Positions 1 to 32,000 of a DNA stretch of 32,000 nucleotides are shown here, in pieces. How positions within the stretch are numbered: the stretch's first letter is position 1; each line of letters opens with the position of its first letter. The DNA is taken from the NCBI GenBank assembly GCA_000025185.1, contig CP001848.1, positions 4,800,001 through 4,832,000 of the forward strand, in the 5' to 3' direction. The DNA comes from Pirellula staleyi DSM 6068. Its GTDB lineage: Bacteria; Planctomycetota; Planctomycetia; Pirellulales; Pirellulaceae. The translations under genes and the position numbers were made by a program. The notes beneath the pieces are model-generated. The model saw only the letters and a program-made list of their open reading frames with translations, did not search any database and was not told where the DNA came from.

Positions 1-967
1 GGAACATGCCGACCAGAATTGCTGCTGGATAAAACAGCACGTTGCCGCGATGTCCTTCCATGGCATTGGTTGCCCGCGACAAATTGTGATCGTAGAAGAA
101 GCCCGTCAAAAACTCACCATCGGTGGCAATCCCTACGGCGACATACCAAGGCATAGCGATGGCCAGCGACACACACAGTGCCATCACTGGATTCATGTAC
201 CAGCAGGTCCTAAGGAAGTGAACCGGATGAAACACAGCCCACACTTGAGCAGGAAATCGCTTCCACCACACAAGGTGCGAAACGTCGAGTGGCGGTAAGG
301 TTTCGATGAGCAGGAACATCCCGATGCAGGCAGTGGGAATGATCAGCCCAATCGGCCCTTTCGCGAGCATGGCAAAACCCATAGCGCCGTACATCAGCAC
401 CGCGGTCAGCAAATCGGGAAACAAAGAATGACGTCCCGTCGCAGGCTGTTCGGTTGCAACAGGAAAGGTTCGCAGCACATAAATAGCCAGCGACAAAGTG
501 CTCCAAAAAATCAGCGTGGCATCGGGAGTGCAAGCGCGCCCCGCCATGACAAACAGAAGTGAACTACCGATAGCACAGCCAGCCCAGAGTCCCGCTGTTG
601 CACCGAAGAGCCGCCGCCCCATAAGCCAAGTGAGGACCGCCGTTAAAATGGCATAGACCGCCGAAGGCAAGCGGGCCGAGAACTCGCTCACACCGAGGAG
701 CGAATACGAAATCATGATGCTCCAGTACTGGAGCACCGGCTTATGGGTTCGCAGTTCAGCGTTGAAGGTCGGCACAATCCAGTCGCCACGCCCCAGCATC
801 TCGAAGGCGCAATTGGCGTTGCGTGGCTCATCGCGATCCCACAACCGCGGCCCACCGAGGTTCGTGAGCATCACCACGCAACTCACCGCGAGCACCGTGG
901 CCAAATGACGAAGCCATTGCGACTTCAGCCACGATTCCTTGCTCGTCAGGTTTTGATCCATGCTCAT
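1..967 (-). CDS. ArnT/PMT-family (GT39/GT83-like) membrane glycosyltransferase, N-terminal ~322 codons; 3' end lies beyond the window
   Basis: Not in the ORF track because it has no in-window stop. I checked the minus frame starting at ATG 967 and found no tta/cta/tca in that frame down to position 2. The translation begins MSMDQNLTSKESWLKSQWLRHLATVLAVSCVVMLTNLGGPRLWDRDEPRNANCAFEMLGRGDWIVPTFNAELRTHKPVLQYWSIMISYSLLGVSEFSARLPSAVYAILTAVLTWLMGRRLFG. This is the typical N-terminal loop and TM pattern of the ArnT/PMT_2 family, and the protein is polytopic and hydrophobic. Confidence 0.75.
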   Translation of the reverse strand, partial: MSMDQNLTSKESWLKSQWLRHLATVLAVSCVVMLTNLGGPRLWDRDEPRNANCAFEMLGRGDWIVPTFNAELRTHKPVLQYWSIMISYSLLGVSEFSARLPSAVYAILTAVLTWLMGRRLFGATAGLWAGCAIGSSLLFVMAGRACTPDATLIFWSTLSLAIYVLRTFPVATEQPATGRHSLFPDLLTAVLMYGAMGFAMLAKGPIGLIIPTACIGMFLLIETLPPLDVSHLVWWKRFPAQVWAVFHPVHFLRTCWYMNPVMALCVSLAIAMPWYVAVGIATDGEFLTGFFYDHNLSRATNAMEGHRGNVLFYPAAILVGMF

Positions 968-1316
968 TCGCGTCCTCCTTGACGCCAGACCGCCACTATC
1001 TATTCCCGCTACAAGCGTGCGAAGTATAGAGAGGCCAGATGCTGACGCAAACGTCAGTTGTCCAGCAATAAATTGTGCCTGCATGCGACGGACGCTAGCA
1101 CTCAGCAAGCCACATCTTTTGAAAATCTCTTCACAATTACCGAAAAGATGCGTTGCCTCGTTCGCTCCATTGCTGCTATTTTCCCGCACTGCAATCTCGG
1201 CGCGCGCCCCAGCCTCAAGTCTTCCTCATGAAGACATGAGACTAGCGAGCACGACACGCCCAATCACGGATGACTGGACAAAACCGAGAAGCAGACGCCT
1301 TGATGGCGAGGGAATC

Positions 1317-4300
1317 ATGAACGGACTGAGCCCGGTGCAAAAGAAACGAAGCTTCACGTTTTGCGACCTGCTGGCTGCCACTCGCACGCGAGTGATGGTG
1401 CTTGCCTTGTTGCTGCTCGTCGGCAAAGCATCGGCGCAAGATGCTCAGTGGATTTGGTCCCCCGCGCACGAGCCTGGGAGTGTCCCAGCCGACGCCGTGT
1501 GCCACTTCCGAAAAACGATCACGCTCGAATCTCCCGAACAAGGTTCGGTGAGTATCGCAGGCGACGACAATTACGAGCTCTACATCAACGGCCGGCGTGT
1601 CGGTGGTGGTTCCAGCACCGAAAAACTCCAAGACTTCGATGTCACGCGTTTTCTGGGACGCGGCAATAACGTGGTTGCAGTTCGCGCGACAAACAAATCG
1701 GGTGGCACAGCCGCTGTGGTTGTTCGCGTCACGATCAAAGAAAAAGAGGGGGACTGGCAAGCCTTCTCGAGCGACGACACCTGGCGCACCTCGGAACGTC
1801 CTCTCCCACTCTGGAATACCACAATCTACAACGATCGCAGCTGGGCACCTGCTCGCAAGCTCGGTCCTCTCGGCGAAACAGCCCCCTGGGATCGACGCGA
1901 AGATGTTCCTGTCGCTGCCGTCGAGAAAAGCAATCGCTTTGACATCAGCGACGAATTTGAAGTTCAGCAAGTGCTCGATGGTGGCGCTACTGGCTCGCTG
2001 ATCGCCATGACCTTCAATGAATTCGGCCACATTCTGGCGTCGAAAGAAGGAAGCGGCCTGCTGCTGATCCACGATAGCGATGGCGATAAAACCCCCGACG
2101 AAATTCGGACTTGCTGCGACGATGTTAAAAACATCCAAGGGATTCTCGCACTCAACGGTGGGGTCTACGTCACCGGCGACGGTCCCGACGGTATTGGGCT
2201 CTACAAGCTCTCGGACAAAGATCGCGATGGCAAGTTCGAGGATGTTGACACGCTCGTCAAATTCAAAACGGAAGTGGCCGAGCATGGACCACACAGCATC
2301 GCGCTGGGTCCCGATGGTTTTCTCTATGTCATGCTCGGTAACCACACCAGCATCGAAGGGGAATTCGACGAGGAAAGCCCGCACAAGAACTACTACGAAG
2401 GGGATCTGCTCACTCCTAAGTACGAAGATCCAGGTGGACATGCCGTTGGGATTAAAGCACCGGGCGGAAGCATCATCCGTACTGATACCCAAGGAACTGC
2501 CGTCCAAATTGTCGCAGGCGGTCTCCGCAATCCTTACGATTTCTGCTTCAACCGCGAAGGGGAAATGTTCGTCCACGATGCCGACATGGAGTCGGATGAC
2601 GGCATGACCTGGTATCGCCCCACGCGACTGATGCACGTCACTCCTGGTAGTGAATTCGGTTGGCGCAGTGGTTGGTCGAAGTGGCCCGAGTATTACTTCG
2701 ATTCTCTGCCAGCTGCGATTGAAACAGGTCGCGGTTCGCCTGCTGGTATCGTCGCTTACAACCACTTCATGTTCCCCGTTCGCTATCACAACTGCCTGTT
2801 TTCGGCCGACTGGTCGCAAGGACGCATCCTGGCCATCACGATGAAGAAAACCGGCGCTGGATACACAGCGACGAGCGAAGTTTTCCTCGAAGGCAATCCG
2901 CTGAACGTCACCGACCTCGATGTGGGTCCCGACGGCTGGCTCTACTTCTGCACGGGGGGACGTGGCACCGGTGGTGGCATCTATCGTGTCACTTGGAAGG
3001 GCTCGGTTCCAAAAGAAGTGGTGAACATCGGCACCGGCATGACCGCCGTGATTCGTCAGCCGCAGTTGCAGAGCGCTTATGCTCGTCAAAATATTGCAGC
3101 CATCAAAAAACAACTGGGAACAGCCTGGGACACCAGTCTCGCAGGAGTCGCCAAAAGTCCCGCAAATCCGCCGAACTATCGCTTGCAAGCGCTCGACTTG
3201 ATGCAGCTCTATGGACCTGCTCCCGAAGAGACGCTGCTGGTGAATCTTTCGAAAGATCCTAGCGCCGTGGTGCGCTCGAAAACCGTCGAATTGATGGGAC
3301 TCCATCCCACCGCTGCTGTAAGCGAACGGATGGTGGAACTGCTCGACGACACCGATCGCAACGTGCGACGCAAAGCCTGCGAAGCGCTCACACGCTGCAA
3401 ACTCGAGCCACCACTCGAAAAGGTGCTGAAGATCCTAAAATCCGATGATCGCCACGAAGCCTGGGCAGCTCGCCGCTTGCTTGAATCGATGCCGGTCGAT
3501 ACCTGGCGCGACACGGTCCTCGCCAGCGACGATCACCGTGTGCTAGTGCAAGGCGGACTGGCGTTGCTGATCGTCGATCCGCGCAAACAGAACGCCATCG
3601 ACGTGATGCAAAAAGCTCATAAAGAGCTCGAAGCTTTCGTCAGCGATCGCGATTTCCTCGACATTCTCCGTCTGCTCGAAGTCGCCATCCATCGTGGTGG
3701 TGTTTCTGCCGATGAAGTCCCTGGCCTCCGTCGGCAATTGGCCGAAGAGTTTCCAGCGGGCGATCCAGTGATGAACCGCGAGCTGATTCGCTTGCTCGTC
3801 TACCTTGAAGAGTCGACGATTATCGATCGGTATCTGGCTTACTTGTCGAGCGATGTTGCCGACGTTGAGAAACTGCATGTGGCGATGCACCTGCGATTCC
3901 TGAAGTCTGGCTGGACTCCCTCGCGACGCATGACACTGCTGGAATACTACGAAGATGCCAACCAGCGTAAGGGTGGTGGCAGCTATGCTCGCTACATCAT
4001 CAATGCCACGCGAGATTTCACGAAGGATCTGACGGAAGAGGAGTCGGTGGCGGTGCTCGCCAAGGGTGCCAAGATGCCCAACGCTGCACTGGGTGCGCTC
4101 TACAAGCTCCCCGCACAACTCGACGACACGATGATCGATACGCTGGAATCACTCGACAAACAGCTCGAAGGGAAAACGACCGATTCCGTTCAGCGTTTGC
4201 GTGTCGGTATTGTGGCCGTAATGGCTCGTAGCGCCGACGAACGTTCGATGGCGTATCTCCGAAAAGTATGGGAAGCCGATCCCGAACGTCGTCAGCCGGT

Positions 4301-5150
4301 CGCCCTCGGTTTGGCACAACAACCTGAAGGTGAGAACTGGAGCTTCCTGGTCCGTAGCCTCGGAATTCTCGAACCAGCCGCCGGTCGCGAAATCTGTAAC
4401 AAGCTAATGGATGTCGACCAAGCCCCGGAAGAAGCTGAACCGTATCGCCAGGTGATTCTGCTCGGGCTCAAGATGAAAGAGAAGGGTTCGCAGCCAGCGA
4501 TTTCGCTCCTCGAGTACTGGGTCGGTGAAGAGCTAGCCGCAGGCAAAGAGCCAGCCGATCAGCTCATCGCATGGCAGGAGTGGTTCAAGACCACCTATCC
4601 TGAACAGCCAGCGGCCGAACTTCCCAAGGCATCGGAAAACAGCAAGTACACCTTTGAAGAGCTCACCACCTACCTTGGCGGCGAAGAGTTCGCGAAAGCG
4701 TCGACCGCTCGCGGTAAGGAGATCTATGTTCGAGCCCAGTGCGCCAAGTGTCACCGCTATGGCGACGAAGGAGAGAGCATCGGTCCAGACCTCACGAAAG
4801 TGACGAATCGCTTTACGAAGAAAGAGCTCCTCGAGTCGATCTTTTACCCCTCGCACGTGATTTCTTCGCAGTATCAGTCGAAGACGATTCTCACCACCGA
4901 CGGCCGGACCATCCAAGGTCTCGTTGCTCCGGGGGCTGCTGGCGAAACTGTCGTCCTGCAATCGACGGGCGAAAAAATCACACTAGCAGGGGATGAGATT
5001 GAAGCGATCAAGCCGTCGACGGTTTCAGCGATGCCTGAAGGGCTGCTCAACACCCTAGAGCTCGAAGAAATCGCCGATCTGATGCTCTTCCTGCAATCGG
5101 GTAGTCGTGAACAAATCGCTCGCGAGCAAGACAACGAAGCGCCTCGCTGA
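1317..5150 (+). CDS. Giant secreted multidomain protein: galactose-binding-like N-domain, beta-propeller 'membrane-bound dehydrogenase' domain, HEAT-like repeats, C-terminal cytochrome c (CxxCH) domain
   Basis: Taken from ORF 960..5150. I place the start at ATG 1317 (MNGLSPVQKKRSFTFCDLLAATRTRVMVLALLLLVGKASA/QD, signal-peptide-like), because the 960 start would overlap the divergent gene. It carries propeller-like GPDG/DGxLY motifs (GPDGFLYVMLGNH, GPDGWLYFCTGGRG). The C-terminus has CAKCHRYGDEGESIGPDLT plus a distal Met, as in the Pirellula/Verrucomicrobium-type heme-binding domain. Confidence 0.8.
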   Translation: MNGLSPVQKKRSFTFCDLLAATRTRVMVLALLLLVGKASAQDAQWIWSPAHEPGSVPADAVCHFRKTITLESPEQGSVSIAGDDNYELYINGRRVGGGSSTEKLQDFDVTRFLGRGNNVVAVRATNKSGGTAAVVVRVTIKEKEGDWQAFSSDDTWRTSERPLPLWNTTIYNDRSWAPARKLGPLGETAPWDRREDVPVAAVEKSNRFDISDEFEVQQVLDGGATGSLIAMTFNEFGHILASKEGSGLLLIHDSDGDKTPDEIRTCCDDVKNIQGILALNGGVYVTGDGPDGIGLYKLSDKDRDGKFEDVDTLVKFKTEVAEHGPHSIALGPDGFLYVMLGNHTSIEGEFDEESPHKNYYEGDLLTPKYEDPGGHAVGIKAPGGSIIRTDTQGTAVQIVAGGLRNPYDFCFNREGEMFVHDADMESDDGMTWYRPTRLMHVTPGSEFGWRSGWSKWPEYYFDSLPAAIETGRGSPAGIVAYNHFMFPVRYHNCLFSADWSQGRILAITMKKTGAGYTATSEVFLEGNPLNVTDLDVGPDGWLYFCTGGRGTGGGIYRVTWKGSVPKEVVNIGTGMTAVIRQPQLQSAYARQNIAAIKKQLGTAWDTSLAGVAKSPANPPNYRLQALDLMQLYGPAPEETLLVNLSKDPSAVVRSKTVELMGLHPTAAVSERMVELLDDTDRNVRRKACEALTRCKLEPPLEKVLKILKSDDRHEAWAARRLLESMPVDTWRDTVLASDDHRVLVQGGLALLIVDPRKQNAIDVMQKAHKELEAFVSDRDFLDILRLLEVAIHRGGVSADEVPGLRRQLAEEFPAGDPVMNRELIRLLVYLEESTIIDRYLAYLSSDVADVEKLHVAMHLRFLKSGWTPSRRMTLLEYYEDANQRKGGGSYARYIINATRDFTKDLTEEESVAVLAKGAKMPNAALGALYKLPAQLDDTMIDTLESLDKQLEGKTTDSVQRLRVGIVAVMARSADERSMAYLRKVWEADPERRQPVALGLAQQPEGENWSFLVRSLGILEPAAGREICNKLMDVDQAPEEAEPYRQVILLGLKMKEKGSQPAISLLEYWVGEELAAGKEPADQLIAWQEWFKTTYPEQPAAELPKASENSKYTFEELTTYLGGEEFAKASTARGKEIYVRAQCAKCHRYGDEGESIGPDLTKVTNRFTKKELLESIFYPSHVISSQYQSKTILTTDGRTIQGLVAPGAAGETVVLQSTGEKITLAGDEIEAIKPSTVSAMPEGLLNTLELEEIADLMLFLQSGSREQIAREQDNEAPR

Positions 5151-5189
5151 GTACGCGCAGCAACATTCGGATTAACCAGGTCCCACAAA

Positions 5190-5235
5190 ATCGCGCGCGG
5201 AATTGAACTCGATTCCTCGCGCGATCTTCATTTTC
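5190..5235 (+). terminator. Hairpin 40 nt downstream of the dehydrogenase stop; possible intrinsic terminator
   Basis: ATCGCGCGCGGAAT (5190-5203) pairs with ATTCCTCGCGCGAT (5212-5225), 13 of 14 bp with an 8-nt loop. It is followed by the partly T-rich cttcattttcttg. Confidence 0.4.
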
Positions 5236-5586
5236 TTGCCACCCATCACACCCGCTCGTGCACCTCCAGAAACGTTCATCCCGGCAAGTTTCTGGCTGAA
5301 ATGGGGCGCACCGGGGGAATCTTTCGCTTGCAAGCGAACCGCTGACAGCTGTTCGGCGTATAGCGGCTGTCGGGGATATTGGGCCTCCACTTTTCCTGTC
5401 CTGGCAACATCTCCAGGAAGGCGAGTTGTTGCCCGCTCCTGTGGCAGATTACGATGAATGCTTCGAACCGGCTGTTGGGTTGGCAGCTAACATGCTCAAC
5501 CTTTCCGCCAAAATCGATATGCTGTTCTCATTGCTTTTTCAGCAGCGTCGCTCGCACTCATTGATTCCCATTCCGGAAAGACCTTT

Positions 5587-6123
5587 ATGAAAATCACAGG
5601 TTTTCTCTTCGCCCTTGTTCTTGGTCTATCGACGGCGGCGATGTTCACTGGATGTACAAAATCGTCGGACACCAAAGCCCCCGAAGGCGAGGCGGGACAT
5701 GGCGACCACGATCATGGTGATCACGGACACGACCACGAACATTCGCACGCAGGTCCACATGGCGGAAAGGTGTTTGTGATCGGGGATGAAGAGTATCACG
5801 GCGAATGGACCCACGACGACACCGGCAAGGTTTCGATCTACTTGCTCGATTCCGCGATGAAAGAGACTGTCCCTACGGCTAGTCCTTCGGTCACGATTGA
5901 TGTGAAGGTAGGAGAAGAGACGAAGACCTACGAGCTACCAGCGGTGAATCCGACAGCCGACGAACCACCGACCGCGTTTCAGTTTGAGATTGTCGATGCG
6001 GGACTCGGCGGAGCGCTCGAAGCGGTGAGCGAAGGGGGAGTGCAAGCGACTTTGAAAGTTGTCATCAATTCCAAGCCCTACTCGGTTAAGATCACCAAGG
6101 AAGAGCACAGCCACGCCCACTAA
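5587..6123 (+). CDS. Histidine-rich lipoprotein, putative periplasmic metal-binding protein
   Basis: Signal peptide with a lipobox-like AAMFTG/C. His/Asp tract GHGDHDHGDHGHDHEHSHAGPHGG, and the C-terminus is EEHSHAH. Confidence 0.7.
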   Translation: MKITGFLFALVLGLSTAAMFTGCTKSSDTKAPEGEAGHGDHDHGDHGHDHEHSHAGPHGGKVFVIGDEEYHGEWTHDDTGKVSIYLLDSAMKETVPTASPSVTIDVKVGEETKTYELPAVNPTADEPPTAFQFEIVDAGLGGALEAVSEGGVQATLKVVINSKPYSVKITKEEHSHAH

Positions 6124-6156
6124 GCTTCGGCTGATTTTTAGCAGCACAGCATTTCC

Positions 6157-6195
6157 AACGCTGGTCTGGCGATAACGCTAGGCCAGCGTTTTTTA
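6157..6195 (+). terminator. Rho-independent terminator after the lipoprotein gene
   Basis: AACGCTGG (6157-6164) pairs with CCAGCGTT (6183-6190), followed by TTTT. The loop is long at 18 nt. Confidence 0.55.
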
Positions 6196-6276
6196 TGGGA
6201 GTCGTCTACGAAATTCTCTCTCGCAGTTGCGAGCGTCACCCAGGGATGCCATCATCCGAGCACAACGAAGTAACCC

Positions 6277-7776
6277 ATGGTCTACGGAGCGCCGAAAGTG
6301 ATTCGCATCCCCTTCAAAATCGCCCACGCTGCGATGACATTCGTTGCCTTCGTCTTGGCAACTACGTTCGTCATTTCTTCTACAGCAGCGACTGAAGAAT
6401 CTGCCGCCGATGCGGCGAGTAAGCGGCGTCCCAATATTGTCCTCATCTTCTGTGACGACCTCGGCTATGCCGATATTGGCTGCTTCGGAGCCAAGGGGTA
6501 CGAGACTCCTAATCTCAACAAACTCGCCTCTGAAGGGATGAAATTCACCGACTTTCAAGTAGCTGCTGCCGTCTGTAGCGCCTCGCGCGCCGCGCTGCTG
6601 ACAGGCTGTTATCCACAGCGTGTGGGAATCCTCAGTGCGCTCGGGCCATCGGACTCTATTGGGATCGCCAAAAACGAACTCCTCATTAGCGAACTGCTGC
6701 AAAACCTCGGGTACAAAACGGCCTGCTTTGGTAAGTGGCATCTCGGGCATCACGAGCAGTTTTTACCGCAGCAAAACGGCTTTGCAACCTACTTCGGCCT
6801 CCCTTACTCCAACGACATGTGGCCGAAGCATCCCACCGCGAAGAATGCGTATCCGCCACTCCCTCTCATCGATGGCAACAAAACGATCGAACTCAATCCC
6901 GATCAAACCAAACTCACCACGTGGTATACCGAAAAAGCGGTGAAGTTTATTCACGACTGTGGAGAGAAACCGTTCTTTCTTTATGTGCCGCACAACATGC
7001 CGCACGTACCACTCTTTGTTTCCGAAAAGTTTGCTGGCAAGACGAAACGTGGACTCTTTGGCGACGTGATTGCAGAAATCGATTGGAGCGTCGGAGAGAT
7101 TACCAAGGCGCTCGAGGCGACCGGTAACGTAGACAACACGCTCGTGATCTTCACCTCGGATAATGGACCGTGGCTTTCCTACGGTGATCACGCAGGATCG
7201 ACCGGAGGCTTTCGTGAAGGGAAGGGGACCGTGTGGGAAGGTGGTCATCGAGTCCCGATGATCGCGAAGTATCCTGGCACAATCCAGCCCGGAACAACAT
7301 GCGACAAACTTGCTTCGACGATCGATCTTTTCCCTACGATTGCCCACTACTGCGGAGCCACCATCGACCCTTCACGCAAGATCGATGGTGTATCGATTCA
7401 GCCGCTACTGGAGTCGGTAGAAGGTGCTAAAAGCTCCCACGAATTCTTTTACTATTACTGGGGCAATGGACTCGAGGCTGTACGCGACGAGCGGTTCAAG
7501 CTCCACTTTCCGCATGCTTTCCGCTCACTCACCGGCACTCCTGGAACTGACGGCATGCCGAATGGCTACACACAAGCGAAGACGGAGCTTGCCCTCTTTG
7601 ATCTTGATGCCGATCCGTTTGAGCAAACGAATATCGCAGCTGATCATCCCGAAGTTACTGCGCGACTCACTGCCGCTGCGGAATCAATGCGCAGCGATCT
7701 AGGCGATAGCCTAACCGGAAAGAAAGGGACAGGAATTCGCCCACCCGATCGCTTTACTCAGCCGAAAGCAAACTAA
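6277..7776 (+). CDS. Arylsulfatase (formylglycine-dependent sulfatase family)
   Basis: NIVLIFCDDLGYADIGCFG, the C-x-A-x-R formylglycine site CSASRAALLTGCYP, GKWHLG and FTSDNGPW. There is an N-terminal signal/TM segment; the start could alternatively be Met20 (6334). Confidence 0.9.
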   Translation: MVYGAPKVIRIPFKIAHAAMTFVAFVLATTFVISSTAATEESAADAASKRRPNIVLIFCDDLGYADIGCFGAKGYETPNLNKLASEGMKFTDFQVAAAVCSASRAALLTGCYPQRVGILSALGPSDSIGIAKNELLISELLQNLGYKTACFGKWHLGHHEQFLPQQNGFATYFGLPYSNDMWPKHPTAKNAYPPLPLIDGNKTIELNPDQTKLTTWYTEKAVKFIHDCGEKPFFLYVPHNMPHVPLFVSEKFAGKTKRGLFGDVIAEIDWSVGEITKALEATGNVDNTLVIFTSDNGPWLSYGDHAGSTGGFREGKGTVWEGGHRVPMIAKYPGTIQPGTTCDKLASTIDLFPTIAHYCGATIDPSRKIDGVSIQPLLESVEGAKSSHEFFYYYWGNGLEAVRDERFKLHFPHAFRSLTGTPGTDGMPNGYTQAKTELALFDLDADPFEQTNIAADHPEVTARLTAAAESMRSDLGDSLTGKKGTGIRPPDRFTQPKAN

Positions 7777-7823
7777 CGGCCAATCGTGTGAATCATTACG
7801 TATTTCTCTAAGAATACGCGCGA

Positions 7824-8723
7824 CTATGACTGCGCAAGGGCAGCTGCTTTCTCGAGAGTCGGCTCGAGTTCTTCCCAGATGATCGCCAGGGAAACTTGAT
7901 CGAGTCCGAGTCCCGCATACACCTCGTCGGGCGGAGGTGGGACATTGTGGACCCCCAGCGATGTCCAGCCGGCGCGGCTGCAAAGATAGTTAGCCACTGC
8001 AACCACTTGCACGAGATCGCGATGCTCCCCTTCATAGCACCAGGGCTGATGATGGTAGGTGATCGCATCGGCCACTTGTTCAGGCAGGTTCCAGCGCTGC
8101 GCGACAAAGCCGCCCAGCATCGCGTGATCGAAGGAAAGAATCTCGCGCTCAATAGCATAGGTCGGAACATCGCTACGTAGTCCATCGATCACACGATGGA
8201 AATGGCGACGGAGTGTCTGATCAATCAGGATCAGCCCAATGTCGTGCAGCAGCCCCCCGATGTACGCTTCTTCTGGGGCACCGCGTCCGCAGACGCGCGA
8301 AATCAAACGCCCCGCCGCTGCGACAGCCACGCTATGCGACCAGAGATTCGATCGCTTGTAGCTCCCGTAATCGCCGGGCGCTTCATAGATGCGAGAGACA
8401 AAAACAGTCATCGCCAGGTTTCGAACTTCGCGAAATCCGAGCAGGCTCACTGCCGTACGGACATCGGCCACCTTTTGACTCAATCCGTAGTACGACGAGT
8501 TTAGTCGACGCAAGATGCGTGCGACGAGAACTGGGTCGCTTTGAATCGCTTCGCGCAAGTCATCAGCGCGGCTGTTATCGTCTTCTGCGAGCGACAAAAT
8601 GCGACGGGCGACAGTGGGGAGCGACGAGACCTCGCCAATTCGTGAAAACAACTTCTCGAGCGCAACCCGACGTTCGTCGGAGAGCGGTTCAGTTGATCCA
8701 GGAATGAGAGAGGTCGTGGACAT
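7824..8723 (-). CDS. HDOD domain signalling protein
   Basis: LPTVARRILSLAEDDNSRADDLREAIQSDPVLVARILRRLNSSYYGLSQKVADVRTAVSLLGFREVRNLAMTV, followed by the HD-like GGLLHDIGLILI. Confidence 0.85.
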   Translation of the reverse strand: MSTTSLIPGSTEPLSDERRVALEKLFSRIGEVSSLPTVARRILSLAEDDNSRADDLREAIQSDPVLVARILRRLNSSYYGLSQKVADVRTAVSLLGFREVRNLAMTVFVSRIYEAPGDYGSYKRSNLWSHSVAVAAAGRLISRVCGRGAPEEAYIGGLLHDIGLILIDQTLRRHFHRVIDGLRSDVPTYAIEREILSFDHAMLGGFVAQRWNLPEQVADAITYHHQPWCYEGEHRDLVQVVAVANYLCSRAGWTSLGVHNVPPPPDEVYAGLGLDQVSLAIIWEELEPTLEKAAALAQS

Positions 8724-9063
8724 AGAAAGTGAATTGGGTCCCGCTATTATCAGCCTCGTTGTTCAAAGCTCCTGCGTGCAAAGTCATCCCAGAAGGATGC
8801 ATGCGCACGAACTTCCATCGGCTACAAACGTAGCTCACCACCCGAGCCATGCGGTGTGCACATCTGCAGTTTTTCCCGAGTAAGAACACGTTTTTTGCGT
8901 TGTAGCGATTCTTCCATCGACCTACCGCCCGTTGGGGGAGAGCTTGGATTTGCCGAGAGCCGTTCTGTGACCTAGGGTTCAGTGCCTACGAGTGCGCGCT
9001 AGATTTGACGCGCAGCAGCAGGCTCTTTTTCCACTCGCGCAAACGATCTCGGACTGATCCACG

Positions 9064-10713
9064 ATGAGCCAATCGAGCAGCAACAGCCTGTTTGCCTTAC
9101 TGGGACGTAAGCCGAAGCCAGCGGCCACAGATCCGCTGGCGCAGCTCCTTCCCGCAACCGCTGCGAGCAGTGAAGTTCCGGTGGTTGTGCCAGCGCCTGC
9201 AGTGTCGAAAGATGCTGCTGCAGAAACCGCGTCAGCTACGCCAAAGTCGCCTGAACAGGCAGCCGCGAGCGATGAAAAACTTCAGCAGCTGCTGGCCCGC
9301 ATTCATCAGCTCGCGGGTCCCGAAGCGGCACGTGCACCACAAACCGAAGTGCCAGTTGCAGAATCGCCAAGCGAGAACCATGCATCATCCAAATCATCGA
9401 GTCCGCCGACAACTTTTGCTGCTGCCGCGAAGGTCGAGCAGCACGTGGTGAACGATTGCTTTTTGCCCCTTGAGCCCGAGAGTATTCACGAGGCGGGGCT
9501 GACCGATAGCGAAGTCGAACAGCTGATCTTGAAATACTTGCTCTCACGTGGTGATAGCACCGGGCGCGATGTTGCCGATCAAATCCGCTTGCCTTTCGTT
9601 CTGCTCGACACTCTGCTGCGTCAACTGAAGTACGATCAGCTCCTCGTCTATCGTGGCTCGGCACCGATGAACGACTATGTCTATCAGCTCACAGATCTTG
9701 GCCGCGAGCGAGCCCGGCGCTACATGGAGCACTGCACCTACTTCGGCGCTGCACCGGTATCGCTCACTGATTACATCTTGGGGGTCAAATCCCAATCCCT
9801 GGAACAGCAACACCCGAGCCAAGACGATCTGGCACGAGCTTTCGAAGACATTCTCGTTCCGAAGTCGATGATGCGTCGCTTGGGACCCGCAATCAACTCG
9901 GGGCGTGGGCTCTTTTTGTTCGGTGCAGCTGGCAACGGGAAAACCACGATTGCAGAACGTGTGACGCGCGCGTTTGGTCAGTACATTTGGATTCCCCGCG
10001 CGATCGGTATCGACGGCGAAGTGATTCGGCTCTACGACCCCGTGAATCACGAAGAGTGCCCTTTGCCACAGAATACAGGGCTCCTCGATCAGTCGAAAAT
10101 CGATCGCCGCTGGATTCGTATTCGCCGCCCCACGATCGTGGTGGGTGGTGAACTCACGATGGATAGTCTCGAAGTCACTTTGAACCGTTCGACTGGGATC
10201 AGCGAAGCGCCGCTGCAGCTCAAAAGCAACTGCGGCACGCTGGTGATCGACGACTTTGGACGTCAGAAGATGAGTACCGACCAGCTCCTCAATCGCTGGA
10301 TCGTTCCTCTCGAAAAACGTTACGACTACCTGAATCTACCCAATGGCAAGAAGATTCAAGTCCCGTTCGATCAGTTGATTGTTTTTTCAACGAACCTCGA
10401 ACCGAAGGATCTCGTCGACGAGGCGTTCCTCCGCCGTATTCCTTACAAGATTGAGGTGCTCGATCCCTCGGAAGAAGACTTTCGTCGTTTGTTTCAGATA
10501 CTCTGCCCGAAGCTTGGTTTCGAGTACGAGCAAGATCCGATCGATTACCTGGTGGAGCACCACTACAAGCGAGTTTCTCGCAAATTCCGTGCGTGTCAGC
10601 CGCGCGACTTGCTCCTGCAAATTCGCAACTACTGCCTCTTCCTGAAGCAAAGTCCGAAGCTGAATCGCGATGCCATCGACCTTGCTGTCGAAAACTATTT
10701 CTCGGTGATGTAG
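9064..10713 (+). CDS. AAA+ ATPase with a disordered Ala/Pro/Ser-rich N-terminus and a winged-helix-like middle region
   Basis: Walker [15 protein letters not shown], Walker [11 protein letters not shown], sensor/Arg-finger-like STNLEP...[13 protein letters not shown]. The first ~130 residues are low complexity. Confidence 0.8.
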
Positions 10714-10743
10714 TAGCCGAGCTTGGCGGCGTCTTTTGTTGCG

Positions 10744-11007
10744 TTATCCGCCACCGATAGCTGGCAAGAAGTGCAGTTCGCTGTGTGGCTGAAGCGTGGC
10801 GCGCATCCCGCGCCGCGACATCTGATCGTCGATCGACACTTGCAGTGCCGGCGCAAGCTCGCTACCGACACAAATTCGTGATTTAAGGCCGGGAAATCGC
10901 ATCTCGAGATGTGCGACCACTTCCGCCACACTAGCGCCAGGGATCTCGACCTGCGAGATCCCACCTGTTAAATCGCGCCATGGCACAGGAATAAAAACAG
11001 TGGCCAT
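10744..11007 (-). CDS. MoaD/ThiS-family ubiquitin-like sulfur-carrier protein
   Basis: 87 aa with a C-terminal ...SELHFLPAIGGG (diglycine end). The overall layout is MoaD-like (VEIPGASVAEVVAHLEMRFPGL). It is the last gene of the XDH-family operon. Confidence 0.7.
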   Translation of the reverse strand: MATVFIPVPWRDLTGGISQVEIPGASVAEVVAHLEMRFPGLKSRICVGSELAPALQVSIDDQMSRRGMRATLQPHSELHFLPAIGGG

Positions 11008-11045
11008 CGCGATAACTCACAATCTCGAGTGAACATGCAGTCGAA

Positions 11046-13322
11046 TTACTGACCGCTCTTCGCCTCTGACATCGCTTTCCAAAGTCGCGGAGGGGAAATG
11101 GGGAGCGAAGTCATTCGCACGCCACTCGCCTCACACACTGCATTGGCAATCGCCGCACAGGGAGGAACGATCGGCGTTTCACCGACACCTCGCACACCAT
11201 ACGGGTGATTCGGATTGGGAACTTCGACAATGATCGTATCGATCATCGGAACGTCAAAACAGGTCGGCATGCGGTAGTCGAGGTAACTCGCGTTTCGCAT
11301 CCGTCCTTCGACATCGAAGAAGTACTCTTCGTTGAGCGCCCAGCCAATCCCTTGGACACTGCCACCTTGCATCTGTCCTTCGACATAGCTCGGATGGATT
11401 GCTTTTCCTGCATCTTGCACGGCGGTGTAACGCAAGATTTTAGTCTTACCTGTATCCGGGTCGATCTCGACATCGACGATATGTACGCCGAAGCCGTTGG
11501 TGGAACCTTCGGGACTCACGGATGCGCGGCCTGTCACCGGATCACCCGTGTGCGGCAATTCTTTGGCGAGTTCTTTGAACGTGAGGGAGTGTCCGTTGCT
11601 TTTGTAGATACCCTCTTCGACGGTCACCGATTCAGGGTCGCATTCCCAAAGAATGGCAGCTCTGCGTGCCATTTCCTTTTGAAGATCAAGCCCCAGCTTG
11701 TACGCCGCTAGGCCGGTTGCGAATGTTACGCGACTACCGCCGGTCACATCGGTGTAGCCTACGGTGTCGGTGTCTCCGACTTGAGGACGAACATCTTCGG
11801 CAGCCACACCAATCGTTTCGGCCAGTTGCATGGCAATGCTGGTGCGCGAGCCACCAATGTCGGTGCTTCCCTCGATGAGGGTCACGGTCCCATCGTCGTT
11901 CACACAAGCTGAGGCGCTTGATTTGAGTCCGATGTTAAACCAAAAACCGGCTGCAACTCCACGCCCACGATGCTTGCCAGTAAGAGGAGTTTTGTAGTGG
12001 TCGCTGTTCTTGGCCGCTTCGAGCACTTCCACGAAACCGATACGAGGATAGGCGGGGCCATCGACGCGACGTGTACCTTCTTTGGCCGCATTCTTCAGAC
12101 GAATTTCGATCGGATCGATTCCCAGTTTTTTGGCAATCTCGTCGATCACTTGCTCGCAAGCAAATGCCGCTTGTGTCGCTCCAGGGGCGCGGTAGGCCTG
12201 TGTTTTGGGTTTGTTGTTGCAAACGTCGTAGCCATCGACAGCAGCGTGGGGGATGTCGTAGCAACTGAAGATGCACATGCATCCGGGGCCGATCATTCCT
12301 CCGGGAAAAGCGCCCGCATCGTAGGCCAAATAGGCCTGAGCGGCGACGAGCGAGCCATCGTTCTTGGCCCCAATTTTCACTCGGACATAGGAGCCCGGTG
12401 TGGGTCCCGTCCCTTGAAAAACTTCGTCGCGCTGCATCGCCAGTTTTACAGGACGTCCACTCTTGCGGCTGAGAAGCGCAGCAACTGGTTCGCAGTAAAC
12501 AGCGATCTTGCCACCAAATCCACCACCAATTTCACAGGGGACGACCAAGACCTGCGAGACCGGAATTTGCAGGAGTTCCGCCGTTTGTTGACGGCACGTA
12601 AACGAACCTTGGGTACCGGTCCAAATTTTGAGCCGGGAATCTTCGTTCCACATCGCAACCGAGACATGTGGTTCGATGTAACCCTGGTGGACACTCGCTG
12701 TGGTGAACTCGCGCTCGACAACCACATCGGCGGCGGCAAATCCAGCGCTCAGATCTCCCTTTTCAAAGTGCAGATGGACGGCGATGTTGGTCGGCTTATC
12801 TCCGAGCTTGCCCATCTCGGAGGTACGCAAATCGCTGTGCAGCAGCGGCGCGTCGTCCTGCATCGCCTCGCGCACATCTTGCACAACGGGAAGCAGTTCG
12901 TACTGGACCTTGATCTTCCGCACCGCTTCTTCGGCGATATGACTACTGTTAGCAGCAACGGCGGCAATTGCGTGACCACGATAAAGAGCTTTATCTCGCG
13001 CCAGACAGTTGGCCGAGAGATGTGCCAAATTCACGGAGCCTTCCCCGAGATTCGCAATCTTGTCGGTCAGATCAGGAAAGTCGTGACCGGTGACAATGGC
13101 GTGCACTCCAGGCACGGCGAGCGCTTCAGCGAGATCGATCGAGACGATCTTCGCATGCGCATGAGGCGAGCGAAGGAAGCGACCATAGAGCATGCCTGGC
13201 AGCTGAACGTCAGCGGTGTAAATCGCTTTGCCGGTGACTTTGTCGGCACCGTCGTGGCGAATCGGGCGTGTGCCGAGCACTTTGTAAGAAGTCTTGCCAA
13301 GGTATTGAATCGAATCGCTCAT
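11046..13322 (-). CDS. Xanthine dehydrogenase/aldehyde oxidase-family molybdopterin-binding large subunit
   Basis: N-terminal a/b-hammerhead pattern (RHDGADKVTGKAIYTADVQLPGMLYGRFLRSPHAHAKIVSID) and QAYRAPGATQ. The protein is 758 aa and its start overlaps the stop of the upstream 2Fe-2S subunit gene by 4 nt (13319-13322). It lacks the CODH form I VAYRCSFR signature. Confidence 0.9.
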   Translation of the reverse strand: MSDSIQYLGKTSYKVLGTRPIRHDGADKVTGKAIYTADVQLPGMLYGRFLRSPHAHAKIVSIDLAEALAVPGVHAIVTGHDFPDLTDKIANLGEGSVNLAHLSANCLARDKALYRGHAIAAVAANSSHIAEEAVRKIKVQYELLPVVQDVREAMQDDAPLLHSDLRTSEMGKLGDKPTNIAVHLHFEKGDLSAGFAAADVVVEREFTTASVHQGYIEPHVSVAMWNEDSRLKIWTGTQGSFTCRQQTAELLQIPVSQVLVVPCEIGGGFGGKIAVYCEPVAALLSRKSGRPVKLAMQRDEVFQGTGPTPGSYVRVKIGAKNDGSLVAAQAYLAYDAGAFPGGMIGPGCMCIFSCYDIPHAAVDGYDVCNNKPKTQAYRAPGATQAAFACEQVIDEIAKKLGIDPIEIRLKNAAKEGTRRVDGPAYPRIGFVEVLEAAKNSDHYKTPLTGKHRGRGVAAGFWFNIGLKSSASACVNDDGTVTLIEGSTDIGGSRTSIAMQLAETIGVAAEDVRPQVGDTDTVGYTDVTGGSRVTFATGLAAYKLGLDLQKEMARRAAILWECDPESVTVEEGIYKSNGHSLTFKELAKELPHTGDPVTGRASVSPEGSTNGFGVHIVDVEIDPDTGKTKILRYTAVQDAGKAIHPSYVEGQMQGGSVQGIGWALNEEYFFDVEGRMRNASYLDYRMPTCFDVPMIDTIIVEVPNPNHPYGVRGVGETPIVPPCAAIANAVCEASGVRMTSLPISPPRLWKAMSEAKSGQ

Positions 13323-13804
13323 TTCGACGACTCCTGAAGCTGGCGAGCGGCGGCTTGAACGCTACGAACGATCTTGTCGTAGCCGGTGCAGCGGCAGAGG
13401 TTGTTGGCCAAATTGAAGCGGATTTGTTCTTCGGTGGGATTGGGATTTTTGTCGAGCAGGGCTTTAGTGGCCATCAAAAAGCCTGGTGTGCAGATGCCAC
13501 ACTGTAGCGCGGCACCTTCGAGAAAACAGCTTTGCACCGGGTGCAAGTGGCCGTGCTCGGCGAGCCCTTCCACGGTCTCAATTTTCTGGCCTTCGACTTC
13601 CACTGCCAGAACGAGGCATGCATTGACCGGCAGCCCGTTTAGCAGCACGGTACAAGCGCCGCAGTTGCCGTTGTTGCAACCTTCTTTGGCACCGGTGAGG
13701 TGCAGATTATCGCGTAGAACCTCGAGCAGACTTTGGCGCGGTTCGCACAAGAATTCCATCTGCTGCGCGTTAATCGTCGTGGTGACGTGTGTCTTGCTGG
13801 CCAC
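13319..13804 (-). CDS. (2Fe-2S)-binding small subunit of the XDH-family enzyme
   Basis: CNNGNCGACTV and CGICTPG...CRCTGY cysteine clusters. Confidence 0.9.
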   Translation of the reverse strand: MASKTHVTTTINAQQMEFLCEPRQSLLEVLRDNLHLTGAKEGCNNGNCGACTVLLNGLPVNACLVLAVEVEGQKIETVEGLAEHGHLHPVQSCFLEGAALQCGICTPGFLMATKALLDKNPNPTEEQIRFNLANNLCRCTGYDKIVRSVQAAARQLQESSK

Positions 13805-13882
13805 TCTGGCACCTATTTTCTAGGAGACTGAATTTTGTGGAGGAGAGGGAGATGCAGGTCGATCGAACTAAGTTGCCGAAGT

Positions 13883-14815
13883 TTAGTGAACACTCGCAAA
13901 CACTTCGCCACGAGCACGAGCGGCTGCTTTCTCCAAGGTTCGTGTTACCAAGACACCAATCAAGTGCATGCGATACTCGGCTGTGCCACGCATGTCGCTA
14001 ATGGGACTGGCGATCTTCTGGGCTAACTTGCCAGCTTCCGCAAAGTTGTCGGCTGTCGGTGATTTTCCGGCCAGAAACTCGCTCGCCTCTTGTGCATAGC
14101 GGCAGGTGGGGGCCACAGCTCCGATTCCGATACGGGCATATTCAATCGTGTCGCACTTCGAGTTCAGCTGCAAACGCGAAGCTACTCCTACGACGGCGAT
14201 ATCCATTTCGTTGCGTGGAATGAAGCGTTCGTAGGCCGATCCGCTGTGGGCCAGAGTCGGTGGGAACATGATGGCGTGCAGCAGTTCCCCTGGAGCCAGT
14301 TGATTCTTGCCCGGGCCGGTACAGAAAAGTTCCACCGCCACATTGCGACGGCCCTGGGGGCCGATGATCTCGCAGTAGGCATGGTGGGCAATGAGAGCCG
14401 GAATGGTGTCGGCTGCAGGGGAGGCATTGCACAGATTGCCCCCCACGCTTGCTCGCGACTGAATTTGCCACCCACCCACAATGCGTGTGGCATCGGCCAG
14501 AGCAGGGTAGGCAGCGGCAATTTGGGAATCGTCGTAGATGCGATAGCAGGGGACAGCAGCGCCGAGTTTCAAGCCTGTTTGTGGCGTGAAATGGAGCTCG
14601 GAAAGCTCGGGGATCTTCTTCACGTCGACCACGATCTCAGCCGATCGAGTCCCTTCGCGAAGTTGCACCAAAATATCAGTGCCCCCGGCCAAAATCCGAG
14701 CTTTTCCATTGGCCCAAGCAAGCAACTGCGTAGCTTCGGCAAGCGACGTCGGTGCCCGGTATGCAAAATTTTGCACGGAGAGGTGCCTTGCGCTGGAGGT
14801 CGAGTTGTCGATCAA
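13883..14815 (-). CDS. FAD-binding (CoxM/XdhB-like) medium subunit of the XDH-family enzyme
   Basis: ILAGGTDILVQL motif and a C-terminal RGTAEYRMHL motif typical of FAD_binding_5/CO_deh_flav_C. Confidence 0.85.
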   Translation of the reverse strand: MIDNSTSSARHLSVQNFAYRAPTSLAEATQLLAWANGKARILAGGTDILVQLREGTRSAEIVVDVKKIPELSELHFTPQTGLKLGAAVPCYRIYDDSQIAAAYPALADATRIVGGWQIQSRASVGGNLCNASPAADTIPALIAHHAYCEIIGPQGRRNVAVELFCTGPGKNQLAPGELLHAIMFPPTLAHSGSAYERFIPRNEMDIAVVGVASRLQLNSKCDTIEYARIGIGAVAPTCRYAQEASEFLAGKSPTADNFAEAGKLAQKIASPISDMRGTAEYRMHLIGVLVTRTLEKAAARARGEVFASVH

Positions 14816-14966
14816 AATGCAGCTGGCACAACGGCAACGAGTGCAACGTTAGAGCTTCACTGTGGCTGGCGATTATACCCGAGCGCTAGTTGCTTTCAAC
14901 GAACCCTCGTCGAGCACTTGCACGATTCGTCTAGTTCATGAACTGGGCAAGCAGTGAGAGTCGGCC

Positions 14967-15551
14967 CTAGGACTTTTCAGCGGGTGGCCGAGCAAACGAG
15001 AAGGCCAGCTGCGATTCGCGCGAAACCGAATGCGGATTCAGCTCTTTGTAGAGCATGCTCGCCTGAATATCGCGGTTGTGCTGATACTTGTCGCTCTTGT
15101 ATTCGACAATATCGCCCGCGATCTGATGGTAGAAAATTTGGCAAATCGAGATGCCCGGATAGATGCGAATCGGCTGAACGGCAAACATTTCGAGCGTCCA
15201 GTAGCCGCAGAAGCCGACGTCGCCAAAGCCCGCCGTGACGTGGACAAAAAGTCCGAGCCGACCAATCGAAGAGCGACCTTCAATCATCGGGACAAAATTA
15301 TGCGTCTCCGTGCGCTCGACAGTGCGGGCCAGATACAGCTTCTGGGGACTCAGCACGAGTCCTTCCTGAGGAATCAGAATCCGGCGCGTTCGATTGGGCT
15401 GGGCCATATCGAGCACCACCTCTTCGTAGGTGATGAGCTCGTTGTGCAGCGTCAGGTTGTAGCTGTTGGGATTCAGTTTCTCGGGATCGAATGGATCGAT
15501 GTTGATGTTCGTGCCGAGATTTTGCCGAATTTCTTCGCCTGACAGAATCAT
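14967..15551 (-). CDS. dcd: dCTP deaminase
   Basis: MILSGEEI..., LNPNSYNLTL, EGRSSIGRLGLFVH. Its 194 aa length is typical for Dcd. Confidence 0.9.
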   Translation of the reverse strand: MILSGEEIRQNLGTNINIDPFDPEKLNPNSYNLTLHNELITYEEVVLDMAQPNRTRRILIPQEGLVLSPQKLYLARTVERTETHNFVPMIEGRSSIGRLGLFVHVTAGFGDVGFCGYWTLEMFAVQPIRIYPGISICQIFYHQIAGDIVEYKSDKYQHNRDIQASMLYKELNPHSVSRESQLAFSFARPPAEKS

Positions 15552-15703
15552 CGCAGCCTACCGATCGAAAGTTGTTCTACGAGCGGCTGCTCGCAGATCG
15601 GGTGAAGCACTTACCAGAACCGGCGCTGTACCAATCGTCGCTATCTGAAACGTCACTGTCCGAATCGTCGCATCGAAGACCGCAAGCCTCTTCTCAACGC
15701 CCA

Positions 15704-16348
15704 TTATGTGGTGCCGATTCGAGGACAAAACTCCGCAAAGTTGCAGTGGTCGCAAGCAGGTTTACGAGCCTTGCACACACGTCGCCCATGATGAATCATG
15801 CGATGCGAAAACATGATCCATTCTTCCTGCGGTAGCTGAGCCATCAAATCGCGCTCGATCTTGACGGGGTCGACTTCCTTCGTCAACCCAAGACGCTGCG
15901 AAAGCCTGCCGACATGCGTGTCGACCACCACTCCACTCGGAATGCCAAAGCAGGTTCCCAGAACCACATTGGCCGTTTTTCGTCCCACACCAGGAAGCTT
16001 TACCAGCAGTTCAAGCTCCCGGGGAACTGCGCCAGCGTATTGCTCGACCAACTGTCGCGAGCACTCTTTGATATTCTTCGCCTTGTTCCGAAAAAAACCG
16101 GTGCTTTGTACCAACTTCTCAATCGACTTGAGCGGGGCTTCGGCCATCGCATCAGCGGTGGGATAATGCTTGAAAAGATCGCGCGTAACGATGTTCACCC
16201 GTTCGTCCGTACATTGAGCGGACAGAATGGTGGCAATCAGTAACTGGTAGGGAGATTGGTGCTCGAGTGCGCACAAGGCATCGGCGTAATCGCGCTTTAG
16301 CCCCTCGACAACGAGGCCTGCCTGCTCACCTTTTCGTTTTCGGGCCAT
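15704..16348 (-). CDS. nth: Endonuclease III
   Basis: HhH-GPD motif LPGVGRKTANVVLG and a C-terminal 4Fe-4S cluster loop with C-x6-C-x2-C-x5-C spacing (CKARKPACDHCNFAEFC). Confidence 0.92.
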   Translation of the reverse strand: MARKRKGEQAGLVVEGLKRDYADALCALEHQSPYQLLIATILSAQCTDERVNIVTRDLFKHYPTADAMAEAPLKSIEKLVQSTGFFRNKAKNIKECSRQLVEQYAGAVPRELELLVKLPGVGRKTANVVLGTCFGIPSGVVVDTHVGRLSQRLGLTKEVDPVKIERDLMAQLPQEEWIMFSHRMIHHGRRVCKARKPACDHCNFAEFCPRIGTT

Positions 16349-16554
16349 GGCCGCCTATGGAGTCGCTGAAGAGGAATTCGCCCATCGATTCCCGCCGCTG
16401 TCAGTCGCGAGAAGATTGCATGATTGTCGTGAGCGGTTCCGCTCGACGCAAGGTGTCGCTGAAATCGGTAAGATAGAGGCTTCAGTCAGCGATTGCGACG
16501 ACAAGCGTTGCTCGCTATCCCCGCACCACCACGATTGCTCAAGATAGGCGCCAC

Positions 16555-16947
16555 GTGACGGACGAAACCAACTACGACCACCGTTATCTCGAGGGGATCG
16601 AGCACTTCAATCGCTGCGACTTCTATGAAGCGCACGAGGTATGGGAAGAATTGTGGACCGAGTATGCCGGACCATCGCGAAAGTTCTACCAGGGGCTCAT
16701 TCAAGTTGCTGTTTGTTTGCACCATTTCGGCAACGGCAACACGCGTGGCGCGAAGAAACTGTTCCACGGCAGCACCGGCTATCTCAACGAGTATCGACCG
16801 TGGCATGAAGGGGTCGATGTCGATCAACTGATCACACAACTCGAGGCCTGTTGCCGAGAAATCCTCGACAGCACCGAAGAGTTTCCCAAAGTCGATATCA
16901 TTCCCGATCTCATCCCCGAGATTCACCTTTCACCACCACCGCCATGA
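16555..16947 (+). CDS. DUF309 domain protein
   Basis: GTG start. YLEGIEHFNRCDFYEAHEVWEELW...FYQGLIQVAVCLHHFGNGNTRGA matches the DUF309 pattern. Confidence 0.75.
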   Translation: MTDETNYDHRYLEGIEHFNRCDFYEAHEVWEELWTEYAGPSRKFYQGLIQVAVCLHHFGNGNTRGAKKLFHGSTGYLNEYRPWHEGVDVDQLITQLEACCREILDSTEEFPKVDIIPDLIPEIHLSPPPP

Positions 16948-17057
16948 TGCTGGCCCAGAAGACGACATTGGGGCCGCGCCATCGACTTCGTGCGTTAGTT
17001 TTTGGTATGGCCACCGACGGTGCATGATCCAAGAACAAGCGGAAAAAGAGGAAAATC

Positions 17058-17122
17058 TTGACGAATGGAGTTGACTACCCTTGTAGTCTCTCGCTATTGT
17101 GTGACTACTGATGTAGACACAC
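17058..17122 (+). promoter_or_regulatory. Putative blaI promoter with two ACTAC-N4-GTAG inverted-repeat operators
   Basis: GACTACccttGTAGTC (17073-17088) is a perfect palindrome. GTGTGACTACtgatGTAGACACAC (17099-17122) has one mismatch. TTGACT (17071-17076) and TATTGT (17095-17100) are 18 bp apart, and the whole region sits 20-70 bp upstream of the blaI ATG. Confidence 0.45.
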
Positions 17123-17142
17123 TCTAACCAACAAGTCGTTCG

Positions 17143-17604
17143 ATGAGTCAACAACGCGATTCGCTGGGAAAAGTAGAACTGGAGATCCTGCAACTGATTG
17201 ACAAGTTGCAGCCAGTTACGGTCCGGACACTTGTTGATCATTTAGCGGAAAGCAGCGGCCAAGCTCGCACGACAATCCTCACGGTGGTCGAGCGGATTCG
17301 AAAGAAGGGATTTGTCTCTCGTCGGAAGATAGGTGGAGTTTTTCACTACAGCCCTCGGATACCTGTAACACAATTGCTGCAGCGGCTCGTTACTGATTTT
17401 GTCAGCAATGTACTCGGTGGCTCGGTTTCACCCGTGGTCGCCTACCTTCAAAAAACTCAGCAAGTAGATCCGGCCGAACTAGCCGAACTGCGAGCGATTG
17501 TTGAGCAACTCGAATCGCAACAGCACCTATCTAATAAGGCATCCCCATCGAGCCATTGTCTGGACAATTCACTGCATGGTGAAAGCGAGAAAGGGGCTTC
17601 ATGA
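17143..17604 (+). CDS. BlaI/MecI/CopY-family transcriptional repressor
   Basis: N-terminal winged helix LGKVELEILQLIDKLQPVTVRTLVDHLAESSGQARTTILTVVERIRKKGFVSRRKIGGVFHYSP. Its stop overlaps the start of the next gene (ATGA). Confidence 0.85.
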   Translation: MSQQRDSLGKVELEILQLIDKLQPVTVRTLVDHLAESSGQARTTILTVVERIRKKGFVSRRKIGGVFHYSPRIPVTQLLQRLVTDFVSNVLGGSVSPVVAYLQKTQQVDPAELAELRAIVEQLESQQHLSNKASPSSHCLDNSLHGESEKGAS

Positions 17605-19577
17605 TGGAAACCTTATTGGCCTTCCCCACGCTCGCAATTACACACTTTTGGCGAGCATCGTGGCAAATCGCGATTGTTGTCGCAATCGTTTTCACCATCG
17701 AAAAACTGTTCCCGACAATCGCTCCAAATCTACGGAGTTGGATGTGGCGGGCTGTGTTCATCAAACTACTGCTACTGGTGGCTTTACCATTTAGCTTTGT
17801 CATACCTTTATTGCCCCAGCGGTCGCTTGATTTATCGCAAATGCGTCCGCAACTTGTTGCAAGTCCAGTTGTCGAAGGTGCTTCTTTTTCGAAGCAACCA
17901 TCGAGAGCTTTGCCACCAACTCGGGCGACTGCGGCATCAATTACGTTGGGACACTGGGACTATCTTGCAACTGGAATCCTTGCTTGCTGGCTTCTCGGTT
18001 GCAGCCTGCATGTTGCCCATCAAGTTCGAATCGAGCGAGTAGTTCGTTGCGAGCTGCGCCAGTCTCGATCAATTGTTTCCGTCTCCATTCGCAAACCACT
18101 TGAAAAGCTCGCTAAACAATTTGGACTACAGCAACTACCGCCTATTCGGTGGACAACAAGATCAGAGAGCCCACGACTCATCGGTGCTTGGCAACCGACC
18201 ATCTTACTTCCGGTCGAGTGGCTGTCGCGCTGTTCGGATTCGCAGCTTCAACTTGCAATTGCGCATGAGCTTTCACACATCGCTCGGTGCGACCTAGTTT
18301 GGAATCGTCTCGTCGCCGTGCTGGAAATTTTGTTTTTCTTCCATCCAAGTGTGCGATTTGCCTGTAACCGGTACCTCCTAGCGCAAGAAATCGCTTGCGA
18401 TGCACTCGTTATCGAACGCACCAGCAAGCAACCGCACGAGTATGCCAAGCTTTTGCTGGAGTTCGTATCGTATCCCAGAACACCCGCTTGGGACGGATCA
18501 GCAGCAATCACAGGGGCGTCAGTTTCTCTTCGGGAAAGGTTTGTAGCCATGCAACAGATTCATTTACAAAAACGGCCTCAACTGGCTCTCAGCATTGCGG
18601 TTTCGCTAGCTGTCGGCCTGGCAGTCGTTCCGCTATCGCTGGGTGAAACGCCATCGAAGAAACCATCCTCCAAAGCATTCGTTTCTCCTGGTGAAATGCG
18701 GTCTGATGAAGCCAAGAACCAATCGCCAAAACGAAATAGCGCTACAGCATCATCACATGGATTTGCCGCAAGCGGCGGCACTTCTGGAGGTAATGCGATA
18801 GCGGGTGGAGCGTCGAACGGCTCAGTGCAGGGTGCCGCACGTGCTCGCGCAAGTGGGAGTGGAAGTGCTTCTCGACAAAACGGCAATATGGCCACCGCTG
18901 AAGCCTCGGCGGAAGTAGCGATCGGAGCAAACGGAGATGAACAAGTTGCTCCGCCCACCTCGCCGAATGATTCACCAAGTGAGGTGCGAGACTCATCCGG
19001 CAGCGTACAGCATTCAAAATCGGTGTCGCAGGTAGTAAGTTCGACCGACGATGGAGATGGCTCAAGCTGGACGCGAACTACCACTGCATCCGAAGGCGCG
19101 CGACAGTTCAAGATCGAAGAGTCTGAAGGAATGATTAAGGTTACGATCACTGCTGGTGACAAAGTGATCGAAGTGACAGCCAAAAGCAAAGACGATTTGC
19201 AATCGAAATCGAGTGAAGCTTTTGCTGTTTATCAGGAGTATGTCGAAAGCGCGCAAACGATGGGGACGTCGGCTCCTTCCGCCAATTCATCAAGCGGCAC
19301 TCGTTCTGCTACCCAAGGTTTTTCTCGCACAAAATCAGGTTCGAAATCCGGTGGTTTTGCTCGCGGCTCTGCTTCTGGTAAAGCATTCGGGAAAGCTTCA
19401 GGAAAAGCATTCGGCATGACTGAAGGCGCTGAAGGGGTTGGTGGACAAGCCCAGATGCCCAGCCGACTCGAACTGCTACGCCAAATGCAGCAGCAATTAC
19501 GCGATGAAGCAGCTGACAATCCTGCAGCCCAGGCATTGATTGACCAGTTGGATGAAGAGATCCGCAATGAGAAATAG
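17601..19577 (+). CDS. BlaR1-like M56 peptidase-family membrane protein with a long low-complexity C-terminal region
   Basis: N-terminal TM helices and an HExxH zinc site in AIAHELSHIARCDLVWN. The C-terminal ~300 aa are Ser/Gly/Ala-rich (GKAFGKASGKAFG repeats) and end in a charged helix. Confidence 0.8.
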   Translation: MMETLLAFPTLAITHFWRASWQIAIVVAIVFTIEKLFPTIAPNLRSWMWRAVFIKLLLLVALPFSFVIPLLPQRSLDLSQMRPQLVASPVVEGASFSKQPSRALPPTRATAASITLGHWDYLATGILACWLLGCSLHVAHQVRIERVVRCELRQSRSIVSVSIRKPLEKLAKQFGLQQLPPIRWTTRSESPRLIGAWQPTILLPVEWLSRCSDSQLQLAIAHELSHIARCDLVWNRLVAVLEILFFFHPSVRFACNRYLLAQEIACDALVIERTSKQPHEYAKLLLEFVSYPRTPAWDGSAAITGASVSLRERFVAMQQIHLQKRPQLALSIAVSLAVGLAVVPLSLGETPSKKPSSKAFVSPGEMRSDEAKNQSPKRNSATASSHGFAASGGTSGGNAIAGGASNGSVQGAARARASGSGSASRQNGNMATAEASAEVAIGANGDEQVAPPTSPNDSPSEVRDSSGSVQHSKSVSQVVSSTDDGDGSSWTRTTTASEGARQFKIEESEGMIKVTITAGDKVIEVTAKSKDDLQSKSSEAFAVYQEYVESAQTMGTSAPSANSSSGTRSATQGFSRTKSGSKSGGFARGSASGKAFGKASGKAFGMTEGAEGVGGQAQMPSRLELLRQMQQQLRDEAADNPAAQALIDQLDEEIRNEK

Positions 19578-19688
19578 TTGGTTCAAGATTGGGCATGTCC
19601 CGTCAGCATGATACGTTCGGTCGGTAATCTGACTGAATTGAACATGGTCAACCGTTCTCTCAACAACCGCTTGCTTATGAACTCAGTA

Positions 19689-19718
19689 GCCCTTCGATAA
19701 ACTTGTCGAAGGGCTTTT
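19689..19718 (+). terminator. Rho-independent terminator after blaR1-like gene
   Basis: GCCCTTCGA (19689-19697) pairs perfectly with TCGAAGGGC (19706-19714) around an 8-nt loop, followed by TTTT. Confidence 0.65.
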
Positions 19719-19917
19719 GCGGTAACGGCTGCACTTGATCAAGCGATCCGGCAATTCTTATCTTGCGGACTTGGTTTCTGACCGCGCTAGCATCGCGTTG
19801 CTCCTGAGAATTGCTTCATGCATGAGTTGGACCTCCTCGCCTCTCATTGTTGACCGAGGGAGGGTACCCAACGATACTTGGCCTCCTGGAACCGCTAGAA
19901 ATTTAAGGAGCAAAAAA

Positions 19918-20066
19918 ATGAATACGCTTCGAATACGACTTCTTTCAGGATCACTCGCCGCAATCGTTGTTGCGTCGTTTTTGATGACCTGCCCGACGAA
20001 GAATTGCTTCGCGGAGGATTCTCTAGCTTCGCCCAACATCATTCTCATCCTAATCGATGACAAGGT
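19918..20066 (+). pseudogene. Sulfatase gene remnant (signal peptide plus the first conserved motif only), interrupted by IS66
   Basis: AAGGAG Shine-Dalgarno at 19905-19910. MNTLRIRLLSGSLAAIVVASFLMTCP...ASPNIILILIDD is the canonical sulfatase N-terminus. The expected LGYGD continuation is replaced by IS sequence, and no downstream sulfatase sequence appears in any frame. Confidence 0.6.
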
Positions 20067-20144
20067 GTCCGTTCTGCCAACCGCATCTTCGATTTTCGCG
20101 GCTGACCCGTCAAGATTCGGCTTTCTCAATCGAGGAGGCGGGCG

Positions 20145-20492
20145 ATGGCGAAGCAGCAGCGGAGTGGCGAGAGGGAGCAGCGGTGGCGTGATTTGATTGC
20201 GCGGTTTGCAGTTAGCGGCCTGTCGGTGCGGGCATTTTGCCAGCGCGAGCGTGTGCCGGAGTCGGCGTTCTATGCCTGGCGACGCACGCTTCAGCAGCGT
20301 GATCTGGAAGCGACCAGGGCGGCACCTGCGTTTCTGCCGGTTGCCATCCAGCGGCCTGAGCGGGCAACTGTCGCAGAGACTTGCGTCGATTTGCCCGGCG
20401 GCGTGACGATCCGCATCGGGGAGGCGACTTCGATCGAGCGAGTGGCGGCGCTGGTGCGAGCTTTGCGATCGTCGTCGGAGGCCCACGCATGA
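20145..20492 (+). CDS. tnpA: IS66 family accessory protein TnpA (Orf1)
   Basis: WRDLIARFAVSGLSVRAFCQRERVPESAFYAWRRTL matches the IS66 Orf1 HTH pattern. GAGGAGG Shine-Dalgarno lies upstream. Confidence 0.75.
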   Translation: MAKQQRSGEREQRWRDLIARFAVSGLSVRAFCQRERVPESAFYAWRRTLQQRDLEATRAAPAFLPVAIQRPERATVAETCVDLPGGVTIRIGEATSIERVAALVRALRSSSEAHA

Positions 20493-20824
20493 TTGGGCCT
20501 CGTGACGGTTCCACTGCGGCGCAAGTCTGGATCGCCACCGCGCCGGTCGACATGCGCAAGAGCTTCGACGGCCTGGCCGAGATCGTCCGCGCGTTTCTCG
20601 GGCAAGACCCGCTCTCGGGCCACTTGTTCGTGTTTCGCAACAAGTCGAGTCAGCGGCTCAAGATCTTATGGTGGGATCGCGGCGGGCTGACGATCTACTA
20701 CAAGCGGTTGGAACGCGGCGTGTTCCGCTTCCCGTCGACGAAGGACAGCGCACTCGCCGTCGATAGTTCCCAACTGCTGCGGCTGCTCGATGGCCTGGAA
20801 GTTGTCGCGCGCCGGGCGAGCTGA
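20489..20824 (+). CDS. tnpB: IS66 family accessory protein TnpB (Orf2)
   Basis: VWIATAPVDMRKSFDGLAEIVRAFLGQDPLSGHLFVFRNKSSQRLKILWWDRGGLTIYYKRLERGVFRFP is the hallmark IS66 Orf2 sequence. The start is Met37 of ORF 20381..20824. Confidence 0.9.
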   Translation: MIGPRDGSTAAQVWIATAPVDMRKSFDGLAEIVRAFLGQDPLSGHLFVFRNKSSQRLKILWWDRGGLTIYYKRLERGVFRFPSTKDSALAVDSSQLLRLLDGLEVVARRAS

Positions 20825-20887
20825 GTCTTTTTCAAAAACTCTTTCGGCCGGCGAAACTTTTCACGCTCATCGCGCATATAGTCATGC

Positions 20888-22498
20888 ATGAGCACAGACG
20901 TTCCAGCGAGCATCGATCCCTCCACGCTGCCCGATGATCCGGCGCTCTTGAAACGGATGCTGATTGAGCAAGGCCAGCATTTGATCGAACGCGATGCGAT
21001 CATCAATCGCATCCGCGAAGAAGCCGCGCAGCGCGAGCGATTGGAAGCCGAGAAGAAGGCCGCCGTGGAAGCGATCCTGCGGCGGTTCTACGGGCCGAAG
21101 AACGAGCGCTTCGATGTGCGGCAGTTGCTCCTTTTTGGTCAGCAAGTCGAACAACAGCCGCTCGATGAAGCCAGCATCAACGCAGAAGCGGGTGAAAGGC
21201 TCGTCACGCGGCGGATCGCCAAGAAACACAAGCACGGCCTCCATCCGCTGCCGGACCACCTGCCTCGAATCGACGTCGAGCACGACCTCTCCGAGGATGA
21301 GAAAAAGTGTCCCTGCTGCGGCGAGGCGCGCTGCCGCATCGGGCAGGAAGTGAGTGAGCAGCTTGAATACCTGCCGGCCAGCTTCAAGGTGCTGCGGCAC
21401 ATGCGCCACAAGTACGCCTGCCGCAAGTGCGACGCCGAGGGTTACAACCCGAACATCGCCGCGGCCAAGAAGCCGGCGCAGCCGATCGACAAGGGCTTGC
21501 CCGGCCCGGGCCTCCTGGCCTATGTCATCGTCAGCAAGCTTGGCGATCACTTGCCGCTGTACCGCCTGGAACACATCTTCGCGCGGCAGCAGTTGCATGT
21601 CGCTCGCAGCACGATGTGTGCGTGGCTGGCGGCAACAGGCGAACTCGTTCGTCCGCTGGTGGAGTTGATGATTCAGCGGGTCCGGCTCTCGCGGGTGATC
21701 CACACCGACGACACGCGGGTGCCGATCCAAGCGCCGGGCGAAGGAAAGTGCCGCAGCGGCCGCATCTGGACCTACATTGGCGACGGGGCGCATCCCTATA
21801 TCGTCTATGACTACACGCCTGACTGCACCCGCGCGGGACCCGCCAACTGGCTGCGGGATTACAAAGGCTATCTGCAAGCGGATGCGTACGGCGGCTACGA
21901 CGGGATTTATCACTCGGGCGCGATTGAAGTCGCCTGCTGGGCGCATGCGCGCCGCAAGTTCTTCGAGGCCAAGGACACGGACGGCAAGCGCGCCGCGCAG
22001 ATGCTCTCGTTCGTCCGCGCGTTGTACGCCGTCGAGGACGATGCCAAGCAACTCAGTAATGACGAGCGCCGCGATCTGCGTCAAGTGCGAAGCGTGTCGA
22101 TCCTGGCCGACATCAAAGCCTGGCTCGATGGTGAGCGCGAGATCGTCCTGCCGCGCAGCCCGATGGGCGAGGCGTTTACATACACGCTTAACCAGTGGGA
22201 AGCCCTCAACACGTACACGCGCGAAGGGTTTCTCAATATCGACAACAATGCGGCCGAACGGGCGCTGAAGCGGGTGGCGATCGGAAGAAAAAACTGGCTG
22301 TTTGCCGGGAATGACCGCGCCGGCGGCACCGCAGCCCTGTTGTATTCGCTGATCGCAAGCGCCGAGCGCCACCAACTCGACCCGCAACGCTACCTGACCA
22401 GCGTCCTGGCCCGCCTCCCCGCCCTCCCGCCAAGCGACGTCAACAAGTTCCTGCCCGACGCCTGGAAGCGCGCCGACGTCGACGTGACGTCGAGCTGA
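20888..22498 (+). CDS. tnpC: IS66 family transposase TnpC
   Basis: Zinc-finger region CPCCGEARCRIGQEVSEQLEYLPASFKVLRHMRHKYACRKCD, LPLYRLEHIF, HTDDTRVP, AHARRKF and NNAAERALKRVAIGRKNWLFAG. Confidence 0.92.
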   Translation: MSTDVPASIDPSTLPDDPALLKRMLIEQGQHLIERDAIINRIREEAAQRERLEAEKKAAVEAILRRFYGPKNERFDVRQLLLFGQQVEQQPLDEASINAEAGERLVTRRIAKKHKHGLHPLPDHLPRIDVEHDLSEDEKKCPCCGEARCRIGQEVSEQLEYLPASFKVLRHMRHKYACRKCDAEGYNPNIAAAKKPAQPIDKGLPGPGLLAYVIVSKLGDHLPLYRLEHIFARQQLHVARSTMCAWLAATGELVRPLVELMIQRVRLSRVIHTDDTRVPIQAPGEGKCRSGRIWTYIGDGAHPYIVYDYTPDCTRAGPANWLRDYKGYLQADAYGGYDGIYHSGAIEVACWAHARRKFFEAKDTDGKRAAQMLSFVRALYAVEDDAKQLSNDERRDLRQVRSVSILADIKAWLDGEREIVLPRSPMGEAFTYTLNQWEALNTYTREGFLNIDNNAAERALKRVAIGRKNWLFAGNDRAGGTAALLYSLIASAERHQLDPQRYLTSVLARLPALPPSDVNKFLPDAWKRADVDVTSS

Positions 22499-22500
22499 CT

Positions 22501-22788
22501 TCACCTCAACCGCTCGTACGAGTACTCGGCGTCAATAATCTTGCTACCGAGCGGATCGTCGTGCGGCCAAGTGTCACTTACCACATGCCAAAGCCCAGGT
22601 ACCGGTTGCCGTTCTGAACGATCCAGAGCAGCGATCATTTCATCCAGACTGGAGGCAATCCAGCGGAGGTTACGCTCAATGTCGATGGCCGGTTGCCCGG
22701 CCTCGCATTTCGCGAGTTCCGCGTGAACTCCGGAACGTGCTTCCTGGAGTAGCGATCGAACACGTTCTACTTGTTGGTTGGTGCTCAT
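22501..22788 (-). CDS. Small helical protein, putative immunity partner of the upstream toxin-like ORF
   Basis: I place the start at MSTNQQVERVRSLL (ATG 22788), which overlaps the TGA of the upstream ORF as ATGA. The longer track ORF (22501..22935) would overlap out of frame. I recognise no family for it. Confidence 0.45.
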   Translation of the reverse strand: MSTNQQVERVRSLLQEARSGVHAELAKCEAGQPAIDIERNLRWIASSLDEMIAALDRSERQPVPGLWHVVSDTWPHDDPLGSKIIDAEYSYERLR

Positions 22789-23150
22789 GGCTGAACCAGT
22801 CCGGTCCTCCAATCGAGTATAAACTTCTGAACTTGGCCGCCCGGTAAATACGCGCCCTGAGCGGCGGCGCGTCCCTGGATTATTGGCGTGCCGGGTGTGA
22901 TCTGGAACTGACGGAAGCCCGTCATCGCGTTCCATTCGGGCTTGAGAGCGAGACTCGAACGCGAAGCGGGAAACGTCTCAAACAACCACTGGCCAGCGGT
23001 TCTCGACGGGTCCGTATAGTAACGAATACCGTACTCGGCATTGCCAGCATGACGGAACGAAACGGTTCCTTCCTCAAACGCCTGCAAATAACGGACGCGC
23101 TCGGCCCGCGGGACGCCCATTTCTTGCAGATACTTCGACGCCTGCCGCAC
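22785..23150 (-). CDS. Orphan polymorphic-toxin C-terminal-domain-like ORF (no N-terminal delivery region)
   Basis: GTG start only; the frame opens just after a TAA and reads AFRDPHCGRPDEIYGG-VRQASKY.... The pattern GIRYYTDPSRTAGQWLFETFPASRSSLALKPEWN...FQITPGTPIIQGRAAAQGAYLPGGQVQKFI recalls TNT/NADase-type toxin ends (R...GxW/YL...R..LAL.P...G..A.QG..PGG..Q). The family assignment is unverified. Confidence 0.45.
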   Translation of the reverse strand: MRQASKYLQEMGVPRAERVRYLQAFEEGTVSFRHAGNAEYGIRYYTDPSRTAGQWLFETFPASRSSLALKPEWNAMTGFRQFQITPGTPIIQGRAAAQGAYLPGGQVQKFILDWRTGLVQP

Positions 23151-23234
23151 ACCGCCGTAAATCTCGTCCGGCCGACCGCAATGTGGATCGCGGAACGCTT
23201 ACTTTATGCGGATACATTGAAGAAAGAGACACTA

Positions 23235-24065
23235 ATGAGCGATGCAAGTTTGCCCGCGAGTGCGCAGCCAGTTGAGCCGAACCGCGAGGAGCGATGGTGG
23301 ATTGAGCGCGATGGTCGGCAAGATGGCCCTCACATCGCTGCCTACCTCGCGGTGCTATTGCGTGAGGGAAAGATTTCGCTCGCGACTATGACCTGCAAAG
23401 TTGGCGCGACCGACTGGCAAGAGTTGCACGAGAGCGACCAGCTCCTCAGCACCCTACAATCGATGATGCCGGGCTTCATGCCGCCGCCGATACACCAGAA
23501 CCGACTTGACCTGGCAATCTTCTCGTGGATGAAATCCAAGACCACTTCCAAGAAACTACCATCCTTCGCCAACGCCATCTGCTTCTATGGGCTGGTAGTG
23601 AATCCGCTCCTGTCGCTCGTCTTGAATTTTCTACTTCCATGCCTCAGCGCCGACTGGTCCTCGATCTCCGGAATTGATCCCAATTCCCCGCTAATTGGGT
23701 ACGCACCCATCTTGAGCTTCATCGAAACCACAATATTCCTTTCTCTCAACGTTGCTTTGATTGTTGGGGCCTACCAGATATTGCAGCTTCGCCCGATTGG
23801 AGCCACCACCATCGTAGTCACCATTGGACTCAGGACCGTGATCGACCTGATCAGTCTCCTCATCAGTTTCGTCTGGCTGGCACTGATCGAAGTAAGTGGC
23901 CACTCCCTCCCCACTGATCCCGAGCCCTCCATCGGATTCGGCGACCTAATCGCGGGCCTGCTCCTCTTAACCATCATTCTTGGATCCATCGCCTTCGAAG
24001 TCACCTCCCTCATCTGGCTCCTCCGCAATCGCTTCCGAATTCCGCATGATCGACGAACCGAATAA
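23235..24065 (+). CDS. GYF_2 (DUF4339)-domain protein with a multi-pass hydrophobic C-terminal half
   Basis: I place the start at MSDASLPASAQ (ATG 23235); the upstream part of the track ORF is antisense to the toxin-like ORF. WWIERDGRQDGPHIAAYLAVLLREGKISLATMTCKVGATDWQEL fits the GYF_2 pattern, and several TM-like segments follow. Confidence 0.65.
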   Translation: MSDASLPASAQPVEPNREERWWIERDGRQDGPHIAAYLAVLLREGKISLATMTCKVGATDWQELHESDQLLSTLQSMMPGFMPPPIHQNRLDLAIFSWMKSKTTSKKLPSFANAICFYGLVVNPLLSLVLNFLLPCLSADWSSISGIDPNSPLIGYAPILSFIETTIFLSLNVALIVGAYQILQLRPIGATTIVVTIGLRTVIDLISLLISFVWLALIEVSGHSLPTDPEPSIGFGDLIAGLLLLTIILGSIAFEVTSLIWLLRNRFRIPHDRRTE

Positions 24066-24226
24066 TTGAACTTAAGAGCTACTTCAAAACTGATTGTTAA
24101 TGGTCTTGAACATGGTGTGCACAAGTTGCATTTTCTATCTACGGAGCGACTGGTGATGGCAGGAAGTTTGTAAGGCGGATGGAGCCCAAACTCAAGCCGA
24201 AGCTACTGGCACCCTGAGTTATTTTG

Positions 24227-24871
24227 TTAACTCGCGACAATCGTGCGCTGCTGGTCGATAATCTGCGAGATGTCGCTTGGCACGTTCTGCGTGAAGTTCG
24301 ACCAGTTCCCAGTGGCATCCAGATCCCATCGCTGCTGCAGCGCCGGACTGGTGATCGTTTGATGATCGTTTGACAGCCGACCACGATGGAACTTCTTCAG
24401 TCGCTGCAGGCCATCGTATTCATAGAGCTCGTCAAAATCTTTGTCGTAAGACTGGGCGACCAAGTCTTCCTTGTAAGTCCGACTCGACGAACGGTTATAG
24501 CCATACTTGAGATGCACCAAGCTGCTGCCCGATCCTGAACTCGACGAAGAGGACGAGCTGCTCGCACCATAGTTTGCCCACCAGTGGTCGATCACGCGGC
24601 CGAAGCCTGCGTAGGGATTCGCGCCACTTCCGAGCACATAGTCGAGCTTGATCTCGGGCTTCAGGTAGTCGGTGGTTACGAAGGTCGACAGCCCGAGGTA
24701 GGAGTACTGGCACACCTCGGTCGCATCCTTGCTGAGCGTGCGAACGCGCGAGAGATTGTCAGCTACCGTGTCATCGTACGAGTACGACAGCACCTCGCCA
24801 CTGGGATAGGTCATGCTCGTGAGGCGAATCGTATTATCACTCCCATTCTCATAGCTATAGCCGACCTTCGG
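24227..24871 (-). pseudogene. Internal Rhs/YD-repeat gene fragment, paralogous to 27721..28355 of the main rhs gene
   Basis: PKVGYSYENGSDNTIRLTSMTYPSGEVLSYSYDD...NFTQNVPSDISQIIDQQRT aligns residue for residue with the large Rhs protein. It then diverges (IVAS-stop). It has no native N- or C-terminus. Confidence 0.8.
24246..24871. repeat. Copy A of a dispersed direct repeat (~626 bp) shared with the main rhs gene
   Basis: By-eye nucleotide alignment to 27721..28355. The copies are colinear with scattered substitutions and one 9-nt indel. Confidence 0.85.
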
Positions 24872-25033
24872 CAGCGACGGAAATGCCTATCGCGCCGAAG
24901 CGTCATTAAACGCTCGATCGACTGGCTCAAAGAATCCCATCGCATTGCCACGCTCAACGACAAGCTCGCTTACTCCTATCTCGCCTTTATCGCCAAAGGG
25001 CCTGTCAGAATAATGACTCAATTGATTTAAGTG
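24872..25033 (+). pseudogene. IS5-family (IS427/IS1031-like) transposase C-terminal remnant
   Basis: RRSVIKRSIDWLKESHRIATLNDKLAYSYLAFIAKGPVRIMTQLI-stop resembles the conserved IS5-family C-terminus (R..IER.F..LK.FRRIATRYDK.A.NFLA...LA). Only ~50 codons are present. Confidence 0.55.
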
Positions 25034-25042
25034 GGTAGGTGT

Positions 25043-25972
25043 CTAGAATATCTCGTGAGAAATTTTGCCCTCAGGCGAAATATAAAAGTTAAGCGCGAAG
25101 TTTGCTATCATCATGAAGTAGCCTGTAAAGTCACCTTGGTGAGTTGGGGGAGCAAGTGAGGGAATGTTCACCAGTGCGAAATCATTCCCCAGGTAAGGAT
25201 AAAACTCTAGGAGCGAGAAAAGGAACGCACCTGCATCGGGGGGGCGGTTGCGAATTCCTTTTCGTGGGCCATCGAGAGAAAGTGAATTTCCGCCGATTTT
25301 GGCACCGAAGGAATGTCGAAAGTTTGCATGAAATTCAGGAAGTAATTCGTTGCTTGTGATACCTAATTGTTTCAAGCATTTCTCAGCTTCGGCGATGGTG
25401 AAATCTTCAATTTCCAATACTTGATATGGAGACCCGAAGAAAACAGCGTCGGTAGCTAAGGGATAGTTGTTAACTGTGTGCAGCGCACTAACGCTACCAA
25501 GAGAGACCCACTCGAAACAAAAAAAGGCATCGTCGTCTATTGTTAGTTGGTCTATAGTATCTCGAGTAAATATTAATAAGACATCCCCTGGAAGCTTCTT
25601 GTCAAATAGGTGCTCGGATCCCAAGAAGCAGATTTGAGCGAGATATCTACAGTGGGTTCCAAAGCGTCTAGGCCATCGAGCTTTTGTGTCGAAATATGGC
25701 AGACCACCAATCTTTGTTCCCCACGGAACACTCGGTTCGCGAAGGCCCCACAGGAATAGCGTAGTGGTCTTTGCGCGATGCTGTCCTAGTATGTCAACGC
25801 ACTTTCGCACATAGTAATCATAGAGTACCAGCGCATGAGGATTGTCAATGCACAAACGCTGGCATGCAGATTGAGGCTCCGCCACGCTGACTTGAAGTAG
25901 ATTTCTCCATGCCTCAATCTCTTGGCGAGAGGGCATTTCATTGTTGCGGCTTTGCGTTGCTGATGCGTTCAT
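25043..25972 (-). CDS. DUF1963/YwqG-like protein; candidate immunity protein for the Rhs toxin
   Basis: WGTKIGGLPYFDTKARWPRRFGTHCRYLAQICFLGSEHLFDKKLPGDVLLIFT, plus a second FGAKIGGNS...GDFTGYFMMIANFALNFYI block, mirror the two-block DUF1963 pattern (SKFGGxPxxP...LLxQIn...GxLxFF; KxGGY...GDxGxxxFFI). The gene is markedly AT-richer than its neighbours and is the next gene downstream of rhs on the same strand. Confidence 0.55.
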   Translation of the reverse strand: MNASATQSRNNEMPSRQEIEAWRNLLQVSVAEPQSACQRLCIDNPHALVLYDYYVRKCVDILGQHRAKTTTLFLWGLREPSVPWGTKIGGLPYFDTKARWPRRFGTHCRYLAQICFLGSEHLFDKKLPGDVLLIFTRDTIDQLTIDDDAFFCFEWVSLGSVSALHTVNNYPLATDAVFFGSPYQVLEIEDFTIAEAEKCLKQLGITSNELLPEFHANFRHSFGAKIGGNSLSLDGPRKGIRNRPPDAGAFLFSLLEFYPYLGNDFALVNIPSLAPPTHQGDFTGYFMMIANFALNFYISPEGKISHEIF

Positions 25973-26243
25973 TTGTGATTAATTGCCGCTATGGCAATGC
26001 CGTTGATTTTTTTGTCGTATTGCACTGGCAGTATAGCTGTCAAGCGAATTGTTTCATCAAAGTGACTGCCAGCGTGGGGCAGGGATAGTCCTCTTGGCTA
26101 CTTTTATTTAAAATATGCAGGGCACAGTCTCGGTGCTAATCAAGACGTTGAAGCGACCTACATAAGTCGCAGTTGTGCTACACAGGAGAACTGACTTTGC
26201 GTTTAGTCAAGTTGTAAGAACGGATTGCAAGACGGGGGCATGT

Positions 26244-29200
26244 TTATGCATCGCAGTTTGGAGGACATGGTTCTATAATAAGCATTGGAGGTAGAATCAG
26301 TATAAATCTAGGTAAGGCAGTAAGTGATGCCAGGAGCAGTGAGGGCTGCCAGAATGGTTTCGGTGGCGCCGAAGGTGGGACTGGTCTGACCGGAACAGGT
26401 CTGAGAGCAGGGCTGCAGGGTGGGATATCAACTGTCGGATATCGATATCTAACAGGCTTGCGCACAGGAACTGGTCGCTTATTATCCTGCAGGGGAGGGG
26501 GGCAGGCTTTTGCAATTAGCTCCAAAAATTCGCGATCGCGATTTTCTCCCGTTGAGTAGTTTATGAGCTCAATTGATGGAATCGAAATTTTTAGGTGCGA
26601 GAGAGCAGCTAGCATTCCGATTCTCAAGTTGTTTATTGCTATAAGGTATTGGCAGCACGATGCTCCCACAGCTTTTAGCTGTGCGATTGTTATGTCATGC
26701 CAGTATTGATATTTCAACTTGTATTCAACGGTATAGTGTGCACCTTGGCTGCTAGCGCTTAACTCGCCTAGTTCCGTAGTAAAGTCATCAATGTTGAAAT
26801 TTAGTGGTGGCTTGCAAAATGAGTCGGCCACGCTTTGGCCAAATTCCGTTCTTTGTCCAATCTGGCGAAACCAGTGGTGCCTTGATTTTCCAGATGGATC
26901 ACTATGTATAAGCGGATAGTTTTCAACATATCGATAGAGTGCCCTGTCGTTGTTCAAGTAACCAATTGGGTCTCTATTAATCCAGTTCCCAAGCTTGGAG
27001 TGTAGAATTCGAAATCGCACATGAGAGAGGTGGGTGTTGAGTTCGAGGTAGTAGCTGCAGTAGAGTTGGTTCCAGGCGTAGGAGTTGGCGGCGGTAACGA
27101 AGGCGGTGTCGAGGGAAGTGGGAACGCCGTAGGGGTCGTAAACGAATCGAGTGGTAAGTTTGTCTAGGACCGTATCGGGATAGTAGAGCGCAACCATGTT
27201 CCAGTTGGCGTCTTGCAGGCCATAGATTCGTTCATCGAAAGGATCGGGTGGCGAAGTGCTGCGGTCGCGGAGGACAAGGTCGTCGATGTAACGCAGGCCC
27301 CATGTTTGCTGACGCTCGACGATCATTGTGGGTGTCGAAGAACTTGATGACGAGGATGAAGAACTGCTGACGGGTTCGGGCTGCTCAAGCCGTTCTTCAA
27401 TGTCCTGCCAGATGCTGGTGTAATAGTAGTGGCGATAGGCTAGTTCACTGCCCAGCGATCCCACAGGAGTGCCAACCTTGATGCGCCAAGTTTGGCCGCT
27501 GTACTCATTCTCCTGCACAGTCTGCCAAGCGTCGGACTCATCTTGCTCCTCGAGTTTGACCAGTCGATTCCAGGGGTCCCAGGTGGCGCGATAGGCAATA
27601 TCCATCACCTTGGGCTGCGGAATCATCGTCATGTTGCCGTTGCGGTCGTACAATGGCGCGGCCCACTCAGGGCCAACCGTGCGAGCAATCGCAGTGATCT
27701 CGTTCACCGTGTTGCTAGTCCGCTGCTGATCAATAATCTGCGAGATGTCGCTCGGCACGTTCTGCGTGAAGTTCGACCAGTTGCCCGTCGCATCCAGATC
27801 CCATCGCTGCTGCAGCGCCGGACTGGTGATCGCTTGATGATCGATGGACAACCGACCACGATGGAACTTCTTCAGTCGCTGCAGACCGTCGTATTCATAC
27901 AACTCATCAAAATCTTTGTCGTAAGACTGGGCAACCAAGTCTTCCTTATAAGTCCGGCTCGACGAGCGATTATAGCCATACTTCAGATGCACCAAGCTGC
28001 TGCCTGATCCTGAACTCGACGACGAAGAAGAGCTGCTCGCGCCATACGCTGTCCACCAGTGGTCGATCACGCGGCCGAAGCGATCGAAGCCTGCATAGGG
28101 ATTGGCGCCACTTCCGAGCACATAGTCGAGCTTGATTTCGGGCTCCAGGTAGTCGGTGGTTACGAAGGTCGACAGCCCGAGGTAGGTATACTGGCACACC
28201 TCGGTCGCATCCTTGCTGAGCGTGCGAACCCGCGAGAGATTGTCAGCAGCCGTATCGTCGTACAAATACGACAGCACCTCGCCACTGGGATAGGTCATGC
28301 TCGTGAGGCGAATGGTGTTATCACTCCCATTCTCATAGCTATAGCCGACCTTCGGTGTGCCCGCATCAACCGCTCCGTCGTGCTCCTGGTACTGCTCGAC
28401 CAACTGCCCAAAGTCGTTGTAGGAATTCTGCACTTCGTTGACAGGTGCTGTGCCCGAGGTGTCACTGAAGCTGGTGATTTTCTCGACCAGTCCCCGCACA
28501 TCGAACGTGGCGCCGATCCGCAGCACACCATCATCGACGCCGCTGGCGAGCGTGGTGACGGTGTCAGCCGTCTGCCGCCCGAGCTTGTCGTAGCTGTAGC
28601 TATGCACCGAGCCGTTTTGATCGCGCATGGTCTTGCGCTCTCCTTGGCGGTTGTAGCTGTACGTGACGCGGTCATCGGCATCAGCCGCGTCGGGATAAAT
28701 CTCCGCGGAAAGCAAATCGTTCGAGGCGATATCGGAACCGCCTGCCGTCGTCACTTTGTATTCATACCGCGTCGTCTGGTCCCCGGTCAAAGGATTTTTG
28801 GCGATCAGTGCAATCAGTTGCCCGCCAGGACCATACTGCATCTCGGTCGTCACGTTCTCTTCTGCCCCCGGGCAGGAGCATTCACTGCACGCTTCATGGC
28901 CGCAAGCATCACAGTCGCACGGAACATAGTTCTGGATCGTGCGAACCGTCCGTCCCGCATCATCAGCATCGACATGGCTGACCATGCCGCTCGGGTCCAC
29001 ACTTTCAAACGCCTCACCCCGGGCATTGTACCGCGAGAGGCTCACAAGCACCTCGTCGCTCGACGCTGGTGCAATGCTCGGCCGCGTAGGGGGACCGGCG
29101 TTATCGTTGGTGCCATAGCTGGCACTGGCAATCGAACGACCGATTCCATCGTACCACATCGCCATGTAGCTATCGCGACTTTTCGGCTCCGAACCACTTG

Positions 29201-32000
29201 GCCCCTGCAAACTGCCGGTTCCTGTCGCATTATGAAACCGCTGACGGCTGGTGGCAAACAGCACGTTGCTGGCATTGTCGTAAAGCGTTTCCGATTGCTC
29301 AAAAATCGTATCCCCGGTGACCGTGAGCGCATCGGCGTAACTGGTCTCTGAAGTGTCGTAGCCGGTGAACGTCGCTGTCGATCTTCCCACGCCGTCGTAG
29401 AACGTCTTGCTAAACGCCTTGCTCCCAGCAGGCTGTAGCTTGGCCACATTCCCCCGTGCGTCGTACCAGGTCTGATCCACCAGGCTGTTGCCAATCGAGC
29501 CGCTGGATGGATTCACGGCATACGTGATCGACTGATAGACTCGGCCCAGATCGTCGTAGAGCGTTTCCTGCTTGCCGAGAAGGGTTCCACTGCTGGTGGT
29601 GTTACGCCTTTGCGTGACGACGACTCGATCGAGATTGTCGTACTCATACTCCATGTAGAGGTCGATTTCGCCATCGACCGAGATTCGGCGATTCCGCCAA
29701 TCGTAGGTATACTCGGTCACACGATCGTCGCCGCTGGTGCTATTGACGTGCTGCGTTTCGCGGGTCAAGTTCCTATCGCCGCCACCTGTGCCACCATCAT
29801 ACTGATAGGAAGTGATTAGTCTCGATTCGGATATGCTTCCACCAGCGTTGAGGTAATTGACGATTGTAAGTGCATCAAGCGGAGTGACAACACCGTTACC
29901 ACTGACGTCATAATAAGGGGGTGGTGGAGGAGGGTTGACTGGTGGCTCAGGAAGCGTAGTACTGCCTGGGTTTGCGTTCAAGAAATTAATTACAAGAAGT
30001 GCATCGACATCCGTCACCTCGCCATCGTCGTTGACATCCAGGCGATTCACTTGATTTTGCCACGACCTGCCTGGAGTTCCAGGGAACTCTGTATCGATCG
30101 CAGCACTCCGAGAAATCGGTAGTCCTCGAACGTCAAAAATCGTGGTAGAGACAGAGCCACTTGCGCTCATCACATAATTCTGTCGCCCCATCGAATCGTA
30201 GCGGTAGTAGGTTCGATTGAAGTTGACATTCTTTTTCCCGAGTCCCGACTCAGGAATGTCAAAATAAACATCGCTACTTACAAGCTGACTCTTGTCGTTG
30301 TAAGTGCTGGTGCTCCACCGAACGTAGGACGACTGCTCGAACGTATCACTTGCGAGCAATAGTCCCGGGCTGCTAGTGCTGGTGCCCCGCGTGGCCTGGA
30401 TTTGCTGGACCGGACGCCCGGCATCGTCGCTCTTGGTGATCGAAATGGGGTTGTAGAGCGTGTATTCGCTATGGGCGGAGCCCGAGGCATACCCCTGAGC
30501 AGACCGCACTTCTTCGAGGGTATCGAGATAAAGCGTATTGGAGATGGTTCGCACACTCGTGCTAACGCCATCGATCACTGCATCATGGATGGGACCCTGG
30601 CTTAGCGTCGTTCTGCCAAGCAGATCGATAGAGTAGTCGGTTGTAAGGTGGAGGCCACCACCAGCGGGAGTGCTCCAGCCACTGGGAACTGACAACTGGG
30701 TATCGTCCACATCCACAATCGACTGGACGAGGGCCCCGGTCGCTACATCATAGCCCTGATTGTTGATGTACCCCGCTTCATCTCGAGTCCATATCAACTC
30801 CCCAATCACGCTGTAGCGCTCGGCTCGCGTATTGGAACTGTTCGAGCCATTTTGAGCCGTTGGAATCGCAGGTAATGTGGTTACTCGCTCGAGGATGGCA
30901 GGGAGAGCCGACTGCCAAGTGTAGCTGTAGTTGGTCTCCACCGCACCCGTGCCGTTATCGTTGCGGAATGACTTATCTTGTGCTGGGTAAACAGTCTCGG
31001 TCACTACCGTCCGGCGGAAGTACTTCATTTCCTGGAGGGTGATCGGCGTTCCACCAGTTCCTCGCTTGATCTTCTGCGATTTCTTATAGCCCTTGACGTC
31101 GCCCGCTTGGCTTGGTGACGAAGTGGTGCCGGTGATGGCCGTAGCTGTGGTTGAGGTTGGGTATTCGTGCAGCTCAATCAGGCCGTCACTGCTGTAGAGC
31201 GAAACCGAAAGTGGGGCGCTCGTGCTGCTGAGTGACCAACTTTGGACTGCCGAAGAATTCGCGTGGCTGATCACCCGAGCGGAAGTGTCGTACTCAAAGA
31301 AGTTGCACCAGCTTTGGCTTGTGGTGGCGTCTTCGAGCACATGCAGAATCGCTTGTCCGATGTAATTGGTGAAGACGGTGACGATCGAGTTGTCAGGCTG
31401 CGTCATCACCATGCGGACACGCCACTCGTTGAGGTCATCAACGAGCGTGCCAGTGCGATTAGTGAGAGCGAACGAATACTCGCGAGCCCCACCCATCACC
31501 ACTTCTCGCGTCACCTGCTGATTGGAATCGTATTCCAGGCGATAGTCGGCAAAGGGATCAAGCTCTGACGAATCGGCCCAAAGGGGGTCAATTCCAGCAA
31601 GTACTGCGCGGCGGTACGACTCTGGACTGAGCACGTACCAAAGTCCATGCTGAAACCCGACGCCGTCCGCTGAGTCAATGTAATAGCGATAGTAGTGGGT
31701 CTTGGGATCTTCCCATTCAGAACCATTCCATCGCTCCGAGACCGTCATCTTCAGATCGTTGAGGCTGCCATAACCATCCGTCCCATCGTAGTACTCGTAG
31801 CTGCATCGCTGGATGTTCTGATACGGTCCGCTTCCAAGTCGTCGCTCCAGCGTTACCGATGTGAGCAGGGCGCCACTGTAGGAATAGGAATATTTTTCCG
31901 TGTAGTACAACATGCCATCGCTGTAGGTTTTCTGAACCTCGGCGATCGAACTGCTCGTATAGGAGGTAACTTCGAGAAGCTGTCCACCGGACATCGTTGC
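26244..32000 (-). CDS. Rhs/YD-repeat polymorphic toxin (partial; N-terminus beyond the window)
   Basis: Many YD repeats (YEYDNLDRVV, YDDLGRVYQS, YDARGNVAKL, YDGVGRSTAT, YNRQGERKTM, YDKLGRQTAD). The RHS-associated core end is FVYDPYGVPT...NWINRDPIGYLNNDRALYRYVENYPLIHSDPSGKS. The frame stays open from Met 31994 to the window edge. Confidence 0.9.
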   Translation of the reverse strand, partial: ATMSGGQLLEVTSYTSSSIAEVQKTYSDGMLYYTEKYSYSYSGALLTSVTLERRLGSGPYQNIQRCSYEYYDGTDGYGSLNDLKMTVSERWNGSEWEDPKTHYYRYYIDSADGVGFQHGLWYVLSPESYRRAVLAGIDPLWADSSELDPFADYRLEYDSNQQVTREVVMGGAREYSFALTNRTGTLVDDLNEWRVRMVMTQPDNSIVTVFTNYIGQAILHVLEDATTSQSWCNFFEYDTSARVISHANSSAVQSWSLSSTSAPLSVSLYSSDGLIELHEYPTSTTATAITGTTSSPSQAGDVKGYKKSQKIKRGTGGTPITLQEMKYFRRTVVTETVYPAQDKSFRNDNGTGAVETNYSYTWQSALPAILERVTTLPAIPTAQNGSNSSNTRAERYSVIGELIWTRDEAGYINNQGYDVATGALVQSIVDVDDTQLSVPSGWSTPAGGGLHLTTDYSIDLLGRTTLSQGPIHDAVIDGVSTSVRTISNTLYLDTLEEVRSAQGYASGSAHSEYTLYNPISITKSDDAGRPVQQIQATRGTSTSSPGLLLASDTFEQSSYVRWSTSTYNDKSQLVSSDVYFDIPESGLGKKNVNFNRTYYRYDSMGRQNYVMSASGSVSTTIFDVRGLPISRSAAIDTEFPGTPGRSWQNQVNRLDVNDDGEVTDVDALLVINFLNANPGSTTLPEPPVNPPPPPPYYDVSGNGVVTPLDALTIVNYLNAGGSISESRLITSYQYDGGTGGGDRNLTRETQHVNSTSGDDRVTEYTYDWRNRRISVDGEIDLYMEYEYDNLDRVVVTQRRNTTSSGTLLGKQETLYDDLGRVYQSITYAVNPSSGSIGNSLVDQTWYDARGNVAKLQPAGSKAFSKTFYDGVGRSTATFTGYDTSETSYADALTVTGDTIFEQSETLYDNASNVLFATSRQRFHNATGTGSLQGPSGSEPKSRDSYMAMWYDGIGRSIASASYGTNDNAGPPTRPSIAPASSDEVLVSLSRYNARGEAFESVDPSGMVSHVDADDAGRTVRTIQNYVPCDCDACGHEACSECSCPGAEENVTTEMQYGPGGQLIALIAKNPLTGDQTTRYEYKVTTAGGSDIASNDLLSAEIYPDAADADDRVTYSYNRQGERKTMRDQNGSVHSYSYDKLGRQTADTVTTLASGVDDGVLRIGATFDVRGLVEKITSFSDTSGTAPVNEVQNSYNDFGQLVEQYQEHDGAVDAGTPKVGYSYENGSDNTIRLTSMTYPSGEVLSYLYDDTAADNLSRVRTLSKDATEVCQYTYLGLSTFVTTDYLEPEIKLDYVLGSGANPYAGFDRFGRVIDHWWTAYGASSSSSSSSSGSGSSLVHLKYGYNRSSSRTYKEDLVAQSYDKDFDELYEYDGLQRLKKFHRGRLSIDHQAITSPALQQRWDLDATGNWSNFTQNVPSDISQIIDQQRTSNTVNEITAIARTVGPEWAAPLYDRNGNMTMIPQPKVMDIAYRATWDPWNRLVKLEEQDESDAWQTVQENEYSGQTWRIKVGTPVGSLGSELAYRHYYYTSIWQDIEERLEQPEPVSSSSSSSSSSSTPTMIVERQQTWGLRYIDDLVLRDRSTSPPDPFDERIYGLQDANWNMVALYYPDTVLDKLTTRFVYDPYGVPTSLDTAFVTAANSYAWNQLYCSYYLELNTHLSHVRFRILHSKLGNWINRDPIGYLNNDRALYRYVENYPLIHSDPSGKSRHHWFRQIGQRTEFGQSVADSFCKPPLNFNIDDFTTELGELSASSQGAHYTVEYKLKYQYWHDITIAQLKAVGASCCQYLIAINNLRIGMLAALSHLKISIPSIELINYSTGENRDREFLELIAKACPPPLQDNKRPVPVRKPVRYRYPTVDIPPCSPALRPVPVRPVPPSAPPKPFWQPSLLLASLTALPRFILILPPMLIIEPCPPNCDA
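26247..26882 (-). other. Variable C-terminal toxin domain of the Rhs protein (212 aa after DPSGKS), family not recognised
   Basis: RHHWFRQIGQ...PLNFNIDDFTTELGELSASSQGAHYTVEYKLKY, then a Pro-rich stretch (RPVPVRKPVRYRYP...RPVPVRPVPPSAPPKP), then a hydrophobic tail SLLLASLTALPRFILILPPMLII. Composition turns AT-rich from about 27010 downward. Confidence 0.6.
27721..28355. repeat. Copy B (~635 bp) of the repeat, inside the intact rhs gene
   Basis: See copy A. The extra 9 nt (gatcgaagc context, encoding DRF) sit in a short cgaagc direct-repeat context. Confidence 0.85.
29839..30038 (-). other. Dockerin-like / EF-hand-like repeat pair embedded in the Rhs protein
   Basis: DVNDDGEVTDVDALLVINFLN, a PPVNPPPPPP linker, then DVSGNGVVTPLDALTIVNYLN. 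Confidence 0.6.

Follow-up and report, generated by a model that had tools for sequence, protein, structure and literature searches.

A toxin/immunity-like gene pair with predicted NADase fold as probable passenger of an IS66-family element in Pirellula staleyi

Introduction

The diversification of polymorphic toxins such as Rhs and CdiA is ascribed to homologous recombination with orphan cassettes that are silent. For rhs and cdi loci, orphan CT/immunity modules have reportedly been described by Poole et al. in 2011 and by Koskiniemi et al. in 2014, and they are mentioned in PMC10539506. Such modules consist of a tip without delivery domain and an immunity gene near the rhs locus, and represent a potential source of new tips; they keep a core-coding stretch for homologous recombination and are placed in tandem downstream of the main gene. 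The movement of new tip/immunity pairs between unrelated genomes and between carriers is a poorly understood question. Among the tips relevant to this study is Tse6 of Pseudomonas aeruginosa (Tne1 family), which is paired with Tsi6; related NADase tips are found in the systems Tne2-Tni2, Rhs1-CT-RhsI1 of Serratia and TNT-IFT of M. tuberculosis. In the Tse6-type arrangement, the toxin forms the C-terminal tip of Rhs, PAAR or other carriers, and a small immunity gene follows directly downstream.

Two-gene modules of toxin and antidote are also present on transposons. The Tn3-family transposons carry embedded toxin-antitoxin pairs as a conserved part of the element (PMC7157771). For the IS66 family, elements with passengers downstream of the DDE transposase gene, referred to as tIS66, have been documented, and of the 25 ISfinder entries for IS66 in Pseudomonas, 7 have passengers, among them ISPa75 with fosZ (PMC12888890). 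Here we analysed a 32,000-nucleotide stretch of the Pirellula staleyi DSM 6068 genome (the window), for which a sequence-only reading had pointed out a toxin-like/immunity-like gene pair. Our results indicate that this pair, a predicted NADase-fold toxin (ORF A) with its cognate ORF B, is probably a passenger module of an apparently intact IS66-family element at 20065..23202.

Results

The gene pair is located within an IS66-family element

The following features were identified in and around the element (coordinates of the window).

19918..20064, plus strand: left flank, a 49-codon N-terminal fragment (signal peptide followed by ...PNIILILIDDK) cut by IRL; open reading frame with no Pfam match
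20065..23202, plus strand: complete IS66-family element with passenger genes (tIS66-type), 3,138 bp; defined by homology limits, repeats and Pfam
20065..20086, plus strand: left inverted repeat IRL, GTGTCCGTTCTGCCAACCGCAT; from the repeat pattern and homology to contig L001
20145..20492, plus strand: tnpA, 115 aa; open reading frame with a weak HTH_Tnp_1 match (E 7.8e-4, below cutoff)
20489..20824, plus strand: tnpB (IS66 Orf2-like), 111 aa; PF05717 TnpB_IS66, E 1.8e-35
20888..22498, plus strand: tnpC, DDE transposase, 536 aa, apparently intact; PF03050 DDE_Tnp_IS66, E 7e-86
22501..22788, minus strand: ORF B, immunity-like, 95 aa, ATG start; identical to Psta_3697
22785..23150, minus strand: ORF A, toxin-like domain, 121 aa, internal GTG start at 23150
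23170..23171, minus strand: 1-nt insertion, GGCCGG versus GGC-GG or GGC-AG in relatives; from the junction alignment
23181..23202, minus strand: right inverted repeat IRR, GTAAGCGTTCCGCGATCCACAT; the upstream stop of the ORF A frame, TAA (23201-23199), lies within it
23203..23247, minus strand: right flank with in-frame starts ATG 23217 and TTG 23247 for the ancestral through-repeat frame; codons read from the sequence

As is typical of IS66, tnpA comes first and overlaps tnpB by ATGA. The tnpC product covers positions 1-282 of the 284 in the PF03050 profile, and zf-IS66, LZ_Tnp_IS66 and DDE_Tnp_IS66_C were also matched. The order within the element is IRL, tnpA, tnpB, tnpC, the convergent toxin/immunity pair and IRR. 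A degenerate repeat pattern gave two matches only in the window, at 20065-20086 on the plus strand and 23181-23202 on the minus strand. IRL and IRR are identical at 15 of 22 positions as counted by eye; IRL agrees with the toxin-side repeat (IRR) of the metagenome contig L001 at 21 of 22 by eye (95.5% over 22 nt by blastn, in which L001 141-162 pairs with window 20065-20086 reversed). The DNA homology with L001 (79%) extends from window position 23197 to 20065 only, the flanks being unrelated, and the MAG contig L017 of 3,253 bp starts and finishes exactly at both termini of the element. Between tnpC and ORF B, whose convergent stop codons are 2 nt apart, no vestigial right repeat was detected with the same pattern. 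The pair was assigned to the IS because of the Pfam matches of tnpB and tnpC, the ending of homology at the repeat tips, the span of L017 and the occurrence of the repeat only at the ends.

No 8-bp target-site duplication was present at the ends of the element in the window (ATGACAAG versus TTTATGCG), in difference from tIS66, nor at those in L001 (AATGATTC versus AATCACTT). The fragment in the left flank, which we presume from its motif alone to be sulfatase-like, has no continuation on the other side of the element. The mismatched flanks may point to a later IS-mediated rearrangement, and the missing duplication would be compatible with later recombination between copies.

ORF A is related to the tips of polymorphic toxins

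The ORF A frame on the minus strand is open upstream to 23198 and reads AFRDPHCGRPDEIYGGVRQ... By homology search 24 close relatives were obtained, and by profile search 461 cluster representatives at 50% identity; the latter are proteins of up to 4001 aa that finish with the ORF A-type domain. These relatives terminate Rhs, PAAR and PT-TG proteins and are spread over many phyla. The N-terminal domains of the carriers include RHS_repeat, PAAR, DUF6531, TcdB_toxin_midN and PT-TG; TIGR03696 (Rhs core end) was found upstream of the toxin domain in L002 and L093, and frames of at least 2000 aa are open upstream of it in MAGs of Blastocatellia, Akkermansia, Flavobacteriales and Verrucomicrobiae. 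The homology search proposed in the sequence-only reading for polymorphic-toxin parents thus gave relatives that form the C-terminal ends of Rhs proteins and of further polymorphic toxins. The sequence places ORF A in an unnamed family of toxin domains that are C-terminal in polymorphic toxins. Unlike the family members, the window copy has neither carrier nor delivery domain, and the latter had been noted correctly.

Alignment of the relatives indicated an invariant LFxxFPAxR, with an invariant Arg within FPASR, and a near-invariant GGQxQ; the conserved Arg and Gln may correspond to R780 and Q822 of TNT. Neither ORF A (at E<=1) nor ORF B gave a match in Pfam (including TNT), NCBIfam or PADLOC, and only sub-threshold noise was observed when ORF A, ORF B and an overlapping 144-aa frame were scanned (CATRA-C, E 0.0075; arcadin-4, E 0.01-0.03). 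The search of PDB sequences with the ORF A family profile detected nothing relevant, and the plasmid collection contained three distant matches only, none tied to IS66. In the protein collection searched, ORF A has no exact (100%) match, the best being 93%; a protein-coding gene of this well-known planctomycete genome thus appears to be missing from the public record.

The AF2 model of ORF A (pLDDT 81.8, pTM 0.76) was compared with PDB by Foldseek. The top 19 matches were all NADases, including Tse6, Rhs1-CT, Tne2, fungal NADases such as AfNADase, and TNT, in agreement with the likeness to TNT/NADase-type ends that had been noted for this frame. The best match was Tse6 (4zv0_A; E 1e-7, TM 0.71), and others were Rhs1-CT (6xtd), Tne2 (6b12) and TNT (4qlp), with identities of 13-19%. 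ORF A is thus predicted by modelling to have the ART-like fold of the NAD(P)+ glycohydrolases Tse6, Tne2, Rhs1-CT and TNT. As the HMM and PDB-sequence searches were empty, the NADase assignment rests on predicted fold at this level of identity, and ORF A was classified as fold-sharing, outside TNT and Tne1-5.

ORF B accompanies ORF A as an immunity-like gene

ORF B is 100% identical to the P. staleyi DSM 6068 protein Psta_3697. Its start overlaps the end of ORF A, the plus-strand TCAT at 22785-22788 being ATGA on the coding strand, and the proposed pair of a 121-codon GTG frame and a 95-codon ATG frame was found as described, on the minus strand, each member belonging to a conserved family, well beyond what chance would give. 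In about 45 of 93 loci (tblastn, E<=1e-3) an ORF A homologue is followed by an ORF B homologue; on unrelated contigs the latter is located directly 3' of the toxin gene, usually with the 4-nt overlap ATGA, and gene callers on other contigs give products of 95-113 aa. The AF2 model of ORF B is an all-helical four-helix bundle (pLDDT 91), as expected from the helical character predicted earlier. In Foldseek, it matched Tsi6 (4zuy_B; TM 0.67, prob 0.97) with a weak E value of 0.7, and its best match was an unrelated Fe(II)-binding helical protein. Neither the Pfam scan nor the AF2 model indicated a DNA-binding domain, and no separate ribosome-binding site at a proper distance is obvious for ORF B as read from the sequence. 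From its genomic context, ORF B appears immunity-like, accompanying ORF A as a cognate immunity gene would.

The toxin frame is interrupted at its junction with the repeat

The junction was aligned for the window, L001, L017, L089 and L093. The 1-nt insertion at 23170/71 uncouples the toxin domain in the window from the frame running through IRR; the repeat tip and the Y codon lie 42 nt apart in L001, L017 and L089, and 43 nt apart in the window as counted by hand. In the relatives, the DNA behind AFRDPHCGRPDE reads VSVPRSTLR(S/T)AD(E/Q)IYGG. The sequence-only reading had compared AFRDPHCGRPDE with the DPxG junction of the main Rhs gene; the peptide ...IHSDPSGKS is present in the latter, but AFRDPHCGRPDE turned out to be inverted-repeat DNA, read out of frame after the insertion. 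Likewise, the TAA from which the toxin frame was said to open belongs to the terminal GTAAGCG of the element. The right flank now forms the 5' part of an out-of-frame ORF of 57 aa at 23247..23074, reading MHRSLVSLSSMYPHK/VSVPRSTLRSAGR...

A scan of 22300-23500 restricted to sigma-70-type sites detected neither promoter nor terminator. With neither a promoter nor a start codon of its own on the outer side of the repeat, the cassette would depend for expression on read-in from the flank. For the window copy, in which the frame through the repeat is broken, at most the toxin from the internal GTG (23150) and ORF B would be produced, and with its N-terminal extension frameshifted this copy may be silent. 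The conserved through-repeat frame was considered as a sign of design and rejected, frame 0 being kept in 4 of 7 IS-borne copies, which is not significant. The resemblance between the repeat-coded PRSTLR and RSGALR of the native L092 linker was too short for interpretation.

The element recurs and its cargo is under purifying selection

The same element architecture was found on other Planctomycetota contigs. The arrangement of ORF A, ORF B and abutting convergent tnpC is also present in L001, L017 and L081, and as remnants in L091 and L093. Among about 65 loci listed, a repeat tip 38-57 nt upstream of the conserved Tyr codon of the toxin was detected only in L001, L017, L019/L074, L065, L089 and L090. 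In comparison with the closest copy, dS was 0.836 for ORF A, 0.828 for ORF B and 0.845 for tnpC, the transposase and the pair having diverged together. The corresponding dN/dS values were 0.054, 0.057 and 0.234. A dN/dS of about 0.05 at a dS of about 0.83 indicates that the cargo pair is under purifying selection.

Damaged toxin genes were observed in the IS-borne relatives L019/L074, L090 and L065. Damage in several IS-borne copies sits awkwardly with a strict addiction role.

The cassette is also fused to polymorphic-toxin genes

In two relatives, L089 and L093, the cassette of repeat, toxin and immunity gene is fused in frame to polymorphic-toxin ORFs, one of which is an Rhs core. In L093, an Rhs ORF open from the contig start contains the TIGR03696 core end, followed by about 200 aa, a degraded repeat-derived linker (...LAGPRSTLRTADE), the toxin and the immunity gene, with a 75-nt remnant of the tnpC 3' end beyond the latter. 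In L089, an intact repeat marks the place where an upstream PT-TG-like ORF meets the toxin. Homology between L089 and L093 is confined to the part that starts about 5 nt inside the repeat tip, and Pfam detected no matches in the pre-toxin regions of L089, L092 and L093. The toxin lies to the inside of the repeat; the possibility that the repeat is the scar of an IS once located upstream in an Rhs gene was excluded, as the repeat points the wrong way for this.

The IS-borne toxins form two clades, each nested among conventional tips, and at least two captures or exchanges are therefore required. In L086, a canonical IS66 is located 143 nt downstream of a pair, an arrangement that looks like a precursor of cassette capture. 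It is conceivable, if rather doubtful, that the IS66 lineage serves as a shuttle of toxin tips, an oriented in-frame insertion into an Rhs or other polymorphic-toxin gene making a chimeric toxin with its immunity gene in one step and the transposase genes being lost later. The L093 and L089 junctions, the orientation of the repeat and the two clades are partly in favour of it. For the reverse direction, L093 could represent the locus that donated the cassette to the IS.

Discussion

The window element agrees with tIS66, as represented by ISPa75 with fosZ (PMC12888890), in the order tnpA-tnpB-tnpC, in a passenger flanked by the DDE transposase gene on one side and the right repeat on the other, and in termini of the GTAAGCG/GTG... 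type. It differs in that the passenger is a polymorphic-toxin tip with immunity gene rather than a resistance gene, and in that the passenger ORF begins inside the repeat, without start codon or promoter of its own. With the Tn3-family pairs (PMC7157771) it shares a two-gene toxin/antidote module; those pairs, however, are classical type II toxin-antitoxin genes by the resolvase/transposase promoters, whereas the present module is a polymorphic-toxin cassette at the end of an element from a different transposon family and with a different toxin class. The pair resembles the orphan modules of rhs and cdi loci in being a tip that lacks a delivery domain, together with an immunity gene, close to an rhs locus, but it neither keeps a core-coding stretch nor lies in tandem downstream of a main gene; its upstream boundary is an IS terminus, so that the module would be mobilisable by transposition. 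The predicted fold of ORF A is closest to that of Tse6, ORF B, at about 95 aa, is a helical bundle as Tsi6 is, and the Tse6-type arrangement is common to the ORF A family. With respect to Tse6, the Tne proteins and TNT, ORF A would nevertheless form a separate family, as indicated by its low identity and the lack of a curated HMM match, and the window copy is without carrier.

From the predicted fold, the toxin domain would hydrolyse NAD(P)+, and the four-helix ORF B protein would bind the toxin and block its active site, as Tsi6 does for Tse6; ATGA coupling would ensure that immunity is made whenever the toxin is made. As for the role of the cargo, we would think first of a selfish addiction-like or immunity-conferring module travelling with the IS, and second of a mobile reservoir whose toxin-tip/immunity cassettes are exchanged with those of polymorphic-toxin genes, Rhs among them. 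The latter keeps alive the earlier idea of a reservoir for toxin switching, with a transposon as its vehicle in place of an orphan cassette.

Other explanations of the pair must be weighed against its being IS66 cargo. One is a type II toxin-antitoxin or abortive-infection module, in which a cytoplasmic NADase and a labile immunity protein stabilise the IS or replicon, or kill phage-infected cells, with no intercellular antagonism. NAD+-degrading toxins exist among toxin-antitoxin systems, RES-Xre and MbcTA being examples. The tight coupling of the genes, the lack of a delivery domain or signal and the strong purifying selection on both genes in carrier-free IS contexts would all fit such a module, and mobile elements, including Tn3-family transposons, are known to carry toxin-antitoxin pairs as integral passengers (PMC7157771, PMC12548467). 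We still regard it as possible but unlikely in view of the missing PADLOC match, the order with the toxin gene first, the lack of a DNA-binding antitoxin domain, the absence of an own start codon or promoter upstream of the repeat, the damaged toxins of several IS-borne copies and, above the level of this locus, the finding that nearly all family members tip giant secreted-toxin proteins. It is also improbable that the immunity gene alone matters, the IS spreading orphan immunity against NADase tips of neighbours and the toxin being untranslated baggage, at most for coupling. Of the two genes, ORF B alone has an exact protein-collection match (Psta_3697), and it is intact; the N-terminal extension of the toxin is frameshifted in the window, and the toxin is damaged in several relatives. 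In Serratia, experiments have shown that orphan immunity genes protect against foreign Rhs NADases, and Bacteroidales contain mobile immunity arrays (PMC10539506). Constraint on the toxin equal to that on the immunity gene (dN/dS 0.054 versus 0.057) is, however, unexpected for untranslated DNA, and a well-spaced ribosome-binding site for independent translation of ORF B is not obvious.

The sequence-only reading itself had proposed an orphan Rhs tip/immunity cassette, displaced by recombination and kept as a silent reservoir downstream of the main rhs gene, for which IS66 would be incidental. In favour of this proposal, the toxin family is a genuine Rhs C-terminal family; in addition, the window contains the main Rhs gene (TIGR03696 core end) and, on the same strand, a truncated duplicate Rhs fragment at 24227..24814, and a conventional orphan array with a close relative exists (L092). 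The pair itself, however, is inside the IS66 element: 5' of ORF A there is no Rhs-core homology but the IS66 terminal repeat, whose inner side faces the toxin; in other organisms, where the flanks are unrelated, the pair is likewise co-linear with tnpABC and has diverged along with these genes; and a plus-strand gene at 23235..24065 lies between the pair and the Rhs fragment. Displacement from the main rhs gene is thus very unlikely. Hardly worth entertaining is the view that neither ORF is real, or that the real gene is the 144-aa frame (22935..22501) with a coincidental ATGA, as the earlier reading had allowed for. This frame does exist and gives the sub-threshold CATRA-C match (E 0.0075), but the 14 ORF B homologues from unrelated contigs all align from the 95-aa Met with no N-terminal extension, the DNA upstream of this Met encodes, in another frame, the conserved C-terminal part of ORF A, and the AF2 models of both ORF A and ORF B are confident.

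As IS cargo, the pair thus extends a known theme. Passengers of IS66 have been described before, and in the limited literature searched no description was found of a polymorphic-toxin tip as IS cargo; both the toxin/immunity cargo and an exchange of it with toxin loci seem to be new. The fairly large unnamed family with predicted NADase-like fold, together with its immunity family, adds to the catalogue of such toxins. If the cargo acts as an addiction module, it would be the IS-level counterpart of the toxin-antitoxin pairs on Tn3 transposons. With a cassette that is carried by an autonomous transposon, is under selection, and occurs both free in IS copies and fused to Rhs, transposition becomes a directly testable route for the exchange of toxin tips.

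The toxin-like and immunity-like genes

The toxin-like gene (ORF A) and the immunity-like gene (ORF B) were located as follows, together with the longer frame that competes with ORF B:

23150..22785, minus strand: ORF A, GTG start, 121 aa
22788..22501, minus strand: ORF B, ATG start, 95 aa
22935..22501, minus strand: alternative longer frame, 144 aa

The coupled pair, the GTG start, the ATGA overlap and the 144-aa frame described in the sequence-only reading were all confirmed, on the minus strand: plus-strand TCAT at 22785-22788 reads as ATGA, in which the stop of ORF A overlaps the start of ORF B. Upstream of the GTG, the ORF A frame stays open up to a TAA at 23201-23199 (peptide AFRDPHCGRPDEIYGGVRQ). 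In the protein collection searched, ORF B matched Psta_3697 of Pirellula staleyi DSM 6068 at 100% identity, which places the window almost certainly in that genome; no 100% match was present for ORF A (best match, 93%). The protein search gave 24 close relatives of ORF A, and the family profile built from them retrieved 461 cluster representatives, 140 of these at E<=1e-30. Close relatives of ORF B were few, its profile search yielding 14. In unrelated contigs the ORF B homologue begins at, or a few nt from, the stop of the ORF A homologue. Every ORF B relative aligns from the Met of the 95-aa frame, which disposes of the 144-aa frame named as the possible true gene. Against L001, the metagenome contig with the closest copy, dN/dS was 0.054 for ORF A and 0.057 for ORF B (dS ~0.83). 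As judged from sequence comparison, both ORFs are genes and 95 aa is the correct frame of ORF B.

Location of the pair within an IS66 element

The pair sits within an IS66-family element (20065..23202), between tnpC and the right inverted repeat (IRR):

19918..20064, plus strand: left-flank gene fragment, 49 codons, N-terminal, with signal peptide and PNIILILIDDK, interrupted by the element
From 20065: left inverted repeat (IRL), GTGTCCGTTCTGCCAACCGCAT
Head of the tnpA-tnpB-tnpC order: tnpA
5' of tnpC: tnpB (PF05717, E 1.8e-35)
20888..22498, plus strand: tnpC, IS66 DDE transposase (PF03050, E 7e-86)
Inward from 23202: IRR, GTAAGCGTTCCGCGATCCACAT

The tnpC gene is convergent with ORF B, their stops being 2 nt apart. 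L001 carries the five genes in the same order, with relatives of ORF A (93%) and ORF B (91%), and its DNA identity to the window (79%) is confined to 23197 to 20065. The window IRL and the toxin-side repeat of L001 were identical at 21 of 22 positions by eye (blastn, 95.5% over 22 nt), and within the window the degenerate repeat pattern was found only at IRL and IRR. The ends of L017, a Planctomycetaceae MAG contig of 3,253 bp, coincide exactly with both repeat tips, as expected of assembler output for a multi-copy element. The TAA opening the toxin frame belongs to the terminal GTAAGCG of the element.

No 8-bp target-site duplication was found at the window element or at L001, and the left-flank fragment, which by its motif only we take to be sulfatase-like, does not continue on the other side of the element (right flank, 23203..23210). 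These two observations suggest a later rearrangement by recombination between IS copies. The name tIS66 is in use for IS66 elements that carry passenger genes at this position (ISPa75-fosZ is one), and passengers occur in 7 of 25 Pseudomonas IS66 entries (PMC12888890).

Beyond its right end, the element stops 32 nt upstream of the likely ATG of a GYF_2-domain protein gene (23235..24065, plus strand; weak Pfam match, E 5e-4; C-terminal half hydrophobic), so that the insertion may have replaced its promoter. A 195-aa ORF (24227..24814, minus strand) is near-identical to the main Rhs protein over residues ~1231-1426; this duplicated internal fragment breaks off at ...QIIDQQRT, lacks a tip of its own, and resembles an orphan-module stump. 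The main Rhs protein itself (26244..31994, minus strand) contains dockerin type I repeats (residues ~653-716) within the YD-repeat body and an uncharacterised tip of ~215 aa after the core end ...IHSDPSGKS. The 309-aa ORF following it (25043..25972, minus strand; weak DUF1963 match) is presumably its immunity gene.

Toxin and immunity families and predicted folds

By profile search, the ORF A domain was found to form the very C-terminal end of proteins as long as 4001 aa, with RHS repeats, PAAR, DUF6531, TcdB_toxin_midN or PT-TG domains in their N-terminal parts. Within one ORF, the RHS repeat-associated core end (TIGR03696) precedes the ORF A-type domain by ~30 residues in contig L002 (E 5e-17) and by ~210 residues in contig L093 (E 2e-19). 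In MAGs of Blastocatellia, Akkermansia, Flavobacteriales and Verrucomicrobiae, at least 2000 codons are open upstream of the domain. The homologues at C-termini of polymorphic toxins that the sequence-only reading had called for thus exist, and this placement, the Rhs/PAAR/PT-TG architectures and the long upstream frames indicate, at the level of sequence, that ORF A is a genuine toxin domain of the kind found at polymorphic-toxin C-termini, and ORF B its cognate immunity family.

The AF2 model of ORF A (pLDDT 81.8, pTM 0.76) matched best the Tse6 toxin domain (4zv0_A; E 1e-7, TM 0.71), followed by Serratia Rhs1-CT (6xtd), Tne2 (6b12), fungal NADases and M. tuberculosis TNT (4qlp); the top 19 matches were all NAD(P)+ glycohydrolases. 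These structures form the reference set of NADase effectors in PMC10539506. Invariant or near-invariant residues of the family are LFxTFPASR and GGQxQ. ORF B was modelled as a confident four-helix bundle (pLDDT 91); its top Foldseek match was an unrelated helical Fe(II)-binding protein, and the matches include Tsi6, the Tse6 immunity protein (4zuy_B; TM 0.67, prob 0.97, weak E 0.7). The proposed TNT/NADase likeness is therefore supported at the predicted-fold level, and membership of the TNT or Tne1-5 families is not established, since Pfam, NCBIfam and PADLOC models matched neither ORF and PDB sequences searched with the family profile gave nothing. ORF A would hydrolyse NAD(P)+, and ORF B would bind it and occlude the active site.

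The repeat-toxin junction

The toxin frame continues through the repeat to the element tip in L001 (VSGLPTALRSADEIYGG), L017 (VSVPQTASRTADEVYAG) and L089 (VSVPRSTLRTADQIYGG). The window carries one extra nucleotide at 23170/71 (GGCCGG vs GGC-GG or GGC-AG in relatives), so that upstream of it the window toxin frame reads the repeat out of register, as AFRDPHCGRP. The weak likeness to the DPxG junction noted ahead of ORF A is an artefact of this misreading. The ancestral register (MYPHK|VSVPRSTLRSA..., from the flank ATG 23217) now enters a 57-aa out-of-frame ORF. Translation of the window copy could start solely at the internal GTG 23150, which in the domain is a conserved Val codon. No sigma-70-like promoter and no terminator turned up in a scan of 22300-23500. 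Expression would rely on transcription and translation that begin in the flank and pass through the repeat, and would be weak at best in the window copy, from the internal GTG; the ATGA coupling would ensure that toxin and immunity are made together.

Recurrence and selection

Between the window and L001, dS is equal for ORF A (0.836), ORF B (0.828) and tnpC (0.845), and dN/dS of tnpC is 0.234; the two genes of the pair are under purifying selection and more tightly constrained than the transposase. The toxin-immunity order with abutting convergent tnpC was also found in two more contigs, L017 (identity to the window: toxin 49%, ORF B-like 38%, tnpC 64%) and L081; in L091 and L093, what lies beyond ORF B is a short remnant of the tnpC 3' end. 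An IS66 repeat tip stands 38-57 nt before the conserved Tyr codon of the toxin in L001, L017, L019/L074, L065, L089 and L090, and in none of the ~55 other loci listed, where linkers are the conventional "LPNPYAG".

Several of these contigs show further rearrangement. In L019 (1240..2957; = L074) a second IS66 (IRL GTAAGCGTCCGGTGAACCGCAT, tnpA, tnpB, truncated tnpC) is nested inside the IS-borne toxin gene. L090 and L091 share the segment CTTTCAATTACCCACA between repeat-like sequence and toxin; in L090 it adds 15 nt to the junction, shifting the repeat tip from -42 to -57, and in L091 the tnpC remnant gives way to an IS4/Tn5-like transposase gene. In L086 (5001..6904) the toxin is degraded by frameshift and the ORF B homologue intact; a canonical IS66 with its own IRR (GTAAGCGTGTTCCC...) and convergent tnpC lies 143 nt downstream (right end GTAAGCGTGTTCCCAACCGC, ~5812), possibly a precursor state of the cargo-carrying arrangement.

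Fusion with polymorphic-toxin genes and possible direction of exchange

L093 and L089 lack transposase genes, and in both the cassette, repeat included, forms an in-frame fusion with an upstream ORF. The L093 ORF (P0047), open from the contig start, runs from the TIGR03696 core end through ~200 aa and the linker LAGPRSTLRTADE, coded by the degraded repeat TTGGCCGGTCCGCGTTCCACATTGCG, into the toxin. ORF B follows, then a ~75-nt remnant of the tnpC 3' end (reverse translation GMPRSDVGKLPHDAWNWIDAHVTSR vs ...PPSDVNKFLPDAWKRADVDVTSS* at the window tnpC end; blastn E 2e-4). In L089 (P0002) the toxin is separated by an intact repeat GTATCCGTTCCGCGATCCACC from an upstream ORF, 64 codons or longer, with a PT-TG-like motif (ILPMGKGLLKGATK...ADDVADVARV). 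Identity between the two contigs is 80% over a stretch that starts ~5 nt in from the repeat tip and ends 8 nt beyond ORF B; upstream they are unrelated. Downstream of the cassette, an 18-nt motif AAAAAGGACAGGCATAAT is identical at L089 1024-1041 and L093 1720-1737 in otherwise unrelated flanks; a similar copy GGACAGGCAT recurs in L089 at ~925, and the motif may be a small repeated element.

That the repeat is the scar of an IS once lying upstream is ruled out, since the toxin is on its inner side. Were the repeat originally a toxin linker, the near-perfect copy of the element's other end in L001 would be hard to explain, and we therefore lean toward transfer from IS to toxin gene at L093 and L089. 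IS-borne toxins fall into two clades, of the window and of L017, which are only 49% identical to each other (tnpC, 64%) and each closer to conventional relatives (71-73% and 66-68%); these identities require two or more captures or exchanges of cargo. The 73% relative, L092, lacks the repeat and is an orphan array of conventional type, AHH-Imm11 followed by repeated N-terminal modules. In its positions 1..4022, an AHH nuclease tip and Imm11 precede two modules each opening with PLPGGGWVEWY(D/E)DG(H/Y)SWWY, the first ending in an ORF A-type toxin and its immunity gene.

Possible roles of the cargo

The roles considered overlap, and our weights on them are subjective and are not probabilities that add up to one. 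Addiction-like or selfish stabilisation, comparable to the TA pairs in Tn3 transposons (PMC7157771), is a possible role that we hold tentatively. Service as a shuttle or reservoir for toxin tips appears somewhat doubtful, and spread of immunity alone, for which orphan immunity in Serratia offers a comparison (PMC10539506), is unlikely. Neutral hitch-hiking takes what weight remains, and the low dN/dS speaks against it.

The observation of the sequence-only reading is confirmed and its interpretation supported in part, the pair being cargo inside an IS66 element. NADase-type toxin/immunity pairs, orphan cassettes and tIS66 elements are each already known; no description of a polymorphic-toxin tip and immunity gene as conserved IS66-end cargo was found in the literature searched. 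As far as the compared sequences indicate, this cargo recurs across Planctomycetota and is also fused in frame to Rhs-type genes.

What the first reader, a model, noticed from the sequence alone, without database searches (positions are those of the whole stretch)
25043..27060. AT-rich terminal cassette: unassigned Rhs toxin tip plus a DUF1963/YwqG-like gene
The last ~250 codons of the giant rhs gene, the 271 bp spacer and the following 309-aa gene are visibly AT-richer than the GC-rich YD-repeat body and the rest of the window. Examples are runs such as tttatttaaaatatg and aaattttgccc. The composition break begins near 27010-27060, which is inside the conserved core end (…HVRFRILHSKLGNWINRDPIGY…) and not exactly at the DPSGKS junction. 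That is the signature of a horizontally swapped toxin/immunity module. The toxin domain matches no family I recognise with confidence. Its likely partner is a large DUF1963-type protein, unlike the small, tightly abutting immunity proteins usual in Rhs loci.
Basis: partly seen in the sequence, partly recalled or inferred. Interest (0 to 1): 0.75.

Follow-up and report, generated by a model that had tools for sequence, protein, structure and literature searches.

The report
Imported Rhs toxin tip with YwqG-like partner
The low-GC end of this giant Pirellula staleyi Rhs gene is an imported toxin cassette: a rare, unclassified "HHWF" toxin domain followed by a YwqG/DUF1963-fold gene that sits behind the same toxin in four other organisms and is probably its immunity protein, a role not yet described for that protein family.

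Summary
Window 25043-27026 has GC 0.46 against 0.55-0.56 on both sides and is the lowest-GC stretch of its size in the window. The GC3 change point in rhs lies at 27026, about 42 codons upstream of the DPSGKS junction (0 of 500 permutations reach it).

The sequence is from Pirellula staleyi DSM 6068. The 309-aa gene is Psta_3702.

The toxin tip matches no Pfam, NCBIfam, PDB or BFVD entry. It does belong to a very rare family: 7 homologues among 1.84 billion representative proteins, and 12 distinct loci in total. Thirteen residues are invariant (HHW, Q, C, I, TT, H, Y, CC, L). The domain always follows an Rhs DPxG-type junction and is usually followed by a low-complexity linker and a hydrophobic tail.

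The 309-aa protein is a diverged DUF1963/TYPP protein. Its only fold match is YwqG (1PV5, E 3.6e-10).

A DUF1963 gene lies directly downstream of the HHWF tip in 5 of the 12 loci. SUKH immunity genes take that place in two others.

Best reading: a horizontally swapped Rhs toxin-immunity module with a TYPP-fold immunity protein. The toxin may be an AHH-like HNH/EndoVII nuclease, but that is only inferred. This is a new variant of a known kind, of moderate interest.

The parts
26244..32000 (-). 3' part of a giant Rhs/YD-repeat gene (at least 1916 codons; the 5' end lies outside the window), including the stop codon at 26244-26246
   Evidence: Single open frame. YDxxGR-type repeats are visible in the translation. 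Homologues are annotated as RHS repeat-associated protein or TEN_YD-shell.
26889..27140 (-). RHS repeat-associated core domain, ending at the DPSG of the DPSGKS junction (26883-26900)
   Evidence: NCBIfam TIGR03696, 34.6 bits against a cutoff of 32.5, residues 454-537 of the segment that starts at 28499. Coordinates computed.
26933..27044 (-). Composition breakpoint and probable recombination joint. The maximum-likelihood GC3 change point is at 27026, with GC3 0.655 before it and 0.412 after it.
   Evidence: 0 of 500 permutations reach the observed value.
26502..26882 (-). HHWF toxin domain of about 127 aa (RHHWF...IAKAC). Invariant residues, numbered from the D of DPSGKS: H8 H9 W10 Q22 C29 I37 T41 T42 H55 Y64 C82 C83 L86.
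   Evidence: Homologues; alignments. In the AF2 model most 10-residue blocks across residues 11-130 have mean pLDDT 86-97, with a dip to 74 at residues 41-50.
26247..26501 (-). Pro-rich linker and hydrophobic C-terminal tail of the toxin (...SLLLASLTALPRFILILPPMLIIEP...)
   Evidence: Conserved at protein level in P0032 and P0034. Hydropathy. Low pLDDT in the model.
25973..26243 (-). 271-bp AT-rich intergenic spacer with no plausible ORF on the coding strand
   Evidence: Promoter- and terminator-like sites occur only at chance level. No Rfam match.
25043..25972 (-). Psta_3702, a 309-aa diverged DUF1963/TYPP (YwqG-fold) protein with no signal peptide; the candidate immunity protein
   Evidence: AF2 model pLDDT 83, pTM 0.84. 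The only Foldseek match is 1PV5, at E 3.6e-10.
24881..25030 (+). Probable C-terminal remnant of an IS4/IS5-type DDE transposase, marking the distal edge of the cassette
   Evidence: Translation ...RSIDWLKESHRIATLNDKLAYSYLAF.... Weak PF13586 hit, E 0.03. The assignment is tentative.
24243..24871 (-). Displaced and truncated duplicate of rhs core sequence, corresponding to 27718-28355
   Evidence: Direct repeats D1 and D2, 92% and 94% identical. The translation matches the core and stops abruptly.

Best explanation
Window 25043-27026 is a horizontally acquired replacement 3' end for the Rhs gene of Pirellula staleyi.

The incoming DNA recombined inside the conserved core end, about 42 codons before the DPxG junction. 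It brought three things: (i) the last piece of a foreign core; (ii) a toxin tip of a rare, unclassified family (the HHWF domain, followed by a Pro-rich linker and a hydrophobic tail); and (iii) a cytoplasmic TYPP/DUF1963 (YwqG-fold) protein, Psta_3702.

By analogy with other Rhs systems, the tip would be released at the junction and delivered into a rival cell. This step is inferred, not shown. Psta_3702 most likely binds the HHWF domain in the producer and neutralises it, which makes it the cognate immunity protein.

The toxin is probably a metal-dependent enzyme that acts in the cytoplasm. My preferred guess is a diverged AHH-like HNH/EndoVII (beta-beta-alpha-metal) nuclease. In that reading the HH dyad and H55 form the active site and metal site, and four conserved cysteines form a structural Zn or disulfide site.

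Shown: the composition break, the architecture, the existence of the family, the fold of Psta_3702 and the recurrent gene linkage. Inferred: immunity, cleavage and delivery, and nuclease chemistry.
For: Imported cassette:
- GC3 0.65 falls to 0.41 at 27026, with 0 of 500 permutations reaching the observed value.
- The toxin tip, spacer and partner gene share the low GC.
- An IS remnant and a 92-94% identical duplicate of the core lie distal to the cassette.

Rhs context:
- TIGR03696 ends exactly at DPSG.

Toxin family:
- An exhaustive phmmer search found 7 true homologues among 1.84e9 representative proteins. DNA-pattern scans added 4 loci and a reverse look-up added 1.
- Wherever upstream sequence is available, the domain follows an Rhs-type junction.
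- 13 residues are invariant across 13 sequences that share only 20-40% identity.
- The AF2 model is confident over the N-terminal domain.

Partner gene:
- All 25 homologues of Psta_3702 carry PF09234. The fold matches only 1PV5 YwqG. The GGxP motif and the conserved Q are present (criteria from PMC4275035).
- Linkage: a DUF1963 gene is the next gene on the same strand, 33-323 bp downstream of an HHWF tip, in the window, L004, L012 (P0010), L013/L014 and L019/L020 (P0011).
- These toxin-partner pairs are only 27-49% identical to each other, so they are old and independent.
- In L006 and L007 the same position is held by SMI1/KNR4 (SUKH) proteins. SUKH is an established immunity superfamily, mostly paired with HNH-fold nucleases (PMC3482391).
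- No other ORF in the cassette could serve as immunity.

Nuclease guess:
- The motif order xHH...N/D...H...(H)...Y parallels Tox-AHH '[AG]HH, N, H, H, Y' (PMC3482391).
- The model's strand(HH)-helix-strand(TT)-helix(H55) order fits a beta-beta-alpha-metal finger with an insert.
- P0032 residues 8-56 weakly hit TIGR02269 SitA6 (E 0.04). The tested SitA6 alleles contain AHH nucleases (PMC8546572).
Against: - No experiment or complex prediction supports binding or protection.
- 309 aa is large for an Rhs immunity protein, and the 271-bp gap is long.
- At least four of the nearest homologues of Psta_3702 sit alone among housekeeping genes, not next to toxins.
- Partner type does not follow the toxin-tip tree: TYPP-linked and SUKH-linked tips are interleaved.
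- The characterised eukaryotic TYPP relatives are chaperones, not inhibitors (PMC4275035; PMC7736825).
- For the nuclease idea: no AHH or HNH model is hit even at E<=10 in any of 12 members. Foldseek finds no PDB or BFVD relative. The Asn position is not invariant. A hydrophobic C-terminal tail is not typical of nuclease tips.
Confidence: 0.6

Rival explanations
1. Psta_3702 is not an inhibitor. It is instead a dedicated chaperone or adaptor that binds the extended Pro-rich or hydrophobic part of the toxin and keeps it soluble for loading into the Rhs shell or for export. Immunity would then be supplied elsewhere or not be needed.
For: TYPP proteins are proposed to bind extended peptides and act like chaperones (PMC4275035). 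PDCD2 is described as a dedicated chaperone of uS5 (title of PMC7736825, listed). Most HHWF tips carry long disordered or hydrophobic tails.
Against: The L013/L014 tip has no tail at all, yet it still has a DUF1963 partner. Tips with tails are also paired with SUKH proteins (L006, L007). The gene sits in the downstream immunity position, where SUKH genes replace it in other loci. No other candidate immunity ORF exists in the cassette.
Confidence: 0.2
2. The HHWF tip is not a nuclease. It could be a different metal-dependent enzyme (peptidase, phosphoesterase or similar), or a membrane-acting toxin whose hydrophobic tail inserts into the target's inner membrane.
For: No hit to any HNH/EndoVII model or structure was found. 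A hydrophobic 19-residue segment with mean Kyte-Doolittle hydropathy above 1.4 occurs about 150-190 residues after the HH dyad in six of the 13 tips; a seventh such segment, in the short P0027 tip, lies only about 100 residues after it. Four invariant or near-invariant cysteines suggest a metal cluster of unknown role.
Against: Membrane-acting toxins usually have membrane-bound immunity proteins. Here the partners (TYPP, SUKH) are soluble and cytoplasmic. SUKH partners are mostly linked to nucleases (PMC3482391). The tail is missing or not hydrophobic in several members (L013, L008, L011), whereas the HH/H/Y/TT core is invariant.
Confidence: 0.35
3. The DUF1963 gene is a passenger with no functional tie to the toxin. 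The low GC reflects only a generic genomic island bounded by insertion sequences.
For: IS remnants and an IS66 element lie next to the cassette. Several close DUF1963 homologues stand alone in other genomes.
Against: The same gene order, HHWF tip followed by DUF1963, recurs in five distinct loci whose proteins are only 27-49% identical. One of these loci was found starting from the DUF1963 side. The composition break lies inside the rhs reading frame and keeps the frame intact.
Confidence: 0.05

Closest known systems
Rhs polymorphic toxin-immunity loci with displaced 'orphan' core fragments (Enterobacterial and Dickeya Rhs systems; general description in Zhang et al. 2012, PMC3482391)
   Same: A YD-repeat shell and an RHS-associated core that ends at a DPxG junction. 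A variable C-terminal toxin, followed by a downstream gene on the same strand. A composition break at the swapped 3' end. A duplicated core fragment downstream.
   Different: The host is a planctomycete and the Rhs protein carries a dockerin domain. The junction reads DPSGKS rather than DPxGL. The toxin domain is unclassified. The partner is a 309-aa TYPP-fold protein placed after a 271-bp gap. The downstream duplicate is a bare core fragment with no toxin or immunity gene of its own.
Tox-AHH and the other 'sHH' HNH/EndoVII nuclease toxin domains (PF14412 and relatives; PMC3482391)
   Same: The position at the tip of Rhs proteins. An N-terminal xHH dyad followed by hydrophobic residues and often a Pro (HHWFP). 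The later N/D, H, (H), Y order. Association with SUKH immunity in some loci. One weak hit to the AHH-bearing SitA6 family (PMC8546572).
   Different: No significant match to any of these Pfam models. The first motif position is R, D, Q, G or E, not A or G. There is an invariant TT where AHH has its Asn region. There are four conserved Cys, an extra helical bundle, a long linker and a hydrophobic tail. No fold match was obtained.
SUKH (SMI1/KNR4) immunity proteins
   Same: They occupy the gene position directly after HHWF tips in L006 and L007. Like Psta_3702 they are soluble cytoplasmic proteins, and they also occur as stand-alone genes.
   Different: The fold and family are unrelated. Psta_3702 shows no SUKH match.
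YwqG of Bacillus subtilis (PDB 1PV5) and the TYPP superfamily (TSR4, PDCD2, PDCD2L; PMC4275035)
   Same: The fold (Foldseek E 3.6e-10, TM 0.49/0.56). The two-repeat all-beta architecture. The GGxP motif (GGLP 89-92) and the conserved Gln (Q113).
   Different: Only 16% identity to 1PV5. The Pfam score is below the gathering threshold. There is an extra conserved N-terminal helical extension. The second repeat has degenerate motifs (GGNS, and no Gln). No bacterial TYPP protein has an assigned role, and none has been tied to toxin immunity in the literature I could search.

Membership tests
Rhs / YD-repeat polymorphic toxin | RHS repeat-associated core domain (TIGR03696) ending at the DPxG(L) junction | tested here: met
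   34.6 bits against a cutoff of 32.5. The match ends at the DPSG of DPSGKS.
Rhs / YD-repeat polymorphic toxin | YD (RHS) repeats forming the shell | tested here: inconclusive
   Pfam RHS_repeat is only sub-threshold (E 0.087). Many YDxxGR-type motifs are visible in the translation. Homologues carry TEN_YD-shell or RHS annotations.
Rhs / YD-repeat polymorphic toxin | Variable C-terminal domain that differs between loci sharing a related core, with a downstream cognate gene | tested here: met
   The composition break inside the core end. L019 has a closely related core but a tip only 37% identical. A downstream gene on the same strand is present.
Rhs / YD-repeat polymorphic toxin | Autoproteolytic release and toxicity of the C-terminal domain | not testable with these tools
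   This needs expression and biochemistry.
Tox-AHH (PF14412) / sHH HNH-EndoVII nuclease toxins | Significant match to the family profile | tested here: not met
   No AHH, HNH, GHH, SHH, LHH or WHH model was reported at E<=10: Pfam was scanned with 8 members, NCBIfam with 12. The only hint is TIGR02269 at E 0.04 in one member.
Tox-AHH (PF14412) / sHH HNH-EndoVII nuclease toxins | Motif set [AG]HH, N, H, H, Y (PMC3482391) | tested here: inconclusive
   HH, H55 and Y64 are invariant. The residue before HH is R, D, Q, G or E. The Asn position is N, D, S or K. The second His is present in about half of the members.
Tox-AHH (PF14412) / sHH HNH-EndoVII nuclease toxins | Beta-beta-alpha-metal fold | tested here: inconclusive
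DUF1963 / TYPP (YwqG family) | Pfam PF09234 above the gathering threshold | tested here: not met
   18.5 bits against 23, covering only profile positions 1-51. All 25 homologues carry PF09234, and the partners in L004, L012 and L013 pass the threshold.
DUF1963 / TYPP (YwqG family) | YwqG fold (two-repeat all-beta unit, 1PV5) | tested here: met
   AF2 model pLDDT 83. The only significant Foldseek PDB hit is 1PV5, at E 3.6e-10 and probability 1.00.
DUF1963 / TYPP (YwqG family) | GGxP motif and conserved Gln (PMC4275035) | tested here: met
   GGLP at 89-92 and Q113 are invariant in alignment A1. The second repeat is degenerate (GGNS 227-230, no Gln).
Polymorphic-toxin immunity protein (functional class) | Encoded directly downstream of the toxin on the same strand, recurrently with that toxin family | tested here: met
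   5 of 12 distinct HHWF loci. SUKH proteins hold the same position in 2 others.
Polymorphic-toxin immunity protein (functional class) | Binds and neutralises the cognate toxin | not testable with these tools
This needs co-expression and pull-down experiments.

The most novel reading that the evidence does not exclude
The TYPP/DUF1963 (YwqG) fold is a previously unrecognised immunity-protein superfamily of bacterial polymorphic toxin systems. If so, the eukaryotic ribosomal-protein chaperones PDCD2, PDCD2L and TSR4 would descend from bacterial toxin binders, in the same way that SUKH and SuFu proteins do. The HHWF domain would be a new toxin fold or clade, with an unusual C-terminal hydrophobic delivery or anchoring tail.
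Probability: 0.45. Interest if true: 0.7.

Novelty: new variant of a known kind. Interest (0 to 1): 0.55.

Why it matters
Rhs toxin-immunity cassettes are well known, so the swap itself is ordinary. Two things make this case worth noting.

First, it defines a rare toxin domain, so far seen mainly in Planctomycetes and Verrucomicrobia, that is absent from Pfam, NCBIfam and the PDB and has a clear catalytic-looking signature.

Second, it gives the first recurrent genomic context for bacterial YwqG/DUF1963 proteins. Their structure has been public since 2004 (1PV5), but their bacterial role is still unknown (PMC4275035). The linkage leads to a directly testable prediction: that they act as toxin binders or immunity proteins.

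If that holds, it would also suggest where the eukaryotic PDCD2/TSR4 chaperone family came from.

Tried and rejected
- Word-indexed protein search with the toxin tip: no hit, not even its own parent protein. The exhaustive search was needed.
- tblastn of the tip and of the IS remnant against plasmids: nothing.
- Profile searches of the tip family against Pfam, NCBIfam and PDB sequences: only noise (MinC_N, PI-PLC, purA and similar).
- Foldseek of the tip model against PDB and BFVD: no hit with E<1.
The pattern had to fix the first His codon as CAC, so loci using CAT are missed, and HHWL variants such as L019 were also missed.
- L010 (Psychroserpens) was a chance pattern match in a P-type ATPase/HemN region.
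- hhalign of the 251-aa partner in L005 against the TYPP profile: no relation.
- The neighbour-joining tree of TYPP proteins is star-like. It does not separate toxin-linked members from stand-alone members.
- Promoter and terminator scan of the spacer: chance level. Rfam: nothing.
- I considered a small immunity ORF hidden in the 271-bp spacer. Only 21-24-aa ORFs exist on the coding strand, so I rejected the idea.
- I considered that the Pro-rich tail might be out-of-frame junk. I rejected this because P0032 and P0034 have matching tails.
Full report
**1. The observation**

GC in 500-bp bins drops to 0.43-0.49 between 25001 and 27000. The rest of the window runs at about 0.53-0.60, and 150-bp bins put the upstream edge near 27000-27075.

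The effect lies in codon third positions. GC3 is 0.649 in the rhs core, 0.411 after DPSGKS and 0.455 in the 309-aa gene, while GC1 and GC2 hardly change. The 271-bp spacer has GC 0.454.

A maximum-likelihood change-point analysis of GC3 along the rhs frame places the break at codon 1659, which is window 27026. The 2-log-likelihood support interval is 27044-26933, and none of 500 permutations reaches the observed likelihood ratio.

The 1984-bp stretch 25043-27026 has GC 0.462. It is the lowest-GC window of that size in the whole 32 kb.

**2. Source and gene content**

The 309-aa product is identical to Psta_3702 of Pirellula staleyi DSM 6068.

The large minus-strand ORF (26244-32000) runs off the window. 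It contains the following:
- YD-type repeats;
- a Dockerin_1 domain at 29847-30038;
- an RHS repeat-associated core domain, TIGR03696, scoring 34.6 bits against a cutoff of 32.5, which ends exactly at the DPSG of DPSGKS.

It is therefore an Rhs-type polymorphic toxin with a 212-residue tip after the junction.

Distal to the 309-aa gene lie two further features. The first is a probable C-terminal remnant of an IS4/IS5-type transposase on the plus strand at 24881-25030 (weak PF13586 hit at E 0.03). The second is a 629-bp, 92-94% identical duplicate of rhs core sequence: 24243-24871 corresponds to 27718-28355. The duplicate breaks off abruptly. An IS66 element follows at about 20.4-22.5 kb.

This is the layout expected when a new 3' end recombines into an rhs core and displaces older sequence, here with IS activity around it.

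**3. The toxin tip**

The tip gives no Pfam hit at E<=1 and no hit in the word-indexed protein search.

An exhaustive phmmer search of 1.84 billion cluster representatives found eight proteins at E<=0.001. Seven of them align over the first ~90-180 residues of the tip (~130 in most); the eighth is a repetitive, low-complexity match.

In all seven the domain starts directly after an Rhs-type junction (DPSGL, DPLGL, DPYGL and similar). One of them is the C-terminus of a 5450-aa protein.

A degenerate DNA pattern for HHWF..Q..C..I..[FY]TT added loci as follows:
- two from a Verrucomicrobiota MAG, L008 and L011;
- the Rubritalea locus already known, L009 = L007;
- one metagenome locus, L012, and a second one that appears as two copies of the same sequence, L013 and L014;
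- one chance hit, L010.

A look-up that started from a DUF1963 homologue (P0011) revealed one more locus, L019/L020. Its Rhs core is clearly related to the P. staleyi core, and its tip has HHWL in place of HHWF.

Thirteen sequences that share only about 20-40% identity keep 13 residues invariant: H8 H9 W10 Q22 C29 I37 T41 T42 H55 Y64 C82 C83 L86, numbered from the D of DPSGKS. C133 is nearly invariant.

AF2 run with the eight-sequence alignment gives a confident model for the N-terminal domain: most 10-residue blocks across residues 11-130 have mean pLDDT 86-97, with a dip to 74 at 41-50. The element order is strand (the HH dyad), helix, strand (TT), helix starting at H55, then a helical bundle. 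The tail is disordered.

None of the following found a relative:
- Pfam or NCBIfam scans of every member;
- profile searches against PDB sequences;
- Foldseek against PDB or BFVD.

Downstream of the domain, most members have a long low-complexity linker. It is Pro-rich in P. staleyi, P0032 and P0034. A hydrophobic segment follows near the C-terminus, and several sequences end in a P-x-[ML]-L-x-[IL]-[DE]-like motif. The tail is conserved at protein level, so it is real coding sequence. I cannot explain its role.

**4. What the toxin may do (inferred)**

The invariant residues look catalytic or metal-binding.

Their order is xHH followed by hydrophobic residues and often Pro (HHWFP), then N/D-I-x-x-[FY]-T-T, then H, sometimes a second H, then Y. 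This parallels the signature listed for Tox-AHH in Zhang et al. 2012: '[AG]HH, N, H, H, Y', HNH/EndoVII fold (PMC3482391). The secondary-structure order in the model would fit a beta-beta-alpha-metal finger with a helical insert.

Two of the loci have SUKH partners, and in that survey SUKH is paired mostly with HNH-fold nucleases.

One member (P0032, residues 8-56) gives a weak hit (E 0.04) to TIGR02269, the SitA6 family. The tested SitA6 alleles contain AHH nucleases (PMC8546572).

All of this is suggestive and none of it is significant. The family fails the profile test for AHH and its relatives, so I do not file it there. I put about 35-40% on 'AHH-like HNH/EndoVII nuclease'.

**5. The 309-aa protein**

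The Pfam score for DUF1963 is sub-threshold: 18.5 bits against 23, covering only the first 51 profile positions. However, all 25 database homologues (24-28% identity across the whole alignment; up to 47% over local BLASTP stretches) carry PF09234.

The alignment shows the invariant TKIGGLPY (the GGxP motif) and Q113. These are the two hallmarks of the TYPP superfamily defined by Burroughs and Aravind (PMC4275035).

The AF2 model (pLDDT 83, pTM 0.84) has a single significant Foldseek hit in the PDB: YwqG, 1PV5, at E 3.6e-10 and probability 1.00.

The protein has no signal peptide.

**6. Linkage**

The first gene downstream of the HHWF tip, on the same strand, is as follows.

| Downstream gene | Loci |
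|---|---|
| DUF1963 protein | window (271-bp gap); L004 (155 bp); L012 (about 41 bp, = P0010); L013/L014 (about 300 bp); L019/L020 (33 bp, = P0011) |
| SMI1/KNR4 (SUKH) protein | L006; L007 |
| Unassigned 169-199-aa protein family | two Verrucomicrobiota loci |
| Unassigned 251-aa protein | L005 |
| Unassigned 340-aa protein | P0034 contig |
| 199-aa protein with faint WD40 hits | P0032 contig |

That makes five of twelve distinct loci with a DUF1963 partner.

Within those five, the tips are 27-42% identical to each other and the partners 33-49%. The linkage is therefore old and independent, not one recent clone. DUF1963 is an uncommon family, so this enrichment cannot be chance. That last step is my inference; I have no formal background rate.

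The cassette contains no other plausible ORF.

Points against a simple picture:
- At least four homologues of Psta_3702 (P0002, P0005, P0009, P0021) stand alone among housekeeping genes. The same is true of many SUKH genes.
- TYPP-linked and SUKH-linked tips are interleaved in the toxin-tip tree. Partner type has therefore switched several times, or some loci hold non-cognate immunity genes.

**7. Interpretation**

The best-supported reading is a horizontally swapped Rhs toxin-immunity module in which a TYPP-fold protein is the cognate binder of the HHWF domain.

Immunity is the most economical role, for three reasons: the gene's position, its replacement by SUKH genes in other loci, and the presence of a partner even for the tail-less tip in L013.

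A chaperone or adaptor role is the main rival. It is prompted by what is known of eukaryotic TYPP proteins (PMC4275035; PMC7736825).

I found no paper that links DUF1963, YwqG or TYPP to toxin immunity. The library searched is limited to open-access text.

**8. Verdict**

The kind of system is well known. The toxin domain and the partner family are not yet catalogued in this role. I rate it a new variant of a known kind, with interest 0.55.

Noticed in passing
window 24243-24871 (-), and 24881-25030 (+): A 629-bp duplicate of rhs core sequence, 92-94% identical to 27718-28355, lies just beyond the cassette. It ends abruptly (..QQRT|IVAS*). A probable IS4/IS5-type transposase C-terminal remnant precedes it. 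Together they look like the displaced stump of an earlier rhs 3' end.
   Followed up: partly
window 19735-22498 (+): An IS66-family element: TnpB-like ORF at 20381-20821 and DDE transposase at 20888-22498. Its GC of 0.61 is higher than the surroundings. It lies about 2 kb from the rhs fragment.
   Followed up: partly
window 29847-30038 (-): A Dockerin type I domain (two DxNxDGxVT-like loops separated by a poly-Pro stretch) is embedded in the Rhs protein. This is unusual for Rhs proteins and may bear on how a planctomycete displays or exports it.
   Followed up: no
window approx. 27200-29000 (-), within the Rhs core translation: The core contains a Cys-rich insert (CDCDACGHEACSECSC) and two poly-Ser tracts. 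One of the poly-Ser tracts is also present in the duplicated fragment and in the related Rhs of L019.
   Followed up: no
window 26247-26501 (-); also the tips in L004, L006, L012, L019, and P0032 and P0034: Most HHWF tips end in a long low-complexity (often Pro-rich) linker plus a hydrophobic segment. Several finish with a P-x-[ML]-L-x-[IL]-[DE]-like motif (PPMLIIEP, PLEMLGIDP, MPILGIDE, APLMLLDP, IPEILKRAG). The function is unknown, and the feature does not correlate with partner type.
   Followed up: partly
L008 1782-2324 (-) and 385-984 (-); L011 1230-1739 (+): In a Verrucomicrobiota MAG the HHWF tips are followed by related 169-199-aa proteins with no Pfam family. L008 holds a second paralogue after an orphan Rhs fragment. 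These may be a further immunity family for the same toxin.
   Followed up: partly
window 23049-24065 (+) and 22501-22935 (-): Two ORFs lie between the rhs fragment and IS66 with only weak domain hints: GYF_2 at E 5e-4 and CATRA-C at E 7.5e-3. Their nature is unclear.
   Followed up: no
(database behaviour): Searches with the tip did not return its own parent Rhs protein. The likely reason is that the cluster representative carries a different tip. Tip families of polymorphic toxins can therefore be under-counted in clustered databases.
   Followed up: no
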